NCBI GenBank assembly: GCA_017446025.1
Contig: JAFSRR010000091.1
Location: 8,661 to 72,660 of the forward strand
Direction: 5' to 3'
DNA length: 64,000 nucleotides
Source: Bacteroidales bacterium
GTDB taxonomy: Bacteria; Bacteroidota; Bacteroidia; Bacteroidales; UBA1402
Shown here: positions 1 through 64,000 of the stretch, piece after piece
How positions within the stretch are numbered: position 1 is the stretch's first letter
Layout: each line of letters begins with the position of its first letter
Notes under the pieces: generated by a model
What the model was told of the DNA's origin: nothing
Seen by the model: only the letters and a program-made list of their open reading frames with translations
Database searches by the model: none
Made by a program: the position numbers and the translations under genes

Positions 1-1653
1 TTCCTGGGCGATCTTGGTGGCATTGATCGTATAGACGGTGATATTGTTCTTGGCAAAATAGCGTTTTACCTTGTTGGGCATGAATTTCTCCAGCTCCTCC
101 CCTTCGAAGATGGTGTTCAACAGGAAGGTGCCGTTTTTCTGCAGGCCGCGGGTCACATCGTACATGTGCAGGTAGGCCTGGACGTGGCAAGCCACGAAAT
201 TGGGCGTGGTGACCAGGTAGGTGGAGCGGATGGGCGTGTCGCCGAAACGCAGGTGCGAGCAGGTGAAACCGCCCGACTTCTTGGAGTCGTAGGAGAAATA
301 GGCCTGGCAATATTTGTCGGTGTTGTCACCGATGATCTTGACCGAGTTCTTGTTGGCACCCACCGTACCGTCGGCACCCAGTCCGTAGAACTTGGCCTGG
401 AACATGCCGTCGCCGCCCAGGGCGATTTCCTCGACTTCGGGCAGGGAGGTGAAGGTGACATCATCGACAATACCGATGGTGAAGTGGTTCTTGGGCTGGG
501 GCATGGCCAAGTTGTTGAACACACTGATGATCTGGGCCGGCGTGGTGTCGTGCGATCCCAGACCGTAGCGGCCGCCGACGATGAGCGGACGGTTTTCTAC
601 ATCGTAGAAGGCATCCTTCACGTCGATGTAGAGCGGCTCGCCATTGGCACCTGGTTCTTTGGTGCGATCCAGCACGGCGATGCGCTTGACAGTCTTGGGA
701 ACGGCAGCCAAAAGGTGCTTGATCGAGAAGGGACGATACAGATGAACGGAAATCATGCCCACCTTCTGGCCTTTGGCATTCAGGTAGTCGATAGCTTCGC
801 GAGCGGCATCGGTGGCCGAACCCATCAAGATGATCATGCGATCTGCATCCTTGGCTCCGTAGTATGAGAACAGATGGTATTCGCGACCGGTAATCTTGGA
901 GATTTCACCGAGGTATTTCTCAACCACATCGGGCACGCTGTCATAATAGGGGTTGCAGGCCTCACGATGCGTGAAGAAGGTTTCGGGGTTTTCGGCCGTA
1001 CCGCGGGTGATGGGGCGCTCGGGACTCATGGCACGGTCGCGGAAACGCTTGATGTATTCTTCGTTGACCAGCGGACGGATATCTTCCTGATCCATCATCT
1101 CGATCTTGTGGTACTCATGCGAAGTGCGGAAACCATCGAAGAAGTTCACGAAGGGAACGCAGGTCTCCAGGGAGGCCAGGTGAGCGACGGCCGTCAGGTC
1201 CATGACTTCTTGCACCGAGCCTTCGCACAGCATGGCAAAACCAGTTTGGCGGCAGGCCATCACATCCTGATGGTCGCCGAAGATGCACAGGGCATGGCTG
1301 GCCAGCGTACGGGCCGAAACGTCGAAGACGCAAGGAATCAGTTCACCGGCTATCTTGTACATGTTGGGTATCATCAGCAGAAGACCCTGCGATGCAGTAA
1401 AGGTGGTGGTCAGGGCACCGGCTTGCAGCGAACCATGCACGGCACCGGCGGCACCGGCTTCAGACTGCATTTCCTGTACTGTAACTGTCTGGCCCCAAAG
1501 GTTTTTACGACCACGGGCAGCCCACTCGTCAACATGCTCCGCCATAGGCGATGACGGGGTGATGGGATAGATGGCGGCCACCTCCGAGAACATATAGCTC
1601 ACATGAGCTGCAGCCTCGTTACCGTCGCAAGTCAAAAATTTCTTCTGTTTCAT
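1..1653 (-). CDS. nifJ: Pyruvate:ferredoxin (flavodoxin) oxidoreductase, N-terminal part. The gene continues past the left window edge.
   Basis: My minus-strand translation from the ATG at 1651-1653 reads MKQKKFLTCDGNEAAAHVSYMFSEVAAIYPITPSSPMAEHVDEWAARGRKNLWGQTVTVQEMQSEAGAAGAVHGSLQAGALTTTFTASQGLLLMIPNMYKIAGELIP..., the characteristic PFOR N-terminus. The frame stays open to position 1. It is missing from the ORF track because it is truncated. Confidence 0.85.
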   Translation of the reverse strand, partial: MKQKKFLTCDGNEAAAHVSYMFSEVAAIYPITPSSPMAEHVDEWAARGRKNLWGQTVTVQEMQSEAGAAGAVHGSLQAGALTTTFTASQGLLLMIPNMYKIAGELIPCVFDVSARTLASHALCIFGDHQDVMACRQTGFAMLCEGSVQEVMDLTAVAHLASLETCVPFVNFFDGFRTSHEYHKIEMMDQEDIRPLVNEEYIKRFRDRAMSPERPITRGTAENPETFFTHREACNPYYDSVPDVVEKYLGEISKITGREYHLFSYYGAKDADRMIILMGSATDAAREAIDYLNAKGQKVGMISVHLYRPFSIKHLLAAVPKTVKRIAVLDRTKEPGANGEPLYIDVKDAFYDVENRPLIVGGRYGLGSHDTTPAQIISVFNNLAMPQPKNHFTIGIVDDVTFTSLPEVEEIALGGDGMFQAKFYGLGADGTVGANKNSVKIIGDNTDKYCQAYFSYDSKKSGGFTCSHLRFGDTPIRSTYLVTTPNFVACHVQAYLHMYDVTRGLQKNGTFLLNTIFEGEELEKFMPNKVKRYFAKNNITVYTINATKIAQE

Positions 1654-1737
1654 CTGTAAATCGGTAATTATTAGGTTATTATTCTTGTGTCAATTTCCAT
1701 TGCGAGCCGATTGGCCAACGGCCTGCAAATTTGGGAA

Positions 1738-1745
1738 CAAAGGTA
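1738..1745 (-). promoter_or_regulatory. Bacteroidota -7 box (TACCTTTG on the minus strand) upstream of PFOR
   Basis: The plus strand reads caaaggta, whose reverse complement is TACCTTTG, matching the TAnnTTTG consensus. It lies about 85 nt upstream of the PFOR ATG. Confidence 0.4.
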
Positions 1746-1872
1746 GCGATAATCAAACAAAAATCCAAGTTAAAATATAGCCCATAAGGCAATCAGGCCC
1801 TTCACATGATATGTGAAGAACAGTTTGAAAAATTTTTTGAGCAAGTAGCGTTAGGTATTGGATAATAATCTA

Positions 1873-1880
1873 TACCTTTG
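1873..1880 (+). promoter_or_regulatory. Bacteroidota -7 box TACCTTTG upstream of cstA
   Basis: Exact TAnnTTTG match about 42 nt upstream of the ATG at 1922. Confidence 0.5.
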
Positions 1881-1921
1881 CGTTTTGCATGTAAACTGAA
1901 AGCGAACCCACAAGAAGACAA

Positions 1922-3379
1922 ATGATCACATTCGCTATCTGTCTTATCTTCCTCGTCGGCGGCTATTTCATCTATGGAAGGTTTGTCGACCGCATCTTCG
2001 GACCGGACGACCGCCAAACGCCGGCCCAGGCCAGCCAGGACGGTGTGGACTATGTCCCCCTGCCCACCTGGAAGATATTCCTGATCCAATTCCTGAACAT
2101 CGCCGGACTGGGACCCATCTTCGGCGCCGTGCTGGGAGCCATGTACGGTCCGGTCGTCTTTTTGTGGATTACTTTCGGCACCGTGTTCATCGGAGCCGTC
2201 CACGACTATTTCTCCGGCATGATTTCTGAGCGCTACAACGGCACCAGCCTGCCCGACCTGATCGGCATCTTCCTAGGCAAGCCCGTCAAGATACTGATGC
2301 GTGTGCTGATCGTGGTACTGATGGTGATGGTGGGAACGGTCTTCGTGAACGGTCCGGCCAATATCCTGGCCGGTCTCACCGGCAGCGCTTTCAACGGCCT
2401 GATGGGCCTAAGATTCTGGATCGTGGTCATCTTCGTCTATTTCCTGGTGGCCTGCATCTTCCCCATCGACAAGATCATCGGCAACCTCTATCCCATTTTC
2501 GGTTTCGCGCTGCTGTTCATGGCCGTGGCTTTGTTTGTCATGCTGCTGTTCAACACGGGCGACATGCCTGAACTGACACGCGACACGCTGCGCAACATGC
2601 ACCCCAACGGCGGCAAGATGCACCTTTTTCCGATGATGTTCATCACGGTGGCCTGCGGTGCCGTGTCGGGCTTCCATGCCACGCAGTCGCCCATGATGGC
2701 CCGCTGCATCAAGAAAGAGAGCGAAGGACGCAAGATATTCTATGGCGCCATGGTGGCCGAAGGCATTGTCGCCCTGATCTGGGCTGCCGCCGCCATGACC
2801 TTCTTCGGAAGCATCGAAAGTTTCCAGGACAAGATCGTGTCTGTCGGCAACAACGCCTCGATCATTGTCAACGACATCGCTCATGGCTGGCTGGGTAAGT
2901 TCGGCGCCATCCTGGCCCTGCTCGGTGTGGTGGCCGCCCCTATCACCTCGGCCGACACCGCCTTCCGTTCCTGTCGCCTGATCATTGCAGAAGCACTGAA
3001 CGTGAGCCAGAAAAACTTCTGGAACCGCGTATGGCTCAGTTTGCCGCTGTTTGCCGTCTCTATCATCCTGCTGCAGATCAACTTCGACATCATCTGGCGT
3101 TATTTCGCCTTCACCAACCAGACGCTAGCCGCCTTCACCCTTTGGGCTGTCACCGTCTACCTCTACCGACAGCACAAACCCTGGATCATCACGCTGATTC
3201 CGGCCATATTCATGACCGTGGTCTGCTCCACCTATATATTATGCGCTCCCGAAGGGCTGCAACTGCCGCTGAACCTGTCGCTGGGCATCGGGCTGGGCTT
3301 CGCCGCCTGCTGCACGGCTTTGTTCTTCTGGCTCAGAATCAAGGAAAACAAAACAACAAATCAATATTCAACCCTTTAA
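1922..3379 (+). CDS. cstA: Carbon starvation protein A (peptide/pyruvate transporter family)
   Basis: 485-aa polytopic membrane protein. The N-terminus ...YVPLPTWKIFLIQFLNIAGLGPIFGAVLGAMYGPVVFLWITFGTVFIGAVHDYFSGM is typical of CstA. Confidence 0.88.
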   Translation: MITFAICLIFLVGGYFIYGRFVDRIFGPDDRQTPAQASQDGVDYVPLPTWKIFLIQFLNIAGLGPIFGAVLGAMYGPVVFLWITFGTVFIGAVHDYFSGMISERYNGTSLPDLIGIFLGKPVKILMRVLIVVLMVMVGTVFVNGPANILAGLTGSAFNGLMGLRFWIVVIFVYFLVACIFPIDKIIGNLYPIFGFALLFMAVALFVMLLFNTGDMPELTRDTLRNMHPNGGKMHLFPMMFITVACGAVSGFHATQSPMMARCIKKESEGRKIFYGAMVAEGIVALIWAAAAMTFFGSIESFQDKIVSVGNNASIIVNDIAHGWLGKFGAILALLGVVAAPITSADTAFRSCRLIIAEALNVSQKNFWNRVWLSLPLFAVSIILLQINFDIIWRYFAFTNQTLAAFTLWAVTVYLYRQHKPWIITLIPAIFMTVVCSTYILCAPEGLQLPLNLSLGIGLGFAACCTALFFWLRIKENKTTNQYSTL

Positions 3380-3389
3380 ACCACAAGTT

Positions 3390-6300
3390 ATGAAACTACG
3401 AGATTTCAAAATGCTTGCCGGGCTGTGCGGGCTCTTCGTACTGGTCTCCACGGCCTGCGTTGATTCCCGTTACGACACGAACAAGATCTCCGGCAAGATA
3501 GCCCTTGGCGGTGACTCGATCAGCATCCCGCTGGTCAGTTCAGACAGTATCTATCTGAAAGACATCGTGAGTTTGGACGAGATAGAAATGATCTCGACCG
3601 ATGAAAACGGCTACCGCATCGAGCAGAAGGACTCCTTCCACATCGAGATGGCCGCCATCGGTGCCATTGACGTCGATGACCAGGACTACAGTCCGGATCC
3701 CATCCAGGTGGCATTCATCGATGCCTCCCAGACGCAGATCACCATCTCCGGCATCCATCAGACCAACCGTATCAACGTAGGTCTGAACAACCTGTCGGTC
3801 GATGACATCAACATCCCGGCCGTCGATTTGCAGGAAAGCTTCAACTCGAGTGTCGGCGATTTCGCCTTGACCGAGGCCCAGAAGACCTTGAGCATAAGCC
3901 CGATCGCCATTTCGCAGAGCAACATCTTCGGCAGCGCCACCCTGCCTGCCGCGCTGGAACCCTACGCCGCCTCCCTGCCACACGAGCTCATCACCCTGTA
4001 CTTCCCCGGCGGCAATGACGTCGCCGTCAACATGCAGCAGTCGATGAACTTCAGCGCCACCGTGCCCAACGGCATCACGTCGGTCGACTGGATCGCCCTG
4101 AAGAAATCCACCCCGGCCCGCCTGGGTGTCACAATGAGCATTGAAAATGCCGCCGAACTGCTGGAGAGCGGTACGGTGACCACCAACATCGCCGTCACGC
4201 CGGCAGCCCTGTTCCGTTTTGCCGACGGCACCGTGCAGCCTGATGGAAAGATCTGGCTGAACGAAAACCTGACCAAGGCCAACAATTACTCCTTCAGCAA
4301 TACCTACTACATCGACTCCCTGGTGCTGAATGCCGCCGTCGACAACGGCAGTTTCAGCATCAACAGCCAATTCAATGCCCAGGGGGTCCTCTCTGTAGGT
4401 GAGGTTCAGTACTATGCCGACAATTTCAACAACATCAGGAACATCAAACTTAAAATGGACATCACCTTCGATGACATGACCGTCCACACCATGCAGTTTG
4501 AGATTCCGGCCCGCCAGACCAATGTCAACGGTAACGCCGACATCGAATTCTCGAGCGCCCTGCCCCAGGATGTCACCAAGGTGGACAGCATCGTCACCGT
4601 CGATCCGAGCTACATTGCCATCACCCTGAAAGGTTCCAACTCGATTGCCGGCCTGAAAGGCAACATCAAGATCGACGCCCTGTCGATTGCCTTCCCCCAG
4701 GAATTTGTCTTTGACAACGTCGAGGGTCTGAACCAGGAGACCAACATCTACTCGATTGCCGACGAAGCCTTCGATCCCGTCAACGGCAAGACCATCATGC
4801 TGCCGCTCAAGCGGATTGACATGAGCGAAACGCCTGTCACCATCGACCACAATATCGTCTGGAGCAAGAAAGTCACCTACAACGGCACCCTGAGCGTGTC
4901 GGGCAAGGTCAACAGCGACAACATCCCGACCGGCCAGGCCAGCTTCAGCATGAATGTCAACTCGAACATCACCGCCGGTCCGGTCCATGTGGTAATCAAC
5001 AATATCAGCCAGCCGCTCGACGAACAGAAAGTGCCCATCAACTTCGTCTTCTCGACCGCCGATATGATCTCGGCCGTCCAGACAGCCACCATCGAAGACG
5101 GCACCTTCCTCAAGATCAAGCTGGTCAAGCCCAAGACACTGCCGCTGACCGGTAACATCGTCATCCAGTTCCCGAAGATGATGGAATTTGCCGACGATGC
5201 CCATCTGGACAAGACCAACAACCAGTATATCATCAACGGCGAACTGCCCGATGAAATTTCGCTGGAACTCAAAAAACTGGTCATCAACCAGTTCCTCGAC
5301 AACGGTATGCTGTCGGTCAAAGACTCTGTCACCATCAACGGTACGGTCGCCATCGCCGGCGGTCCGGCCAACAGCGAAGACCTGAAGCAGATCTCAACCG
5401 AGGACATGTCGATGGATATCCGTCTGGATGACATGCACATCACCGATGTCGATGCCAACATCACCGGTATCAAGGCCGAATACCGCGACTCGGCCTCCTT
5501 CTCGACGCCGATCGAGATTCCGGCTGAGATCCTGGCCATCGACAGCATCATGCTCAAGGACGGTGCCACCCTCACACTCGAGCTGAATGTCCAGAACCTG
5601 CCCAATGTGAGCGAAGACATCATCATGGACTTCCGCCTGCAGGCGCCCGACAAGTTCATGCTCCAGAGCGAGGAAGTGAACGAAATGAACTATTGGAACT
5701 TCAAGGAGAAACTGGTCAACAACCAGCCGGTGGTCAAGAGCATCCTTGTCAGGGGTATCAACCTCTCGGGCGAGAAGCTGGAGGGCACCTACAACCTGAA
5801 CGAGTTCATGAGATACAACGTCAATGTTTCGATGAACAGCGCCACCCTGCACAGCAGCGATCTGGCCGGTGAGCCCATCACCATCAAGGCAGACATCAAG
5901 CTGAAAGGCGTTCAGGTGGAAAAGGTCTATGGTCTGGTCAGTCCGACCATCGATGCCATCCACGAGGAAATCTCGCTGGAAGACTTCCCCGAACAGTTCA
6001 AGGGTGAAGACACCCGCTTGGACATCAACCCCATCCTGATGCTCAACACCTCGTACAACCTGGCCATCCCGCTTACCATCAACGGCATCATGACTCCTTA
6101 TTATGGAGAGATTCCCAACATGACCAAGGCCCAGAACATGGAACTGGCCCTGGAAGCCGGTTCGCCTGAGGCACCTGCCGTCAACAACTTCTGGATTTCC
6201 GCCACCGACGAAGGCAAGCCCGACGACTACACCTTTGTCAAGGTTGACATCAACAAGCTGTTCGAAACGATCCCCGACAAGATCACCATGGACATGGAAG

Positions 6301-6854
6301 CCCATACCAACATCGATGTCCAGCATCAGGTTGACCTGGGTGCCGACTATGCCGCCGACATCAAGTATCACATGCTCATCCCGCTGGCCTTCGGTGAAAA
6401 CCTGAACATCACCTACAAGGACACCCTGATGATCGACCTCAACCTCGGAGACGAGGATGATGACAAGGACAGCCAGAAGGAAGAGAAGAAGGTCACCGAC
6501 TACCTGGGTGAAAGCATCCAGATCATCGGTATGATTGAAAACTCCATTCCGCTGAATCTGACAGGTTCGCTCATCCCCATCGACGAGGAGAAAGACCCCA
6601 TCGCCGGTATCGAGCCCGTTGCCTTTGAAATCAGGGCCGGCAAGGCCGATGGCTCCGCCACCACCTCGCCCATCACCATTGCCTTCAAGAACGACAGCCA
6701 CCAGTTCGACCGCCTGGCCGGATTCATCATGGAATTCAAGGTCAGCTCGGACGCCACCGTGGCCGGTACCTCCATCAAACCGGACAATTTCCTGAAAGCA
6801 AGATTGTTCTTGCGGATAGTCGGTGGTATCATCATTGATGCAGACGATTTTTAA
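3390..6854 (+). CDS. Large (1154 aa) predicted surface lipoprotein of unknown function
   Basis: Signal peptide plus lipobox (MKLRDFKMLAGLCGLFVLVSTAC). The body is long and rich in N/D/T/I/V, suggesting beta structure, with no enzymatic motif I recognise. There is an acidic/lysine patch (DEDDDKDSQKEEKK) near the C-terminus. Confidence 0.7.
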   Translation: MKLRDFKMLAGLCGLFVLVSTACVDSRYDTNKISGKIALGGDSISIPLVSSDSIYLKDIVSLDEIEMISTDENGYRIEQKDSFHIEMAAIGAIDVDDQDYSPDPIQVAFIDASQTQITISGIHQTNRINVGLNNLSVDDINIPAVDLQESFNSSVGDFALTEAQKTLSISPIAISQSNIFGSATLPAALEPYAASLPHELITLYFPGGNDVAVNMQQSMNFSATVPNGITSVDWIALKKSTPARLGVTMSIENAAELLESGTVTTNIAVTPAALFRFADGTVQPDGKIWLNENLTKANNYSFSNTYYIDSLVLNAAVDNGSFSINSQFNAQGVLSVGEVQYYADNFNNIRNIKLKMDITFDDMTVHTMQFEIPARQTNVNGNADIEFSSALPQDVTKVDSIVTVDPSYIAITLKGSNSIAGLKGNIKIDALSIAFPQEFVFDNVEGLNQETNIYSIADEAFDPVNGKTIMLPLKRIDMSETPVTIDHNIVWSKKVTYNGTLSVSGKVNSDNIPTGQASFSMNVNSNITAGPVHVVINNISQPLDEQKVPINFVFSTADMISAVQTATIEDGTFLKIKLVKPKTLPLTGNIVIQFPKMMEFADDAHLDKTNNQYIINGELPDEISLELKKLVINQFLDNGMLSVKDSVTINGTVAIAGGPANSEDLKQISTEDMSMDIRLDDMHITDVDANITGIKAEYRDSASFSTPIEIPAEILAIDSIMLKDGATLTLELNVQNLPNVSEDIIMDFRLQAPDKFMLQSEEVNEMNYWNFKEKLVNNQPVVKSILVRGINLSGEKLEGTYNLNEFMRYNVNVSMNSATLHSSDLAGEPITIKADIKLKGVQVEKVYGLVSPTIDAIHEEISLEDFPEQFKGEDTRLDINPILMLNTSYNLAIPLTINGIMTPYYGEIPNMTKAQNMELALEAGSPEAPAVNNFWISATDEGKPDDYTFVKVDINKLFETIPDKITMDMEAHTNIDVQHQVDLGADYAADIKYHMLIPLAFGENLNITYKDTLMIDLNLGDEDDDKDSQKEEKKVTDYLGESIQIIGMIENSIPLNLTGSLIPIDEEKDPIAGIEPVAFEIRAGKADGSATTSPITIAFKNDSHQFDRLAGFIMEFKVSSDATVAGTSIKPDNFLKARLFLRIVGGIIIDADDF

Positions 6855-6879
6855 TGCTAACGCCTAAAGAGAAAAGATT

Positions 6880-8568
6880 ATGAAAACTACATTCTATAAA
6901 TCCTTGATCCTTGGCTTGAGCTTCCTGAGTTGCCTGACGTTGTCGGCCCAGTACAACAAGACCAGCTATTTCATGAAAGGCTCGACCACCAAGCAGCTGA
7001 TGAACCCTGCCCTGAACTCGGGCAGAGCCTACCTCGACCTGCCCATCCTGGGCGGCATCGATCTTGGTACCTCCTCCAACATGGGCGTTACCACCTTCTT
7101 CTTCCCTGATGAAGAGAACGACCAACTGCTCACCTTCCTGCATCCCGATGTCTCGGCCGACCAGTTCCTGGACGGCCTGGCCGACAACAACTTCCTCGAG
7201 ATGAACAGCCGCTTCGCCCTGTTCGGCTTCGGAGCCAACACCAAGCACGGCTACCTGTCGTTCAACATGGACTTCAAGGTAGACGGCGGTATGAACATTC
7301 CCAAATCGTTCTTCGCCTTTTTGAAGAAAGGTATGGACAACGGTACCCGCACCACCTATGATATCCGCGACCTGAAGTTCTACGGCGAAGGTTATCTGGA
7401 AACCGGCATCGGCTATTCGATCGACCTGCTCGACAACTTGAGCGTCGGTCTGCGCCTGAAAGGCCTGCTCGGTGCGAGCACCCTCAACGGCGGTATCGAT
7501 CAGATGCTCGTCGACATGACGCCCGAAGAGTGGACCTTCACGACCAAGGCCAGCCTTTCGACCAACGCTCCTGTCAACTTCACATACTCCGAATCGGGTC
7601 CGAACGGCTACGTGAACGGGGGCAATCCCGCACTGGGCAAAATCAAGGACGCCATCAGCGCGGGTTACGGCATCGACTTCGGTGTGGCTTATTCGCCTAT
7701 CAAGGACCTGGTCCTCTCGGCCGCTGTGACCGACCTGGGCGGTATCAAGTGGAACAACATGCTCGTCCTGAAGTCGGCCGGTGAAGTCAAGTATGCCGGT
7801 ATCAACAACCTGAACATCGGCGATGACAACAGCAACACCAATCAGGAAACCGAGGAACAGCTCGAAGAACTGGTCGATGACATGAAAGAAATCATCCAGT
7901 TCCGTGAAGACGGCACCCTGCCCAGCGAATTCCACCGCCTGACTGCCAGCACCGTCATCGGTGCCGAATACAGTGCCTGGAAAAACCGTGTCAGCGCCGG
8001 CTTGCTCTACACCACCGACTACAACCGCTTCGACAACTATTCGGAGATGATGTTCGTGGCCAATATCCGTCCAGTCGATCTGGTACAGCTGTCGGCCAGC
8101 TACACCTTCTACTCCGAGTATGCCAAAGGTCTGGGTGTATCGCTCGCCCTGTTCAACACCCTGTTTATCGCCTGGGAAAGAACCCTGCTGAACGTCACCC
8201 CCGACTACATGCCCATCGATCCTCTGACGACCAGCATCCACGTTGGGTTGCACATTCCGTTGAGCGGCAACAAGAAGATGAAACACAGTGCCATCAACGA
8301 CCGCTCTGCCGAAGTCTTCCAGGCAGCTGTCGAGGCCATGGAAAAAGTAGAGGTCTGCGGCGTGGTGCTCAATGCCGAGGGTGAACCCATCAAGGATGCC
8401 AACGTCTATGCCGAAGGCTACAGCGATTTCCACACCATGACCGATGCCAACGGTGCCTACTCGCTGACCGTGCCCAAGGGTGCCCGTCTGAGATTCTCGG
8501 CGCTTTCCTACAAGCCCCAGACCCTCAAGACCAAAGGCGACAAGCTGGACGTCCGTCTGAAACACTAA
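6880..8568 (+). CDS. Outer-membrane beta-barrel protein, PorP/SprF/TraF-like (DUF5723-like), with a C-terminal CarboxypepD_reg-like domain
   Basis: Signal peptide ending ...LSAQ. The N-terminal YNKTSYFMKG...LMNPAL motif resembles PorP/SprF-type barrels, and the body is Gly/aromatic-rich with alternating beta-strand character. The last ~75 aa (VCGVVLNAEGEPIKDANVYAEGYSDFHTMTDANGAYSLTVPKGARLRFSALSYKPQTL) look like a carboxypeptidase-regulatory-like fold. Confidence 0.6.
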   Translation: MKTTFYKSLILGLSFLSCLTLSAQYNKTSYFMKGSTTKQLMNPALNSGRAYLDLPILGGIDLGTSSNMGVTTFFFPDEENDQLLTFLHPDVSADQFLDGLADNNFLEMNSRFALFGFGANTKHGYLSFNMDFKVDGGMNIPKSFFAFLKKGMDNGTRTTYDIRDLKFYGEGYLETGIGYSIDLLDNLSVGLRLKGLLGASTLNGGIDQMLVDMTPEEWTFTTKASLSTNAPVNFTYSESGPNGYVNGGNPALGKIKDAISAGYGIDFGVAYSPIKDLVLSAAVTDLGGIKWNNMLVLKSAGEVKYAGINNLNIGDDNSNTNQETEEQLEELVDDMKEIIQFREDGTLPSEFHRLTASTVIGAEYSAWKNRVSAGLLYTTDYNRFDNYSEMMFVANIRPVDLVQLSASYTFYSEYAKGLGVSLALFNTLFIAWERTLLNVTPDYMPIDPLTTSIHVGLHIPLSGNKKMKHSAINDRSAEVFQAAVEAMEKVEVCGVVLNAEGEPIKDANVYAEGYSDFHTMTDANGAYSLTVPKGARLRFSALSYKPQTLKTKGDKLDVRLKH

Positions 8569-8609
8569 GCTAGTGGTCGGCAGGGACTGCCGACTGGGCT
8601 AAAAATAAT

Positions 8610-8648
8610 CGAGCCCCGCGACCTTGGTGGTTGCGGGGCTCGGTGTTT
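8610..8648. terminator. Bidirectional rho-independent terminator between convergent genes
   Basis: Hairpin CGAGCCCCGCGACC-ttggt-GGTTGCGGGGCTCG, flanked by an A-run upstream and GTGTTTG downstream. It lies between the stop at 8568 (+) and the stop at 8666 (-). Confidence 0.55.
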
Positions 8649-8665
8649 GACAGCTTGGGGGCTGA

Positions 8666-9574
8666 TTACTTGTTCGAGACGTGGACGTCGATCTTCTGGG
8701 CCGGGAGGGTGTAACCGGCGGAAACCATCTTGTCATAGACCGACTGGTTCATCTGGAAGAGGGCCGACCAGTAGTCGCCTGTCTTGACCCAGAAGCGCAG
8801 GGTCAGCTTGAGATAGCCGTCGCCCAGGTCGGCCACATGGACCACCGGCTGTTCCGGTTCCTTGAGCACCAGGGGGCAGACAGCGGCCAGGGCCAGCAGT
8901 TCGCCCCGTACATTCTCGACCGACTCACCGTAAGGAATACCCACGGGGATGTCCAGACGGCGGCAGTCGCTGCGCGTGTAGTTTATCAGCGAGTTGGTGG
9001 CCAGCTGCGAGTTGGGGATGATGATGACCTTGTTGTCGGGAGTGGTCAGATAGGTGTTGAAGATCTGGATGTCGTTGACCGTTCCGCTAAAGGAGCCCTG
9101 CTCGATGAAATCACCCACCTTGAAGGGTTTGAGCAGCAGGATGATCACCCCGCCGGCAAAGTTCTGCAAGGTGCCCTGCAGGGCCATGCCGATGGCCAGG
9201 CCGACAGAGCCCAACAGTGCGACAAAGGAAGCGATCTGCACGCCGACCATGCTCATGATGGTCATCACGAGCACTACCTTGAGCAGGATGTTGATCAGCG
9301 AGCCCAGAAAATTGCGCAAAGACACATCCGTGTCTCGTTTGACCATCATCTTCTTGATGAAATCCGTCAGACGGTTCACCAAATACCAACCTACCCACAA
9401 CAGCACGATCATCAGGATAATCTTGGGCACATTGGTCATGATGACATTCACATAGAACTCACGGACACCGTCCCAGAAGGTCTGGACCTTGTCGGTGGTT
9501 TCCGACACGCCCGTTTTCAGTTTTTCCACGACTTCGACCGAGTCGGGAACCATTGTTTCAACTTGTAGTATCAT
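8666..9574 (-). CDS. Mechanosensitive ion channel family protein (MscS-type)
   Basis: Three TM helices are followed by ...ALQGTLQNFAGGVIILLLKPFKVGDFIEQGSFSGTVNDIQIFNTYLTTPDNKVIIIPNSQLATNSLINYT, the MscS pore/beta-domain signature. The ATG overlaps the uvrA stop (ATGA). Confidence 0.85.
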   Translation of the reverse strand: MILQVETMVPDSVEVVEKLKTGVSETTDKVQTFWDGVREFYVNVIMTNVPKIILMIVLLWVGWYLVNRLTDFIKKMMVKRDTDVSLRNFLGSLINILLKVVLVMTIMSMVGVQIASFVALLGSVGLAIGMALQGTLQNFAGGVIILLLKPFKVGDFIEQGSFSGTVNDIQIFNTYLTTPDNKVIIIPNSQLATNSLINYTRSDCRRLDIPVGIPYGESVENVRGELLALAAVCPLVLKEPEQPVVHVADLGDGYLKLTLRFWVKTGDYWSALFQMNQSVYDKMVSAGYTLPAQKIDVHVSNK

Positions 9575-12360
9575 AGCTTATTTTTTAAAAAGGTGGCAGT
9601 ATAACTTTCGGGGCAGGAGAGCAATTGCTCGGGCCGGCCGCTGAACAACAGCCGGCCGCCGGCGTCACCGCCTTCGGGCCCCAGTTCGATGATATGGTCG
9701 GCACACTTGATGACTTCCAGGTTGTGCTCGATGACAATGACCGTATGGCCGCAGGCGATCAGGTCGCCCAGGGCCTTGAGCAGCACCTGGATGTCGTGGA
9801 AATGCAAGCCGGTGGTGGGTTCGTCGAAAATGAAGATGGAGGGCTTGGGCTGCTCCTGCCCCAGGAAATAGGCCAGTTTGACACGCTGGCTCTCGCCGCC
9901 CGACAGCGACGAGGACGACTGTCCCAGCTTGATATAGCCCAGGCCGACCGCCTGCAGGGGTTTCAGCCGTTTGATGATCTTGCGCTCGGTGGGACCGGGG
10001 GTTTCGCCGAAGAATTCGATGGCCTGGTTGACGGTCATTTCCAGCACATCGTAGATATTCTTGCCGCGATAGGTCACCTCCAGCACTTCGGGCTGGAAAC
10101 GCTTGCCGTGGCAGTGTTCACAGACTATGACAATATCGGCCATGAACTGCATGTCGACGTGCTCGACGCCTTCCCCCTGGCAGTTTTCGCATCGGCCGCC
10201 CTCCTGGTTGAAGGAGAAATAGGCGGCCGGTATGCCGAGTTGTTTGGCCAGGGGCTGGTCGGCAAAGAGCTTGCGGATCTCGTCGTAGGCCTTCAGGTAG
10301 GTCACGGGGTTAGAACGTGAAGAACGGCCGATGGGGTTCTGATCAACAAACTCGATGTCGTCGACCAGATGCAGATCGCCGCGCAGTTCGCGGAAAATGC
10401 CCGGCCGCTCGGCCGTCTCGCTGATCTTTTTCTTGACTCCCAGGTAGAAAACATCCCTCACCAGCGAAGATTTGCCCGAGCCGCTCACTCCCGTTACCAC
10501 AGTGAGCACATTCAAGGGGAACTTCACGGTGACTTCCTTGAGGTTGTGCTGGCAGGCCGAAACCACTTCGATATAGTTTTGCCACGGCCGGCGGAAAGAG
10601 GGCAGGGGAATCTGTTCGCGACCACTCAGGTAATCGATCGTATAGCTGTGCTTCTCGAGTGATTTGGACACTTTGGGCAGTTGCCTGGTCGGGCCCTGCC
10701 AGACCACTTCCCCACCCAGCCGGCCGGCTTCGGGCCCCATGTCGATGATGTAGTCGGCCTGGCGGATCATTTCTTCGTCGTGCTCGACCACGACCACCGT
10801 GTTGCCCAGCGACTGGAGCTCGCGCAGCACGGCGATGAGCCGGTCTGTGTCGCGGCTGTGCAGACCGATGCTGGGCTCGTCCAGCACATAGAGCGAGCCC
10901 ACCAGGCTGCTGCCCAGCGAAGTCACCAGGTTGATGCGCTGGCTTTCGCCGCCCGACAGTGAATTGGACAAGCGGTTCAAGGTGAGATAGCCCAGACCGA
11001 CATCCAGGAGCAGATGCAGCCGGTGACGGATTTCAGTGAGCAGGCGTTCGGCCACGGCGGCCTCCGTCTCGTTGAGCGACAACTTGTCGAAAAAGCCGAC
11101 AAGCTCACTCACAGACATCTCGATGAGCTCGGGCAAGGTGCGTCCGCCCACCTTGACATAGGAGGCGGCTTGCTTGAGGCGGGTGCCGTGGCAGAGCGGA
11201 CAAACGGTCTTGCCCCGGTAGCGGGCCAGCATCACCCGGTTTTGTATCTTGTATTGTTTTTCTTCCAGTTGGCGGAAAAACTCGTTCAGGCCATAGAAAT
11301 GCTCGTTGCCCTCCCAGACCAGGCGGCGCTCTTCTTCGCTGAGCTGGTACCAGGGCTTGAACACGGGCACACCCGATTTTTCACCGGCCGAGATCAGGTA
11401 GCGCTTCCATTCTCCCAGGATCGGCCCGCGCCAGGGGGCGATGGCATCGTCGTAGATGGAACGCGACTTGTCGGGCACAATCAGGTCTTCGTCCAGTCCG
11501 ATCACCCGGCCGAAGCCTTCGCATTTGGGGCAGGCCCCGATGGGCGAATTGAAACTGAACATCAGATCGCTGGGCTCTTCAAACACCATGCCGTCGGCCT
11601 CGAATCGGTCGGAGAACTGGCGCAGCTGCTCCCCTGCGGGGGCATACATACGTATCAAACAGCTGTGCTTGCCCTCGTAGAAGGCCGTCTCGATGGAATC
11701 GTACAAGCGCGAACGGGTGAGCCGGTCGCTCTGTACGGCCAGGCGGTCGATGACCAGGCAAACGGAGTGTCCTGCCAGGGCAACCAGTGGATCGGGTTGC
11801 TGCGAAAGATCGTCCAAACGGAGCATCTCCCCGTCGGCGTCCAGGCGGCTGAAGCCCTGCTGCATGAGTTCCTGCAACTGTCCGGCCGTGTCAATCTGCA
11901 CAGGGCACATCACCACAAAGCGGGTGCCCTCGGGAAAGGATTCGACATAGTGGATCACATCCTCGACGGTGTGCCGCTTGACTTCCTCGCCCGATATGGG
12001 GGAATAGGTACGGCCCACCCGGGCGAACAGCAGCCGGAGGTAGTCGTAGATCTCGGTCGAAGTGCCCACCGTGGAGCGGGCGTTGCGGTTGATGACCTTC
12101 TGTTCGATGGCGATGGTCGGCGGGATGTTGCGAATGAAATCCACCTCGGGTTTGTTCATCTTGCCCAGAAACTGCCGGGCATAGGCCGAGAGGCTTTCCA
12201 CATAGCGACGCTGCCCTTCGGCATAGAGGGTGTCGAAGGCCAAAGAAGATTTGCCCGAACCCGACAGGCCGGTAATGACCGTGAACGAGTTCAAGGGTAT
12301 CCTGACACTGACGTTTTTCAGGTTGTTGACCCTGGCTCCCTGTATCTCAATGTATTTCAT
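9571..12360 (-). CDS. uvrA: Excinuclease ABC subunit A
   Basis: 929 aa. The N-terminus is MKYIEIQGARVNNLKNVSVRIPLNSFTVITGLSGSGKSSLAFDTLYAEGQRRYVESLSAYARQFLG. There are two ABC ATPase modules (GVSGSGKSS, LSGGESQR twice) and zinc-finger Cys clusters. Confidence 0.95.
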   Translation of the reverse strand: MKYIEIQGARVNNLKNVSVRIPLNSFTVITGLSGSGKSSLAFDTLYAEGQRRYVESLSAYARQFLGKMNKPEVDFIRNIPPTIAIEQKVINRNARSTVGTSTEIYDYLRLLFARVGRTYSPISGEEVKRHTVEDVIHYVESFPEGTRFVVMCPVQIDTAGQLQELMQQGFSRLDADGEMLRLDDLSQQPDPLVALAGHSVCLVIDRLAVQSDRLTRSRLYDSIETAFYEGKHSCLIRMYAPAGEQLRQFSDRFEADGMVFEEPSDLMFSFNSPIGACPKCEGFGRVIGLDEDLIVPDKSRSIYDDAIAPWRGPILGEWKRYLISAGEKSGVPVFKPWYQLSEEERRLVWEGNEHFYGLNEFFRQLEEKQYKIQNRVMLARYRGKTVCPLCHGTRLKQAASYVKVGGRTLPELIEMSVSELVGFFDKLSLNETEAAVAERLLTEIRHRLHLLLDVGLGYLTLNRLSNSLSGGESQRINLVTSLGSSLVGSLYVLDEPSIGLHSRDTDRLIAVLRELQSLGNTVVVVEHDEEMIRQADYIIDMGPEAGRLGGEVVWQGPTRQLPKVSKSLEKHSYTIDYLSGREQIPLPSFRRPWQNYIEVVSACQHNLKEVTVKFPLNVLTVVTGVSGSGKSSLVRDVFYLGVKKKISETAERPGIFRELRGDLHLVDDIEFVDQNPIGRSSRSNPVTYLKAYDEIRKLFADQPLAKQLGIPAAYFSFNQEGGRCENCQGEGVEHVDMQFMADIVIVCEHCHGKRFQPEVLEVTYRGKNIYDVLEMTVNQAIEFFGETPGPTERKIIKRLKPLQAVGLGYIKLGQSSSSLSGGESQRVKLAYFLGQEQPKPSIFIFDEPTTGLHFHDIQVLLKALGDLIACGHTVIVIEHNLEVIKCADHIIELGPEGGDAGGRLLFSGRPEQLLSCPESYTATFLKNKL

Positions 12361-12365
12361 CCGAA

Positions 12366-15300
12366 TTATCTAAGCATGACTTTCCGGGCTTCGTCCAGGC
12401 CGCTGCCCTGGAGACGGACCACTACCACCCCCTGGTACTGAGGCAGGCTGATGCTGGTCGTCGGCCCGTAGAAGCGGTGTCGGCCCAGCAGCCGGCCCGA
12501 CAAATCGGTCAGACTGAGGCTGAAGGCTTCTCCAGTGGAAGCGCCGGAGACTGAAACCAGTACCCGGCCACCGGCCGATTGCCACAACCGGACGCGGCAG
12601 CCTCCCTCTTCGGGCATACGTTCCATACGGATGGCCACTGCTTGACTGGTCTCGAAGCAACCCAGATCGGGGGCCTCGCCTTCGTAGGTGATGCCGACGG
12701 CCACCCGGCTCTCGCCCTCATAGGGGCTGACGGGCGTACCCTTGTCGATGAGGCGGGTGTTACCCTCAGTGGGGAACATGAAGGCCACCTCGGGCAACTG
12801 GCCATCGGCGGCGCGGTCGGCCAGGGTCTCCTGCCAGTCGATGCTGCGAAAATCGGCCGGCAGACAGTTCATATCGGAGGTGACAAAGGTGCCGTTGACC
12901 TGCCAGACGCCATAGGCGGATTTCTTCATATCGGAAACGCCGTCGCTGATGGCTACGCAGTTGGTCAGGCGGATTTCGTGGTTGGCGGCCACGGCCTCGT
13001 AGAAGCGGTAGGTGTAATTGCCCTTGGAACTGCTCTTGGCCGAGTAGCCGCTGCAGTTGTTCAGTATCATCGAACCGCGGTTGTGGTTCTGGTCGAAGTC
13101 TTTGTTGAGGTTTTCAAAAGCCAGGCAGCGGTTCAGGATGACGTTGTTGCGACCGTATTCACTGCCCAGTTTGAAGCCGTTGCCATTGCCGCTGCTGGCC
13201 TGGCCGTTTTCCAGGAAGCCGTTGTGGAAGGCCCAGCAATATTCGAAGGTGGTGGTGATGTCGTCGGGGAAGCCGCCGTCGGTCTTGATGAAGCCGTCCC
13301 AGCCGTCGTCGCTGTTGTCCCAGGCGCGGCAGCCGTAGAAATAGTTGCCCGTGCCATGGGAGATCTTCACGGCGAAACCGTCGGCGTCACCGTTGTCGGG
13401 ATCACAGTTGAGATAGGCGTCGCAGTTGATCACCACATTGTTTTCGGCCAGGTTTTTCATCTGCAGGCCCGTGTCACGGTTGCGGTAGAAGCGGCAGTTC
13501 TCCACCACATTGTGATGGCCCAGGTGGGTGCTGTCCTTGACGGAGGCATAGTTGCCGCCCGAAGGCTTGTTGCGCTCGATCAGCAGGCCGTTGTCGCCCG
13601 CCCCGCAAATGTCGATGCCATAGATATGCCAGTAGCTGCCCGTCAGGCGCATGCCCTGGTTGTTGTCGCCCAAAGCCATGGCCGAGAAATCCAGGATGGC
13701 CCGGCCGCCACGGGCAAACAGGGCAATCATGCCGCTCTGCTGACGACCCACCGCCCCGGCGTTGAGCCGCTCGGTATAGCGGTAGGTGCCGGCCTCCATG
13801 TAGATAGTGTCGCCGGCCACCACCCGGTCGATGGCTTTCTGTACGTTGTAATAAGGATGCTCCAGGCTGCCGTCGGCTGTGGCATCGTTGCCCTCGGGGG
13901 AGACATAATAGACATGGTGGGCATAGGTGGGCAGCACCTTGACACCGGTGGTCCAGCTTCGCAGCTCACCAAAGCTCATGCCAGCCTCGTTGACGGCATA
14001 GGTCTTGAAATAGTAGGTGGTTTCGGGATTCAAACCGATAATGGCCGTGAAGGTGTTGCCCACCAGTCGGGCCACCACCTTTTGGCTGGAGACTTCGGGA
14101 TGGTTGCCGAGCCCGAAGCAGACCCCCACCTCGGAGGGTACGCTGCCGCCGTCGTCGGTGACCGTACCGCTGAGCTTGACATAGCACAGGCGTTCGTCGT
14201 CGCCATCTTCCAGGGCGGCCACTTCACCGCTCACGACCGTCGGGGCAATGGGAGGCTCGGTGGTGAACTGCGCGATCTCGCCCAGACCGACCCCCGACAA
14301 ACTGATGACAAAGGCCCGGTAGCGGATGGTCCTGCCTGCCGGCAGACCGTTCAAAGTGACGGTGAAATCGGCTTCACTGGCGGCAACTGTCTGATAGGAG
14401 TAGTCAGGATCGGCTTCGGCGGCCCAACAGATACCCCAGGCCAGGGGCGTCTTGTCGCCGGGGGCAACCAATTGGCCGCTCACACGGGCCGTGGTACGGG
14501 TCACCTCCGTGGCTGCGCCGGTGGTGACCGTGCCGGCTGTGCCGACGGGATAGGCGGTGATGCAAATATTGTCGATATCGGCATCCTTGCTCTCTTCGTT
14601 GGCCAGTTTGATGCGGTTCACCCGCGTGTCGGCAATCAGCACCTCATTGTAAGTGTCCGTGAGGATATTGGCGGCCAACTGCCAGGTCTGGCCCTGGTCG
14701 TACGAGGTATAGAGATTCAGTTCCTTCTCGGTGCGGCCTTCGTTGAACGACACCTTGACCACCCCTTGCGAAAGGACCGGCGATATGACATACGAAGTGC
14801 TCTTGAGCATGCGCAGGGCACAATGCGTGCCGTCGGGGATGTAATCGACATTGGTCGAGCACCAAGCATTTTTGTAGCGCCACTCGCCCTGGCCTTCGAC
14901 CGGGAAGGCGACCTCGCTGGAAGCATCGGCATTGGTGGCGGGATACTGGCTCTTGTCTTCAAAATCCTGCGTGAAATAGGGAATCCGCCAAGGCGTGGTG
15001 ACCTCGCTGCTGTCGGCCGTGGAGCCGTCGTAACGGGTCACGATCAGGTTGTCGATGTAGACCTGGCCATTGGAGGTGGTGCTCAGGCGGACATAGCGCG
15101 CCGAGGCATCATTGATCTCGACCACATGCCTGATCCAGCTCTGGGTATTGGCCTTGAAATTCTCCACCAGGGTCCAGTTGGTGCCGTCGCTGGACACTTC
15201 CACATTGGCCTCGCGGTTCTGCACCCAGGCATAATAGAAGAGCGTACCGGCGCCGTCGGCCAGCCGGGGGCTGACAAAACCGGCCTTGTTGCTCAGCTTG

Positions 15301-15521
15301 AGGCTGTAAGTGCCTTGATAAGCCTGCTCGGTGCTCTGGATGTTCTTGTTGGTGGTCCAGGTGCCGGTCGCAGCCGTTACCGTGGTGGCTGCCGTGCTCC
15401 AGGCCTCCTGCTCGAAAGTTTCCATGCGATAGGTGTAGTCCTGGGCGGACAAAGCCGTACTGAGCAGGCAGACAATGGCTGCCAAGGTGATTTTCATCGG
15501 GCGGATGGTTTTCATAATCAT
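12366..15521 (-). CDS. Secreted multidomain right-handed beta-helix protein (pectate-lyase PL9-like) with a T9SS C-terminal sorting domain
   Basis: The likely start is MIMKTIRPMKITLAAIVCLLSTALSAQ; the ORF track extends upstream to 15617. There are two N-terminal CBM-like modules. The beta-helix core carries NQGMRLTG...GDNGLLIE...NRDTGLQMK...DADGFAVK...NSDDGWDGF...GNGNGFKLG repeats. The C-terminal ~80 aa (...LSLTDLSGRLLGRHRFYGPTTSISLPQYQGVVVVRLQG...KVMLR) resemble a Por_Secre_tail CTD. Confidence 0.75.
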   Translation of the reverse strand: MIMKTIRPMKITLAAIVCLLSTALSAQDYTYRMETFEQEAWSTAATTVTAATGTWTTNKNIQSTEQAYQGTYSLKLSNKAGFVSPRLADGAGTLFYYAWVQNREANVEVSSDGTNWTLVENFKANTQSWIRHVVEINDASARYVRLSTTSNGQVYIDNLIVTRYDGSTADSSEVTTPWRIPYFTQDFEDKSQYPATNADASSEVAFPVEGQGEWRYKNAWCSTNVDYIPDGTHCALRMLKSTSYVISPVLSQGVVKVSFNEGRTEKELNLYTSYDQGQTWQLAANILTDTYNEVLIADTRVNRIKLANEESKDADIDNICITAYPVGTAGTVTTGAATEVTRTTARVSGQLVAPGDKTPLAWGICWAAEADPDYSYQTVAASEADFTVTLNGLPAGRTIRYRAFVISLSGVGLGEIAQFTTEPPIAPTVVSGEVAALEDGDDERLCYVKLSGTVTDDGGSVPSEVGVCFGLGNHPEVSSQKVVARLVGNTFTAIIGLNPETTYYFKTYAVNEAGMSFGELRSWTTGVKVLPTYAHHVYYVSPEGNDATADGSLEHPYYNVQKAIDRVVAGDTIYMEAGTYRYTERLNAGAVGRQQSGMIALFARGGRAILDFSAMALGDNNQGMRLTGSYWHIYGIDICGAGDNGLLIERNKPSGGNYASVKDSTHLGHHNVVENCRFYRNRDTGLQMKNLAENNVVINCDAYLNCDPDNGDADGFAVKISHGTGNYFYGCRAWDNSDDGWDGFIKTDGGFPDDITTTFEYCWAFHNGFLENGQASSGNGNGFKLGSEYGRNNVILNRCLAFENLNKDFDQNHNRGSMILNNCSGYSAKSSSKGNYTYRFYEAVAANHEIRLTNCVAISDGVSDMKKSAYGVWQVNGTFVTSDMNCLPADFRSIDWQETLADRAADGQLPEVAFMFPTEGNTRLIDKGTPVSPYEGESRVAVGITYEGEAPDLGCFETSQAVAIRMERMPEEGGCRVRLWQSAGGRVLVSVSGASTGEAFSLSLTDLSGRLLGRHRFYGPTTSISLPQYQGVVVVRLQGSGLDEARKVMLR

Positions 15522-15719
15522 TGTTTTGAATTGAATGACGATGCCGACATCTTTTCGCCGGCCTAAACGGACAAAATTACAATTTTTTTCTGTGATGATG
15601 CGGCAAGAAATGGACAAAAAACCAGAAGGGCGCGATTATTTACATTTTCATGGCCTTCGATTTTGCTTTTCGCTCGGTTTGCATTACCTTGCATGCCTGT
15701 ATTATCAAACACAAGCATT

Positions 15720-16559
15720 ATGAATCTCTCGAAGAAAATCATCATCACCGTCGCCCCGGTCTGCCACATTGGCAAGAAGATACCCGCCGGCTGCAAGAAT
15801 CCTCTGACACCGGAAGAAATCACAGAAGATGTGCTCAATTGCGCCGAGGAGGGTGCCTGCATGGTGCACCTGCATACGCGCGACCTGAAGGGCGAACAGA
15901 CCTTCGACCTGACTGTCTTCCAGCAGACCATCGACATGATCCATGCCCACAGCGACATCATTATCCAGGGCTCCACGGGCGGCCTGTCGTCGCTCAGCCT
16001 GGAAGAGCGCTGCGTCTGCCTCAATGTGCCCGATGTGGAGATCGCCTCCCTCAACATGGGCTCGGTCAACTTCGGAGAGACCGTCTATATCAACACCCTG
16101 CCCGACATCCGCTATTGGGCCGACCGCATGAAGAAGGCCAACGTCATCCCCGAAATGGAGCTGTTCGACCTGAGCATGGTCGAGACCTGCACCCGGCTGG
16201 CCGACGAAGGCGTGCTGCAGCGTCCGCTGCACTACAATTTCTGCCTGGGCCCGGGCAATTCGAGCAATCTCTCGGCCAAAGCAAGTGTGCTGCAATGCCT
16301 CCTGTCGCTGGCCGAAAGCGGCAGCTCATGGGGCCTGAACCACGACGCGATGGCCGACCAGTCGTTCCTGGCCTGCGCCGTCGGCATGGGCGCCAACGCC
16401 GTCCGTGTGGGATTTGAGGACAGTTTCTACTACGCACCGGGCAAGGTGGCAGCCAACAATGCCGTCCTGGTCAGACACCTGGTGGCCCTCATCCGTCAGA
16501 TGGGCTACGAGCCCGCCACGGCCGAGGAAGCCCGCATCATGTTAGGCATCAAACGATGA
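15720..16559 (+). CDS. Beta-keto acid cleavage enzyme family protein (BKACE / 3-keto-5-aminohexanoate cleavage enzyme-like, DUF849)
   Basis: MNLSKKIIITVAPV...NPLTPEEITEDVLNCAEEGACMVHLHTRD...IIIQGSTGG...ASLNMGSVNF...RVGFEDSFYY are hallmark BKACE TIM-barrel motifs. I chose the ATG at 15720 over the longer track ORF starting at 15663. Confidence 0.8.
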   Translation: MNLSKKIIITVAPVCHIGKKIPAGCKNPLTPEEITEDVLNCAEEGACMVHLHTRDLKGEQTFDLTVFQQTIDMIHAHSDIIIQGSTGGLSSLSLEERCVCLNVPDVEIASLNMGSVNFGETVYINTLPDIRYWADRMKKANVIPEMELFDLSMVETCTRLADEGVLQRPLHYNFCLGPGNSSNLSAKASVLQCLLSLAESGSSWGLNHDAMADQSFLACAVGMGANAVRVGFEDSFYYAPGKVAANNAVLVRHLVALIRQMGYEPATAEEARIMLGIKR

Positions 16560-17986
16560 ACCATCTTTCCTACTCAACAGTACTGCAGCAATATCCCGAA
16601 ACCGCGGGTGATTGCCGCAGGGATATCCGCCAGCTGCTCAACCGGCAACGCATCAAGCTGGTGGTCATGGACGACGACCCCACGGGTATCCAGACGGTCC
16701 ATTCCTGCCGACTGGTGACCGATTGGCAGGCCGACAGCCTCGGGGCCGCCCTGGCTGACGAAGCCCCTTTCTTTTATGTGCTGACCAACACCCGGGCCAT
16801 GACCCGCGACGAGGCAGCCCGTGTCACTGCTTCGGCCATGCAGGCCGTCGTGGAGGCCAACCGCAAGCAGGGTTTCCGACTGGTGTTCATCAGCCGGAGC
16901 GACTCCACGCTGCGCGGCCATTTCCCGCTCGAGACCGACCTGATGGCCCAGGGATTGCGCCACAACGGCCAGGCACTCTGCCCGGTCACCTTCTTTGCCC
17001 CGGCCTTTTTGGAAGCCGGCCGCTACACCCTGCTGGGCTGTCACTACCTCAAGGACGGCGACACGTTGATCCCGGTCTCGGAGAGCGAGTTTGCCCGCGA
17101 TAATGTGTTTGCCTACCATTCGGCTGTGTTGAAAGATTATATCGCCGAGAAACTCGGCACCGATGACTTCTTCTACCGCAACTTGCCCCTGACGGAGTTC
17201 CCCGGCCTGACACCGGCCCAGCGGCTGCAGACTTTGGGAAGTTTGATGGATCTGGCCCGCGCCGAAAGCCGTCCGGCCTACATCAGCGTGGACGCCCTGC
17301 GCTACAGCGACCTGCAGGCTTTTGCCCTGACGCTGCTGGAGTGGATGGGCTCTCACGACGAGGCGGTGGTGATCCGCAGCTCTTCCTCGCTGCCCAAGGC
17401 CATGAGCGGCATCGACGACCGGCCCCTGCTGGGTCGCGAGGATTTTGTGGGCAAGGATGCCGTTTCGGCTCCGGGACTGTTCATCGTCGGTTCCCATGTC
17501 AAGAAATCGACCGCCCAGCTCAACGCCCTGCTCAAATGCCAGGGCACGGTGGGCATCGAACTGGACATCCGCAGCATCCTGGACCATCCGCAAGAGCTGT
17601 CCGACGAGGTGCAGGCCCGGCTCAAGGACCTGGCCGCCCAAGGACTCTGCCCGGTGGTCTATACCTCGCGTCAGGAAGTGCGGCTCGACAATGCCGACGA
17701 ACGGCAGCGGCTGGGCCAGCAGGTATCGGATTTCCTGGTGTCGATCGTGAGCCATTTGAGCTATCGGCCCTCCTGGCTGGTGGCCAAAGGGGGCATCACT
17801 TCGCACGACATCCTCACCAAGGGCCTCCGCGTACGCACCGCCCAGGTGATGGGTCAGATCCTTTCGGGCGTGCCTTGCCTTCGCACCGCCCAGGATGCCG
17901 CCATTCCCCGCCTGCCCTACGTCATTTTTCCCGGCAACGTCGGAGAGGAATCCTCCCTGGCCCAGGTCTTCGAAAAACTACGGTAA
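16556..17986 (+). CDS. Four-carbon acid-sugar kinase family protein (DUF1537, OtnK/DtnK-like)
   Basis: 476 aa. The N-terminal ...IKLVVMDDDPTGIQTVH... and C-terminal ...LVAKGGITSHDILTKGL...VIFPGNVG are typical of DUF1537 kinases. The ATG overlaps the BKACE stop (ATGA). Confidence 0.8.
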   Translation: MNHLSYSTVLQQYPETAGDCRRDIRQLLNRQRIKLVVMDDDPTGIQTVHSCRLVTDWQADSLGAALADEAPFFYVLTNTRAMTRDEAARVTASAMQAVVEANRKQGFRLVFISRSDSTLRGHFPLETDLMAQGLRHNGQALCPVTFFAPAFLEAGRYTLLGCHYLKDGDTLIPVSESEFARDNVFAYHSAVLKDYIAEKLGTDDFFYRNLPLTEFPGLTPAQRLQTLGSLMDLARAESRPAYISVDALRYSDLQAFALTLLEWMGSHDEAVVIRSSSSLPKAMSGIDDRPLLGREDFVGKDAVSAPGLFIVGSHVKKSTAQLNALLKCQGTVGIELDIRSILDHPQELSDEVQARLKDLAAQGLCPVVYTSRQEVRLDNADERQRLGQQVSDFLVSIVSHLSYRPSWLVAKGGITSHDILTKGLRVRTAQVMGQILSGVPCLRTAQDAAIPRLPYVIFPGNVGEESSLAQVFEKLR

Positions 17987-17989
17987 GAA

Positions 17990-19015
17990 TCAGGGCAGCA
18001 GCTGCGGCCAGCCGTCGGGAGTCCAGCCCACGGAGCGCTGGATAAGCAGGGCGGCACCGTTTTGCGTGGCGCTGTAGCCGTGACAGATGAAGATGTCCTG
18101 GCCGTCGAAATTGTAAACGGCGCAATGCCCTGCGGCTTCCCATTCCTTTTTGTCGCCTTCCAGGAAAAGAGTACCGCCGCCCTTGGCCATATCCAAGCCT
18201 TCATGGTCGAGGTAGGGACCGTCCACTTGTCTGCTGCGGCCCACAGCCACCCGGTAGTTGCTTTGGGCGCCCCGGCAACAGTAGTCCCACGACACAAACA
18301 GATAATAATAGCCGTCGTGTTTGAAAATGAAGGGCGCCTCGATGGCGTTCGTCCCCGCGTAGCGCGAAGTGGGATTGGGCTCCGACGGGGTGAAGCCGGG
18401 ATCGTAGCGGCGGGCGATGGTACGGGGCCGTTCGCCTGCAGCGATATGCATGGTGGAATCGAGCCGGGCCATCTGGATGCCGTCCCAGAACGAGCCCCAG
18501 ACCAACCAAGGCTGGTCGGAACCGTCGATGACAAAGTTGGGATCGATGGCATTCCAATTGTCGCGATGCTCGCGCGAAGAGACTATGCAACCCTCGTCTT
18601 TCCACAGACCGGCGCCAAGAGAGCGGCTGCTGAGCAATCCGATGGCCGAGCCGTTCCGCCCGAAAGACGAGCAACTGTAGGCCATCCACCAGCGTCCATG
18701 CCAACGGATGATGTCGGGTGCCCAGACATGACTGTCGAAGCGGGGCACGGAATCGGTGGTCCAACCCGGAATGACCGACATCACCGGCCGGCGCGTCACA
18801 GTCCATGTCTGCCGGTCGCTTGAGGTCATTTGCTGGATACCCATGCCGGTGGCAAACAGATAATAGGTATCGCCGTCCTTGGCCATGACGGGGTCATGGA
18901 CCGAAGGCTGTCCGGTCTGGTAGGATTCACTCCTTGGCCGTTGGCGTTGCTGGGCGACAGCCGTCAGGCAAACACCCAAGACGGCCATGACAAGAAGAAA
19001 GGCGATCTTTTTCAT
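17990..19015 (-). CDS. Glycoside hydrolase family 43 (endo-1,5-alpha-L-arabinanase-like)
   Basis: Signal peptide MKKIAFLLVMAVLGVCLTAVAQQ. Motifs: VHDPVMAKDGDTYYLFATG, WAPDIIRWHGRWWMAYS, NAIDPNFVIDG..WLVWGSFWDGI, IEAPFIFKHDGYYYLFVSWD. Position 19042 is a TTG, so I prefer the ATG at 19015. Confidence 0.85.
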   Translation of the reverse strand: MKKIAFLLVMAVLGVCLTAVAQQRQRPRSESYQTGQPSVHDPVMAKDGDTYYLFATGMGIQQMTSSDRQTWTVTRRPVMSVIPGWTTDSVPRFDSHVWAPDIIRWHGRWWMAYSCSSFGRNGSAIGLLSSRSLGAGLWKDEGCIVSSREHRDNWNAIDPNFVIDGSDQPWLVWGSFWDGIQMARLDSTMHIAAGERPRTIARRYDPGFTPSEPNPTSRYAGTNAIEAPFIFKHDGYYYLFVSWDYCCRGAQSNYRVAVGRSRQVDGPYLDHEGLDMAKGGGTLFLEGDKKEWEAAGHCAVYNFDGQDIFICHGYSATQNGAALLIQRSVGWTPDGWPQLLP

Positions 19016-19048
19016 AGTCGATAGTTTCCGGCGATTATTCAAAAAATG

Positions 19049-20311
19049 TCAGGCCCGGGGTTCCTCGTCTTTGATGATGGTCTGGGTGGGATCGATGAAG
19101 AAGAACAGGATGGCGCTGATGATGAGCATGGCGGCGATGAGGTAGAGCGGCAGGTTGTAGTTGCCCGAGGCGCTGACCAGATAGCCGAAGATGGTGGCGC
19201 AGACAAAGCCCCCCAGGTTGCCGGCCGTGTTCATGGCCCCAGAAAGGGCACCGGCGTATTTCTTGCCCAGGTCGATGCAGAGGGCCCAGGCGCTGGGCAG
19301 CATCAGGTCGATGATGCCGAAGCAGAGCGACAGGAACACGAAGACCTGCATCTTGCCGGGGATGAAGGCAGCCAGGAACATGCAAACGGCTGAGATGACC
19401 AGCGCGGCCGAACCCACAGCCTTGCGGCCTACCTTCAGCCCATATTTGGCCGTCAGGCGGTCGGTGATGTAGCCACCGGAGATATTGCCCACCATGCTCA
19501 GGACAAAGGGCACAGCGATGGCATAGGTGAGCTGTGATTTCTCAAAGCCACGGCCCAGTTCCATGAAAGTGGGGAACCAGGAGAAGAAGAACCAGCTGCC
19601 GAAAGCGTAGAAGAAATACATGCTCAGGATGAGCCAGAACTGCTTTGAAGAGAAGAACTGACGCCAGGGGATGCGGAGCTTTTCCGTGACCTGGGCCTTC
19701 ATGACCGGAGCCTCCTCCATTTCCTCGCGGCTGATGCCACGCATCTGGGAAGGATGGTTGCGATAGAACAACAGCCAGACCAGGGCCCAGACCACGCCGA
19801 CGGCACCCAGGATGTAGAAGGCTGTGCGCCAGCCCATGTGGGTGACGATGGGAATCACCACGAAAGGTGTGAGGGCACCGCCCATACGGGTAGCCGCCCA
19901 GATGAAGCCCTGGGCCTTGCCCACCTGGTTCTTGGGAATCCAGCGGCTGATGACACCTGTCGAGCAGGGAGAAGAACCGGCCTCGCCCACTCCGAACATG
20001 AGGCGCACCAGCAGCAGGCCGATGAAACCCTGGGCCATGCCGGTGAAGATGGTGAAAGCCGACCACCAGAGCACAATGAGGGTGAGCACGCTGCGGTGTC
20101 CGCGTTTGTCGCCCCAGGCGCCCATGGGAATCTGCATCAGTCCATAGGAAAGGATGAAGGCGCTCAGAATCCAGCCCCATTGGTCGGGCGAGATGTTCAA
20201 ATCGCGCATGATGTCCGAACCGGCCACACTGATGTTGATACGGTCCAGGAAGGTGACGACGCCCAACAGGACGAGCATCGCCAGTATCAAGGTTCTTTTC
20301 TTGACAGCCAT
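19049..20311 (-). CDS. MFS transporter (anionic sugar / hexuronate-type family)
   Basis: 420 aa with 12 predicted TM segments. FLDRINISVAG and GAWGDKRGHR-type MFS loop motifs are present. Confidence 0.8.
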   Translation of the reverse strand: MAVKKRTLILAMLVLLGVVTFLDRINISVAGSDIMRDLNISPDQWGWILSAFILSYGLMQIPMGAWGDKRGHRSVLTLIVLWWSAFTIFTGMAQGFIGLLLVRLMFGVGEAGSSPCSTGVISRWIPKNQVGKAQGFIWAATRMGGALTPFVVIPIVTHMGWRTAFYILGAVGVVWALVWLLFYRNHPSQMRGISREEMEEAPVMKAQVTEKLRIPWRQFFSSKQFWLILSMYFFYAFGSWFFFSWFPTFMELGRGFEKSQLTYAIAVPFVLSMVGNISGGYITDRLTAKYGLKVGRKAVGSAALVISAVCMFLAAFIPGKMQVFVFLSLCFGIIDLMLPSAWALCIDLGKKYAGALSGAMNTAGNLGGFVCATIFGYLVSASGNYNLPLYLIAAMLIISAILFFFIDPTQTIIKDEEPRA

Positions 20312-20326
20312 GGCTTACAATTGAGA

Positions 20327-20995
20327 TTACAACATGCCTTTTTCCTGCAGGAATTTCTTGAGACCCTGCACACCGGAAACGGGGCTGGAGAGCACCGGCT
20401 TGCCGGTGATTTCACTCAGTTTCTGCTCCATGCGGGCCATCGAACCCTGGGCCAGGACAAAGAGGTCGACCTGGTCGGCGATCTTTTCGGCGGCTTCGCG
20501 GATGAGACGGTCGTGGGTCTCCCCATCGCCCGACTGACCGGCCTGGAAAGCCCCCTTGGCCAGGCCATCGACCAGCACGACTTGTCTGCCGGCTTCGCGG
20601 GCGGCACGTTCAAGCAACCGGCGGGTCGGGTCGAGTGTGGTGGGCAGCGTGGAGATCACGGCAATGCGCTTTGCCGAATTGACGGCTTTCACAGCCATGG
20701 GATAGTCGATGCGGAACACGGGGATCGGGGCGATTTCATTGCCCAGGTCGGCGATGTCGCCCACCGAAGAGCAGCAGTTGAACACCACATCGGCACCGCT
20801 GTCGGCAGCCGTCAGGTAATAACCCAGCAAACGGCGGCGCACGGCCGGGGTCACCTTGTCGTTGGCGATGACCTCCTGGATGAGGGTGTCATCGGCGATA
20901 TGGTTTAACTTCACTTCGGGGAGGTACTCCTTGAAAATCTTGGTCAGCGGTTCGACCAGGGCCATGGCGGTATGCACGGCAACAACTCTAATCAT
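20327..20995 (-). CDS. Asp/Glu/hydantoin racemase superfamily protein
   Basis: 222 aa: MIRVVAVHTAMALVEPL...GADVVFNCCSSVGD...RIAVISTLPTT...LFVLAQGSMA. The layout matches the two-lobed racemase / arylmalonate decarboxylase fold. The exact activity cannot be called. Confidence 0.55.
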   Translation of the reverse strand: MIRVVAVHTAMALVEPLTKIFKEYLPEVKLNHIADDTLIQEVIANDKVTPAVRRRLLGYYLTAADSGADVVFNCCSSVGDIADLGNEIAPIPVFRIDYPMAVKAVNSAKRIAVISTLPTTLDPTRRLLERAAREAGRQVVLVDGLAKGAFQAGQSGDGETHDRLIREAAEKIADQVDLFVLAQGSMARMEQKLSEITGKPVLSSPVSGVQGLKKFLQEKGML

Positions 20996-21035
20996 AGCGG
21001 TAAGTATTATAAGTTTTCAGACAATTCTGTGGTCC

Positions 21036-21043
21036 CAAAGGTA
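21036..21043 (-). promoter_or_regulatory. -7 box (TACCTTTG on the minus strand) for the racemase-MFS-GH43 transcription unit
   Basis: The plus strand reads caaaggta, about 40 nt upstream of the ATG at 20995. Confidence 0.4.
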
Positions 21044-21145
21044 AGGAATGAGAGTGGCAAAACAAAATTTATTTTGGGATGGCAGTCTGCCAAATTATAC
21101 CTATCTTCGCGCTATCGGGGCAAGCCCCTCTGACAACCCTTTATC

Positions 21146-22330
21146 ATGCTCGAAGAGAGACAGTTGCATATCAACAGAATAATGCAGAAAATGCAGGAGA
21201 GCCAGGTCGGTGCCTGCCTGGTGTCCACCCCGGTCAACACCTATTACGTGTTGGGTCGGATCATCAACGGCTACACCTATCTCGATGTGGACGGCCACCT
21301 GCTGGTTTTTGTCCGCCGGCCGGCCGATTTGAAGGCCTCAGACCTGGACGTGGCCGATGACTGTTTCTTTCCTGTCCGCAAACCAGAACAACTGCCCGCC
21401 CTGCTGGCCGAAAAGGGGCTGTCGCAGCCTTCCACCCTGTGGATAGAGGGCGAAGAGATGCCTCAATCGCAATGGGCCCGGCTCAGCGCCTGTTTTGCCT
21501 CTTCCAGGATACTCAACGGCAGCCACGCCCTGCGCCAGGCCCGCAGTGTCAAGACTGCCCGGGAACAGCAGCTGCTGCGTGAGTCGGCCCGCCTGCACGA
21601 GGCTGTCTATCGCCGCATCCCGGAGGTGTTCCGGCCGGGCATGACCGAAAGAGAACTGGTGGTCGAAATCGAGTACCTGATGCGCAAAGGCGGCTGCCTG
21701 GGACTGTTCCGCACTTATGGCAACGACATGGAGGCCCACATGGGCAGCCTGTTGAGCGGTGACAATGCCGCCGTGAGCTCGCCCTACGATTTCGCCCTGG
21801 GCGGGGCCGGCCATCCTTCCAATCCCATCGGCGCTACCGACACCCCCATCCGCGAAGGGCAGAGCATCCTCATCGACATGTGTGGCAACTTTACCGGCTA
21901 TATGGACGACCTGAGCCGCTGCTACAGTGTGGGGCGGCTGTCAGAGGCTGCCTACCGCGCTCACCAGACCGCCCTCGAGGTGCAGGCTTTCATTCAGGAG
22001 CAACTCCGTCCGGGCAACGTCTGCGAGGATATTTACAACGGCGCCCTCGACATTGTCCGACGCGCCGGACTGGCCGACCGTTTCATGGGCAAGGCCCAGC
22101 AGGCCCACTTCGTCGGACACGGCACCGGGCTGGTCATCAACGAGCTGCCGGTGCTGGCACCCAAGATGAAAGATGTGCTGCAGGCCGGCATGGTGCTGGC
22201 TGTCGAGCCCAAAATCATCATCGACGGCGTAGGGGCTGTCGGCACGGAAAATACCTTCATCGTCACGGAGCAGGGCGGCGACAAACTCGCCACTCTCCCG
22301 GATGAGATTGTTGATTTACTGGATTATTAA
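21146..22330 (+). CDS. M24 family metallopeptidase (Xaa-Pro peptidase / creatinase-like)
   Basis: The C-terminal pita-bread domain shows metal-ligand contexts ILIDMCG..YMDDLSR, FVGHGTGLVINE and VLAVEPK...GTENTFIV. Confidence 0.8.
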   Translation: MLEERQLHINRIMQKMQESQVGACLVSTPVNTYYVLGRIINGYTYLDVDGHLLVFVRRPADLKASDLDVADDCFFPVRKPEQLPALLAEKGLSQPSTLWIEGEEMPQSQWARLSACFASSRILNGSHALRQARSVKTAREQQLLRESARLHEAVYRRIPEVFRPGMTERELVVEIEYLMRKGGCLGLFRTYGNDMEAHMGSLLSGDNAAVSSPYDFALGGAGHPSNPIGATDTPIREGQSILIDMCGNFTGYMDDLSRCYSVGRLSEAAYRAHQTALEVQAFIQEQLRPGNVCEDIYNGALDIVRRAGLADRFMGKAQQAHFVGHGTGLVINELPVLAPKMKDVLQAGMVLAVEPKIIIDGVGAVGTENTFIVTEQGGDKLATLPDEIVDLLDY

Positions 22331-22340
22331 TCATTTATGA

Positions 22341-22544
22341 GAAAAGCCACAGCTTCCTTCAAACCGTCGCGGCAAGCCGCGACCTCCCTCCCAACGGCCA
22401 ATAGGCCGTCGGGCCCCTCCCTTTATGGCGGAGCCATGACCTCCTTGGCGCTCGAAAGAGCAAACGCGTTTGCTCTTTGCTCGCTTATGCGTCGGTTCCC
22501 CGAGCCGAGGGTGGCACGGGTTTTCAGCGATGATGTGGCTTTTC
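22341..22544. repeat. 204-bp structured intergenic element bounded by an 11-nt inverted repeat
   Basis: GAAAAGCCACA (22341-22351) is mirrored by TGTGGCTTTTC (22534-22544). Internal hairpins include GTCGCGGC-aa-GCCGCGAC and ACGGCC-aata-GGCCGT, plus the perfect 18-nt palindrome GAGCAAACGCGTTTGCTC. Confidence 0.45.
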
Positions 22545-22565
22545 CATCAATAGTCAATTATAGTA

Positions 22566-25406
22566 ATGTCCAAAAACGATTTCGCTTCCCGTCATATCGG
22601 GATTTCCGAGCAAGACCAGGCAGTGATGCTGGCCAAGATCGGAGTCAAGAGCCTTGATGAGCTCATCGACAAAACCCTGCCTGAAGATATCCGGCTGCCT
22701 GAGTTGCCCGACCTGCCCGAGGCCCTCACCGAAGAAGAGTTTGCCCGGCGCATCGAAGAACTGGCAGCCATGAACCGCTGCTACCAAAGCTATATCGGCC
22801 AAGGCTGGTATGGTACCCATACACCCGCCGTCATCCAGCGCAACATCCTGGAGAACCCGGTCTGGTACACTTCCTACACCCCTTACCAGGCGGAGATTTC
22901 CCAGGGAAGGCTGGAAGCCCTGTTTGTATTCCAGACCATGGTCTGCGAGCTGACCGGACTCAACCTGGCCAACTGCTCCCTGCTCGACGAAGCCACCTCA
23001 GCTGCCGAAGCGGCCATGATGATGTTCAACCTCAGAAGCCGCGCCCAGGAGAAAGACGGTGTCTGCCGCCTGTTTGTCGACCGTGCCGTTTTTCCGCAGA
23101 CCAAGGCCGTGCTGCGCACCCGCTGCAGTGAACAGGGCATCGTCATCTGCGAAGGCGACTATGCCGCCTTCCAGCCCAGTGCCGACTATTTCGGTGCCAT
23201 CGTCCAGTATCCCAATGCCGACGGCAACATCGAAGACTATCGTGATTTCTGCGAGCAGGCACACGCCGCCGGGATGAAAGTGGCCGTGGCTACCGACCTG
23301 ATGGCCCTGGTGCTGCTCAACACCCCGGGCAGCTGGGGGGCCGACATCGCCTTCGGTTCGGCCCAGCGCTTCGGTCTGCCCATGGGCTACGGCGGTCCGA
23401 CTGCCGCCTTCTTTGCCGCCAAGGACGAATACAAGCGTTTTCTGCCCGGCCGCATCATCGGCCTGTCCAAAGACAACCACGAGAGACCTGCCTACCGCCT
23501 GGCCCTGCAAAGCCGCGAACAGCACATCAAGCGCGAGAAAGCCACTTCAAATATCTGCACCGCTTCGGCCCTGATGGCCGACATGGCCGCCCTGTATGCC
23601 GTCTGGCACGGTCCTGAAGGGCTCAAGGACATTGCCGCCACCATTCACGGCAAAGCCTCCTACCTGGCCGATGCCCTCGAGGTCTATGGCTACACCCAGG
23701 AAAACAATGCCTTCTTCGACACACTCAAAATAGGCCTGCCCGAAGGGCTGACAGCGGCCCACCTCAAGAAGGTCACCGAATCCTACAGGTTGAACCTGCA
23801 TTATTTTGCCGACGGCAAAGTGGGCATCAGCCTGGACGAGACCACCGACGAGGCCGCCCTGGGAAGCCTGATCGAAGCCCTGGCCGCCGCCGTGGACAAC
23901 GCTCCCGTACCTGTGGAGGAAGAAGATTGGCGGAACATCTGCTCGCTCGACGACAGCTACCTGCGCCAAGACGAGTTCATGCCGCAGGCCATCTTCCACA
24001 GCTATCACAGCGAGACAGACATGATGCGCTATATCAAGCGCTTGGAAAACAAGGACATCTCCCTGACCCACTCCATGATACCCCTGGGCAGCTGCACCAT
24101 GAAGCTCAATGCCGCCGCCGAGATGCTGCCGTTGAGCCGACCCGAATTCGCAGCCCTGCATCCACTGGCACCCCAATCGCAGGCCAAGGGCTACCTGACC
24201 ATGATCGAAGAGGTGAGCCGGATGCTCTGCTCGCTGACGGGTTTCGAGGCCTGCTGTCTGCAGCCCAATTCCGGAGCTGCCGGTGAATATGCCGGTCTGC
24301 GGGTGATCCGTGAGTATCTGAAGGCCCAGGGACAGGAACAGCGCCGGCTGATCATGATTCCCGACTCGGCCCACGGCACCAATCCGGCCAGCGCCCACCA
24401 GGCCGGCTTCGACATTGTCCATGTCTGCTGCGACAGTCAAGGTAACATCGACGTCGAGGACTGGCAGGCCAAGGCCCGGGAAAATGCCGATCATTTGGCC
24501 GGCTGCATGATCACCTACCCTTCGACCCACGGCATTTTCGAGCCCCAGATCAGACGGCTCTGCCAGATTGTCCACGACAACGGCGGTCTGGTCTATATGG
24601 ACGGGGCCAATATGAACGCCCAGGTAGGGCTCACCTCGCCGGGCTATATCGGTGCCGACATCTGCCATCTGAACCTGCACAAGACCTTTGCCATGCCTCA
24701 CGGCGGCGGCGGTCCGGGCATGGGTCCCATCTGCTGCAACAAAAAACTGGCTTCCTATATGCCTGTCTATCATCTTGACCGGGCCAAAGGCATAACCGTG
24801 GCAGCCGCGCCCTATGGCAATGTCATGCTGCTGCCCATCACCTATGGCTATCTGCTCATGATGGGCGCCGAAGGACTGCGCCGGGCCACCGAGGCCGCCA
24901 TCCTCAATGCCAACTACATGGCCGCCTGCCTGAAAGACCTTTACGGCATCTATTATACCGGTGCCAAGGGCTATGTGGGACATGAACTGATCCTCGACTG
25001 CCACCGCTTCAAAGAAACGGGTATCGACGACGGCGACATCGCCAAGCGCCTGATGGATTTCGGGTTCCACGCCCCCACCCTGTCCTTCCCGGTACACGGC
25101 ACCCTGATGATCGAGCCCACCGAAAGCGAAAGTCTGGCCGAGATGGATCGTTTCATCGAAGCCATGAAGACCATTTGGGCAGAAATCCAGGCAGTGGCCG
25201 AAGGCCGCAGCGACGCGCAGGACAATCCGCTCAAGAACGCGCCTCATCCCGAGTATGAGCTCACGGCCGACGAGTGGACGCACAGCTATCCCCGCAGCCA
25301 GGCAGCCTATCCTCTGGACTGGGTGCGCGACAACAAGTTCATGATTCCTGTGGGCCGGGTGGACAACGCCTACGGTGACCGCAACCTGGTGGCCACTATG
25401 GCCTGA
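22566..25406 (+). CDS. gcvP: Glycine dehydrogenase (aminomethyl-transferring), glycine cleavage P protein
   Basis: 946 aa: MSKNDFASRHIGI...YIGQGWYGTHTPAVIQRNILENPVWYTSYTPYQAEISQGRLEAL... and the PLP-lysine context NLHKTFAMPHGGGGPG. Confidence 0.95.
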   Translation: MSKNDFASRHIGISEQDQAVMLAKIGVKSLDELIDKTLPEDIRLPELPDLPEALTEEEFARRIEELAAMNRCYQSYIGQGWYGTHTPAVIQRNILENPVWYTSYTPYQAEISQGRLEALFVFQTMVCELTGLNLANCSLLDEATSAAEAAMMMFNLRSRAQEKDGVCRLFVDRAVFPQTKAVLRTRCSEQGIVICEGDYAAFQPSADYFGAIVQYPNADGNIEDYRDFCEQAHAAGMKVAVATDLMALVLLNTPGSWGADIAFGSAQRFGLPMGYGGPTAAFFAAKDEYKRFLPGRIIGLSKDNHERPAYRLALQSREQHIKREKATSNICTASALMADMAALYAVWHGPEGLKDIAATIHGKASYLADALEVYGYTQENNAFFDTLKIGLPEGLTAAHLKKVTESYRLNLHYFADGKVGISLDETTDEAALGSLIEALAAAVDNAPVPVEEEDWRNICSLDDSYLRQDEFMPQAIFHSYHSETDMMRYIKRLENKDISLTHSMIPLGSCTMKLNAAAEMLPLSRPEFAALHPLAPQSQAKGYLTMIEEVSRMLCSLTGFEACCLQPNSGAAGEYAGLRVIREYLKAQGQEQRRLIMIPDSAHGTNPASAHQAGFDIVHVCCDSQGNIDVEDWQAKARENADHLAGCMITYPSTHGIFEPQIRRLCQIVHDNGGLVYMDGANMNAQVGLTSPGYIGADICHLNLHKTFAMPHGGGGPGMGPICCNKKLASYMPVYHLDRAKGITVAAAPYGNVMLLPITYGYLLMMGAEGLRRATEAAILNANYMAACLKDLYGIYYTGAKGYVGHELILDCHRFKETGIDDGDIAKRLMDFGFHAPTLSFPVHGTLMIEPTESESLAEMDRFIEAMKTIWAEIQAVAEGRSDAQDNPLKNAPHPEYELTADEWTHSYPRSQAAYPLDWVRDNKFMIPVGRVDNAYGDRNLVATMA

Positions 25407-25520
25407 AAACTGACATTCTGTCGAATCATAGCGTCAGAAAGCTGCCTTTTGTGGCAGCAATATGAGTAATTGCCCTCTGTGGCAAGGTTTTTGCATGTGG
25501 TTTTGCCAACACGATTGATT

Positions 25521-26105
25521 ATGAGCAAGAACAAGAAGAATAAAACAAACGAAAAGCCCCTGAACGAGCCTCAGAACGCCTCCACTCAGGAACAGAAGCG
25601 GGAAAACCCGAAGACAGGGAAACAGCAGCCTGCCGCCGAGCCGGATCCCACCGCCAAGGAACTGGAAGAACTCAAAGAAAAATATGCCCAGCTCAACGAC
25701 TCCTACCTGCGCAGCCGGGCCGAATTTGAAAACTTTCGCAAGCGCTCGCTGAGCGAGAAGGCGGAGCTCATCAAGAACGGCGGCGAAAAAGTCCTGGTAG
25801 ATCTGCTGCCTGTCATCGACGACTTCGAGAGAGGGTTGGCCGCCATGGACAAAGCTGAAGACGTCGCTGCCTTGAAAGAAGGCATGAACATCATCTATAG
25901 CAAGATACAGAGTTTCCTCAAGCGGAACGGTGTCGAGCCCATCGAGACCAAGGACCAGCCGTTCAATACCGATCTGCACGAAGCCATCGCCATGATTCCG
26001 GCTCCGCAGGAAGACATGAAAGGCAAGGTGATCGACTGCACCCAGAAGGGGTATTATCTCAACGAGAAAGTGATACGTTTCGCGAAAGTGGTAGTGGCCA
26101 ACTGA
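25521..26105 (+). CDS. grpE: Nucleotide exchange factor GrpE
   Basis: MSKNKKNK...[25 protein letters not shown]...[11 protein letters not shown]...HEAIAMIP... I chose the ATG at 25521 over the longer track ORF. Confidence 0.9.
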
Positions 26106-26127
26106 CCGCAGAAGGAGTAAAAGATAT

Positions 26128-27285
26128 ATGGCAGAAAAAAGAGATTACTACGAAGTGCTTGGCGTTGACCGCAACGCCTCGGACGAAGACATCAAGAAAG
26201 CCTACCGCAAGAAAGCCATCCAGTATCACCCCGACAAGAACCCCGGTGACAAGGAGGCAGAAGAAAAATTCAAGGAAGCGGCGGAAGCTTACGAGGTGTT
26301 GAGCAACCATGAAAAACGGCAGCGTTACGACCAGTTCGGACATGCCGGTCTGAATGGAGCGGCCGGCGGCGGTTTCAGCGGCGGCGGTTTCTCCATGGAG
26401 GATATTTTCTCCCAGTTCGGCGACATCTTCGGCGGCCATTTCGGCGGCTTCGGCGGTTTCGGCGGTTTTGGCGGCAGCCGTGGCGGACAACGGGTGAACC
26501 GGGGTTCCGACCTGCGCGTCAAGGTCAAACTTACGCTGAAGGACATCGCCAACGGCGTCGAGAAAAAGATAAAGGTACGCAAGCAGGTGGCCTGCGAACA
26601 CTGTCACGGCACAGGGACCGAAGGCGGCAACGCCTACAAGACCTGCCCCACCTGCCAGGGCAAAGGTGTCATCAACCGCATCTCGAACACCATCCTGGGC
26701 CGCATGCAGACCCAGAGCGTCTGTCCCGACTGTCAGGGCGAAGGCAAGATCATTGTCAACAAATGTCCCGAGTGCCACGGCGACGGTGTTGTCGTCAAGG
26801 AAGAGATCATCACCATCAATATCCCGGCCGGTGTTTCCGAAGGCATGCAGCTGACGGTGAGCGGCAAGGGCAATGCTGCCCGCCGCGGCGGCGTGAACGG
26901 CGACCTGTTGGTATTGATCGAGGAAGTGCCCGACAAGGAGTTGATCCGTGAAGACAACGACTTGATATACAACCTGCTGCTGAGCTTCCCCACGGCGGCT
27001 TTGGGCGGCACGGTCGAGATTCCGACCATCGACGGCAAGGTCAAGGTCAAGATCGATCCGGGGACCCAGCCGGGCAAGGTGCTCCGTCTGCGGGGCAAAG
27101 GCCTGCCCACCGTCAATCGCTACGGCAACGGCGACCTGCTGGTGAACATCAGTGTGTATATCCCCGAGAATCTGAGCCGGGACGAGAAAAAACAGATCGA
27201 GGCCATGGGCCAGTCGGAGAATTTCAAAACCTCTCCCAGCCTGAGCCAGAAGATCTTCTCACACTTCCGGAATTTGTTTGATTAA
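26128..27285 (+). CDS. dnaJ: Molecular chaperone DnaJ
   Basis: J domain (DYYEVLGV...YHPDKNPGD), G/F-rich linker, and four CxxCxGxG zinc-finger repeats. Confidence 0.95.
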
Positions 27286-27306
27286 AAAGGCTTTCTGAGT
27301 CGACTC

Positions 27307-28305
27307 TCAGCCGATATAGGTTTCCAACAAGGTAGCCTTGGGCTGGGGCAACAGAGAATAATCGGCCAAGGCGGCCGGTACGAGGACGGTCTCTCCACGA
27401 CGGAGGACCGTTTCTTTTTGTTCCTCTCCAGCCAGCAGGCGGACACTGCCCCCGATGCAGATGCAGATGACGAAACTGCCCAGGTGGCGCAAATCACGAT
27501 GCAGCGCCCTTGTTCCCGTCGCTGCATTCAACTCCAACAAGTTGGTGGTGAAATAAGGACAGTCGGCCAGGGTCACTGCCTGGTTTTCGACCCGCTCGTA
27601 ACGGATGCGGCTGTCGGTGTTGCGCCGGTAGTCGAGCACTTCGGCGGCCAGGGCGGTATGCAATTCACGACGCTGTCCGTTGGCATCGACCCGGTTGTAG
27701 TCGTACAGACGGTAAGTGTAGTCGGAGCTTTGCTGGATTTCGGCCAACAGCAGGCCCTTGCCAATGGAGTGCACACAGCCCGGATGAATAAAGAAAGCAT
27801 CCCCGGGTTGCGGCTGTTCCCGATGCAGCACTTCCTCGATGCTGTCGTCGGCGATACGGCGCTTGTACTGGGCCAGGTCGATATCCTCGGAGAAACCTGT
27901 CACCAGCCGGGCACCGGGCTCGCAGGAGAGCACATACCACATCTCGGTCTTGCCTTTGGCCGAAGCGCCGTGGTTGCTGCGGGCCGCTTTGTCGTCGGGA
28001 TGGACCTGCACCGACAGATCCTGCTTGGCATCGATGAACTTGATGAGCAAGGGAAATTCATTGCCAAATCGAGCCTGAACTTTCGTCCCCAACAAGCCTG
28101 TGGCATCTGCTGCAATCAGTTCGCTGAGCGAACGGCCTTTCAGGGCCCCCTCGCTCACCACGGACACATGGCCTTCGAGCTGGGAGATCTCCCAACTTTC
28201 GCCTATGCCGTCGCGCTTTTCGGGCAACGATTTGTAGGAGCAGATTTTGTCTCCGCCCCAGATGACTTGCTTCAGTATCGGTTCAAATTTCAGTGGATAC
28301 CACAT
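27307..28305 (-). CDS. manA: Class I mannose-6-phosphate isomerase
   Basis: MWYPLKFEPILKQVIWGG...ESWEIS...FPLLIKFIDAKQDLSVQVHPDD...GKTEMWYV...HSIG. Confidence 0.85.
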   Translation of the reverse strand: MWYPLKFEPILKQVIWGGDKICSYKSLPEKRDGIGESWEISQLEGHVSVVSEGALKGRSLSELIAADATGLLGTKVQARFGNEFPLLIKFIDAKQDLSVQVHPDDKAARSNHGASAKGKTEMWYVLSCEPGARLVTGFSEDIDLAQYKRRIADDSIEEVLHREQPQPGDAFFIHPGCVHSIGKGLLLAEIQQSSDYTYRLYDYNRVDANGQRRELHTALAAEVLDYRRNTDSRIRYERVENQAVTLADCPYFTTNLLELNAATGTRALHRDLRHLGSFVICICIGGSVRLLAGEEQKETVLRRGETVLVPAALADYSLLPQPKATLLETYIG

Positions 28306-28329
28306 GGAGTTCAGGCTGTTAGGTAATGA

Positions 28330-29979
28330 TTATGGCTGGGGGACGGCCAGCACCTTGCCGTGGTCTTTGACCACCTGCTCTTTCCATTTATCGTTGTAAG
28401 GCTCCTGGATGGGCGAGGCCGGAATGCTCTTGGAATAGCCATTGTTCTGGAAACTTCCGTCTGGATTCTGACGTTTGATGTTGCCGTCGATATATTTCAC
28501 GAGCAGGTATTTGTCCAGTTCTTTCCAGCGACGGAAAAGCTGTCGGGCGGCATAAGACGAAAAACCGTTCAGGAAGGCTGCCTGGCCACCGCTCTGACTG
28601 TCACGGTCAATATCCTTGACGCGCTCCATCATAGCCCTTTCGTGGGCATCGATCACCTCGCGCACCTCGGCACCGATCTTGTCGTAGCGCAGATAAGCCA
28701 GCTGGGCGATGCGGCTCACGGTCCAGTACATCGAATTGTCGGAATACTCAATCAATGAGCCGTTGCCCTGACGATAGGGTTCCGGAACTTCCTTGAGGCA
28801 AGTGTAGAAGGGGCTGAGCGGCGAAGTGCCGGCATCATCGACACCGAACCAATAGATACCGGCCGGATGCCAGTTGCGGCTCTGGGATACAAACCACCAG
28901 CCTGTCTGCTGGGTGGCGATGGCGCGCTCGTTGAGATAGCGCTTGCCTTCGTATTCAAATTCCATCGGACGCCAACGGTAAGGCAGGCCGCTGCCACCGG
29001 CGCCGATATCCTGGGTCATATCCATGGGCGTACCCTCGTAATGGTCGCGCATCATGTCGGCCAGGTCCTTGGCGGTGAGTTTGCGGACGGGCTTGACATA
29101 GAGGGGCATGTGATTCTTCAAGTCGTAGCCCATGGCATAATCCACATAGGCGTCCATGCCGGAGGCAAAACGGTTGAAGAACGACCACACGCGGGCTTCG
29201 CAATAGCGGGCGCCACCGAAATCGAGCGGATTGTAGACATCGCAGAAACTGAACTCTTCATCGCGTCCCGAGAAGATGCCCTGCTGGCGGGCATGCTTGA
29301 TGACATCCTTGGCATAAAGGCAATTGTCCGGGTCGTTGAAATCGATGGTGGTGATACGGGACTGGTTGGCATGGGCGGAGATGCAGCCGTCGGGGATGCG
29401 CTTGGCCACCCAAACAGCCCCCCGGTTCAGATTGACTCCCTTTTTGTTGTATTTCGGGGCCTTGCCGATGATTTCCATGATCCAGGCCTCGTTGGCGTCG
29501 GCGATCGAAAAGGACTCGCCTTCCGAAGCATAGCCGTAGCGTTGCATCAAATCGTCGATGACATGGATGGCCTCGCGGGCCGTACGCGAACGCTGCAGGG
29601 CCACATAGATCAGTGAACCGTAGTCCATGATGGCCGTCGAGTCGTAGTATTCACGGCCGCCGTAGGTGGTCTCGCCAATCACCACCTGGTGTTCGTTCAT
29701 ATTGCCCACCACCGAATAGGTATGGGCCACCTGAGGGATCTCGCCCAGGTATTTGCCCGTGTCCCATTCATAGATCTTGAGCATGGTGCCGGCCGGATAG
29801 TCGGCCGCCGGACGGAAATAGAGCTCCCCGTACAACTGATGGGAATCGGCGGCATAGGTCACCATGACCGAGCTGTCGGCCGAAGCCCCGCGGGTCACAA
29901 TCAGGTTGGTACAGGCCCACAGGGGGATTCCTCCGCTGCAAAGCAGCACCAGAAGGGAGATAAGGATGGTTTTCTTCAT
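28330..29979 (-). CDS. C69 family dipeptidase
   Basis: Signal peptide MKKTILISLLVLLCSGGIPLWA is followed by the catalytic CTNLIVTRGASADSSVMVTYAADS. The start is taken at the ATG at 29979, not the track's 30111. Confidence 0.85.
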   Translation of the reverse strand: MKKTILISLLVLLCSGGIPLWACTNLIVTRGASADSSVMVTYAADSHQLYGELYFRPAADYPAGTMLKIYEWDTGKYLGEIPQVAHTYSVVGNMNEHQVVIGETTYGGREYYDSTAIMDYGSLIYVALQRSRTAREAIHVIDDLMQRYGYASEGESFSIADANEAWIMEIIGKAPKYNKKGVNLNRGAVWVAKRIPDGCISAHANQSRITTIDFNDPDNCLYAKDVIKHARQQGIFSGRDEEFSFCDVYNPLDFGGARYCEARVWSFFNRFASGMDAYVDYAMGYDLKNHMPLYVKPVRKLTAKDLADMMRDHYEGTPMDMTQDIGAGGSGLPYRWRPMEFEYEGKRYLNERAIATQQTGWWFVSQSRNWHPAGIYWFGVDDAGTSPLSPFYTCLKEVPEPYRQGNGSLIEYSDNSMYWTVSRIAQLAYLRYDKIGAEVREVIDAHERAMMERVKDIDRDSQSGGQAAFLNGFSSYAARQLFRRWKELDKYLLVKYIDGNIKRQNPDGSFQNNGYSKSIPASPIQEPYNDKWKEQVVKDHGKVLAVPQP

Positions 29980-29992
29980 AATCTGTTCATAA

Positions 29993-30718
29993 TTATTGGT
30001 TCCACGACTCCGACAGATAGCGTTCACGGGCCAAATGCCCGATGGCTTCCAGGGCCGGAGCCTCCCAAACGGCCACCTCGGTCTGCCAGTGACGGCAGCA
30101 GGCCTGGACAAAGATATTGAAAAAATCCTTTGCTGCCATATCCGAAGGCAGATATTGCCTGAGATTGGTCACGGGCGAAGGCACCGAAGCGACTTTGCAG
30201 CGACAACCGCCGACAACCGCTTGCGGCCGCCGGTCCAGCCCGAGCGCCCGGTGGAGCGCCTCCAAATCGGTGTCGTAGAGCAAGGTGCCATGGTGCAATT
30301 CACGGGTCTTCGTCACATGGGTGGCTGTTCCCGATATCTTGGCTCCGCCGATCCACAAATCCTTGCGAGGGCCCTTGTTTACCGACAGGCCCAGGCTTGC
30401 CAGGATTTCGATGACAGGTTCCAGGAAACTGCCGTCCAGGGCGGAGCGTCCCGTCTGGCGGTCGCCCACAAAACAATAGTTCAGATTACCCTCGTCGTGA
30501 TAGACGGCTCCCCCGCCCGACATACGGCGCACGATAGCCACGCCGTGGGCGGCGCACCAGGCCTCATCCACTTCGCTGGCCCGGTCCTGGTTGCGTCCCA
30601 GGACGACCGACGGCCGGTTGACATAGAGCAACAGGCACTCATCGCCGCCTTGCAGCAGATACTCTTCGGCTGCCAGGTTCCAGGCGGAATGGTCGTAGGG
30701 GCTGACAAGGATGATCAT
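29993..30718 (-). CDS. Lipoate-protein ligase family protein (BPL/LplA/LipB catalytic domain)
   Basis: ...NLAAEEYLL...LLLYVNRPSVVLGRNQ...GVAIVRRMSGGGAVYHDEGNLNY...KISGTA... The ATG overlaps the upstream stop (ATGA). Confidence 0.75.
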   Translation of the reverse strand: MIILVSPYDHSAWNLAAEEYLLQGGDECLLLYVNRPSVVLGRNQDRASEVDEAWCAAHGVAIVRRMSGGGAVYHDEGNLNYCFVGDRQTGRSALDGSFLEPVIEILASLGLSVNKGPRKDLWIGGAKISGTATHVTKTRELHHGTLLYDTDLEALHRALGLDRRPQAVVGGCRCKVASVPSPVTNLRQYLPSDMAAKDFFNIFVQACCRHWQTEVAVWEAPALEAIGHLARERYLSESWNQ

Positions 30719-32013
30719 TTCACATTGAAAGCCACACGCAATTCCTCAATCTCGTTGTCCCCGATGGGACAGAGCGGGCCGATGGCAGAAGCCATCACCA
30801 GCGAGTTGGCGCTGAATTCGGCCACTTCCAGGTAGTCGAAGGTCTGCATCAGGCGGTCGCCCGTCACGATCACACAGTCGTTCTCGACCAACAGGGCCCG
30901 GTGCTTGGCAAACATGGCCGCCACCTTGTCGACCGCCTTGTAGTGGTCGCCGAAGGGGATGTTGGGCATGTCCTGCAGGAAGATCCAGCTTTCGGGAATG
31001 GTGCGGACATCGAATTTCTTGCCCGTCACGGCAAAGGCCATCAGGTGGGGCGACTGGGTGGAGATGATGGAGTTGATATGCGGATTCTCCTGATAGATAC
31101 GATAGTGGAGGGCCACCGAGCGACTGGGCGTCTTGCCGGCCTCGGCCATGCCGTCGCGCACCTGCACGATGTCTTCGGGCTGGATGTCCCAGCGCGGCAC
31201 ATTGGGTGTGGTGATCAGGAAATCGTTGCCCCGCCAGCGGCACGACACGGTGCCGTAGGTCGAAATCATCAGCCCCTGGTTGCAGGAGCGGTGGATCACG
31301 TTGCACATTTCCGTGCGGATGGCCCGTTCGTCGGAAGGATAGCTCACATCCATATAGTGGGGGATGTGGTGCGGGATGCAGGAATTGAAGTCGGCAATCT
31401 GGGAATCAGCCAGCGACTTGGGCTTGCCGATATGACCGGCATTGACCAGCGTGCGGCAGCAGAATTCCAAGGTCTCGAAGCGCTCGTAGGCATCCATCAT
31501 GTCGGTGCCGCCCAGCACCACGCCGTGGTTTTCGAGGATCACAGCCTTGTATTTCTCATTCTTGAAGACCTCGGCGATGACATTGCCCAGCTCCTGGCTG
31601 CCCGGACAGGCATATTTGGCGTAGCCGATCTCACCGCAGATGTTCTTGGCCTGGGGGATGATGTTGGTGTTGGGGATCTGCCGGGCGATGCTGAAGGCCA
31701 CCAGCCCCGGCGGATGGGCGTGGATGACGGCTTTGATTTCGGGCCGGGTCTCGTAAATGGCCTTGTGGAAGGGATATTCCGACGAGGGCTTGTGCGGGCC
31801 GACGATGGTGCCGTCTTTTTTCACACAGACGATGTCCTTGGGAGTCAGTGTGCCTTTGTCGATAGCCGAAGGGGTGACCCAGATGTCGCCGTTGTCGTCG
31901 CGGATGGAGATATTGCCACCCGAGGTTGTGGTCATGCCACTGCGGTAGATGCGGCCGATGATGATGTTGATTTGCTCGGCCGGATGCATCAAAGTAGTAT
32001 CTAACTGTCTCAT
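30715..32013 (-). CDS. Class II aldolase/adducin family protein (tandem aldolase-II domains)
   Basis: 432 aa with two copies of the fold: TTTSGGNISIRD...WVTPSAIDKG...HAHPP, and a second ...YGTVSCRW...LITTPNV... module. Confidence 0.75.
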   Translation of the reverse strand: MRQLDTTLMHPAEQINIIIGRIYRSGMTTTSGGNISIRDDNGDIWVTPSAIDKGTLTPKDIVCVKKDGTIVGPHKPSSEYPFHKAIYETRPEIKAVIHAHPPGLVAFSIARQIPNTNIIPQAKNICGEIGYAKYACPGSQELGNVIAEVFKNEKYKAVILENHGVVLGGTDMMDAYERFETLEFCCRTLVNAGHIGKPKSLADSQIADFNSCIPHHIPHYMDVSYPSDERAIRTEMCNVIHRSCNQGLMISTYGTVSCRWRGNDFLITTPNVPRWDIQPEDIVQVRDGMAEAGKTPSRSVALHYRIYQENPHINSIISTQSPHLMAFAVTGKKFDVRTIPESWIFLQDMPNIPFGDHYKAVDKVAAMFAKHRALLVENDCVIVTGDRLMQTFDYLEVAEFSANSLVMASAIGPLCPIGDNEIEELRVAFNVK

Positions 32014-32567
32014 TCTATGTTGGATTTCAATTGTTCAAAAAAAGCCCATTGCACGATGCCGGAGGCAACGGACACGTTCAGGGAATGCTTGGTGCCGAAC
32101 TGGGGAATCTCCACGCAGCCGTCGCAGGCATCCACCACCGCCTGCTGCACCCCCTTGACTTCATGCCCCAGCACCACGGCATACTTGCGGGAGGGATCCA
32201 GTTGCAACTGGTCCAGGAGAATGCTGCCATGGGCCTGCTCCACGGCATAGAGCACATAGCCGGCGGCTTTCAGGTCGTTGACCGCCTTGAGCGTGTCGGC
32301 CTCATAGCTCCAGGCCACTGTCAGCTCGGCACCCAGGGCCGTCTTGTGGATTTCGGGATGCGGCGGCTGGCAACAGATGCCGCAAAGCACCACCCTGTCC
32401 ACCCGGAAAGCGTCGGCCGTGCGGAACACGGCGCCCACATTGTGCTGGCTGCGGACATTGTCGAGCACCACAACCAGGGGAATCTTGACCGACTGTCGGA
32501 AATCTTCCTGCGACAAACGGTTCATTTCCAAAATGCTCAGCTTCTTCATAGTGGCTTTGGGCAGCAT
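32010..32567 (-). CDS. TrmH/SpoU family RNA 2'-O-methyltransferase
   Basis: LVVVLDNVRSQHNVGAVFRTADAF...VVLGHEVKGV...CVEIPQFGTKHSLNVSVASGIV. The start may instead be the internal MKKLSI (32549). Confidence 0.8.
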   Translation of the reverse strand: MLPKATMKKLSILEMNRLSQEDFRQSVKIPLVVVLDNVRSQHNVGAVFRTADAFRVDRVVLCGICCQPPHPEIHKTALGAELTVAWSYEADTLKAVNDLKAAGYVLYAVEQAHGSILLDQLQLDPSRKYAVVLGHEVKGVQQAVVDACDGCVEIPQFGTKHSLNVSVASGIVQWAFFEQLKSNIE

Positions 32568-32641
32568 GACTGCTTCTCACGCAAAGATAGTGAATAAAAT
32601 CCGGAATCACCCCGCGTGAAGGAGAAATGATGAATCCTTGC

Positions 32642-34495
32642 CTACTTCCAGTGGCTGTCCAGAAAGGCGATACGGTCGGCGAACCACTTTTTGAGCGTGG
32701 CGATTTCTTCTTCGTAGCTTGAAACACGGTAGGCAGCGAACATTCCGGCGCCACCTCCTCCGAAGCCGCCGAAATCCATACCGCCGCCGGGAGCGCCGAA
32801 GCCTCCGAAGCCCATTCCGGGGCCTCCGAAGCCGTTACGGCCTCCTTGGCCCTGACGGTCGGATTCATCGATCAGCAAATCGGGGTATTTGGCATACTGA
32901 CGATCCTTGGCCTCGGCCAACAGGAGAGCGTGCTCATCGATATACCTGTTGATATTGTCGATACTGAGTGTTCCCTGGCGGAGCTCTTTCCAACGTGCCA
33001 CGACTTTGGCCATGAAGGCGGGATCCTCGGTGAGCCGTTTCCACATGGCGGGCGTGGGATTGGTCTCGCCGCCTTCATAGACCCAGGCATCGATCTTGTC
33101 GGCATTGCAGAAATTGCAGTTGCCATAGGCCAGGTTGTAGTCCCAGACCGTGCCGGCATGGAGTTTGCCGCCCGTGCCGTCCTCCTTTTGCTTGGTTTTG
33201 AAAAAGTAGGTGCTGCGTTTCAAACCGTCGGCATTCAGACTGAGTTCGGTGTGGATGAAATAGTCCACGAAAGAGGAGACACTGATGTACTTGGCATAGC
33301 CGCTGTCGGGGTCGGCGAAGCCCTCGCTCTGGATGACTCGCTCGACTGTCTTGACATAGCTGCTGATATATTCCTGCTGCTCGGGGGTGATCTTGTCGGG
33401 TTTGGGATAATAATAGGTCCACACCACCTGATTGAAGTTCCCGCCGAAGCCTTCAAAACCACTGAACCGGCCACCGCCAAAGCCGGCAAAAGCGCTGTCG
33501 CCCCAGGCTTCAAAAGGATTGAAACCACCGCCGAAGCCGCCGAAATCGAATCCGCCTTCACCGAATCCACCGAAATTGCCACCACCGAAGCCGCCGCTCC
33601 GGTTGATGATGCCGGGGACCTCCGAAGTGAAAGAGGGTTCCCCTTCATCGGGCGGGTCGATGCGCACGATATAGCCGCCCGTCAGTTCCCGGCCGCTGTT
33701 GTCTTCGGGTTTGAGCTTGGCTATGTCCAAGCGGTTTTCGCCCCGCTTGATTTTTTCGCAAAGGATGTAAACACCGATGTAACGACCGTTCATCACCACC
33801 TCGCAATAGCGGTTGCGGGGCGCCCAGTGGCCCATTTCGCGCCAAAGGTCGAAGGCAAAGGGGTCGCGCATCATGGAAATGTCGTTATAGGGAGCCAGCA
33901 GCACCCAGTCGTTATCGGCGGGCATGCCCAGCAATTCGACATCCAGGTCTTTGCCGTCTTCAGTTTTCGTCTCGAAAGTGAAGCGCTTCTGCTCGAAAAA
34001 CAGCGACGAGTTGCCACGCAGCTTGATACCGATGTAGCCGTCATAGCCCCGGGCTTTGTCGGTGAGGTGGTTGCGTTTGCCCTTTCCGTTGTCGATGATC
34101 TTCATCCTTGCCAGGGACTTTTCCTTGTTGGTCAACAACCGGCCTTCCGTATCAATCAGGACAATGGGCAGGTTGGATGAAGTAAACGCAACTTCATTGC
34201 GCGAAGACGCGGGATCATACTCGACACCCATGCCGAAACCGCCGGGGAAACCGCCTCCCGGAAATCCGCTGGGAAAACTGTCGGGGAAGCCTTCCGGGAA
34301 TCTTCCGAAGAATCCACCCGGAAACATATTGGACAGACTGTCCATGGAAAAACCGCCGGGGAAGCCGCCTCCCGGAAATCCGTCGGGAAAGCCACCTCCA
34401 GGAAAGCCGCCGAAACCAGGGAACTGTGCAAAACCGGAAGCCGGCAGCCATAGTGCGATGGTCAATAGCAGCGCTTTAATGTTCGTTGATTTCAT
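32642..34495 (-). CDS. Secreted CotH kinase family protein with Gly/Phe/Pro-rich low-complexity regions
   Basis: Signal peptide ...ASGFAQ. The CotH core shows DWVLLAPYNDISMMRDPFAFDLWREMGHWAPRNRYCEVVMNGRYIGVYILCEKIKRGENR... and ...KLHAGTVWDYNLAYGNCNF. GFPGG/GGFGG repeats occur at aa 24-90, 299-354 and 547-586. Confidence 0.78.
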   Translation of the reverse strand: MKSTNIKALLLTIALWLPASGFAQFPGFGGFPGGGFPDGFPGGGFPGGFSMDSLSNMFPGGFFGRFPEGFPDSFPSGFPGGGFPGGFGMGVEYDPASSRNEVAFTSSNLPIVLIDTEGRLLTNKEKSLARMKIIDNGKGKRNHLTDKARGYDGYIGIKLRGNSSLFFEQKRFTFETKTEDGKDLDVELLGMPADNDWVLLAPYNDISMMRDPFAFDLWREMGHWAPRNRYCEVVMNGRYIGVYILCEKIKRGENRLDIAKLKPEDNSGRELTGGYIVRIDPPDEGEPSFTSEVPGIINRSGGFGGGNFGGFGEGGFDFGGFGGGFNPFEAWGDSAFAGFGGGRFSGFEGFGGNFNQVVWTYYYPKPDKITPEQQEYISSYVKTVERVIQSEGFADPDSGYAKYISVSSFVDYFIHTELSLNADGLKRSTYFFKTKQKEDGTGGKLHAGTVWDYNLAYGNCNFCNADKIDAWVYEGGETNPTPAMWKRLTEDPAFMAKVVARWKELRQGTLSIDNINRYIDEHALLLAEAKDRQYAKYPDLLIDESDRQGQGGRNGFGGPGMGFGGFGAPGGGMDFGGFGGGGAGMFAAYRVSSYEEEIATLKKWFADRIAFLDSHWK

Positions 34496-34530
34496 AATCA
34501 GAATCGTTTCTTTTTCGAGGACTTTCAGTA

Positions 34531-34538
34531 CAAAAGTA
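34531..34538 (-). promoter_or_regulatory. -7 box (TACTTTTG on the minus strand) upstream of the CotH gene
   Basis: The plus strand reads caaaagta, about 36 nt upstream of the ATG at 34495. Confidence 0.4.
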
Positions 34539-34601
34539 CCACAAAGTTTCGCTCCGTCAAATAATAATGCCGACTAAGGTTGCACTTGCATTTCTTTGCT
34601 T

Positions 34602-34609
34602 TATCTTTG
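34602..34609 (+). promoter_or_regulatory. -7 box TATCTTTG upstream of pepT
   Basis: TAnnTTTG match 26 nt upstream of the ATG at 34635. Confidence 0.45.
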
Positions 34610-34634
34610 TCGCATCATTCAAACAAAAAAAATC

Positions 34635-35855
34635 ATGGAACTGGTTGAACGATTTCTGAACTATGTGACCTACGACACTCAGTCGAACGAGGAGACCGAC
34701 TTGACACCGAGTACTCCCGGACAAATGGCCTTTGCCAAGGTGCTCGCCGAAGAATTGAAATTCATCGGACTTCAGGACGTGGTCCTGGACGACTACGGCT
34801 ACCTGATGGCCACCCTGCCGGCCAACACCGACGAGAAAAGGCCGGTGGTCGGATTCATCGCCCACATGGACACCAGCCCCGACATGTCGGGCCGCAAGGT
34901 GAAACCCAGAATCGTCAAAAACTACGACGGTGACGAGATTGTGCTCGACGCCGAGGACAACATCATCCTGTCGCCGGCCCAGTTCCCCGAGCTCAAGCAG
35001 TTCGTGGGCCAGGACATCATCTGCACCAACGGCAAGACCTTGCTCGGCGCCGACGACAAGGCCGGTATTGCCGAAATTGTCACGGCCATGGAATACCTCA
35101 TCGCCCATCCCGAAATCAAGCATGGCAAGATCCGCATCGGCTTCACGCCCGATGAAGAAATAGGCAAGGGAGCCGACCACTTCAATGTGGAAGCTTTCGC
35201 CGCCGACTGGGCCTACACCATGGACGGCGGCGACCTGGGCGAACTGGAGTTTGAAAACTTCAACGCCGCTTCGGCCAAGGTCGTCATCAAAGGGCGCAAT
35301 GTGCACCCGGGCTATGCCAAGCACAAGATGCTCAACGCCTGCCGGGTGGCCTATCAGTATGCCAACATGCTGCCCCGCTGGGAGACGCCGGAGCACACCG
35401 AAGGTTACGAAGGCTTCTATCATCTGACGGGGGTGAGCGGCACGGTCGAAGAAGCTACGCTGAGCTATATCGTCCGCGACCACGACCGCGACCGTTTCGA
35501 ACGTCGCAAGAAGGAGATGGAGCACCTGGCCAACAAGATCAATGCCGAATTCGGACAGGGGACGGCCACTTTGATCCTGAAGGACCAATATTACAATATG
35601 CGTGAGAAAATCGAACCTGACAATATGCACGTGGTCAACCTGGCCCTGGAGGCCATGGAGGCGGTCGGTGTCAAGCCGGTGGTCACGCCCATCCGCGGCG
35701 GCACGGACGGTGCCCGGCTGTCGTTCATGGGACTGCCCTGCCCCAACATCTTCGCCGGCGGCATGAACTTCCACGGGCGTTTTGAGTACCTGCCCATTCC
35801 CTCGGCCGAGAAAGCAATGAAAACCATCCTGAAAATATGTGAGTTAGCTAAATAG
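34635..35855 (+). CDS. pepT: Peptidase T (tripeptide aminopeptidase, M20B)
   Basis: [20 protein letters not shown]...[22 protein letters not shown]...[11 protein letters not shown]...[12 protein letters not shown]...FTPDEEIG... Confidence 0.9.
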
Positions 35856-35857
35856 TA

Positions 35858-36943
35858 ATGAAGACTACTCCTTTTACCCAAATCCACATCGCCCTCGGGG
35901 CCAAAATGCATGAATTCGCCGGCTACAATATGCCTATCGAGTATTCCGGCATACTCAACGAACACGACACCGTCTGCCAGAAGGTGGGTGTTTTCGATGT
36001 CTCCCACATGGGAGAATTCTGGGTTGAAGGCCCCAAGGCCCTCGATTTCATCCAAAACCTGTGCTCGAACGACGCTTCGGTCCTGACCGACGGACAGGCC
36101 CAGTACAGTTGCCTGCCCAACGACCACGGCGGCATCGTCGACGACCTGCTGGTGTACCGTGTCAATGCCAAGCGCTATCTGCTGGTGGTGAACGCCTCCA
36201 ACATCGACAAGGACTGGAAATGGTGCCAGGAGCACAACGCTGTCGGCGCCAAACTGGTCAATGCTTCCGACAAGACGGCCCAGCTGGCCATTCAAGGCCC
36301 ATTGGCACAAGCCACCCTGCAGAAACTGACAGATGTGGATCTGAGCCAGATTGCCTATTATCATTTTGCCTACGGCACGATGGCCGGGGTGGAGAACGTG
36401 CTGATCTCCAACACGGGCTATACCGGTGCCGGCGGCTTTGAGATCTATTTTGCCCCTGCCGACGGAGCCAAGCTCTGGCAGGCTATTTTCGAGGCCGGTG
36501 CCGAGTTTGGCATCCTGCCCATCGGCCTGGGCGCCCGCGACACCCTGCGTCTGGAGATGGGATTCTGCCTCTATGGCAACGACATCGACGACACCACCTC
36601 GCCGCTCGAAGCGGGGCTGGGCTGGATCACCAAATTCACCGAAGGCAAGAACTTCCCCTCGCGCAGCATACTTGAAAAGCAAAAGGCCGAAGGGGTCAAG
36701 AAGAAACTGGTCGGCATCGAGATGATCGACAAGGGCATTCCCCGGCACGACTTCGACCTGGTCGATGCCAAGGGCTTTGTCATCGGCCGTGTCACTTCGG
36801 GCACCATTTCGCCCACGACACGCATCGGCATTGCCATGGCCTATGTCGATACGCCCTTCGCCCAGCCGGGCACGGAAGTCTTTGTCGATATCCGCAACCG
36901 GCACTTGAAGGCCAAGGTGGTGAAGTTTCCGTTTAGGAAATAA
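35858..36943 (+). CDS. gcvT: Glycine cleavage system aminomethyltransferase (T protein)
   Basis: [31 protein letters not shown]...[16 protein letters not shown]...[15 protein letters not shown]...[20 protein letters not shown]... Confidence 0.95.
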
Positions 36944-36949
36944 AAAAGC

Positions 36950-36985
36950 ATCCCCGCGACTGTTTGGTCACGGGGATATTTTTTT
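36950..36985. terminator. Rho-independent terminator shared by convergent gcvT and the thioredoxin gene
   Basis: ATCCCCGCGAC-tgtttg-GTCACGGGGAT (one mismatch), followed by ATTTTTTT and preceded by AAAAAAG. Confidence 0.7.
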
Positions 36986-37016
36986 ACAACCGACAAGCAT
37001 GAGATGCCGGTCTGGG

Positions 37017-37457
37017 TTATTTCAGCAGGAATTCCCTGATGATGCGATCGAAATTTCCTTTTTCCATGGCGCCTTGGGTCATCCTGGGATCCCCTTCCAC
37101 GGGAATGAACAGGAAGGTCGGGATACTGGAGATGCCAAACAGCGAAGCCAGTTCGGGCTGCTTGTCCACATCTATCTTATAGAAGCAGACACTGTCGGCA
37201 TATTGCTTGGCCAATTCCTCCATGACTGGAGCCATGGCCTTGCAGGGACCGCACCAGGTGGCGTAGAAATCGACAATGGCGGGCTTGTCGCCCTGGTATT
37301 TCCACTGCTGGGGATTGTTTTCGTAATCGACAATCTTCTCGATGAAGGCAGCCTTGTCGAGTTCTGCGATATTCGAGCCTTTGTTGCTCTGGGCACAGGC
37401 GGTGAGGGCTGCTCCCATAAACAAAATCGAGCAAATCAGTGCCAGTTTTTTCATCAT
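37017..37457 (-). CDS. Thioredoxin-family lipoprotein (periplasm-facing thioredoxin)
   Basis: Signal/lipobox MMKKLALICSILFMGAALTAC, and the active site FYATWCGPCKAMAP. The track ORF extends upstream into the tRNA and is rejected. Confidence 0.85.
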   Translation of the reverse strand: MMKKLALICSILFMGAALTACAQSNKGSNIAELDKAAFIEKIVDYENNPQQWKYQGDKPAIVDFYATWCGPCKAMAPVMEELAKQYADSVCFYKIDVDKQPELASLFGISSIPTFLFIPVEGDPRMTQGAMEKGNFDRIIREFLLK

Positions 37458-37477
37458 TACACTCATCTCAGGAAGGA

Positions 37478-37510
37478 TAAAAAAAGCACTCACATTTGGT
37501 GTAAGTGCTT
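37478..37510 (-). terminator. Rho-independent terminator downstream of tRNA-Asp
   Basis: The minus strand reads AAGCACTTACA-ccaaa-TGTGAGTGCTT followed by TTTTTTTAT. Confidence 0.6.
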
Positions 37511-37520
37511 GTTTGTCTTG

Positions 37521-37594
37521 CGGTGCGTACGGGACTCGAACCCGTGACCCCATGCGTGACAGGCATGTATTCTAACCAGCTGAACTAACGCACC
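37521..37594 (-). tRNA. tRNA-Asp (anticodon GTC)
   Basis: The minus strand reads GGTGCGTTAGTTCAGCTGGTTAGAATACATGCCTGTCACGCATGGGGTCACGGGTTCGAGTCCCGTACGCACCG. It folds by hand into a cloverleaf: 7-bp acceptor, anticodon loop CTGTCAC, and T-loop TTCGAGT. Confidence 0.9.
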
Positions 37595-37612
37595 CTTTCT
37601 GGTTTGCGGCTG

Positions 37613-37620
37613 CAAAGATA
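37613..37620 (-). promoter_or_regulatory. -7 box (TATCTTTG on the minus strand) about 20 nt upstream of tRNA-Asp
   Basis: The plus strand reads caaagata. A second TATTTTTG match lies about 25 nt further upstream on the minus strand. Confidence 0.4.
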
Positions 37621-37663
37621 AATACTGTTTTTGGAATGGCAAAAATAATGGTGAATTTTTTTT

Positions 37664-37747
37664 CTCCTCCGGCAAGAGGCTGTCGGACGATCCTCACCGA
37701 CAAGAGGCTGTCGGACGATTCTCCTCCGACAAGAGGCTGTCGGATTC
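37664..37747. repeat. Three tandem 28-29-nt repeats, each forming a TCCGACA/TGTCGGA hairpin
   Basis: ctcctccggcaagaggctgtcggacgat / cctcaccgacaagaggctgtcggacgat(t) / ctcctccgacaagaggctgtcggattc. The core CCGACAAGAGGC equals the 3' end of the neighbouring tRNA-Thr but sits on the opposite strand. Confidence 0.75.
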
Positions 37748-37808
37748 CCGCCCCGATGCTTCGCCATCGGGGCGGAGGTCCGACTTGCCTGCCGCAGGCA
37801 GGCAAACG

Positions 37809-37873
37809 CAAACAAACAGCCTCAGACTACTTTCGAAAGCGAGCTTTCGACGCTGTCTGAGGCTGTTTGTTTG
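37809..37873 (-). other. Perfect 19-bp stem-loop directly abutting the 3' end of tRNA-Thr
   Basis: CAAACAAACAGCCTCAGAC (37809-37827) pairs with GTCTGAGGCTGTTTGTTTG (37855-37873). The 27-nt loop contains the palindrome CTTTCGAAAG. There is no U-run after it on the minus strand. Confidence 0.6.
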
Positions 37874-37947
37874 AGCCTCTTGTCGGATTCGAACCAACGA
37901 CCCCGAGATTACAAATCACGTGCTCTGGCCAACTGAGCTAAAGAGGC
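37874..37947 (-). tRNA. tRNA-Thr (anticodon TGT)
   Basis: The minus strand reads GCCTCTTTAGCTCAGTTGGCCAGAGCACGTGATTTGTAATCTCGGGGTCGTTGGTTCGAATCCGACAAGAGGCT. Acceptor GCCTCTT/AAGAGGC, anticodon loop TTTGTAA, T-loop TTCGAAT. Confidence 0.9.
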
Positions 37948-37949
37948 AG

Positions 37950-38050
37950 GTGGGAAAGCGATCTATATCGCGCCGCTACAACCAAACTACCCTTGCTGCC
38001 GTCAAGCCCTGGGGGGATTCGCAGGGAGCTGGCCGTATAGGACTTTCCCG
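37950..38050 (-). ncRNA. ffs: Candidate signal recognition particle RNA (small bacterial 4.5S-type)
   Basis: The ~100-nt minus-strand transcript folds by hand into one long imperfect hairpin. GGGAAAG at the 5' end pairs with CTTTCCC at the 3' end, and CTATA pairs with TATAG. The apical region CCAGG-GCU[UGAC]GGC-AGCA-AGGGUAG resembles the conserved SRP helix-8 AGG/AGCA symmetric loop. A -7 box lies immediately upstream. The apical loop is not a GNRA tetraloop, so the call is tentative. Confidence 0.4.
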
Positions 38051-38054
38051 GCGG

Positions 38055-38062
38055 CAAAGGTA
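38055..38062 (-). promoter_or_regulatory. -7 box (TACCTTTG on the minus strand) for the candidate SRP RNA / tRNA-Thr transcript
   Basis: The plus strand reads caaaggta, a few nt upstream of the first base of the predicted hairpin RNA. Confidence 0.45.
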
Positions 38063-38106
38063 CGCAAAAAACTCGTTGTGTCAAGCCTTTCAATAAAAAA
38101 ATGTAT

Positions 38107-38114
38107 TACCTTTG
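38107..38114 (+). promoter_or_regulatory. -7 box TACCTTTG for the DUF4199-GT2 operon
   Basis: TAnnTTTG match 34 nt upstream of the ATG at 38148. It is divergent from the RNA promoter. Confidence 0.5.
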
Positions 38115-38147
38115 CCAGTCATTGTTACAACCACAAAACGAATCACT

Positions 38148-38714
38148 ATGGATAATCTGCAACCCGACAATCAGCATGTCAGCATGGAAAATGTTACCGG
38201 AAAATACCGCGTAGCTGCCCAGTTTGGACTCTATCTGGGTGTGTATATGGGCGTGTTCTACCTGCTCGGTGTCTTCTTCCCCGACCAGGGCCTGATCAAG
38301 TCGCTCTGCTCGCTGGCCAACCTGGCCATGTTCTTCATCGCCTATTTTATGGTAAAGAGATACCGCGACCAGTATCTGGGCGGCTATATCAGCTTCCGGC
38401 AGGCCTGGAGCTTCAGCTTCTGGCTCTATACTTTCACAGCCATCATCCTGTCGGCCTTCACCTTTGTCCACCTGCAGTTCCTGCAGCCCGACTACCTGGC
38501 CGATATGATGAACCAGGTGCTGACCATGCTCGAGGAAATGAACTATCCTTCCGAGCAGATGGATGCCTTGATTGACTTTGGCGTGCCCACGGCCATCCAG
38601 GTGACCTTTGTCTATCTTTGGATCTACATCATCGGCGGGGCCCTGCTGTCGCTTATCAACGCAGCCATCGCCAAGAAAGAGAACCTTTTCCAGGAACCTC
38701 AGCAGCAAGCCTGA
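38148..38714 (+). CDS. DUF4199-like integral membrane protein
   Basis: MDNLQPDNQ... with four hydrophobic segments. The composition (FGLYLGVYMGVFYLL..., ISFRQAWSFSFWLY...) resembles the Bacteroidota DUF4199 family. Family assignment is from memory only. Confidence 0.6.
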   Translation: MDNLQPDNQHVSMENVTGKYRVAAQFGLYLGVYMGVFYLLGVFFPDQGLIKSLCSLANLAMFFIAYFMVKRYRDQYLGGYISFRQAWSFSFWLYTFTAIILSAFTFVHLQFLQPDYLADMMNQVLTMLEEMNYPSEQMDALIDFGVPTAIQVTFVYLWIYIIGGALLSLINAAIAKKENLFQEPQQQA

Positions 38715-38715
38715 C

Positions 38716-39669
38716 ATGGATATCAGTATCGTCATACCCCTCTACAACGAAGCCGAATCGCTCAACGCCCTGTTCGAGTGGATCCAGCGCGTCATGACTG
38801 AACACCAGTTCAGCTACGAAGTGATTTTTGTCAACGACGGCTCGACCGATGCCTCCTGGCAGGTGATCTGCGATCTGCAGGCCTCCCATCCCGACATTGT
38901 CAAGGGCATCAAGTTCCGTCGCAACTACGGCAAGTCACCGGCCCTGTACTGCGGCTTCAAGAAGGCCCAGGGCGACATCGTCGTCACCATGGACGCCGAC
39001 CTGCAGGACAGCCCCGAGGAGATTCCGGAGATGCGCCGCATGATTCTCGACGAAGGCTACGACCTGGTGTCGGGCTGGAAGAAGAAACGTTACGATTCCA
39101 AACTGGCCAAGAACATTCCCTCGAAACTCTTCAACGCCACCGCCCGCAAGATCACCGGCATCAAACTGCACGACATGAACTGCGGCCTGAAGGCTTACCG
39201 CCGCGACGTGGTCAAGAACATCGAGGTGTATGGCGAGATGCACCGCTACATCCCCTTCCTGGCCAAGAATGCCGGTTTCGACCATATCGGCGAGAAAGTG
39301 GTCCATCACCAGAAACGCAAATTCGGACGCTCCAAGTTCGGCGCCAGCCGCTTTATCCACGGCTACCTGGACCTGCTCAGCCTGTGGTTCCTGTCGAAAT
39401 TTGGCAAACAACCCATGTACTTCTTCGGCCTGATCGGCAGTCTGCTGTTTTTGCTGGGTTTCATCGCCGTCATTGTGATCGGTGCCATGAAGCTGTCGGC
39501 CCTGCACAAGGGGGTACCGGCCCCGCTGGTCACCGACATGCCCTATTTCTACCTGGCCCTGACCTGCATCTTGCTGGGTACACAACTCTTCCTGAGCGGT
39601 TTTATCGCCGAAATGATTTCACGCAACGCTTCCGAGCGCAACAACTATATCATTGAGCAAGAGATTTAG
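38716..39669 (+). CDS. Family 2 glycosyltransferase, polyprenyl-phosphate glycosyltransferase type (GtrB/ArnC/DPM1-like)
   Basis: MDISIVIPLYNEAESL...FVNDGSTD...VVTMDADLQDSPEEIP (DxD) with two C-terminal TM helices. The start lies 1 nt after the upstream stop. Confidence 0.85.
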   Translation: MDISIVIPLYNEAESLNALFEWIQRVMTEHQFSYEVIFVNDGSTDASWQVICDLQASHPDIVKGIKFRRNYGKSPALYCGFKKAQGDIVVTMDADLQDSPEEIPEMRRMILDEGYDLVSGWKKKRYDSKLAKNIPSKLFNATARKITGIKLHDMNCGLKAYRRDVVKNIEVYGEMHRYIPFLAKNAGFDHIGEKVVHHQKRKFGRSKFGASRFIHGYLDLLSLWFLSKFGKQPMYFFGLIGSLLFLLGFIAVIVIGAMKLSALHKGVPAPLVTDMPYFYLALTCILLGTQLFLSGFIAEMISRNASERNNYIIEQEI

Positions 39670-40150
39670 TCTATACCGGATTTGGCCGATTGGGCTGCTG
39701 GGGATCTTTCTACTGGGACTTTCCTGCGGCGACGACGGACAGAACAACTGCTACACAGAGACAGATGTGTTTCTGGGGGTTGCCCTGCGTCGTATCGACA
39801 CGACCCAGACCGAAAGGGCCTGCACGCTCAAAGTGGTGGTCCGCGGCCTGGACCAGGAGACCGCCCTTTATGATACGGTGAGTCTGAGTTCGCTCCAGCT
39901 GCCTTTGCAGCCCACGCTCAATGAGACCGACTACCTGCTGTACATGACGGCCGACTCGGTCTGGTACAGCGACACCTTGCACATCCGTCACACCAACCAG
40001 GCCAGTTTCCTGTCGATGGAATGCGGCGGCATTGTGACCCACCGGATCACCGGGCTGGAGACCAGCCATCACTACATCCAGGAGGCTGTCGTCCTCGACG
40101 ACCAGGTAAAAAACGAAGCTACTGTCCATGTCAAGATTTATGTGCCATAG
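39653..40150 (+). CDS. Small lipoprotein of unknown function (possibly DUF6452-like)
   Basis: TTG start overlapping the GT2 3' end. Lipobox LLGIFLLGLSCGDD. No motif I recognise. Confidence 0.5.
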   Translation: MSKRFSLYRIWPIGLLGIFLLGLSCGDDGQNNCYTETDVFLGVALRRIDTTQTERACTLKVVVRGLDQETALYDTVSLSSLQLPLQPTLNETDYLLYMTADSVWYSDTLHIRHTNQASFLSMECGGIVTHRITGLETSHHYIQEAVVLDDQVKNEATVHVKIYVP

Positions 40151-40808
40151 CAGAATTATTGCGTTGACAGGACTGCTGCTCTTTGTCCTGCCGCTTTGGT
40201 CGGCTCCCAAGGAACGGCCCTCGACGCCCCGTGACACTATCTTGTATCACGGCAGCTACCTGGGCACCGACCTGGTACAGGATGCCTTGATGGCCATGGG
40301 CAAGAACGGTCAGCTCAGCCTGATGGCAGACGTCAATCTTTACAACAAATACCTGCCCACCCTGGAAGTGGGCTATGCTCCCTGGTCGTTGGCCGCCAAC
40401 GGCATCGAGGCCGGCGGACAGGGCTATTTCGGCAAAATCGGCGTCAACCTGCCCATATCGTATTTCGGTCCGAATGCCGAGAATATGTTTTTCGGCGGCC
40501 TGCACTACGCCTTCGGCCTGTACGACTATCACCTGCAGAACGTCCCCTTCCAGGCAGGCTATTGGAACACAGCCTATACCAGCCATTTCATGGAAGAGCA
40601 CTCCCATGCCCACTGGCTGGAAGTGGCCGGCGGCCTGCGCATGCAGATCAGCGGCCCGCTGTACCTGGGCTGGACCCTGCGCTGGAAAAGGGCCTTGAAG
40701 ATTCCCGACGGAGCCCATGGCGCCGCGCCCTTCGTGCCTGGTTTTGGCAAGAACCAGACTTCCAACTATTCTTTCGGCTTCTGCCTCTATTACCAGCTGC
40801 CCTGGTAG
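40128..40808 (+). CDS. Putative outer-membrane beta-barrel protein (possibly DUF6048-like)
   Basis: Signal peptide ...LFVLPLWSAPK, alternating Gly/aromatic strands, and a C-terminal ...YSFGFCLYYQLPW ending in an aromatic residue. It overlaps the upstream gene by 23 nt. Confidence 0.5.
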   Translation: MSRFMCHSRIIALTGLLLFVLPLWSAPKERPSTPRDTILYHGSYLGTDLVQDALMAMGKNGQLSLMADVNLYNKYLPTLEVGYAPWSLAANGIEAGGQGYFGKIGVNLPISYFGPNAENMFFGGLHYAFGLYDYHLQNVPFQAGYWNTAYTSHFMEEHSHAHWLEVAGGLRMQISGPLYLGWTLRWKRALKIPDGAHGAAPFVPGFGKNQTSNYSFGFCLYYQLPW

Positions 40809-40826
40809 CTGTGGCCATCTTCCCTC

Positions 40827-41864
40827 ATGAAAAGCGTTCGCCTCTCCCCTGTTGTTCGCATCGCGCTGATGGCCGTCCTGCTCACCGCCGGCCTGACGGC
40901 CTGCCGTCAAACCGTCTATCAGCAACACGCCGGCGAGGTGTTCCATACCACCTACCACATCCAGTATAACGCCAAAGAAAGCCTGCTGGACGAGATTGTC
41001 GCACAGTTGGACAGTGTCGATGCCTCGCTGTCGATGTTCAACCCCCAGTCTACTTTGAGCCGTATCAACCAGGCGCCTGCCGGATGGGTGGACATTTCGG
41101 GCGATCCCCTGGCCTGCCGGCTCATTGCCCAGGCGCTGGAGATTTCCCGCCTCACCGACGGGGCTTTCGACATCACAGTCGCTCCGCTGGTCAACCTCTG
41201 GGGCTTCGGCTACCAAAAGGACGTCCAGCCCAGCCAGCAACGCATCGACAGCCTCCTGGCCTTCACCGGCTACCAGCGCATCTCTCTTGACCCGACCACC
41301 GGCAGGCTCTACAAGAGCGACAGCCGTTGCTCGCTCGATGCCTCGGCCATCGCCAAAGGCTATGCCTGTGATGTGGTGGCCCGTCTTATCGAAAGTCATC
41401 AGATTGCCGACTACCTGGTCGAGATTGGCGGCGAGATACGGCTATCCGGGCACAATGCCAAAGGAGAGGTCTGGAAAATCGGCATCGACCGACCCATGGA
41501 CGATCCCATGGCGGCCCATCGTGAACTGCAGTCGGTCGTGCAAATCACGGGCAAAGGACTGGCCACCTCGGGCAACTACCGCAATTTCTATCTGCAGGGC
41601 AACCGCAAAATAGCCCATACCATCGACCCAAAGAGCGGGCAGCCCGCCCAGAGCGGCCTGCTCAGCGCCACAGTGACCGCCCCCGACTGTCTCACAGCCG
41701 ATGCCCTGGCCACCGCCTTCATGGTGATGGGCACAGAAAAGGCCGCCCGCCTGGCGGACAGCCTTCCCGATATTGATGCCTATCTGATCTACAGTGACGA
41801 ACAGGGCGGCTTCCAGACTTGGTGCAGCGCTGCCCTGCAAGACTGCCTCAAAGAACTTAAATAG
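40827..41864 (+). CDS. apbE: FAD:protein FMN transferase
   Basis: Lipoprotein signal ...LTAGLTAC. Motifs: [59 protein letters not shown]. Confidence 0.85.
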
Positions 41865-42837
41865 ACAGGATCCGGAGCACCTTGAGCAGTTCGGGATCGA
41901 TGGGTTTGTCGTTCTTGATGGCCTTGGTGAAAGGCACGGCGACAATCAGGTTGTTGTTGATACCCATCATCACATTGCGCTGACCGTCGAGCAGCGCCTC
42001 CACGGCAGCTTCACCCAGGCGGCTGGCCAGGATACGGTCGTAGGCCGTGGGCGATCCGCCCCGTTGCACATGGCCCAAGATGACCACGCGCACATCGTAG
42101 CCGGGATACTCGTTCTTGACACGCTCGGCATAGTGCATGGCACCTCCGGTGATCTCGCTTTCGGCCACCAGCACGATACTGCTGTTCTTGGATTTGCGGA
42201 AGCCGTGTTCGATGAGTTCGGCCAGCTGGTCGACTTCGGTCGAGATCTCCGGAATGATGGCTGCCTCCGCACCCGAAGCAATGGCTCCGTTCAGGGCCAG
42301 GAAACCGGCATCGCGTCCCATCACCTCGATAAAGAACAGCCGTTCGTGCGAGGAAGCTGTATCGCGCACCTTGTCGACCGCATCGAGAATAGTGTTCAGG
42401 GCCGTGTCGTAGCCGATGGTGAAATTGGTGCCCCAGATGTCGTTGTCGATGGTGCCGGGCAGGCCGACGATGGGAAAATCATACTCCGAAGTGAACTGGC
42501 GGGCACCGGTCAGCGTGCCGTCACCGCCAATCACCACCAGGGCGTCGATTTCCTCCCGCTTGAGCGTTTCATAGGCTTGCTGACGACCTTCGGGGGTACG
42601 GAATTCGTCACAACGGGCCGTCTTGAGGATGGTGCCGCCCTGTTGGATGATGTTGCTCACATCCTGCGTCTTGAATTCCCTGATTTCGCCGGTGATGAGG
42701 CCTTTGTAACCACGATAGATACCTTTGACCCGAAGGCCGTTGAATATCGATGCCCGGGTCACCGCCCGGATAGCCGCATTCATGCCGGGGGCATCGCCGC
42801 CCGATGTGAGAATGCCGATTGTCTTGATTGCTGCCAT
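41857..42837 (-). CDS. pfkA: ATP-dependent 6-phosphofructokinase
   Basis: [26 protein letters not shown]...[12 protein letters not shown]...LPGTIDNDI...TIGYDTALN...[11 protein letters not shown]...LGHVQRGG. Confidence 0.95.
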
Positions 42838-42873
42838 TGTAATGTGTTTGATTAATTATGTTCGATACATGGT

Positions 42874-43506
42874 TTACCATCGTAGGAAATAGGCCTGGGA
42901 AGGAATATCCTCGCGGTAAAACAGCCAGCCGCAGCCAAAGGCCTCGATGGCCAGGCTGACGCGGGGATTTCCGGCCAGTTGCTGCCAGACCTGGTGCTTG
43001 TCGCGGCTGTCGTGGATGCCCAGGACGACCATCGCGCCCCGGCGCTCCAGCCGGTCTGCAGCCACAACGGCCGAACGGGCCAGCTCATCGGCCGTCAAGG
43101 ACGGATAGAAGACCGCCAGCGCACAGGGATAGTCGCCCATGGCCGAGCGGATGGCCTGCTCGCGCACCTGGTCCATATAGATGAAAGAGGCCTTGAGGCA
43201 GCCACGTTGCAAGTACTGGGCCGTCACCCCGTCGCCCTGACCGACCTCCAGGATGTTGTCGGGCTGAAGATACAGGCTCAGGCGGAAAAGCATCCGGCTC
43301 TGCTTCCAAGGCAGGCATTGCCGGCGTACCCGGCGACTGAGCGAGGCGCGGATATCCTCCACCTCCCTGTAAGCGTAGTAGGGATAGCCTTCTTCGATGA
43401 CATCCGTGACCAAATGATAGGCAAATGGCGAATGCAACCCGTGTCCGTGTCTGTGACGCGAAACCAGGGTCAGTCGCAGGCGTTGACCGAAGCGATAGAG
43501 ATTCAT
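42874..43506 (-). CDS. Hypothetical protein, possible class I SAM-dependent methyltransferase
   Basis: ILEVGQGDGVTAQYL resembles SAM-binding motif I. A minus-strand TAATTTTG box at 43534-43541 argues for the ATG at 43506 rather than the TTG at 43536. Confidence 0.45.
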   Translation of the reverse strand: MNLYRFGQRLRLTLVSRHRHGHGLHSPFAYHLVTDVIEEGYPYYAYREVEDIRASLSRRVRRQCLPWKQSRMLFRLSLYLQPDNILEVGQGDGVTAQYLQRGCLKASFIYMDQVREQAIRSAMGDYPCALAVFYPSLTADELARSAVVAADRLERRGAMVVLGIHDSRDKHQVWQQLAGNPRVSLAIEAFGCGWLFYREDIPSQAYFLRW

Positions 43507-43547
43507 GCGCTGATGTGCCGTTATTTGGTCAGACAAAATTACTTTAT

Positions 43548-43555
43548 TATTTTTG
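43548..43555 (+). promoter_or_regulatory. -7 box TATTTTTG upstream of the corrinoid adenosyltransferase gene
   Basis: TAnnTTTG match 28 nt upstream of the ATG at 43583. Confidence 0.45.
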
Positions 43556-43582
43556 AGGCCGCAAATCTATCGGCAAACCGAC

Positions 43583-44146
43583 ATGAAAATTTACACCAAG
43601 ACTGGAGACCAGGGACAGACCAGCCTCATCGGCGGCACCCGGGTAAACAAAAACGACTTAAGAATCGAAGCCTACGGCTGCATCGACGAACTGAATGCCC
43701 AACTGGCCATGCTGCGTGAATTCCTGCAAAGCGAGCATCGGCGCGAACATTTCATAGACATCCAGAAGCATCTGTTCCGCATCAGCGGCCAACTGGCCAC
43801 CCCGGAAGACTGCACCCAGGCCCGCGTCGTCAAGAACTACCAGAAAGTGAGCAAGCTTTCCGGCAAACTCATCCAGGAATTGGAAACCGAAATCGACCTG
43901 ATCGAAGCCACCCTGCCCCCCATGAACAGTTTCGTGATTCCCGGCGGCAACAAGGCCTCGGCCCAGTGCCATATCTGCCGTACGGTCTGCCGGCGGGCCG
44001 AACGCTGCTGCGTCGCACTCCAGGCTGTCCATCCCATCGACCCGCAGATCATCGTCTATCTGAACCGCCTGTCGGACTACCTCTTTGTCGTCAGCCGGAA
44101 GCTCTGCCTGAACGAGACCGAGGAACTCTATTGGGATGGCAACTAA
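43583..44146 (+). CDS. PduO-type ATP:cob(I)alamin adenosyltransferase
   Basis: MKIYTKTGDQGQTSLIGGTRVNKNDLRIEAYGCIDELNAQL...FVIPGGN...HICRTVCRRAER...YLNRLSDYLFV. Confidence 0.85.
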   Translation: MKIYTKTGDQGQTSLIGGTRVNKNDLRIEAYGCIDELNAQLAMLREFLQSEHRREHFIDIQKHLFRISGQLATPEDCTQARVVKNYQKVSKLSGKLIQELETEIDLIEATLPPMNSFVIPGGNKASAQCHICRTVCRRAERCCVALQAVHPIDPQIIVYLNRLSDYLFVVSRKLCLNETEELYWDGN

Positions 44147-44231
44147 ACACGCTGATTATCAGATAGATAAAAACATTTATTTTCAGAGAAAAAATATCAG
44201 GAAATATATTTGTTATTCCTGATTATTATTC

Positions 44232-44239
44232 TACTTTTG
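44232..44239 (+). promoter_or_regulatory. -7 box TACTTTTG upstream of the DUF2795 gene
   Basis: TAnnTTTG match in an AT-rich spacer, about 70 nt upstream of the ATG at 44310. Confidence 0.4.
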
Positions 44240-44309
44240 CCACTGCAAAGGGGGATGTTTTTCCCGCCCTTGCATGATTCTTACAGAAGAACTATAAAAC
44301 AGCATTACC

Positions 44310-44531
44310 ATGTATTGGACCTTAGAATTGGCATCAAAACTGGAAGACGCTCCGTGGCCCGCCACCAAAGACGAACTCATCGACTACGCCATCCGTTCGG
44401 GCACGCCTCTGGAGGTTATCGAGAACCTGCAGGAGATCGAAGACGAAGGCGATATTTATGAAAGCATGGAAGACCTTTGGCCCGACTACCCCAGCAAAGA
44501 AGACTTTTTCTTCGACGAGGAAGAGTACTAG
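44310..44531 (+). CDS. DUF2795-like small acidic protein
   Basis: 73 aa: ...APWPATKDELIDYAIRSGTPLEVIENLQEIEDEG..., the typical DUF2795 core. Confidence 0.7.
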   Translation: MYWTLELASKLEDAPWPATKDELIDYAIRSGTPLEVIENLQEIEDEGDIYESMEDLWPDYPSKEDFFFDEEEY

Positions 44532-44563
44532 TCGCCACCCGCATTACTTCCAAACATCAAAAT

Positions 44564-44605
44564 AAGAGAGGTCAGGACAACGCGTCCCGGCCTCTCTTGT
44601 TTTTT
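44564..44605 (+). terminator. Rho-independent terminator between convergent genes. It is also the first terminator-like hairpin after the long minus-strand operon.
   Basis: AAGAGAGG...(GGAC-aacgc-GTCC)...CCTCTCTT followed by GTTTTTTC. Confidence 0.65.
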
Positions 44606-44619
44606 CATAAAGGAGGCTG

Positions 44620-45996
44620 TCAGGATTTCAACTGGTTTTCAAAATCCTTGAGCGACTTCAATGCCTGAGGACAGAGGAAGAGGATGGCGACCACCGTTCC
44701 CCAGGCCATCAGACCGACCCCGATATCGCCCAGTTTCCAGACCAGGTCGGCCTCACGGACAGCGCCAAAGATCACCATGGCAATCATCACTGCCTGAAAC
44801 ACCCGGATAACCAGTTTTTCTGCTTTGGGATACCGGTTCCTGAACAAATAGATGATGCTGGATTCCGAATAGAAATAATATGCCAGGAGGGTGCTGAAAG
44901 TGAAAAACACCATCGCAACTGAGATGAACTTGCCGCCAAAACCGTTGAATACGGTATCTACGGCCGCCTGGGTATAACCGACGTAATTATTGCCCAATTC
45001 GGGAGCCTGGGCCAGCAACAACTCGCCCGTAGAGCCATCGATGATGTTGTAGGTGCCCGACACCAGGACCATCAGCGCAGTGGCAGTACAGACCAGCAGC
45101 GTATCGACATAGACCGAGAAAGCCTGGGCCAAGCCCTGACGGGCCGGATGATCGACCGCTGCGGCCGCCGAGACTATGGCGCCGGTGCCCTGGCCGGCTT
45201 CGTTGGAAAAGATGCCCCGCTTGACCCCCATGGCTATGGTGGTCCCCAGGATGCCGCCGCAGACGGGATGGAAACCGAACGCTCCATTGATGATGGAAGC
45301 AAAGACGGCCGGGATCTCCTGAATATGGTGTCCGATGATTACCAACGACATCAGGATATAGCCGACGGCCATGAGGGGAGTGATGAGGGAAGCCACCCAG
45401 GCTATCCGCTTGATTCCGCCCACCACGACCAGGCCAAGCAAAAAAGCCATCATCAGGCCCGATGCCAGGGGGTTGACAAGGAATCCATTCTTGACGGCCA
45501 TCGATGCGCCGTTGGCCTGAACAGTGGTGAGAAACAAGCCGCAACCGATGACGGTCACCACGGCAAAGGCAATGCCAAGGCTTTTCCTGCCCAAGCCCCG
45601 CTCAATAAAGCTGAACGGGCCTCCCCGGAATCCACTCTCATGCGGGAACTTGTAGATTTGGGCCAGGGTGGATTCGACAAAGGCGGTGGAGGCGCCCAAA
45701 AAAGCCACCACCCACATCCAGAAGACAGCGCCCGGCCCCCCGAAGGCGATGGCGGTGGCCACGCCCACGATATTGCCTGTGCCGACGCGGCCCGAAAGGG
45801 CGATACAGAAGGCTTCGAACGAGGAAATGCCCTGCTCGTCGGATTTCTTACCGAAGAGGGAACGGACCATCATGGGCAGCCGCCTGACCTGGACCATTCG
45901 GGTGCGGACCGAAAAATACAGTCCGGCGGCCAGCAACAACACTACCAGCGCAGGATTCCAGACAATGTCGTTGACCAGTGAAATGACTCTTTCCAT
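44620..45996 (-). CDS. Alanine/glycine:cation symporter (AGCS family)
   Basis: MERVISLVNDIVWNPALVVLLLAAGLYFSVRT...GISSFEAFCIALSGRVGTGNIVGVATAI..GGPGAVFWMW... Position 46014 is a TTG, so the ATG at 45996 is preferred. Confidence 0.85.
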   Translation of the reverse strand: MERVISLVNDIVWNPALVVLLLAAGLYFSVRTRMVQVRRLPMMVRSLFGKKSDEQGISSFEAFCIALSGRVGTGNIVGVATAIAFGGPGAVFWMWVVAFLGASTAFVESTLAQIYKFPHESGFRGGPFSFIERGLGRKSLGIAFAVVTVIGCGLFLTTVQANGASMAVKNGFLVNPLASGLMMAFLLGLVVVGGIKRIAWVASLITPLMAVGYILMSLVIIGHHIQEIPAVFASIINGAFGFHPVCGGILGTTIAMGVKRGIFSNEAGQGTGAIVSAAAAVDHPARQGLAQAFSVYVDTLLVCTATALMVLVSGTYNIIDGSTGELLLAQAPELGNNYVGYTQAAVDTVFNGFGGKFISVAMVFFTFSTLLAYYFYSESSIIYLFRNRYPKAEKLVIRVFQAVMIAMVIFGAVREADLVWKLGDIGVGLMAWGTVVAILFLCPQALKSLKDFENQLKS

Positions 45997-46014
45997 CAGA
46001 CCGGATGGAAACAA

Positions 46015-47193
46015 TTAAGCAAGGCTGCTGTCAAGCAGGTTTTTGAGAGCTGCTTTGTCGAGATGCTGTCCGATGAACACCAGCTTGATCATACGGTCGC
46101 CATAGACCGGATCCCACTCCTCGCGCAATTTGCGGTCACGGGCCAGCATTTCCTGGATCTCGTCGTCGCGCATGGTGGCATACCACAGCCCGGCGTCGCG
46201 CAGGATTTTCTGGCGGCCGGCCTGCTCGAAGAGCCAGCATTTGCCCGTGTCGTCCGAGAAATAGCACAGGCCCTTGCAGCGGATGATGTTTTTGGGCCAG
46301 CGACGTCCCAGCAGGTCGTCGAACTTGTTCATGTCCAGGGGCCGGCGGTCGGTATAGACGTAGGTGTCGATGCCATACTCCAGGGCTTCGCCTTCTTCCT
46401 CGTCTTCGTCTTCCTCGCCCTCGATGGCGGCAATCCAGGCAGCCGAGGTGGCCACCCGTTCGAAATCGAACAGACCGGTATAAATGATTTCATCCAAATC
46501 GATGTTGCCGTAGTCGCAAGCCAGGATCCTGGCGCCGGGGTTGATGCTGGCCACAATACTGTGCAGCTTGCCCAGTTCATCGGCCGTCAGTTCGGAAGCC
46601 TTGTTGAGCAGGATGATGTTGCAGAATTCTATTTGTTCGATCACCAGGCGTTCCAGGTCGTCGTCTTCGATGCCTTCTCGATGGAGTGCATCGCCTCCTT
46701 CAAACTCGTCCTTCATGCGCAGGGCGTCCACGATGGTGGTGATGCAATCGACATACGGCAGGTTGTCCATGGCATATTGCGGCCCGAGTTGCGGGATGGT
46801 GCTGATGGTCTGGGCGATGGGGGCCGGCTCGCAGATGCCGCTGGCCTCAATGACGATATAGTCGAAACGGGCCGAAGAGGTCAGCTCGGAGAGTTGGGCC
46901 ACCAGGTCCATTTTGAGCGTGCAGCAGATGCAGCCGTTCTGAAGGGCGACCAGGCTGTCGTCGGTCTGTCCGACGATACCGCCCTTCTCTATGAGGTCGG
47001 CATCGATGTTCACCTCGCCGATGTCATTGACTATCACGGCAAACTTGATGCCTTTTTTGTTGGACAGGATACGGTTGAGCAGCGTGGTTTTGCCGCTGCC
47101 CAGATAACCGGTCAGCAAGAGGACCGGGATTTGTTTCTTTTCTAATTGTATATTCATTGTCAATTGGGATGATACAGTCGTCTGACTTGTCAT
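46015..47193 (-). CDS. COG0523-family GTPase (CobW/ZigA/YeiR-like metallochaperone)
   Basis: Walker A LLTGYLGSGKTTLLNRIL, metal-binding GCICCTL, an acidic insert EGEEDEDEEEGE, and a CobW C-terminal domain. The ATG overlaps the upstream stop (ATGA). An alternative ATG lies at 47157. Confidence 0.85.
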   Translation of the reverse strand: MTSQTTVSSQLTMNIQLEKKQIPVLLLTGYLGSGKTTLLNRILSNKKGIKFAVIVNDIGEVNIDADLIEKGGIVGQTDDSLVALQNGCICCTLKMDLVAQLSELTSSARFDYIVIEASGICEPAPIAQTISTIPQLGPQYAMDNLPYVDCITTIVDALRMKDEFEGGDALHREGIEDDDLERLVIEQIEFCNIILLNKASELTADELGKLHSIVASINPGARILACDYGNIDLDEIIYTGLFDFERVATSAAWIAAIEGEEDEDEEEGEALEYGIDTYVYTDRRPLDMNKFDDLLGRRWPKNIIRCKGLCYFSDDTGKCWLFEQAGRQKILRDAGLWYATMRDDEIQEMLARDRKLREEWDPVYGDRMIKLVFIGQHLDKAALKNLLDSSLA

Positions 47194-48680
47194 TCGTCAG
47201 TCTTTTCGCATAGCAGGATGACCAGATGGTCGCCTACTTTCAGCCGCATGCTGCCGTGCGGCGACAGGAATTCGTCGCCCCGTCTGACCATGATGACCCG
47301 GATGCCGTGCGGCAGGCTCAGTTCGCGCAAGGTACGGCCCAGTTCAAGGTCTTCTTCAGTGACGACATGATCGGTCAGCATTCCTATTTCCTCGGGGACC
47401 TCGATGCCATAGGTCTGGGCCTTTCCCAGTTCCACATCATCCACCTTCAGCAGTCTGGCCACAGCCGGCAGGCTCATTCCCTGTAAAAGTTGCGACAAGA
47501 GGGTGACGACAAAGACGATATTGAATATTTCCACAGAGCCCGGCAGCCCCGCCACAAGCGGGCACATGGCAAACAGGATCGGGCCGGCCCCCTTGATGCC
47601 CACCCAGGAAACCATGGCCTTGGCCCTGACCGGCAGACGGCGATAGGGAAGCAGACTGAGGAACACACTGAGCGGTCGGGCGACGAAAATCATGAACACA
47701 CCTATCATCAGGGCGGGGACGATGATCGACGGGAACTGCGAGGGACGGACCAGCAAGCCCAGCATGAGGAACATCAGCAGCTGGACCAGCCACGTGATGC
47801 CGTCCATAAACTTGAGGATTTCCTTCTTGTGCGGGATCTTGGCTTGATTGCCGATAATGATGGCCGTCACATATAGGGCCAGCAGTCCGTTGCCGTGCAA
47901 AAATGAGGCTGCGCCATTGGTGAAGATGCCTATGCTCAGTATCATCACGGCATACAGAGGACTTCCTTCCAGGCGGATGTGACACAACAGCCACTTGGCG
48001 GCATAGCCCATCCCGACACCTATCACCAAACCGACCACAATCTGCAGCAGAAGCAGCAGGACGCCCGTCAGGGCAAAGGCCGTGGAATCTTTGCCTTCCT
48101 GCACGAATTTCAACAGATTGACCATGAAAATGGTCATGATGTAGGCGATGGAGTCGTTGCTGCCCGACTCTATTTCCAGCATCGGACCCAGATTGTATTT
48201 GAGATGCATCCGCCGGCTGCGCAAAACGGAAAACACCGAAGCCGAGTCGGTCGAAGACATCACCACGGCCACCGTCAGGCAGCCGGCCATGCTTGCCCAC
48301 AGACCGCCCAGCATCCGGGCTGTAAAGTGATAGATGAAGCCGCCCGTCAGGAAGGCCGTCAGCAATACTCCCAGCGTTGAGAGCAGCGCTCCTTTGCCCA
48401 TGACAGGCCGGGATTCCTTCATGTCTGTTTCCAGTCCGCCGGTCAGCAGGATGACCGTCATGGCGAAATGACCGATAAACTCAGCTATCTCGTAATTCTC
48501 GAAATGGATTCCCATTCCGTCCGGCCCGGCCAGCATACCGACCGCCACAAAGAGCAACAATGTCGGGACACCGAAACGATAGCCTATCTTCGAAACCAGC
48601 AATGCAGCGAAGACAAGCACCGAGACAAGCAGGAGCAAGTTGTCGGAGAGCAGGGAAAAAGACAAAACAGACAACAGCAT
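47190..48680 (-). CDS. K+/H+ (cation/proton) antiporter, CPA1 NhaP2/CvrA-like, with a C-terminal TrkA-C domain
   Basis: 496 aa with about 12 TM segments, followed by ...VVTEEDLELGRTLRELSLPHGIRVIMVRRGDEFLSPHGSMRLKVGDHLVIL (RCK_C/TrkA-C). Confidence 0.8.
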   Translation of the reverse strand: MLLSVLSFSLLSDNLLLLVSVLVFAALLVSKIGYRFGVPTLLLFVAVGMLAGPDGMGIHFENYEIAEFIGHFAMTVILLTGGLETDMKESRPVMGKGALLSTLGVLLTAFLTGGFIYHFTARMLGGLWASMAGCLTVAVVMSSTDSASVFSVLRSRRMHLKYNLGPMLEIESGSNDSIAYIMTIFMVNLLKFVQEGKDSTAFALTGVLLLLLQIVVGLVIGVGMGYAAKWLLCHIRLEGSPLYAVMILSIGIFTNGAASFLHGNGLLALYVTAIIIGNQAKIPHKKEILKFMDGITWLVQLLMFLMLGLLVRPSQFPSIIVPALMIGVFMIFVARPLSVFLSLLPYRRLPVRAKAMVSWVGIKGAGPILFAMCPLVAGLPGSVEIFNIVFVVTLLSQLLQGMSLPAVARLLKVDDVELGKAQTYGIEVPEEIGMLTDHVVTEEDLELGRTLRELSLPHGIRVIMVRRGDEFLSPHGSMRLKVGDHLVILLCEKTDE

Positions 48681-48697
48681 ATAGTATCAGCTTGCAG

Positions 48698-49006
48698 CTA
48701 TGCTTTTTCAACTTCGAAGAGATTGAGGAAACCGGTCATCATGAAGACCTTGCGGATATCCTCGTTCATATTGCGGATGATCACCCTGCCGCCTCTGGCC
48801 GATGCCGCCTTGCGAATGGTCAGGAAAATCCTGAGACCGGAACTGCTGATATACTCCATCTGTGAGCAATCCAGCACGACGGTCAAATCGGCATGGTCGA
48901 TCAGGGGTTGTACCTGACGCGATACCTCCAGGGAGGCAGGAGTGTCCAGACGGCCGATGAACTGGGCCGTTATCACCTTCTCTACTTGATTGATTTTTAC
49001 TTCCAT
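48698..49006 (-). CDS. STAS-domain anti-sigma-factor antagonist-like protein (SpoIIAA/RsbV type)
   Basis: 102 aa: ...VVLDCSQMEYISSSGLRIFLTIRKAA...GGRVIIRNMNEDIRKVFMMTGFLNLFEV. The conserved phosphorylatable Ser context (YISSSGL) is present. Confidence 0.85.
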   Translation of the reverse strand: MEVKINQVEKVITAQFIGRLDTPASLEVSRQVQPLIDHADLTVVLDCSQMEYISSSGLRIFLTIRKAASARGGRVIIRNMNEDIRKVFMMTGFLNLFEVEKA

Positions 49007-49007
49007 A

Positions 49008-51206
49008 TTATTGAATCCTTTTGGTCATTGACAAAATGTTCTTGGCTTCGGCCCGTTCGTAACGGACATCGTCCATAATATTGCGCACCAGATAGATACC
49101 CAGTCCACCGATGGCCCGTTCCTCGACACCCAAAGTGGTATCGACCTCCGGTGCCTGAGTCGGATCGAAGGGCTTGCCGCTGTCGGTGATGATGAAATCC
49201 AGGCGGTCGTGACGGATGATGGCCTCAATGTCGACCAGTCCGTCGGATCCTTCGGGATAGGCATACATAATCACGTTGGAAACCGCTTCTTCGAGTGCCA
49301 GGTTCAGGCTCATGGCCAGTGACTGGTCCAAGTGGATTTCATCGGCAATGGCCTCTATGAAACCAGCCAACTGCGGTATCTGCTGAATATCGTTGTGCAG
49401 GATCAGATGACGTTCCGCCCTGTCGGGCAACGACTCGTTCATATAGCGGAGATAAAGCATTGTCAAATCATCGCTCTGCGGCGCGTCACCGACAAATTCC
49501 ATCACAGACTGCGAAACAGCCTTGAGTTGGGATTCGGCCAATGAATCGCTCCGAAGCAGGGCTATCAGCCGGTCGTCACCGAAGAGTTCATGCCCGGCGT
49601 TCTCGGCCTCGGTCAGGCCGTCGGTGTAGCAGAACAGTCCGTCCTGGCATGCCAGGTCTGTTTCCTGCTCCTGGAAAGACGTGCCCGGCATGACACCCAG
49701 CGGCAGGTTGGACACAACGGGCAATTCACGCACTCCCTGGCCTGTCACCAGCAAGGGAGCGTTGTGACCGGCGTTGCAATAGCGCAGATGGCCGTTGCCC
49801 AGATCCAGCACACCGGTGAAGAAAGTGACAAACATGTTGCTTTCGTTCATGTCGGACATGGAGTCGTTCATGATGGTCACGATGCGTTGCGGGCTCTTCT
49901 CGTGGGCCGAAACCGTACGGAACAGACGGCGCGTGACGGCCATCACCAGAGAAGCAGGCACACCCTTGCCCGACACATCGCCGATGCAGAAATAGAGTTT
50001 TTCCTCGCGGATATAGAAATCATAGAGGTCGCCGCCCACCTCCTTGGCCGGGACGATGGAGGCATACATATCGATATCCTTGCGTTCGGGGAAGGGCGGG
50101 AAAATCTTGGGAATCATCGACATCTGTATACCGCGACCGATTTTCAGCTCGCTTTCCATACGCTCCTTGTTCTCGGACAGTTTTTTGAACTTCAGCTGAC
50201 TCTTGATTGAAGAACGCAGGATAAGTATCAGCATGAGGATACCCACCAGCTGGAGTACTTTGACCATCATGCCGATACGACGGATACCGCCGTAAATCTC
50301 GCTGTCGGGGATGACAATGGACATCGACCAGCCGGTCTTCTCTACCGGGGCATAGAAGACATAATTGGTCGTTTTCCGGTACTTCAGGCTGAGATTGCCC
50401 GTCTCACCAGCCATCATCGACCGGTTGAGCTCGTCGAAAACGTCCCCACCTTCCATGTCGGCGGCCACTTCCTGGGCCCGTCGCGACATGATGAGCGACT
50501 CGACCGGGCAGACCATGATCTGGCCCGTACGGCTGATCATCATGCTGAAAGCGTTGGGATAGACTTCCACATTGCCTACCAGATCGGTGAGCCAGTCGAG
50601 CGAGATGTCGGCCGTCAATACGGCGGCCAGCCGGCCTTTGTAGTCCCACAAGGGCATCGAATAGGTGGTCATCAGGATATCACCGCCCCCTTCGTCCACA
50701 TAGGGTTCCGACCAATAGCCGGCCTGCAGTTCCAAGGGCTTGACGAACCATTCCTGGGAAGGGTAATCGTAGGCCTCGGTGGCCAGTTGGCGGTAATGCA
50801 CTTCATTCTCACCGGGCATCTGGTAGGAATAGGGCGAGAAAAGCGGCCGGGAAGGAAGATAGCCGGGCACCAGGGCGATGGTCGAACCGACCACCACGGG
50901 GTTTTCGCACACAATGCGCCGGGTCACTGCCACCATGCTATCGGGATAGCCCAGACTCCACTGGGCAATCCAGACACTGTTTCGAACTGCCGTCTCGGCT
51001 TCGTCTATCACCGCAGATATTTTCAAGCGCGTGGATTCCAACTGGCTTTGCGCCCTGAGGGAAGCCTCCTCGCGGATGCCTTTCTGAGAAAAATAATACT
51101 GGACCAGCGCTGTCGCCTCCAGGGTGACGATGGCCACCACGATAAGCAGCAGACCGGTTTTGGAAGCCTGACGGAGGAAAGATTTGTTTTCTATTCCCTT
51201 CTTCAT
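49008..51206 (-). CDS. Membrane sensor fusion: periplasmic Cache-like domain, PP2C (SpoIIE) phosphatase, and RsbW/SpoIIAB-type HATPase serine kinase
   Basis: TM1 (LLLIVVAIVTLEATALV), a ~270-aa extracytoplasmic region with YWSEPYVDEGGGDILMTTYSMPLWD (Cache-like), and TM2 (VLQLVGILMLILIL). The PP2C core shows VGGDLYDF...FCIGDVSGKGVPASL...FFTGVLD...NAGHN...TDGLTEA...QSDDLTML. The C-terminal LALEEAVSNVIMYAY...ITDSGKPFDP...GGLGIYLVRNIMD is a GHKL kinase domain. Confidence 0.85.
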   Translation of the reverse strand: MKKGIENKSFLRQASKTGLLLIVVAIVTLEATALVQYYFSQKGIREEASLRAQSQLESTRLKISAVIDEAETAVRNSVWIAQWSLGYPDSMVAVTRRIVCENPVVVGSTIALVPGYLPSRPLFSPYSYQMPGENEVHYRQLATEAYDYPSQEWFVKPLELQAGYWSEPYVDEGGGDILMTTYSMPLWDYKGRLAAVLTADISLDWLTDLVGNVEVYPNAFSMMISRTGQIMVCPVESLIMSRRAQEVAADMEGGDVFDELNRSMMAGETGNLSLKYRKTTNYVFYAPVEKTGWSMSIVIPDSEIYGGIRRIGMMVKVLQLVGILMLILILRSSIKSQLKFKKLSENKERMESELKIGRGIQMSMIPKIFPPFPERKDIDMYASIVPAKEVGGDLYDFYIREEKLYFCIGDVSGKGVPASLVMAVTRRLFRTVSAHEKSPQRIVTIMNDSMSDMNESNMFVTFFTGVLDLGNGHLRYCNAGHNAPLLVTGQGVRELPVVSNLPLGVMPGTSFQEQETDLACQDGLFCYTDGLTEAENAGHELFGDDRLIALLRSDSLAESQLKAVSQSVMEFVGDAPQSDDLTMLYLRYMNESLPDRAERHLILHNDIQQIPQLAGFIEAIADEIHLDQSLAMSLNLALEEAVSNVIMYAYPEGSDGLVDIEAIIRHDRLDFIITDSGKPFDPTQAPEVDTTLGVEERAIGGLGIYLVRNIMDDVRYERAEAKNILSMTKRIQ

Positions 51207-52033
51207 ATAATAGTATTTAAAGCTACCCGGAGTTCCGGCATCGGACGACGGGTATCACGTTCTACCATGATGGTTTTCAGACCGGCATAGGGCCGGACTT
51301 CTTCTTCTATGTCCTTTAGCGGACGGCCAGGGCCGAAATACTCGGCGGCAAAAGCCTCCCAGAAAGAGGCAGCCGTCGCATTGTCCATATGGAATGCTTC
51401 GCGAGTGTAATCGGGGGTATTGAGCCGGCCGGTCATATAGACCATGCCGATATCGAAAAGCGGACAACCGTGGCAAAAGTCGCCCAGATCGATAAAATAG
51501 CGCTTGTCTCCGGCAAAGACGGCATTGCCGAAATGCAAGTCGCCGTGCAGGGCGGTCTCTGCCTCGGGCACTTCGTCGATGAAGCGCAGCAATTTGTCTT
51601 TTTCCCCAACGGTGAAAAAAGGATTGTCGACCAGCATCCGGGCATAGCGGTCTTTTTCGGATTCAAACTGGGAGGTATCGACCCGGGTGGCATGCAGTTG
51701 ACGGCACATGGCAGCAAATGAGGCGGCATATTCACCCATCCGGGAGGGGTCTTCGCTGACCGCCCGGGCAAAAGATTTTTTGCCGATTATCCGCTGGAAG
51801 CGTATGCCGTAGCGGCCGTCCGCTGTCACCACATAGTTGCCCGGCTCAGGGGTGGAAATGCCGGCATCATAGACTTTGCGCGCCATCAATAGCTCGTTGA
51901 GCGGCTGATGTGTCCGGTCCGGGAAATAGAGTTTGAGCATGATCCCCGGGGCGGAGCGATGGTAGTAGCTCTCGCCGTTGGATCCTGCACCGGCCAGCAC
52001 ATAATCGTTGATGTCTATCCGCTCGGCTTCCAT
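51203..52033 (-). CDS. APH-fold phosphotransferase (aminoglycoside/choline-kinase-like small-molecule kinase family)
   Basis: MEAERIDINDYVLAGAGSNGESYY..., the catalytic loop LHGDLHFGNAVF, and the metal-binding FIDLGDF. The stop overlaps the downstream ATG (ATGA). The start is taken at the ATG at 52033. Confidence 0.7.
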   Translation of the reverse strand: MEAERIDINDYVLAGAGSNGESYYHRSAPGIMLKLYFPDRTHQPLNELLMARKVYDAGISTPEPGNYVVTADGRYGIRFQRIIGKKSFARAVSEDPSRMGEYAASFAAMCRQLHATRVDTSQFESEKDRYARMLVDNPFFTVGEKDKLLRFIDEVPEAETALHGDLHFGNAVFAGDKRYFIDLGDFCHGCPLFDIGMVYMTGRLNTPDYTREAFHMDNATAASFWEAFAAEYFGPGRPLKDIEEEVRPYAGLKTIMVERDTRRPMPELRVALNTII

Positions 52034-52035
52034 AA

Positions 52036-52605
52036 CTAGTCTCGTTTGCCAAAAACCTCGTCGATCAGGCGCTGGAACTCCTGAAATGCAAAAGTGTCCT
52101 CCAATTCGCGCAATGAGTCGGCCAGGCCGCGGTAATGCCATTCATGCTCAGCTTTGTCCCTGACATGGAAAATCTGCCACACATTGTCGCCCTGCAACGC
52201 ATAGTCGCGGGCGATGGCCCGCATATTGGACAGTTTGTCGCCCAGGGCCACCATCTTGACTTCACGGGAAGCCTTGGCCAGCTTGTCGATGGCGGCCTGC
52301 TTGCGCAGGTGCCAGTTTTCCCAATAGTTGCAGTTCTCCACCACAATGTCGCTTTCGGCGACCACCAGATCGGCAATGCGTTCGCCAAAGACAACGGACA
52401 ACTCTTCTTCTGTGACGCGGGTATCCTCCAACACGTCGTGCAGGGCGGCCGCGGCCAACAGTTCCTGGTCGGATGTCATGGTCGAGACAATCGACACGGC
52501 CTCCATGGGATGGACGATGTAGGGGAAACCTTTGCCCCGGCGCTCAGCGCCGGAGTGGGCCCGGACCGCAAAAACGATGGCCAGATCCAGCAATTTTGTA
52601 TTCAT
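52036..52605 (-). CDS. HD-domain small alarmone hydrolase (SpoT/Mesh1-type (p)ppGpp hydrolase domain only)
   Basis: ...AHSGAERRGKGFPYIVHPMEAVSIVS...LLAAAALHDVLEDT...VVAESD...KMVALGDKLSNMR are canonical RelA/SpoT hydrolase-domain motifs (HP...V, HDxxEDT). Position 52617 is a GTG, so the ATG at 52605 is preferred. Confidence 0.8.
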   Translation of the reverse strand: MNTKLLDLAIVFAVRAHSGAERRGKGFPYIVHPMEAVSIVSTMTSDQELLAAAALHDVLEDTRVTEEELSVVFGERIADLVVAESDIVVENCNYWENWHLRKQAAIDKLAKASREVKMVALGDKLSNMRAIARDYALQGDNVWQIFHVRDKAEHEWHYRGLADSLRELEDTFAFQEFQRLIDEVFGKRD

Positions 52606-52636
52606 CTTCTTTTTCACCGCGATATAGTTGTATCAG

Positions 52637-53701
52637 CTATTCGGAAGCATGCATGAAAGGCAGGTCCTTGGTCTGTTCGACCAGAAAAGCCGCCATCTCC
52701 TCATTCATTTCCGAAGGTCCGTTGAGGATGTCCAGCATATATTTCAAGCCGCCCCGGCCGCCGCCGTTGCGCAGGATGAAGGCCGTGCACAGGTGCTGGG
52801 GGCCGATCGACGAAGAAACGATGTCCAGGTCGGTCAGGCCGATCTGGTAGCAGGCAATCTGATAGGCTGCTTCCGAGTTGTCCTTGATCAATTTGGCGAT
52901 ATCACCCAGGGTCTTACAGCCCAATCCTTTGAATACAGGCAGATAGCCCATCAGTGAAACCTCTTGTATTTCGGCCTGGTTGACCGCAGCGATACGCTTG
53001 TTGAGTTTGGCAAAGGGATTCAGCGACAGATAATTGCGGAAGGAATCGCCATCGAGCAGCACTTCGTCCAGATTGCCCGATGCCACCAGGGCCTGCACCC
53101 GGCGGCGATAGTCGTTGAGTTCAGTACGGATACGGCTGAACTGTTCGTCGGCCATCTCCAGCATACCGGCCAGGCGGCTCATGTTGCGCAGGTACTCGCG
53201 CGGCACTTCGACACCCGATTTATAGCCTGTGTCGTGGTTAAGATTGGCCCAGGCATGCTGCAGGACCGTACGCATCTGGATTTCGAAACGATAGGGGAAA
53301 CCCTTCTTGCGACAGATATAGTGCAGCGACATGTAGCCGAAAGAATCGATCTCGTGGATTTTTCGCTTGTCGACCGACTCATCCCAATCCACTTCGAACA
53401 GACGTTCGACGGCCGAAGCCACCTTGTCGACATCGTCGATGTAGAATGTAATCACACGCAATCCGAGGATGTCGGTGATATCGGCCAGGCTGCTGTATTT
53501 GCTACCCTTCAACTCCAATTTGCCGGCCAGGGAGCCTTCGGCCTTGACCCGTGCCTCGACCGAAGCCACAATGATGCCGGCCCCATCGAGCGTGGAGCGC
53601 AACAGGTCTAGCACTTCGTTTTTAACACTCTCAAACTGAGGAAGATGCTGACGATATTCTTCCAGAATTGCCTCGCAATGGGCGTCCAGTGTCCTTGTCA
53701 T
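52637..53701 (-). CDS. Small alarmone synthetase (RelA/SpoT-type nucleotide pyrophosphokinase domain) with a ~150-aa C-terminal extension of unknown function
   Basis: Synthetase motifs RVKAEGSLAGKLELKG, DILGLRVITFY, GYMSLHYI and EIQMRTVLQHAWANLNHD are present. Residues ~205-354 match no motif I recognise. Position 53707 is a TTG; an ATG lies at 53701. Confidence 0.85.
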   Translation of the reverse strand: MTRTLDAHCEAILEEYRQHLPQFESVKNEVLDLLRSTLDGAGIIVASVEARVKAEGSLAGKLELKGSKYSSLADITDILGLRVITFYIDDVDKVASAVERLFEVDWDESVDKRKIHEIDSFGYMSLHYICRKKGFPYRFEIQMRTVLQHAWANLNHDTGYKSGVEVPREYLRNMSRLAGMLEMADEQFSRIRTELNDYRRRVQALVASGNLDEVLLDGDSFRNYLSLNPFAKLNKRIAAVNQAEIQEVSLMGYLPVFKGLGCKTLGDIAKLIKDNSEAAYQIACYQIGLTDLDIVSSSIGPQHLCTAFILRNGGGRGGLKYMLDILNGPSEMNEEMAAFLVEQTKDLPFMHASE

Positions 53702-53724
53702 ATCCAATCGGCTGAGTTAGCTTG

Positions 53725-53732
53725 CAAAGCTA
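53725..53732 (-). promoter_or_regulatory. -7 box (TAGCTTTG on the minus strand) at the head of the SAS operon
   Basis: The plus strand reads caaagcta, about 24 nt upstream of the ATG at 53701. It lies within a near-palindrome TTAGCTTGCAAAGCTAA. Confidence 0.45.
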
Positions 53733-53774
53733 ATGTTTTTCTCCCATCCGTCAAAGCCGAACAAAAGGATTTCG

Positions 53775-53782
53775 TACATTTG
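53775..53782 (+). promoter_or_regulatory. -7 box TACATTTG for the divergent HD-domain gene
   Basis: TAnnTTTG match 35 nt upstream of the ATG at 53817. Confidence 0.45.
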
Positions 53783-53816
53783 CAGACCGGTCGCGTCGCA
53801 GCCGCCGGCACAGCTT

Positions 53817-54797
53817 ATGAATCTCTGGTCTGTCTATCACCCTGAAATCCCCGGTTTTGTCCGGGAGATTGCCGCCACCCCGCCCTTGCGGCGGCTCATG
53901 GAGGTGGGCATGAACTGCGGCTGTGAATATACCTCCTTCTCCCGTTTTGCCCATCTGGAGCCTTATTCGCGCTACGACCACAGCCTGGGCTGTGCACTGA
54001 TAGTCTGGCATTTCAGCGGCGATAAACGACAAGCGGCAGCTGCCTTGCTGCACGATATCGCCACGCCGGCCTTTGCCCATGTGATCGATTTCCTCAACGG
54101 CGACCACGACCGGCAGGAATCGACCGAAGCGGGTGCCGCCGACATCATCCAGGCCTGCGCCGAGCTCATGGAAGTACTCGGCCGCCACGGCCTCAGCCTC
54201 GACGAGGTCTGCGACTACCATCGCTACCCCCTGGCCGACAACGACACGCCCCGGCTCTCGTCCGACCGCCTGGAATACTCGCTGGGCAACATCGTCAACT
54301 ACCGGATAGCGACCCGCCAGGAAGCGGCCTCCTGGTACGGGCACCTGGTGACCGGCCTCAACGAAGAGGGCATCGAAGAGCTCATGTTTGACGACACAGC
54401 CGCCGCCCTGGCTTTCGCCTCGGGCGCCCTCAAGGCCTCGCGTATCTACGTAGCCGACGAAGACCGTTTCGCCATGCAGATGTTGGCCGAACTGCTCAAA
54501 AAACACATCGGGCGGGGTGTGCTGTCTAAAGAAGACCTCTACACCACCGAACCGCAAGTCATCGGCCTGCTGGAGAAAGACGCCCGGGCGGCCGCCGACT
54601 GGCAGCGCTTCCGGGCCTACCGGCGCATGGTCCCTGCCGCCGGACAGCCCCAGGCCCGACGGATTTCGGCCAAGAAACGACACATCGACCCCTATGTCAA
54701 GGGAAAGGGGCGTCTCTCTGTTATCTCACCCTTCTATTCCGCCCAACTGCGCGACTTCCTGGCACTCGATTTCGGCCAGCCCGTTTGCGGGGAATAA
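53817..54797 (+). CDS. HD-domain metal-dependent phosphohydrolase (function unknown)
   Basis: ...YSRYDHSLGCALIVWHF...AAALLHDIATPAFAHVIDF... shows the H...HD...D pattern of the HD superfamily. The start is chosen at the ATG at 53817, downstream of the -7 box. Confidence 0.7.
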   Translation: MNLWSVYHPEIPGFVREIAATPPLRRLMEVGMNCGCEYTSFSRFAHLEPYSRYDHSLGCALIVWHFSGDKRQAAAALLHDIATPAFAHVIDFLNGDHDRQESTEAGAADIIQACAELMEVLGRHGLSLDEVCDYHRYPLADNDTPRLSSDRLEYSLGNIVNYRIATRQEAASWYGHLVTGLNEEGIEELMFDDTAAALAFASGALKASRIYVADEDRFAMQMLAELLKKHIGRGVLSKEDLYTTEPQVIGLLEKDARAAADWQRFRAYRRMVPAAGQPQARRISAKKRHIDPYVKGKGRLSVISPFYSAQLRDFLALDFGQPVCGE

Positions 54798-54812
54798 TAT
54801 CTACTGCCAGAA

Positions 54813-54850
54813 CATAAAAAAAAGAGAGCCGCCTTGAGGGCAGCTCTCTT
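54813..54850 (-). terminator. Rho-independent terminator for the small OM protein gene. It probably also stops the convergent HD gene.
   Basis: The minus strand reads AAGAGAGCTGCC-ctcaa-GGCGGCTCTCTT followed by TTTTTTTTATG. Confidence 0.65.
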
Positions 54851-54876
54851 GGGATACTAAATTCCTTGTCTCAGGC

Positions 54877-55320
54877 TTAGAAGCGATAGCGGACACCCAG
54901 GCCGAAGCTGGCAGCAGCAAAGCCACCATCCAGGAAATAGAAAGTAGGTCTCCAGTCGAGCGACAGGGTCAGAGGAATCTGGAAGTTGTATTCCATGCCG
55001 ATCATGCCGGAAGCACCTACATCCAGACCGGACTTGGTCGTACCGTTGTCGTCATAGTTGTAGAAACCGACGGTGGCACCGGGACCTGCATAGAAATTGA
55101 AATCACCTTCGCTGGCGAAAACAAAATTGTAGATACCCGTGGCATAGAAACCATGGTTCAGGAAGAGACCTCCGTCAAATTCCAGGAAATTCTCACCCAT
55201 CGAGTGCTGATAAGATACTTCTGCACCATAACCGATACGAAGACCGATGGCACGGGGCTGGGCCATCATCACAGCTGTCAGACCGAAAACGGCGACAAGA
55301 ACAAGTAATGCTTTTTTCAT
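54877..55320 (-). CDS. Small outer-membrane beta-barrel protein (OmpW/OmpA-barrel-like, 8-stranded type)
   Basis: Signal peptide MKKALLVLVAVFGLTAVMMAQ, alternating Gly/Tyr/Phe strands, and a C-terminal ...FGLGVRYRF. Confidence 0.7.
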   Translation of the reverse strand: MKKALLVLVAVFGLTAVMMAQPRAIGLRIGYGAEVSYQHSMGENFLEFDGGLFLNHGFYATGIYNFVFASEGDFNFYAGPGATVGFYNYDDNGTTKSGLDVGASGMIGMEYNFQIPLTLSLDWRPTFYFLDGGFAAASFGLGVRYRF

Positions 55321-55467
55321 AACTGATTAATTTAAAAAAGTGATACAATCATAGTCTTTCCTCTATAGCTAACGATGCCTTTTGGGGCACCGGCAAGTCT
55401 ATATCCAAGGCGAAGGTCGGAATTATTCGGGAAAAAGCCAAACATTATCCCCAAAAATATCTGTCGG

Positions 55468-57150
55468 CTAAACATTCCTGGCCACGCCCATACGGGCCTC
55501 CACCACATTGATGATGTAGTCGCCTGTCTTTTCGCACTCGTTGATCAGGTCCATGTAGACCGTGCTGCTCTGGTAGTCGTAGTTGTGGTTGTCAAGATCC
55601 TGTATATTCTTTTGTTTCAACTCGTTCCGACACTCGTTGATAGCCTTCTCGGCTGCTTCCGAATAGGCGAACTTGTAATCCTCGCGACGGCCCGACAAGG
55701 CGTTGTTCATCAGCGTAGCCGCCTGATCGACCAAATCGAGCAACTGGCTGAAACCAGCCTCCTGGTCGGCAGTGAAAACAGCTTCGTTTTCACGTTTGCG
55801 CTTCAGGATGCGGGCCAGGTTGAAGCATCCGTCGCCGATACTCTCCAACTCGCCGATCTCACGCAACATGGAACGGATCTTGCCTTTGGAGTCGTCACTG
55901 AGATGAGCGTCACCAACCGCTCCCAGATAACGTCCGATTTCATCTTCCATGTTATCACTGATGTCCTCGTATTTGGCAATGCGTTCAAAGAGTTTTTGAA
56001 AGGCTGTATCGTCTTTCGAATCCTTCAGGTCGGCAACCATTCCTATCATTCGCTGCATACGTTCGCCAAATACAGCGATTTCCTTCTGGGCCTGCAGAAT
56101 GGATATTTCCGGTGTCTTCATCAAACCGCCACGGATAAACTTGAGTCGGGCTTCTTCGTCTTCATCGCTCTTCTTGGGCTTGATCAGGTGGCAGACCAGT
56201 TTTTCTATCTGCGGTATGAACCAAATCAGTATCAATGTGTTGGTCACATTGAACGCGGTGTGGAAGGTAGCCAGGGCAAACGTCAACTGGGCCGGCGTCT
56301 GGCTTTCGGCGGCAGGATCCATGCCCACGACGTTGCAGACCATTCTGACAAAAGGGTAGAACATACACAGGATCCATAATACGCCGAACACATTGAACAG
56401 CAAGTGAGCCAAGGCCGCCCGGCGCGCCTGGGTGTTGGCCGACAAGGCGGCGATATTGGCGGTGAGCGTCGTACCGATGTTTTCACCCATGACCAGGGCG
56501 ATACCCTGATAGATGGTAATGACACCCGTTGAGCACAGCACCATGGTGATGGCCATCAGCGCCGCCGACGACTGCACGGCAAAAGTGAGTACCGTGCCGA
56601 TGAGCAGGAACAGTAGGATGGTCAGGTAATTGCCAGAATCAAAAGAGGCGAAGAAATCGACCACGGCCTGATTACTGGCCAAATCCATTTCAAGGCCGGT
56701 GGCCCGGAGCAGTCCCAGGGCAAACAACAGGAAGGAGAGGCCAAACAGGAAATCACCGAAATAGCGGTGTTTGCCGGTCTGTATCAAAACGATGCCCACC
56801 AGGAAAGTGATCCAGACGACATTGGTGATATTAAAAGAAAAGCCCGCCGACATGATCCAGGCGGACAGCGTGGTACCGATATTGGCCCCCATGATGACGG
56901 AGATAGCTTGCGCGAGCGTCAGCAATGCAGCGTTGACAAAGGAAACCGTCATGACGGTCGTGGCGGCGGACGACTGTACGGCCACGGTAACCAGGGCGCC
57001 TGTTGCCACACCGGTAAAACGATTGGTTGTCATCGCGCCGAGCAAATGGCGCAATTGCGGGCCGGCCATTTTCTGCAGGGCTTCGCTCATGACTTTCATA
57101 CCATAGATCAACAGGGCGATGGATCCCAGCAGTTTCAAAGCTATCAGCAT
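55468..57150 (-). CDS. Na/Pi cotransporter family protein with a C-terminal PhoU-like domain
   Basis: LLGSIALLIYGMKVMSEALQKMAG...GVATGALVTVAVQSSAATTVMTVSFVNA... is duplicated as (...AVQSSAALMAITMVL...), followed by PhoU-like helical repeats. Confidence 0.85.
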   Translation of the reverse strand: MLIALKLLGSIALLIYGMKVMSEALQKMAGPQLRHLLGAMTTNRFTGVATGALVTVAVQSSAATTVMTVSFVNAALLTLAQAISVIMGANIGTTLSAWIMSAGFSFNITNVVWITFLVGIVLIQTGKHRYFGDFLFGLSFLLFALGLLRATGLEMDLASNQAVVDFFASFDSGNYLTILLFLLIGTVLTFAVQSSAALMAITMVLCSTGVITIYQGIALVMGENIGTTLTANIAALSANTQARRAALAHLLFNVFGVLWILCMFYPFVRMVCNVVGMDPAAESQTPAQLTFALATFHTAFNVTNTLILIWFIPQIEKLVCHLIKPKKSDEDEEARLKFIRGGLMKTPEISILQAQKEIAVFGERMQRMIGMVADLKDSKDDTAFQKLFERIAKYEDISDNMEDEIGRYLGAVGDAHLSDDSKGKIRSMLREIGELESIGDGCFNLARILKRKRENEAVFTADQEAGFSQLLDLVDQAATLMNNALSGRREDYKFAYSEAAEKAINECRNELKQKNIQDLDNHNYDYQSSTVYMDLINECEKTGDYIINVVEARMGVARNV

Positions 57151-57187
57151 ATATTTTTCTGTTAAGGGTCGATTTCAAGGGTCTGGA

Positions 57188-57195
57188 CAAAGGTA
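57188..57195 (-). promoter_or_regulatory. -7 box (TACCTTTG on the minus strand) upstream of the Na/Pi cotransporter gene
   Basis: The plus strand reads caaaggta, about 38 nt upstream of the ATG at 57150. Confidence 0.45.
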
Positions 57196-57228
57196 CAAAA
57201 AAGATTTGTATAAACCCTCGTGTTGACA

Positions 57229-57236
57229 TACTTTTG
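57229..57236 (+). promoter_or_regulatory. -7 box TACTTTTG upstream of the PCMD lipoprotein gene
   Basis: TAnnTTTG match 34 nt upstream of the ATG at 57270. Confidence 0.45.
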
Positions 57237-57269
57237 TTTCCGTCAAAACCACCGCCACAGACTAACATC

Positions 57270-58115
57270 ATGAGATTGAGCCATCATATATTGTCGATAC
57301 TGGCCATTTCGCTGGCCACCGGCCTGCTCGGTTCCTGCCACCGCACGCACGAGACGCCCGGTGACAAGCCCGATATCGGCGAAATGACCGATTTCCTGGA
57401 TGAGGACGGCCAGCTCTACAACTCTTCTTTCAACGACTGGTGCCGGATAGACAAAGTGTGGTATGCCTATGCCGCCGACACGACCGAAGGCTGCCGCATC
57501 TGGGGTTCCAGCAACAACGGCACCATCACACTGGGCGAAAACAATGTCACCCCCGAAAAGGATTTTCTGGCTGTTGCCGGTCCAGACAAGGCGGCTGCCA
57601 AACTGGAAACCCGCTTTGTCGGAGTGCTGGGCATTGGCAAACTCGCCGCCGGCAGCCTGTACACCGGCAGCTACCTGCGCACCGTCGGTGCTTCGGGGGC
57701 CGAACTGTCGTGGGGACTGCCCTACAGCTACCGACCCCGGGCCGTGCAAGGCTACTATTGCTACCGGTCGAAATCCATCGACCGGACCGACAAGGCGCAC
57801 AGTTACCTGAAAGGACAGCCCGACACAGCGACGCTCCAGGTGGTACTGGCCGATTGGGACACACCTTTCATTGTCAAGAGTGCCGAGGGTATCAAGATCG
57901 ACCCGCAGGGCGATCCGGCCATCATCGGCTATGCCATGCTTGAAATAGCACAGACTACTGAAGACTACTGCACTTTCGACCTGAACATAGGCTATCGCAG
58001 CGACCGCACCCCGCGCTACCTGGTCATTGCCGCTTCGTCGAGCAAATACGGCGATTACTTCACCGGCGGCACAGGGTCCACGCTGTGGATGGATGAACTC
58101 AGGCTGTGCTATTGA
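57270..58115 (+). CDS. PCMD-domain (putative carbohydrate metabolism domain) lipoprotein
   Basis: Lipobox ILAISLATGLLGSCH. SFNDWC...WGSSNNG and the C-terminal ...LVIAASSSKYGDYFTGGTGSTLWMDELRLCY are typical of the family. Confidence 0.65.
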   Translation: MRLSHHILSILAISLATGLLGSCHRTHETPGDKPDIGEMTDFLDEDGQLYNSSFNDWCRIDKVWYAYAADTTEGCRIWGSSNNGTITLGENNVTPEKDFLAVAGPDKAAAKLETRFVGVLGIGKLAAGSLYTGSYLRTVGASGAELSWGLPYSYRPRAVQGYYCYRSKSIDRTDKAHSYLKGQPDTATLQVVLADWDTPFIVKSAEGIKIDPQGDPAIIGYAMLEIAQTTEDYCTFDLNIGYRSDRTPRYLVIAASSSKYGDYFTGGTGSTLWMDELRLCY

Positions 58116-58169
58116 ACCCGAATTCCGGCAGCAAGAAAAAGTTCTTTTTGAATACTGGATATAAAATTG

Positions 58170-58177
58170 TATTTTTG
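58170..58177 (+). promoter_or_regulatory. -7 box TATTTTTG upstream of the Ser/Thr-rich lipoprotein gene
   Basis: TAnnTTTG match about 49 nt upstream of the ATG at 58226. Confidence 0.4.
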
Positions 58178-58225
58178 CCTCTGAGTTTTGCCAGTTACGT
58201 TTACAAACCTCCTATTTATATTGTT

Positions 58226-59257
58226 ATGATGAAAAAATTAGTTTTTCTCGCATTCACAGCCGCCCTGTTGTGCAGCTGCGTCACCTCTCGCACGGTTCGG
58301 CCCCTGGATCAGGACGGAGCAATGATTACGTTTATGTCTCCCGGCAGCGAAAGAGTCAGGGTCCTCATCGACAACCAGCTCTACGACCGCAGGACTGTCA
58401 GGGTCAACAAGTACTATAGCAACCCCTATTTCAAACGGACGTCCAAGAACGCCGTCAACGTAGGCCCCGGCGTACATGACGTGAGGGTTTACAACAACAA
58501 CGGCAACGCCATCTATCAGGAAGGTGTGATGATCATCAACAACGAAAACAAGACGGTGAACATCTACAACCAGCAGCAGTCCAACGATCCCCGTCCCGGC
58601 GGCTATGCCAACCCGCAGCCCGGTGTCCAGTCCCAGAGCAGCGGCAGAACCACCGGCAGCCAGTCCTCCGGTCAGGTAAACGATGTCCGCGGCGCTTCCG
58701 CAACGACCAGTTCGAGAGCCACGACCACCACGGGATCGAGCAGCCGCGCCACCGGCAGCAATCCGCCCGCCACACAGACTCAGACCCAGTCCACCCAGCA
58801 GAAGGCCTCCACAACCGCCACTTCGACGGGTACTTCTTCAAGGGCTACCACCACGACGGGTTCGACGACCAGCACCTCTTCGCAGCGTGCCTCTACCACC
58901 AGCGGCAGCAGCACTTCTTCGCGCGCTTCCACCACCACGGGCAGCAGCACTTCTTCGCGTGCTACCAGCACTACCAGCAGTTCAAGCAGCAACGGCACCT
59001 CGTCGCGGGCTACCACTTCGTCTTCTTCGAGCACTTCTTCGCGTGCCACGAGCACAACAAGCAGCAGTTCGAGCACTTCGAGCAGTTCATCGCGCGCTAC
59101 CACCGGCAACTCCACCTCCGGCAGCGGCCGTTCGAGCAGCAGCACACAGACTGCCACGGAGAGCACCCGCCGGGCCAGCAGCACGACTTCCACGACGCAG
59201 GAGAACAATACCTCCACCCAGCAGCGTGGCACCACCTCGACAGGCAGGGGCAACTAA
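58226..59257 (+). CDS. Lipoprotein with a ~115-aa globular N-domain and a ~230-aa Ser/Thr-rich repeat tail
   Basis: Lipobox MMKKLVFLAFTAALLCSC. The tail has at least 8 copies of (T/S)SSRA(T/S) embedded in S/T runs. The coding DNA is an imperfect tandem repeat (gcacttcttcgcg recurs). Confidence 0.7.
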   Translation: MMKKLVFLAFTAALLCSCVTSRTVRPLDQDGAMITFMSPGSERVRVLIDNQLYDRRTVRVNKYYSNPYFKRTSKNAVNVGPGVHDVRVYNNNGNAIYQEGVMIINNENKTVNIYNQQQSNDPRPGGYANPQPGVQSQSSGRTTGSQSSGQVNDVRGASATTSSRATTTTGSSSRATGSNPPATQTQTQSTQQKASTTATSTGTSSRATTTTGSTTSTSSQRASTTSGSSTSSRASTTTGSSTSSRATSTTSSSSSNGTSSRATTSSSSSTSSRATSTTSSSSSTSSSSSRATTGNSTSGSGRSSSSTQTATESTRRASSTTSTTQENNTSTQQRGTTSTGRGN

Positions 59258-59281
59258 ACGCCCGCTCTCCGATACATCCAC

Positions 59282-59316
59282 AGGCCGTTCACCTCAGCGT
59301 GAACGGCCTTTTTTAT
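59282..59316 (+). terminator. Rho-independent terminator
   Basis: AGGCCGTTCAC-ctcagc-GTGAACGGCCT followed by TTTTTTATT. Confidence 0.8.
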
Positions 59317-59351
59317 TCATTGGTTTATTTGTTTGACATAGGGGAAAGCAC

Positions 59352-59359
59352 TACCTTTG
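59352..59359 (+). promoter_or_regulatory. -7 box TACCTTTG upstream of the SulP transporter gene
   Basis: TAnnTTTG match 30 nt upstream of the ATG at 59389. Confidence 0.5.
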
Positions 59360-59388
59360 CAGCCCGAAAAAAACACCATACACAAACA

Positions 59389-61086
59389 ATGAAAAGCATT
59401 TACAAACCATCTCTTTTCCAGATTATTAAGAATAAAAAATACAACAAGGAGACCTTGGTGAAAGACCTCTCCGCCGGGCTGATCGTCGGCATTCTGGCCC
59501 TGCCGCTGGCCATCGCCTTCGGTATCGCCAGCGGAGTCACCCCGCAGCAAGGCCTCATCACCGCCATCATCGCCGGCCTGCTCATCTCGCTGCTGGGCGG
59601 CACACGCTTCCTGATCGGCGGCCCGACCGGTGCCTTTATCATCATCATCACCGGCATCATCGGCCAGTACGGCATGACCGGTCTGACCATCGCCACCATC
59701 ATGGCCGGTATCATCCTCATCGTCATGGGACTGTGCCGGCTGGGCATCGTCTTCAAATTCATGCCCTACCCCATCGTCGTGGGCTTCACGGCGGGCATCG
59801 CACTCACCTTGCTGACCACCCAGGTCAAGGACTTTTTCGGCATGGACATCGAAGTGCCCAGCGGTTTCATCGCCCAATGGGGCTGCTATCTGACCCACTT
59901 GTCGGCCGTCAACTGGATAGAATTGACTGCCAGCCTGACCGCCCTGTTTATCCTGATCTTCTGGAACCGGGTCACCAAAAAGATACCCGGTTCGCTCATC
60001 GCCCTGATCGTCTGCACGCTGGGCAGTTTCCTGCTCAGTCGTTTCGGCGGCATCCAGCTGGCCACCATCGGCAGCAAATTTCCCGAGATGGGCGGCGGTA
60101 TGAGCCTGCCCAAGCCCGAGCTGCCCATTGTCAGCTTTGAGACGCTGCGCACCTTGATCACCCCTGCCTTTACCATCGCCTTGCTGGCTGCCATCGAGTC
60201 GCTGCTGGCCGCCACCGTGACCGACGGTGTCACCGGTCACCGCCACGACTCCAACAGCGAACTTATCGGCGAAGGCGTGGCCAACATCGTCACCCCGCTT
60301 TTCGGCGGCATTCCGGCCACCGGCGCCATCGCCCGCACCATGGCCAATATCAACAACGGCGGCAAATCGCCCGTATCGGGCATCGTGCATGCCGTCACCC
60401 TGCTGCTCATCTATCTGTTCCTGATGCCCTACGCCATCTACGTGCCGCTCAGCTGCCTGGCCGCCATCCTGGTGATGGTCGCCTACAACATGAGTGAATG
60501 GCGCACCTTCCGCTACCTGCTCAAGGGCGACCGCCAGAGCGTGGCCGTGCTGCTGGTCACTTTCTTCCTGACGGTAGTCTTCGATCTGACCGTAGCCATC
60601 GAGTTCGGCGTGCTGCTGGCCGTGATCCTGTTCGTGACGCGTGTCATGCAGACTTCGGGCATCGAGGTGCTGGATGCCGACAAGGTGGCTGCCAGCGAAA
60701 ATCTGGAGCCCAACCCCGAAGACACCGAGTTCCTGGACATTCCCCAGGGAGTCGAGGTCTATGAAATCAACGGACCCTTCTTTTTCGGTCTGGCCAGCAA
60801 GTTCGAGGAGTTCGTGGCTCGATACAAAAAAGACAACAAGGTCCGCATCATCCGTATGCGCAAGGTTCCCTTCATCGACGCCACCGGGGTGAACAACCTG
60901 CGCAACCTCTGCGAGCGCACCAGCCGCCGCGGCATCTGCATCATCCTTTCCGGCGTGCAGCCCGAAGTGCGTCAGACCCTGCACCAATACGGCCTGGACA
61001 AGCTTATCGGCGAGGAATACATCCTGCCCCACATCACCCCGGCCCTGGCCAAAGCCCGGGAAGTGGTTGAGAATCCCCAACAATAG
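59389..61086 (+). CDS. SulP family inorganic anion transporter with a C-terminal STAS domain
   Basis: MKSIYKPSLFQ...DLSAGLIVGILALPLAIAFGIASGV...GGPTGAF... and C-terminal VEVYEINGPFFFG...IIRMRKVPFIDATG... (STAS). Confidence 0.9.
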   Translation: MKSIYKPSLFQIIKNKKYNKETLVKDLSAGLIVGILALPLAIAFGIASGVTPQQGLITAIIAGLLISLLGGTRFLIGGPTGAFIIIITGIIGQYGMTGLTIATIMAGIILIVMGLCRLGIVFKFMPYPIVVGFTAGIALTLLTTQVKDFFGMDIEVPSGFIAQWGCYLTHLSAVNWIELTASLTALFILIFWNRVTKKIPGSLIALIVCTLGSFLLSRFGGIQLATIGSKFPEMGGGMSLPKPELPIVSFETLRTLITPAFTIALLAAIESLLAATVTDGVTGHRHDSNSELIGEGVANIVTPLFGGIPATGAIARTMANINNGGKSPVSGIVHAVTLLLIYLFLMPYAIYVPLSCLAAILVMVAYNMSEWRTFRYLLKGDRQSVAVLLVTFFLTVVFDLTVAIEFGVLLAVILFVTRVMQTSGIEVLDADKVAASENLEPNPEDTEFLDIPQGVEVYEINGPFFFGLASKFEEFVARYKKDNKVRIIRMRKVPFIDATGVNNLRNLCERTSRRGICIILSGVQPEVRQTLHQYGLDKLIGEEYILPHITPALAKAREVVENPQQ

Positions 61087-61150
61087 GGATAGCCGACACT
61101 TGCATTTGGCCTTTTTTTGGCGTACCTTGCCGGCCAAAACCAAATCTGTC

Positions 61151-63151
61151 ATGAGCGACATCCACGGACATCATCACGAGCACCATCACGGCGACGGGAA
61201 CGGCTCCTACATGGGGCACGAGCATCATCACGAGCATCACAACGAGCATCATCATCACGAGCATCACCATCACCACGAGGAAGAAGGCGGAGTCAAGGGG
61301 ACCATCGTCAAGATAGCGGTGGCAGCCGTATTGCTGGTGGCCGCACGGCTTGTCGAAGAATTCACCTCGCTGAGCCAATGGCAACTGCTGCTGGTCTATC
61401 TGGTGCCTTATTTCATCGTGGGCTGGGAAACGCTGCATGAAGCAGCCGAAGGACTGGCCCGGGGAGAGGCGCTCGACGAGCATTTTCTGATGAGCATCGC
61501 CACACTCGGTGCCCTGACCATCGGCTTTTTGCCCGGTGCCGAGCCGCAACTGGCCGAAGCTGTCTTTGTGATGCTGTTCTACCAGGTAGGAGAGTTGTTC
61601 GAAGGCATTGCCGAAGGCAAAAGCCGGCGTTCCATCGCCCATCTGACGGCGCTTCGTCCTGACATCGCCCATCTGGTGCAAGAGGGCAAGGTCGAGGATG
61701 TCCGCCCGGAGAAAGTGGTCGTCGGCGACATCATCCAGGTGCGACCCGGAGAGCGCATCCCGCTCGACGGCACAGTGACAGAGGGCGACTCCAGTCTGGA
61801 CACCGCCGCCCTGACGGGTGAAAGCCTGCCACGAGGCATACATCCGGGCGAAGAAGTCTTTTCGGGCTGTATCAACCTGAGCGGCGTGCTGCATATCAAA
61901 GTGAGCAAACCCTTTGGTGCATCGACCGTGATGAAGATACTCGATCTGGTCGAGCATGCCGCCGCCGGCAAATCGCAAAGCGAGCGCTTCATCACCCGTT
62001 TTGCCCGCATCTATACCCCTGCCGTGGTGGTGGCCGCCCTGCTGCTGGTGCTGATACCCGTCTTTCTGGGCGAAAGTCTGGCCGTATGGGGCTACCGGGC
62101 CCTGCTCTTTCTGGTAGTGTCCTGTCCCTGCGCCCTGGTCATTTCCGTACCGCTGGCATTCTTCGGCGGCATCGGCGGTGCCTCACGCAAAGGCATACTT
62201 GTCAAAGGCGGCAACTGGCTCGAAGTGCTGGCCCGCACCGGCACGGTGGTTTTTGACAAGACCGGCACGCTGACACAAGGGGTGTTTGAAGTGACGGCCG
62301 TCCATCCCGAAAAAATCGACGGGCAGGAATTGCTCCACCTGGCCGCCCATGTGGAGCGCTACAGCGCCCATCCCATCGCAGTATCCCTGAAAAACGCCTA
62401 CCCCGGTGAACAGGACGGCTGCCTCGTGAGCCAGGTGGAAGACCTGGCCGGCCAGGGTGTCCGCGCCCAGGTGAACGGCCAAACGGTCTGCGTGGGCAAC
62501 ACCCGCCTGATGGACAGCATAGGCGCTGCCTGGCTGCCTTGTGAAAAGAGCGGTACCATCGTCCATGTGGCCATCGATGGGCTGTATGCCGGCCATATCG
62601 TCATTTCGGACCGCATCAAAGACGATGCCGCACAGGCCATAGAAGGCTTGCGAAAAGCCGGCATCCAGCACACGGTGATGCTCACCGGTGACAACGAGCA
62701 GACAGCCCGCAGTGTAGCAGAGACCCTGGGCCTCAATGAGTTCCATGCCGGCTTGTTGCCTGCCGACAAAGTGCATCTGCTCGAAAAACTGGTCCGCAAA
62801 GAAAAAGGCCGCCGCGCCGTGGCATTCGTCGGTGACGGCATCAACGACGCACCGGTGCTGGCCCGTGCCGACCTGGGCATCGCCATGGGCGGACTGGGTC
62901 AGGATGCCGCCATCGAAGCCGCCGATGTGGTGCTGATGGACGACCGGCCCTCAAAGATTGTCACCGCCATCCGCCTGGCCCGCAGGACCTTGCGCATTGC
63001 CCGTGAAAACACTGTTTTTGCCATCGGTGTAAAGCTGGCGGTGCTGGTGCTGGCACTCCTGGGACTGGCCAGCATGGCCATGGCCGTGTTTGCCGACGTG
63101 GGGGTAACGGTGCTGGCCGTACTGAATTCGATGCGTTGCCTGCGCAAATAA
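61151..63151 (+). CDS. Heavy-metal-translocating P1B-type ATPase (Zn/Cd/Co-type) with a His-rich N-terminus
   Basis: MSDIHGHHHEHHHGDGNGSYMGHEHHHEHHNEHHHHEHHHHHEEE, then LTGESLP, the CPC motif (VSCPCALV), DKTGTLT and GDGINDAP. Confidence 0.9.
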   Translation: MSDIHGHHHEHHHGDGNGSYMGHEHHHEHHNEHHHHEHHHHHEEEGGVKGTIVKIAVAAVLLVAARLVEEFTSLSQWQLLLVYLVPYFIVGWETLHEAAEGLARGEALDEHFLMSIATLGALTIGFLPGAEPQLAEAVFVMLFYQVGELFEGIAEGKSRRSIAHLTALRPDIAHLVQEGKVEDVRPEKVVVGDIIQVRPGERIPLDGTVTEGDSSLDTAALTGESLPRGIHPGEEVFSGCINLSGVLHIKVSKPFGASTVMKILDLVEHAAAGKSQSERFITRFARIYTPAVVVAALLLVLIPVFLGESLAVWGYRALLFLVVSCPCALVISVPLAFFGGIGGASRKGILVKGGNWLEVLARTGTVVFDKTGTLTQGVFEVTAVHPEKIDGQELLHLAAHVERYSAHPIAVSLKNAYPGEQDGCLVSQVEDLAGQGVRAQVNGQTVCVGNTRLMDSIGAAWLPCEKSGTIVHVAIDGLYAGHIVISDRIKDDAAQAIEGLRKAGIQHTVMLTGDNEQTARSVAETLGLNEFHAGLLPADKVHLLEKLVRKEKGRRAVAFVGDGINDAPVLARADLGIAMGGLGQDAAIEAADVVLMDDRPSKIVTAIRLARRTLRIARENTVFAIGVKLAVLVLALLGLASMAMAVFADVGVTVLAVLNSMRCLRK

Positions 63152-63212
63152 TTTCAGGGCTTGGCTGTATCGCCGATAATCCGTATTTTTACGGCGTAAT
63201 CAAGCTTCTGAT

Positions 63213-63974
63213 ATGGCCATCACGGACGAAAACGAACTGTTCAGACGAAGCCGCCGGCTGCTGGGCGATGCCACGCTCGAGGCACTGAGCCGGGCCAAAG
63301 TCATATTGCTGGGCTCGGGCGGAGTGGGCAGCTGGTGCGCCGAAGCCCTGGTGCGCAGCGGCCTTCGCCATCTCACCATCGTCGATTGCGACCAAGTGGC
63401 CGCCAGCAACGTGAACCGCCAGGCCATGGCCACGACCCGCACGCTGGGCCGGCCCAAGGTGGAAGCCATGAAAGAGCGTTTGCTTGAAATCAATCCAACA
63501 GCCCATATCACCGCTGTCCAACAACCCTATCACGCCGAGACGGCCGGAGACTTCCATCTCGAGGATTACGACTATGTGATCGATGCCATCGACACCCTCG
63601 ACGACAAGGCCAGCCTCATCCTGCAGGCGACGGCGCTGCCTGTCACCTTCTTCTCTTCTATGGGCGCAGCCCTGAAAATCGACCCGTCCCAGATCCGAAG
63701 CGATGTCTTTCGCAAAGTGCACGGCTGCCCGCTGGCCCGGGCCTTGCGCCACCGTTTCAAACAGCGACAGGCCTTCCCCTCGCGCGATTTCCGTTGCGTG
63801 TATTCGCCCGAACTGCTCCCCAACCTGGGAGAGACCGCCGAGCATGAAAGCGCCGGACCGGGCAAAGGACAGGTGAACGGCTCACTGGTCCACATCACCG
63901 CCATCTACGGCTGCACCCTGGCCGGGATGGTGATCCAGGACATCTATCGTCAAAACCGACCTCAAACCCTATGA
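63213..63974 (+). CDS. tcdA: tRNA threonylcarbamoyladenosine dehydratase (ThiF/E1-like)
   Basis: ...LSRAKVILLGSGGVGSWCAEALVRSGLRHLTIVDCDQVAASNVNRQ...GRPKVEAMKERLLEINP...VIDAID... Confidence 0.8.
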   Translation: MAITDENELFRRSRRLLGDATLEALSRAKVILLGSGGVGSWCAEALVRSGLRHLTIVDCDQVAASNVNRQAMATTRTLGRPKVEAMKERLLEINPTAHITAVQQPYHAETAGDFHLEDYDYVIDAIDTLDDKASLILQATALPVTFFSSMGAALKIDPSQIRSDVFRKVHGCPLARALRHRFKQRQAFPSRDFRCVYSPELLPNLGETAEHESAGPGKGQVNGSLVHITAIYGCTLAGMVIQDIYRQNRPQTL

Positions 63975-64000
63975 AACAACGTTTGTCCTTTTCCTTTTGC
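63971..64000 (+). CDS. 5' end of an unidentified ORF running off the window
   Basis: The ATG overlaps the tcdA stop (ATGA). Only MKQRLSFSF... is visible, so no function can be called. Confidence 0.2.
   Translation, partial: MKQRLSFSFC

Follow-up and report, generated by a model that had tools for sequence, protein, structure and literature searches.

Which genes of a tightly packed block in a rumen Bacteroidales genome belong together, and what might a partner switch control in Bacteroidota, which to our knowledge lack group-3 sigma factors? The cluster lies in a 64,000-nucleotide stretch of contig JAFSRR010000091.1, here called the window, and comprises eight minus-strand open reading frames (ORFs) between a single -7 box and a single strong terminator hairpin (Table 1). 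A sequence-only reading had proposed one operon coupling a small alarmone synthetase (SAS) and hydrolase (SAH) to a partner-switching sensor, a kinase and the transport of ions, metals and amino acids. On reading the sequence, its ORF coordinates and junctions were all right, and Pfam and NCBIfam agreed with its family call for every gene.

Table 1. Features of the eight-gene block and its flanks, in window positions.
Feature	Position	Strand	Remark
Bacteroidetes-type -7 box, TAGCTTTG	53725-53732	-	~24 nt upstream of SAS ATG
SAS	52637-53701	-	then 31-nt gap
SAS N-terminal RelA/SpoT-type synthetase domain (residues 1 to ~204)	53090-53701	-	Pfam RelA_SpoT, E = 4e-19
SAS C-terminal helical domain (residues 205-354) and stop codon	52637-53089	-	without Pfam annotation
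SAH	52036-52605	-	then 2-nt gap
APH-fold kinase	51203-52033	-	ATGA overlap with sensor-fusion gene
Sensor fusion (dCache-PP2C-RsbW)	49008-51206	-	then 1-nt gap
STAS	48698-49006	-	then 17-nt gap
K+/H+ antiporter	47190-48680	-	ATGA overlap with COG0523
COG0523 GTPase	46015-47193	-	then 18-nt gap
AGCS symporter	44620-45996	-	terminator next
Intrinsic-terminator hairpin and U-rich tail	44564-44605	-	between convergent genes
Small ORF convergent with the block	44310-44531	+	from ORF listing

Promoter and terminator

Besides this box, the minus strand has no TAnnTTTG from 44620 to 53732. Because about one such box per 9 kb is expected by chance on one strand, the missing internal boxes are weak evidence in themselves. 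The box is very probably a real promoter, however: 49 of 80 related loci have one in the corresponding place, 10-40 nt ahead of the SAS start, compared with a background of 3.7% in random 126-nt windows. The downstream hairpin, with a U-rich tail after it, has a fold energy of -23.9 kcal/mol (z = -4.8); within the block, terminator-like matches are about as frequent as chance predicts (13 observed, 11.4 expected, within 43000-55500 on both strands). The motif scan and the folding thus recovered both signals that had been read from the sequence, and the layout is consistent with the predicted co-transcription of all eight genes as one RNA.

A conserved five-gene core

Five genes, encoding SAS, SAH, the APH-fold kinase, the dCache-PP2C-RsbW sensor and STAS, recur together in most of 80 species-level Bacteroidales genomes. 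Among the 44 GTDB species loci in which 7 kb or more flanks SAS in each direction, taken as complete, SAH and the APH kinase are each present in 42, the PP2C domain in 40, the RsbW domain and STAS each in 41, and the whole core in 39. At least six gene orders retain the linkage, including (with KHA for the K+/H+ antiporter) SAS-SAH-APH-PP2C-STAS, SAS-SAH-APH-KHA-PP2C-STAS, PP2C-KHA-STAS-SAS-SAH-APH, SAS-PP2C-KHA-STAS-SAH-APH and APH-PP2C-KHA-STAS-SAS-SAH. SAS-SAH-[PP2C-RsbW]-STAS is also retained in a second phylum, by a low-GC clade with Shine-Dalgarno sites at 31 of 44 genes, compared with 2 of 78 in the Bacteroidales clade. The APH kinase is absent from the loci of this clade, in which an unrelated 318-residue membrane-anchored protein precedes SAS in its place; some SAH proteins of the clade carry a fused guanine-deaminase-like domain (TIGR02967, E = 1e-94; 317 bits, below the NCBIfam cutoff of 375). 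The core linkage suspected from the window thus recurs across Bacteroidales and, without the APH kinase, beyond. Judged by this conservation, the five genes are a real, conserved functional unit.

Predicted fusion proteins of four kinds tie parts of the core together. An RsbW-SAS fusion of 521 residues is found in three distinct clusters from NCBI and JGI (P0123, with P0271 and P0272 81-82% identical to it); the N-terminal kinase domain of P0123 shares 49% identity with the kinase domain of the window's sensor, and neither a STAS nor a PP2C gene lies near these fusion genes. APH-SAS is joined in a protein of 657 residues (L129), SAH-APH in four loci (L126, L131, L158 and L166) and SAS-SAH in eight clusters. 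In minimal operons with the order RsbW-STAS-SAS (L155, L162) or PP2C-RsbW-STAS-SAS-SAH (L154), SAS occupies the position of sigB or sigF.

The core is not a fixed accompaniment of SAS. Prevotella-type orthologues, about 50% identical, are solitary, with no cluster partners within 10 kb, and a few close relatives (L030, L053 and L071) also lack them, so that a synthetase gene need not have switch genes beside it.

Domain composition of the core proteins

The motifs RVK..SL..K, DITDI.G.R, GY.SLHY, EIQMRT and HDTGYK, which make up the full synthetase set, are invariant across 60 SAS homologues. By both PDB sequence search and Foldseek, the best matches to the N-terminal domain are structures of RelP (SAS2/YwaC) and RelQ (SAS1/YjbM) of Firmicutes. 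The window's SAS differs from these in its low identity to them (20-26% in Foldseek alignments), in its genomic partners and in an extra C-terminal domain of 150 residues, kept across clades. An AlphaFold2 model of this domain (pLDDT 93.6, pTM 0.88) gave no significant Foldseek match in the PDB (best E = 3, TM at most 0.30); the domain is unlike any solved fold and unlike a sigma factor. Because RelP and RelQ are closest in sequence and fold, and because SAH of the second clade can be fused to a guanine-deaminase-like domain, the nucleotide product is most likely guanine-based, with (p)ppGpp or pGpp predicted.

SAH (Pfam HD_4, E = 1e-19) has Lmo0812 as its best solved relative (4yf1, E = 1e-20), with further matches to Mesh1 and Rel hydrolase domains, and 74 sequences share its HD, ED and DKLSNMR motifs. 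The APH-fold kinase (Pfam APH, E = 6e-15) scores 228 bits against TIGR02172, for which the cutoff is 228.2, and its HGDLHxGN and IDLGDF motifs are conserved; the catalytic motifs of both proteins are intact.

The sensor comprises a transmembrane segment, a periplasmic dCache domain (MCP-like_PDC_1/dCache_1, residues 93-297), a second transmembrane segment, a PP2C phosphatase (SpoIIE, 401-587) and an RsbW-type serine kinase (HATPase_c_2, 605-729). The PP2C motifs GDVSGKG, NAGH, TDG and DD.T are conserved, and the domain weakly matches SiaA (NF038263, E = 6e-10). STAS is a single-domain protein of the anti-sigma-antagonist type (Pfam STAS, E = 2e-15; TIGR00377, 72 bits, cutoff 53) and is predicted to be a phospho-switch; at least 97% of 65 sequences keep its motif YISSSGLR, where the phospho-serine is predicted to lie.

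An alarmone synthetase as the probable output of a partner switch

The conserved genes probably form a signalling module, a partner switch whose output is an alarmone synthetase in place of a sigma factor. A periplasmic signal would tip the sensor towards phosphatase or kinase activity, which would determine whether STAS is phosphorylated, by prediction at Ser55; in its unphosphorylated form STAS would switch the synthetase on. It could do so by displacing the synthetase from RsbW, in the way that RsbV frees sigma-B, or by binding the synthetase directly, probably through the novel C-terminal domain, as HsbA, BgrV and SiaC bind diguanylate cyclases. Sequestration by RsbW lacks structural support, because the C-terminal domain is like neither a sigma factor nor a solved fold. 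SAH would reset the alarmone signal, the APH kinase may act on the same nucleotide pathway or the same protein complex, and the antiporter with its RCK_C domain, where present, is a plausible effector. We infer the product of the module, the role of its kinase and its protein contacts.

Such a module would parallel the known partner-switch control of diguanylate cyclases, with an alarmone synthetase as the output enzyme. We found no description in the literature searched of a partner switch coupled to a dedicated alarmone synthetase/hydrolase pair, in agreement with the earlier impression that a combined operon of this kind was undescribed.

Neighbouring genes and alternative readings

The antiporter is of the NhaP2/CvrA type (NF003716, 499 bits, cutoff 355), with Pfam Na_H_Exchanger and C-terminal TrkA_C/RCK_C domains. 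STAS domains dock on the transporter in SulP carriers, and it is conceivable, though unlikely, that the partner switch mainly regulates K+/H+ exchange through STAS docking on the antiporter, SAS-SAH-APH being a separate nucleotide module often beside it. The antiporter is the most frequent gene family after the core, sixth in the neighbourhood (by ORF family analysis, every further family recurs in 14 of the 80 loci or fewer), and in many loci its gene either separates the sensor gene from STAS or comes straight after STAS. However, it is present in just 22 of the 44 complete loci, in most of them adjoining the sensor or STAS gene, and no locus of the Shine-Dalgarno clade yielded a match to it; the RsbW-SAS fusions and minimal RsbW-STAS-SAS operons join the switch to the synthetase with no transporter. 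The antiporter is thus a frequent accessory of the cluster, though not universal.

The last two genes of the block are local passengers outside the conserved module, lineage-specific neighbours that we so class because each recurs in 1 of 80 loci. COG0523, with cobW and CobW_C domains, recurs only in the closest long-contig relative (L002), again after the antiporter; the sole recurrence of AGCS (Pfam Na_Ala_symp, E = 1e-141) is in L080, where the gene is on the opposite strand. In the ORF family analysis of the 80 loci, neither gene grouped with the core. These counts make it quite improbable that all eight genes form one circuit coupling alarmone signalling to COG0523 metal handling, AGCS alanine/glycine uptake and K+/H+ exchange, despite their common orientation, gaps of at most 31 nt, two overlaps, and the one box upstream and one terminator downstream. 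The full eight-gene order is not conserved, and of the transport links proposed at the outset the ionic one survives, as an accessory, while those to metal and amino acids do not.

SAS followed directly by SAH is also the architecture of the validated type IV toxSAS toxin-antitoxin system FaRel-ATfaRel of Cellulomonas marina, in which the SAH is likewise predicted to degrade the SAS product (PMC7229694). A toxin-antitoxin or anti-phage module of this kind would poison the cell by (pp)pApp or tRNA pyrophosphorylation, with the other genes as triggers or regulators; two further signs point the same way, PADLOC matching the candidate system PDC-S33 at domain level (E = 3.5e-15) and Foldseek placing CapRel at rank 36 among its matches. 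We consider this very unlikely. SAS is 70-90% identical among 80 different species genomes and has relatives in at least 439 genomes, a pattern that looks more like housekeeping signalling passed on vertically than like patchy defence islands; its best matches, RelP and RelQ, lie outside the toxSAS families. Unlike FaRel, this highly conserved, chromosomal and apparently vertically inherited family is embedded in a sensor-controlled switch and is not phage-associated: its regulator is a periplasmic small-molecule sensor, 2.9 million viral contigs include no close relative (seven matches, 35-43% identical), and no mobile-element genes recur near the 80 loci.

Compact co-directional gene strings are common in Bacteroidales, but a fortuitous packing of unrelated operons is extremely improbable and effectively refuted by linkage through at least six gene orders, two phyla and four kinds of fusion protein.

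Comparison with known partner switches

The signalling module that we favour resembles the switches governing diguanylate cyclases, SiaABC-SiaD and HptB-HsbR-HsbA-HsbD of Pseudomonas aeruginosa and BgrSTUWV-BgrR of Sinorhizobium meliloti (PMC8457831). In these, and by prediction here, a small STAS or STAS-like protein is phosphorylated by an RsbW-type kinase and dephosphorylated by a PP2C phosphatase, and the state of the switch controls a nucleotide-second-messenger enzyme, as we infer for SAS, with no sigma factor. The output there is a GGDEF cyclase, whereas here it would be a RelA/SpoT-type synthetase; the present module also has a dedicated hydrolase and an APH kinase, its phosphatase and kinase share one protein with a periplasmic dCache sensor, and the kinase domain itself is found fused to the output enzyme.

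With RsbU-RsbV-RsbW-sigma-B and SpoIIE-SpoIIAA-SpoIIAB-sigma-F of Bacillus subtilis the module shares a SpoIIE-type PP2C, a HATPase_c_2 serine kinase and a STAS protein with a conserved serine motif, and the minimal RsbW-STAS-SAS operons mirror the rsbV-rsbW-sigB layout. It differs in carrying kinase and phosphatase on one membrane protein, and in that no sigma factor was detected in the cluster, with SAS in the output position.

SypE of Vibrio fischeri carries both an RsbW-type kinase and a PP2C phosphatase. In the published accounts (PMC10120452, PMC4517449), this serine kinase acts on the single-domain STAS protein SypA, so that, as predicted for the window, one protein acts on a STAS protein whose target is not a sigma factor. 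SypE is cytoplasmic with a receiver domain, whereas the input here is a periplasmic dCache domain, and the SypA output concerns biofilm polysaccharide, not a nucleotide synthetase.

Organisation of the eight-gene block

Checked against an ORF table and the sequence, the eight minus-strand genes and the junctions described in the sequence-only reading were borne out exactly, and Pfam and NCBIfam upheld all eight family assignments. The sole TAnnTTTG match on the minus strand of the block is TAGCTTTG, upstream of the small alarmone synthetase (SAS) gene. Of 80 related loci, 49 have a -7 box at the same position, compared with a rate of 3.7% in random windows, and for this reason the box is very probably a real promoter. 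Downstream of the AGCS symporter gene a hairpin folds at -23.9 kcal/mol (z = -4.8), and terminator-like matches inside the block are at chance level. A single transcript across the eight genes is plausible. The hairpin is common to the AGCS gene and to a small acidic ORF of 73 residues that converges on it, and may be a bidirectional terminator.

Coordinates of features in the window and in loci around SAS relatives (handles beginning with L)
Feature	Sequence	Position	Strand	Remarks
SAS	window	52637-53701	minus	31-nt gap, then SAH
SAH	window	52036-52605	minus	2-nt gap, then APH-fold kinase
APH-fold kinase	window	51203-52033	minus	ATGA overlap with sensor fusion
Sensor fusion	window	49008-51206	minus	1-nt gap, then STAS
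STAS	window	48698-49006	minus	17-nt gap, then K+/H+ antiporter
K+/H+ antiporter	window	47190-48680	minus	ATGA overlap with COG0523 GTPase
COG0523 GTPase	window	46015-47193	minus	18-nt gap, then AGCS symporter
AGCS symporter	window	44620-45996	minus	Terminator downstream
-7 box upstream of SAS	window	53725-53732	minus	
Hairpin	window	44564-44605		
Small acidic ORF	window	44310-44531	plus	
HD-domain gene	window	53733-54797	plus	
-7 box within called HD-domain ORF	window	53775-53782	plus	
Bacteroidales small SRP RNA and adjoining tRNAs	window	37520-38056	minus	
PduO-type cobalamin adenosyltransferase gene	window	43553-44146	plus	
Cytidylate-kinase-like gene	L002	11077-11709		
About 318-residue protein	L086	1658-2614		
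About 318-residue protein	L087	7029-7985		
About 318-residue protein	L088	7014-7976		
SAH-amidohydrolase fusion	L088	9073-10956		
RsbW-DAGK/YegS-like fusion	L126	10422-11792		

Over the whole window TAnnTTTG was found 32 times against 13.6 expected, a count reached in none of 100 shuffles; several of the matches lie in the intergenic stretches inspected, and the excess fits genuine Bacteroidetes -7 promoter boxes. The space between an outer-membrane beta-barrel gene and SAS contains a divergent HD-domain gene, whose Pfam matches to HD and HD_4 are weak (E about 0.002). Locus L002 has this gene too; L001, the closest relative, lacks it, and there the beta-barrel gene lies directly against SAS. 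The plus-strand -7 box within its called ORF suggests that the gene in fact starts at a later ATG, close to 53817. Elsewhere in the window, the Bacteroidales small SRP RNA (RF04183, 111 bits) adjoins tRNA-Thr(TGT) and tRNA-Asp(GTC). Together with the rumen Bacteroidales genomes that supply the nearest SAS loci, this RNA assigns the window to that order.

Conservation of a five-gene core

A scan with the SAS alignment over one genome per GTDB species confirmed 439 relatives, of which the best 80 were taken with 10-kb flanks and analysed in two independent ways, by mapping the window proteins on to them and by clustering all ORFs. Six families only recur by these analyses: SAS (80/80 loci), the small alarmone hydrolase SAH (73/80), the APH kinase (72/80), STAS (63/80), the sensor fusion (62/80) and the K+/H+ antiporter (about 30/80). 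The next genuine gene family is found in 14 of the 80 loci, the clusters ranked in between being opposite-strand shadow ORFs of core genes. As many of the 80 contigs are truncated, a second count took only loci with 7 kb or more on each side of SAS. Of these 44 loci, 42 have SAH and 42 the APH kinase; the RsbW domain and STAS are each found in 41, and the PP2C domain in 40. The complete set of five core genes is carried by 39 loci, and the antiporter by 22. The COG0523 and AGCS genes are passengers: the former recurs in L002 only and the latter in L080 only, there on the opposite strand.

At least six gene orders exist among the loci, including cyclic permutations and orders with the switch genes inserted between SAS and SAH. 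That the linkage survives such repeated rearrangement argues for selection on the co-location of the core genes, and not merely for an inherited order. The closest SAS relatives are from metagenome-assembled rumen Bacteroidales genomes, and the module is carried by hundreds of gut and rumen species as well as by a second phylum. Prevotella-type SAS orthologues (L083-L085), at about 50% identity, retain an intact C-terminal domain. No gene for SAH, the APH kinase, PP2C or STAS is found within 10 kb of them, and a large gene of the FAD-binding/oxidase type (Pfam FAD_binding_4, FAD-oxidase_C) precedes them. In about ten Bacteroidales loci (among them L002, L003, L028, L041, L045, L047, L058 and L069) the module comes with a second nucleotide-kinase-like enzyme, encoded by a cytidylate-kinase-like gene (PF13189, E = 7e-46) between SAS and SAH.

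The core proteins

Small alarmone synthetases have a RelA_SpoT synthetase domain and lack the HD, TGS and ACT domains that long enzymes carry; as a class they catalyse pyrophosphate transfer from ATP to the 3'-OH of GTP, GDP or GMP. SAS has this architecture, its sole Pfam domain being PF04607 (residues 53-165, E = 4e-19). The catalytic motifs R.K...S...K, D..G.R, GY.S.H, E.Q.RT and H...Y are invariant in a 60-sequence alignment and line up with RelP and RelQ. SAS is closest to RelP and RelQ in both sequence and fold; Foldseek with the whole model returned synthetase-domain matches only, headed by RelQ, RelP and Rel. The C-terminal domain (residues 205-354), modelled alone, reaches a pLDDT of 93.6 and a pTM of 0.88, and has neither a Pfam model nor a significant PDB match in a Foldseek search with the domain-only model. 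Because of this empty structure search, a sigma-factor-like or STAS-like fold for the domain is unsupported.

SAH is a stand-alone HD_4 protein (PF13328, E = 1e-19) with conserved HD and ED motifs for metal binding and catalysis, and matches solved SAH, Mesh1 and Rel hydrolase domains. The hallmarks of APH phosphotransferases are an H.D....N catalytic loop and a downstream metal-binding Asp; the APH kinase (PF01636, E = 6e-15) conserves HGDLHxGN and IDLGDF. Searched against the PDB, its ortholog profile found nothing significant and the single sequence found methylthioribose kinase only (E = 0.024), which gives no informative solved relative and no pointer to a substrate.

The sensor is ordered TM, dCache, TM, SpoIIE-type PP2C, HATPase_c_2. 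The PP2C catalytic motifs are conserved in homologue alignments, and the N, G1 and G2 boxes of the kinase domain are recognisable by eye in the window sequence. Amino-acid-sensing dCache domains have a motif with conserved arginines; at this position the sensor reads, by eye, YDYPSQEWF, and the idea of an amino-acid sensor was dropped. At least 97% of 65 STAS sequences share YISSSGLR, the predicted phospho-serine presumably being Ser55, as the counterpart of SpoIIAA Ser58. Judged by sequence, all five core proteins look catalytically competent.

A partner-switching gene set is present as SpoIIE-type PP2C, HATPase_c_2 kinase and single-domain STAS, which co-occur in 40-41 of the 44 loci. No sigma-factor gene recurs in the 80 GTDB loci, where no neighbour family recurs beyond the six cluster families, and none is found in the Pfam gene lists of loci L081-L089. 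In canonical partner switches the kinase sequesters a sigma factor; as no sigma-factor gene recurs in these neighbourhoods, the output of the partner switch here is non-canonical.

Natural fusions and minimal operons

A library-wide search with SAS gave 925 clusters (50% identity level) at E < 1e-30, most of them of 350-365 residues and spanning the N- and C-terminal halves alike. Clusters P0123, P0271 and P0272 (521 aa), which come from two data sources, carry an RsbW-type kinase domain on the SAS N-terminus, P0271 and P0272 being 81-82% identical to P0123; this kinase domain is 49% identical (E = 2e-38) to the C-terminal domain of the window sensor. The genes for these fusions stand alone, without a STAS or PP2C gene close by. 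Other fusions join APH to SAS (L129, 657 aa), SAH to APH (L126, L131, L158 and L166) and SAS to SAH (eight clusters, P0152 and P0390-P0396). Minimal operons read RsbW(158 aa)-STAS-SAS (L155 and L162) and PP2C-RsbW-STAS-SAS-SAH as separate proteins (L154), and in them the synthetase stands at the position of sigB or sigF in Bacillus operons. L164 has the order SAS-SAH-APH-RsbW-STAS. On genomic evidence of this kind, the five core gene products are shown to be functionally linked, with the synthetase the part most tightly tied to RsbW and STAS. The natural fusions also indicate which proteins to pair experimentally.

L126, L158 and L166 also encode a 456-aa fusion of an RsbW-type kinase domain with a DAGK/YegS-like lipid or NAD-kinase-like domain, the dCache-PP2C part being a separate protein there. 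In cluster P0179 (422 aa) a dihydroorotase-like N-terminal half passes in mid-helix into the C-terminal half of SAS; this protein, probably a chimera that arose by assembly or recombination, was set aside as evidence.

A second clade

More distant SAS relatives, 36-40% identical, lie on low-GC contigs. The two clades were told apart by GC content and Shine-Dalgarno usage, a Shine-Dalgarno-like motif preceding 31 of 44 second-clade cluster genes as against 2 of 78 in Bacteroidales-type loci. The genes stand in one of two orders: 318-aa protein, SAS, SAH, (a transporter), [PP2C-RsbW], STAS; or 318-aa protein, SAS, [SAH fused to amidohydrolase], [PP2C-RsbW], STAS. Since SAS-SAH-[PP2C-RsbW]-STAS loci are found in this clade, the association of SAS and SAH with the switch, judged by gene content, crosses phyla, and the APH kinase and antiporter are Bacteroidales-side additions.

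The conserved protein of about 318 residues, always before SAS in this clade, carries a membrane anchor at its C-terminus and matches no Pfam or NCBIfam model; a profile search for a diverged APH kinase was empty (E above 0.1), and the two are unrelated. The amidohydrolase fused to SAH in L088 and L089 is closest to guanine deaminase (TIGR02967, E = 1e-94), scoring 317 bits, below the curated cutoff of 375; L090 has a 608-aa SAH-containing ORF.

A proposed mechanism and its alternatives

We propose that a signal at the dCache domain would shift the PP2C/kinase balance and with it the phosphorylation state of STAS. Unphosphorylated STAS would switch SAS on, either by competing it off the RsbW domain or by binding it directly, SAH would reset the signal, and the APH kinase would act in the same nucleotide pathway or the same complex. 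The nucleotide is probably guanine-based, the indirect pointers being the RelP and RelQ matches of SAS in sequence and fold and the guanine-deaminase-like domain joined to SAH in the second clade. A candidate effector is the antiporter, through its RCK_C domain. Against control of SAS by the partner switch stand the Prevotella-type orthologues and the RsbW-SAS fusion genes, both of which occur alone.

The logic is that of the partner-switch control of diguanylate cyclases in SiaABC-SiaD, HsbR/HsbA-HsbD and BgrV-BgrR (PMC8457831). The protein parts are those known from the Rsb and SpoIIA systems, and SypE-SypA has a similar sensor design. What sets the module apart from these systems is the class of its output enzyme, the hydrolase and kinase paired with that enzyme, a new C-terminal domain and the fusions of RsbW to the output. 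The literature searched, which includes the main survey of SAS neighbourhoods and leaves most subscription journals outside its scope, makes no mention of STAS, anti-sigma or partner-switch proteins beside SAS genes, and within that scope the claim that the combination of SAS and SAH with a partner switch is undescribed holds.

Beyond transcription and allostery, we know of little on how environmental signals switch small alarmone synthetases on or off; if the proposal is true, the module would be a direct, sensor-driven, post-translational route for doing so. To our knowledge Bacteroidota have many partner-switching genes and neither sigma-B nor sigma-F, and the module would then explain what these proteins do there. 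New material includes a confidently modelled domain without a structural relative in the PDB and, on gene association, an apparent link of an APH-type kinase to alarmone metabolism.

A further reading, which we consider unlikely, is that SAS, SAH and the APH kinase make and destroy a messenger other than plain (p)ppGpp, which could for example be a further phosphorylated guanine nucleotide. The partner switch, replacing a sigma-factor output, would gate synthesis through the new SAS C-terminal regulatory fold, and the RCK_C antiporter would be a direct receptor. The three enzymes of this reading are found as APH-SAS and SAH-APH fusions.

Three alternatives fit less well than the proposed control of SAS by the partner switch. 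A toxSAS toxin-antitoxin or defence system fits poorly. Its hallmarks are a distribution that is patchy, mobile or tied to prophages, similarity to an established defence family and a toxic SAS neutralised by a neighbouring gene. The distribution of SAS is not of this type: it is 74-90% identical among the 120 best database matches, C-terminal half included, and 70-90% across the 80 species genomes. PADLOC gave one match, a domain-level candidate for SAS only, and relatives in viral contigs comprised no close ones and seven distant ones. A partner switch dedicated to the antiporter fails, the transporter being present in only half of the loci.

The eight-gene circuit of the sequence-only reading fails in its last two genes: its core was right, and its extension to metal and amino-acid transport was not borne out, the COG0523 and AGCS genes not being conserved with that core.

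The COG0523 GTPase

The COG0523 protein has the cobW GTPase domain (PF02492), CobW_C (PF07683) and the CXCC motif, as GCICC, in its translation. It is no equivalog of ZigA, scoring 337 bits with that model against a cutoff of 600. Given a PduO-type cobalamin adenosyltransferase gene at a distance of about 2 kb, the GTPase might be related to cobalamin or cobalt rather than to zinc.

Follow-up and report, generated by a model that had tools for sequence, protein, structure and literature searches.

A small alarmone synthetase as the putative output of a sensor-controlled partner-switching cluster in Bacteroidales

The RelQ/RelP enzymes of Firmicutes (SAS1/SAS2) are small alarmone synthetases (SASs) of ~210 to 230 amino acids (aa) that are encoded alone. 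In Treponema denticola, the housekeeping synthetase Tde-SAS (DsRel) carries a C-terminal brake, and a stand-alone small alarmone hydrolase (SAH), Tde-SAH, removes its product (PMC10434055). Synthetase and hydrolase also stand side by side in FaRel-ATfaRel (PMC7229694), and CapRel has a C-terminal regulatory extension on its SAS (PMC9712102). Partner switching, for its part, controls diguanylate cyclases in HsbA-HsbD (PMC5085249) and SiaABCD (PMC8457831): in SiaABCD and HsbR/HsbA-HsbD of Pseudomonas aeruginosa, a small partner protein, switched by a PP2C phosphatase and a kinase, governs a nucleotide second-messenger synthase, which in these systems is a GGDEF diguanylate cyclase producing c-di-GMP. 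Phosphatase and RsbW-like kinase lie on one polypeptide in Rv1364c of M. tuberculosis. Vibrio SypE/SypA is presumably comparable, with a fused phosphatase/RsbW-like kinase acting on a STAS partner.

The window analyzed here, a 64,000-nucleotide (nt) stretch of Bacteroidales DNA, contains a five-gene cluster, tightly packed on one strand, in which an SAS is joined by an SAH, an APH-like kinase, a dCache-PP2C-RsbW-like membrane protein, and a STAS protein. An earlier note on this DNA had described a gene pair of SAS and SAH; both genes are real, but three further conserved genes, contiguous with the pair, had been overlooked. In our assessment, SAS and SAH are probably not a toxin-antitoxin pair but the enzymes through which a partner-switching module under sensor control delivers its output. 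The features of the locus are as follows:

53725 to 53755, minus strand: candidate Bacteroidetes-type promoter upstream of the SAS gene (read from sequence)
52637 to 53701, minus strand: SAS gene, ATG at 53701, 354 aa
53090 to 53701, minus strand: SAS catalytic domain, aa 1-204, RelQ/RelP-like (Pfam, family profile, Foldseek, invariant residues)
52637 to 53089, minus strand: family-specific C-terminal domain of the SAS, aa 205-354 plus stop codon (profile search, AlphaFold model)
52036 to 52617, minus strand: SAH, 193 aa, GTG start (HD_4, E = 1.4e-19)
51203 to 52033, minus strand: APH-fold kinase of family TIGR02172, 276 aa (TIGR02172, 1.2e-67; Pfam APH, 6.5e-15)
49008 to 51206, minus strand: membrane sensor with dCache, PP2C phosphatase, and RsbW-like kinase domains, 732 aa (SpoIIE, 1.3e-49; HATPase_c_2, 2.6e-26; dCache/PDC, 3.7e-26)
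48698 to 49006, minus strand: STAS (anti-sigma-antagonist-like) protein, 102 aa (STAS, 2.2e-15)

The SAS and SAH genes, on the same strand, are 19 nt apart; 2 nt separate the SAH stop from the APH kinase start, the APH kinase stop and sensor start overlap in ATGA, and the sensor-STAS junction is 1 nt. The Bacteroides promoter consensus is TTTG / TAnnTTTG. We take this consensus to be fitted by a candidate promoter of TTTG at 53755-53752 and TAGCTTTG at 53732-53725, ~24 nt before the SAS ATG. A generic promoter and terminator scan, with a sigma-70 model not built for Bacteroidetes-type promoters, gave counts at or below those of shuffled controls, and an Rfam search near the operon found no riboswitch or other RNA. 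The genes around the cluster in the window are housekeeping genes (transporters, phosphofructokinase, CobW, and metabolic genes). A divergent 354-aa weak-HD open reading frame (ORF; 53733-54797+) was dropped as a sixth component because it is restricted to the closest relatives (L001-003), and an Na+/H+ exchanger encoded downstream of STAS was not retained as a STAS partner because the gene at this place differs between relatives.

Catalytic and C-terminal domains of the synthetase

By both sequence and structure, the SAS is best matched by RelQ/RelP, with which it shares its synthetase motifs. Its ORF translation contains RVKAEGSLAGKL, DILGLRVITFY, GYMSLHYI, and EIQMRTVLQHAWANLNHD, and its sole Pfam match is RelA_SpoT (aa 51-163, E = 4e-19), in agreement with the earlier description of a 354-aa synthetase with intact motifs and without hydrolase, TGS, or ACT domains. 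Residues R51, K53, S57, K61, D77, G80, R82, Y123, S125, H127, E140, Q142, H156, Y160, and K161 are invariant in 16 distant members of the SAS family. An exact search for the window SAS in public assemblies gave no match, and relatives were used in its place. The family profile (A1) scored 73 to 86 bits against RelQ/RelP (E = 3e-23 to 2.5e-19) compared to 29 bits against CapRel and 17 against FaRel2, and had no Tas1 match. Foldseek placed the SAS model at a TM score of 0.8 to the RelQ/RelP structures 5DEC, 6FGK, and 6EX0; motifs and fold of the RelQ/RelP type are both present. Unlike the single-domain RelQ/RelP enzymes, the SAS has a conserved extra domain (aa 205-354) and is encoded with hydrolase and switch genes. 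Against the NCBIfam YjbM equivalog it reached 48 bits, below the 320-bit cut-off. A literature search for an RSH subfamily name fitting the SAS found nothing useful, and in the 2011 RSH classification, by column count of its table, Bacteroidia SASs appear to figure solely among the unplaced "divRel."

The closest relatives of the SAS, by sequence and by structure, are all (p)ppGpp synthetases, and judged solely by its resemblance to RelQ/RelP, the product of the SAS would be (p)ppGpp. Alternatively, under the same partner switch, the SAS might produce (p)ppApp or act on tRNA or some other target, resulting in a signal-gated growth-arrest effector and a regulated dormancy switch. No clear sequence signature parts tRNA-targeting SASs from alarmone synthetases (10.1101/2021.04.30.441581), Tde-SAS makes ppApp too, at low rates (PMC10434055), and nucleotide-kinase-like accessories (the APH-fold kinase and, at some loci, a cytidylate-kinase-like gene) hint at unusual nucleotide chemistry. 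Given that the nearest relatives are uniformly (p)ppGpp synthetases and that some species dispense with the SAH, we consider such a growth-arrest role quite improbable.

The ~150 C-terminal residues (aa ~205-354; nt 52640-53089), in which the earlier note had recognized no motif, are unmatched in Pfam, NCBIfam, and PDB sequences. AlphaFold gave a confident model of this domain (pLDDT 92.2, pTM 0.87), and the Foldseek search that had been suggested for it found no similar fold in either PDB or BFVD (E = 2.8-2.9 at best, TM ≤0.31). The full-length SAS model had a pTM of 0.62, and the packing of its two domains is therefore not reliably readable. At a threshold of E ≤1e-3, the domain matched 94 representative clusters among 1.84 billion. 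When 10 longer matches were scanned with Pfam, the domain followed RelA_SpoT in 8, while one was a probable chimera (P0125) and one had no Pfam match (P0176). P0125 and P0124, in which the domain is attached to pieces of PBP or amidohydrolase, were excluded as likely chimeras of assembly or gene calling, and P0206 (1685 aa, repetitive) as a chance low-complexity match. The domain is thus essentially restricted to the SAS family. We propose that it is a regulatory or receiver domain and speculate that it could act as a docking site. Tde-SAS likewise has two domains, with a RelQ/RelP-like catalytic domain, and is served by a stand-alone SAH (PMC10434055). However, its C-terminal domain is a TPR domain, whereas the window SAS has no Pfam TPR match (E ≤0.01) and no TPR structure match, and its gene is adjacent to that of the SAH within a switch operon.

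The hydrolase and the toxin-antitoxin alternative

The next gene encodes a stand-alone HD hydrolase, as first read from the sequence: in addition to the HD_4 match, the catalytic HP36, HD60, ED64, and DKLSN127 (DKxxN) are present, and the best solved relatives are Lmo0812 (4YF1; 1e-20) and the SAHs 7QOE and 7QOC (1e-17 to 9e-18). The domain E-values of SAS and SAH are far beyond chance. An alternative SAH start lies at the ATG at 52605. Of 80 Bacteroidales loci, 57 have the SAH directly after the SAS and 5 lack it despite room; it is likewise missing in L004-006 and a Prevotella relative. SAS and APH kinase are adjacent without an SAH in L004-006, L047, L053, L055, and L058, and the one Prevotella relative examined has the SAS alone, with neither a hydrolase gene nor switch genes in the 8 kb around it. 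Several lineages thus retain the SAS while dispensing with the SAH.

These observations bear on the first suggestion of the earlier note, a toxSAS/SAH toxin-antitoxin or CapRel-like defense module. In a type IV toxin-antitoxin or abortive infection system, the SAS would poison the cell via (pp)pApp or tRNA pyrophosphorylation and the SAH would neutralize it. An active-site-intact SAS does adjoin an SAH, as in FaRel-ATfaRel (PMC7229694), but in the absence of the antitoxin a toxin would not be retained, and the lack of the SAH in lineages that keep the SAS therefore argues against a toxin; in place of a two-gene architecture with an ever-present antitoxin, the conserved unit is a five-gene chromosomal signaling operon. 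The extra C-terminal domain of the SAS is superficially CapRel-like, yet it is unrelated: no CapRel-type C-terminal pseudo-zinc-finger was found, and Foldseek alignment of the whole model to CapRel gave a TM score of 0.38 (0.37-0.38 against 7ZTB, rmsd ~10), compared to 0.8 for RelQ/RelP. PADLOC matched the SAS to PDC-S33 (3.7e-15) over the catalytic domain only (aa 11-152), and this partial match was not accepted as evidence of membership; there was no full-length PADLOC family match for the SAS and no match for the SAH, APH, or sensor proteins. While the sequence leaves room for tRNA targeting (10.1101/2021.04.30.441581), the family profile scores, used as a stand-in for RSH subfamily HMMs, point away from toxSAS. 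Finally, the SAS family is syntenic and vertically conserved in 80 species-level genomes (58-90% identity) with transporters and metabolic genes as window neighbors, in contrast to the patchy, mobile-element-linked pattern typical of such modules, and the locus has no prophage or defense-island context. A toxin-antitoxin or defense role is therefore very improbable. Had it held, the locus would merely be another toxSAS; the evidence instead favors a signaling module.

Switch genes, conservation, and natural fusions

Three parts of a partner switch are present in the cluster, namely, a PP2C phosphatase with catalytic aspartates, an RsbW-type HATPase_c_2 serine kinase, and a STAS antagonist with a phosphorylatable serine. 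In the sensor, transmembrane helices (aa 14-39 and 310-338) lie on either side of the Cache domain, and both the PP2C motifs (GDVSGKG409, TDG528, DDLT579) and the RsbW-type kinase motifs (N-box, DSGKPF, GGLG) are present. Its PDB relatives are Rv1364c (5e-14) and RsbW (6M36; 1e-10). Like Rv1364c, the sensor unites phosphatase and RsbW-like kinase, but Rv1364c-type proteins have other input domains (here dCache, and 5TMR-LYT in a second SAS clade), and the proposed output in the window is a different, non-sigma one. In alignments of the STAS protein to SpoIIAA and RsbV, its Ser55 matches the serine that is phosphorylated in the SpoIIAA SSGL motif. The APH kinase has the motifs HGDLHFGN and DLGD, and catalytic motifs are intact throughout the phosphatase, kinase, STAS, SAS, and SAH.

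The partner-gene counts cover 47 species-level Bacteroidales genome loci in which the SAS has 6 kb or more of flank on each side. At 44 of them, the SAS has all four partners (SAH at 45; APH kinase, PP2C-HATPase protein, and STAS protein at 46 each), in 12 gene orders, with no partner gene on the opposite strand. The cluster has been kept across rumen and gut species of Bacteroidales despite repeated reshuffling of gene order. A cytidylate-kinase-like gene is found at 6 of the 47 loci. The APH-fold kinase is absent from the second SAS clade and is a conserved, Bacteroidales-specific accessory.

The core association recurs in the second, distant clade, whose SAS shares 40% identity with the window SAS from end to end, C-terminal domain included. 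Some members of this clade are annotated as Lachnospiraceae. At some loci, an HD_4-SAS-STAS run has SpoIIE and HATPase_c_2 nearby; at others, a sensor-SpoIIE-HATPase_c_2 protein, STAS, SAS, and HD_4 occur together. The input domain is 5TMR-LYT, not dCache, and the hydrolase resembles the window SAH only weakly. Natural fusions link the same components. P0130, P0215, and P0216 (81-82% mutual identity) each comprise HATPase_c_2, SAS, and the C-terminal domain, and the fused HATPase_c_2 domain shares 49% identity (2e-38) with the RsbW-like domain (aa 598-732) of the window sensor; for P0130 and P0215, the fusion was verified on two different contigs from a single assembly. P0437 fuses SAS to HD_4 and is followed by STAS and HATPase_c_2 genes. 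Few sequences represent these fusions: HATPase::SAS is known from three clusters, two of which share an assembly, and SAS::HD from one.

Co-location could also mean co-expression and not direct regulation. An ordinary housekeeping SAS and SAH might simply share an operon with a partner switch whose real output lies elsewhere, such as a sigma factor or transporter, with the C-terminal domain serving oligomerization or allosteric control. The catalytic domain is RelQ/RelP-like, distal outputs are frequent in partner-switching systems, and many members of the SAS family are solo; at roughly half of the metagenome loci with sufficient flank, no switch component lies nearby, from which it follows that the switch is not obligatory or is encoded elsewhere in those genomes. 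Against a merely shared operon, the linkage has outlasted the 12 gene orders in Bacteroidales, the association recurs in a distant clade with another sensor and another hydrolase lineage, and two kinds of fusion join the SAS to the RsbW-like domain and to the hydrolase. Moreover, no other output gene is conserved in the cluster, the gene after STAS being variable. We therefore regard this explanation as rather unlikely. No sigma-factor gene was found in the window cluster or in relatives with inspected gene calls, and the SAS thus stands where the output of a partner switch would be expected.

Proposed partner-switch control of the synthetase

The second suggestion of the earlier note, in which the C-terminal extension gates a regulated source and sink of alarmone, is in line with this evidence, although the partner-switching genes, the most likely gating agents, had gone unnoticed. 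We propose that binding of an extracytoplasmic ligand by the dCache domain would tip the 732-aa protein toward either its PP2C phosphatase or its RsbW-like kinase activity, and that this balance would set the phosphorylation of STAS, probably at Ser55. Unphosphorylated STAS could then compete for the RsbW-like domain, which would otherwise hold the SAS by its C-terminal domain. Once freed, the SAS would move pyrophosphate from ATP onto GDP or GTP, making (p)ppGpp, and the co-expressed SAH would clear the product to give a sharp, reversible signal. The direction of the switch could be the opposite. Such binding and release of the SAS would resemble the logic of SiaABCD and HsbD, but with an RSH-family synthetase and hydrolase as the output in place of a diguanylate cyclase.

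In the literature searched, we found no description of a partner switch or phosphorylation switch linked to an alarmone synthetase. Tentatively, this may be the first partner-switching system with a RelA/SpoT-family alarmone synthetase as its output, in which a Cache or 5TMR-LYT sensor acts through STAS phosphorylation on an RsbW-like domain that captures or frees the SAS via a previously undescribed C-terminal receiver, and a hydrolase resets the signal. The C-terminal domain of the SAS is a newly defined protein domain. Extra small alarmone synthetases are known to be switched on by transcriptional induction, through allostery with pppGpp or RNA as the effector, and in toxin-antitoxin pairs; post-translational input from a partner switch would add a fourth mode of SAS control. 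If true, extracellular chemical cues would be wired straight to (p)ppGpp-type signaling, bypassing the ribosome, in anaerobes that are abundant in rumen and gut. Partner-switch input would tie an extracytoplasmic sensor to alarmone levels in Bacteroidales, which are dominant in rumen and gut, and possibly in Lachnospiraceae.

Synthetase, hydrolase and C-terminal domain

The two adjoining genes at the center of this locus are as follows:
52637-53701 (-), small alarmone synthetase (SAS), 354 aa
52036-52617 (-), small alarmone hydrolase (SAH), HD_4 (E = 1.4e-19), 19 nt downstream of SAS

Translation of the SAS open reading frame (ORF) recovered every motif string quoted in an earlier note, and Pfam found RelA_SpoT as its sole domain (aa 51 to 163, E = 4e-19). 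HD, TGS and ACT domains were absent. These results confirm the description given in that note. A PDB search with the single SAS sequence returned only RelQ/RelP structures (about 1e-11), and its NCBIfam match, to the RelQ-type YjbM model, was below threshold (48 bits against a cutoff of 320). A family profile (A1) built from 16 diverse members matched RelQ/RelP at 73 to 86 bits (E = 2.5e-19 to 3e-23), CapRel (7ZTB) at 29 bits and FaRel2 at 17 bits, with no match to Tas1. The AlphaFold model (pLDDT 88.2) superposed on RelQ/RelP with a TM score of about 0.8, compared to 0.38 for CapRel. Residues R51, K53, S57, K61, D77, G80, R82, Y123, S125, H127, E140 and Q142, which cover ATP-binding, Mg-binding, G-loop and catalytic positions, were invariant across the 16 members. 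Given these invariant residues and the RelQ/RelP-like profile and fold, SAS is probably an active enzyme. The product of its nearest characterized relatives is (p)ppGpp; the substrate of SAS itself lies beyond proof by sequence, and tRNA-targeting enzymes carry no clear sequence signature according to the toxSAS authors themselves (10.1101/2021.04.30.441581).

SAH carries the motifs HP36, HD60, ED64 and DKLSN127. Among solved structures it is closest to small alarmone hydrolases (Lmo0812, 1e-20; 7QOE/7QOC, about 1e-17), with a weaker match to Mesh1 (5e-10), so the proposed pairing of SAS with a stand-alone HD hydrolase also stands.

The C-terminal extension of SAS had been called uncharacterized, and structure prediction and fold searching bear this out. 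Modeled alone, it gave a confident domain (pLDDT 92.2, pTM 0.87), composed mainly of helices plus several short strands, which had no fold match in PDB or BFVD (best E = 2.8 to 2.9, TM ≤ 0.31) and no sequence relative in PDB; a CapRel-like or TPR-like identity was rejected on these grounds. Residues of about 199 to 354, searched against 1.84 billion representative proteins, gave only 94 matches at E ≤ 1e-3. The domain followed RelA_SpoT in 8 of the 10 longer matches scanned with Pfam, mostly proteins of ~350 aa; the other two were the chimera-like P0125 and P0176, which had no Pfam match. Because matches are few and most of those scanned lie behind RelA_SpoT, the domain appears to be private to the SAS family. 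In cluster proteins P0124 and P0125 it is joined to a PBP-dimerization fragment and an amidohydrolase fragment, most likely through assembly or gene-call chimerism; even so, an amidohydrolase gene lies two genes upstream of the sensor gene in the related locus L103.

A conserved cluster with partner-switching genes

SAS and SAH belong to a larger unit, in which SAH is followed by three further genes on the same strand:
51203-52033 (-), APH-fold kinase, family TIGR02172 (1.2e-67), starting 2 nt past the SAH stop
49008-51206 (-), 732-aa membrane protein, SpoIIE/PP2C (1.3e-49) and HATPase_c_2 (2.6e-26)
48698-49006 (-), STAS protein (2.2e-15), starting 1 nt past the stop of the preceding gene

The sole PDB match of the APH-fold kinase, to methylthioribose kinase, was marginal (E = 0.024). 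The kinase also gave a weak, sub-threshold match (E = 0.0019; 17.9 bits against a cutoff of 40) to TCAD9, which belongs to ternary-complex conflict systems. The stop of the kinase gene overlaps the start of the 732-aa protein gene (ATGA). That protein comprises a dCache sensor flanked by two transmembrane helices, then SpoIIE/PP2C and an RsbW-type HATPase_c_2 domain, and matches Rv1364c and RsbW in PDB. When the STAS protein is aligned with SpoIIAA, its Ser55 falls at the serine that is phosphorylated there. As judged from these domains, three components of a partner-switching system (phosphatase, kinase and STAS protein) are encoded within the cluster, which contains no sigma-factor gene in the window.

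The SAS family exceeds 7,900 clusters at 90% identity, the best 120 of which share 74 to 90% identity with the window SAS. Scanning one genome per species yielded 80 loci (58 to 90% identity), all but one titled as Bacteroidales-order MAGs, largely from rumen; the remaining contig is labeled Ruminococcus. The window also holds a Bacteroidales small SRP RNA (111.5 bits) with an adjoining tRNA-Thr and a nearby tRNA-Asp (37521-38056, -), which confirms a Bacteroidales origin for the window. When window proteins were compared by tblastn with these loci, the 47 with at least 6 kb on each side contained SAH in 45 cases and the APH-fold kinase, PP2C-HATPase protein and STAS protein in 46 each, with all four together in 44. 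The genes always shared one strand but occurred in 12 distinct orders (e.g., PP2C-STAS-SAS-APH-SAH, APH-PP2C-STAS-SAS-SAH or SAS-PP2C-STAS-SAH-APH). Since the linkage outlasts these rearrangements, its distribution argues for maintenance by function, not inheritance alone.

Some relatives (L001, at 9077-9709, and L023, L029, L030, L054, L056, L059 and others) carry a cytidylate-kinase-like gene (PF13189) between or beside SAS and SAH. It occurs in 6 of the 47 well-flanked loci, but not in the window. This gene and the APH-fold kinase are a hint that the pathway may include additional steps of nucleotide phosphorylation.

The suggestion that SAS and SAH form a toxSAS-type toxin-antitoxin module, with SAH neutralizing SAS, was unsupported and retains a small residual probability. 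The catalytic domain is RelQ/RelP-like rather than toxSAS-like by both profile and superposition, and several lineages keep SAS without SAH: in loci L004 to L006, L047, L053, L055 and L058, SAS directly adjoins the APH-fold kinase, and in a Prevotella relative (53% identity) it stands alone amid unrelated genes. SAH is therefore not an obligatory companion. Across the 80 loci the operon is syntenic on the chromosome and vertically conserved; its window neighbors are housekeeping genes (Na+/H+ exchanger, CobW, alanine symporter, Na/Pi cotransporter, phosphofructokinase and P-type ATPase), and the sole PADLOC match to SAS was partial and limited to the catalytic domain.

Divergent from SAS lies a 354-aa ORF (53733-54797, +) with weak HD-domain matches (E = 0.002, below the Pfam cutoff) and no NCBIfam match. 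Orthologs (69 to 71% identity) were found only in the closest relatives, L001 to L003, and it was rejected as a member of the conserved cluster; gene calls there give 326 aa, so the true start of the window ORF may lie near 53817. A strong terminator-like hairpin (54822-54850, -; 12 pairs then a T-run) follows an outer-membrane beta-barrel gene (54877-55320, -), which is therefore transcribed separately, upstream of the region of the SAS operon.

A second clade and gene fusions

A distant clade, whose cluster members are annotated as Lachnospiraceae or Candidatus Colinaster equi, shares the SAS architecture of the window; the L103 SAS is 40% identical over its full length, C-terminal domain included. 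A sensor-SpoIIE-HATPase_c_2 protein occurs together with STAS, SAS and HD_4 in L103, L105, L107, L108, L110 and L138, among others. In L092 and L093, SpoIIE and HATPase_c_2 lie some kilobases from HD_4, SAS and STAS. Here the sensor domain is 5TMR-LYT, compared to dCache in the window, the APH-fold kinase is absent, and the hydrolase is weakly related to the window SAH (43% over 61 residues). No switch gene (PP2C, RsbW-like kinase or STAS) lay nearby in 14 of 28 sampled loci with enough flank, about half. By gene content, input and accessories vary, but PP2C, RsbW-like kinase, STAS, a hydrolase and SAS, including its C-terminal domain, recur as a core. L107 also encodes a dCache-HAMP-GGDEF diguanylate cyclase (5457-7028) two genes upstream of SAS and a phage-type integrase (14329-15519) ~1.6 kb downstream of the sensor gene, which could represent a second-messenger neighborhood and a nearby mobile element.

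In three 521-aa proteins (P0130, P0215 and P0216; 81 to 82% mutual identity), an N-terminal HATPase_c_2 precedes SAS with its C-terminal domain. Two of these, P0130 and P0215, were verified in a single assembly, each on its own contig. The fused HATPase_c_2 and the RsbW-like domain of the window sensor protein share 49% identity (E = 2e-38). In L094, STAS and HATPase_c_2 genes come after P0437, which fuses SAS to HD_4. Both fusions provide guilt-by-fusion evidence that SAS may be directly coupled in function to the RsbW-like domain and the hydrolase.

Proposed mechanism and precedents

We propose that the sensor domain would tip the 732-aa protein toward kinase or phosphatase activity and so determine whether the STAS protein is phosphorylated. 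STAS and SAS would then be rivals for binding to the RsbW-like domain, where SAS would likely dock through its C-terminal domain; free SAS would make a putative alarmone, cleared by SAH. The mechanism as a whole, including the polarity of the switch, is a proposal. The earlier idea of an alarmone source and sink gated by the C-terminal extension was broadly right but incomplete, as it lacked the PP2C, RsbW-like and STAS genes beyond the pair. Partner-switch control of the kind proposed for SAS is known for the diguanylate cyclases HsbD (PMC5085249) and SiaD (PMC8457831). A further precedent for the SAS/SAH logic is Treponema Tde-SAS, in which a C-terminal TPR domain is inhibitory and a separate SAH is a co-worker (PMC10434055).

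No paper in the literature searched combined "partner-switching" with "small alarmone synthetase", and related searches gave no description of this linkage. In a flattened table of a 2011 RSH survey, Bacteroidia SASs apparently feature only as unplaced "divRel". A subfamily name may already exist for this family. The C-terminal domain of SAS is an undescribed domain, and the locus joins a known enzyme family to a known signaling logic in a combination that we found undescribed in the literature searched.
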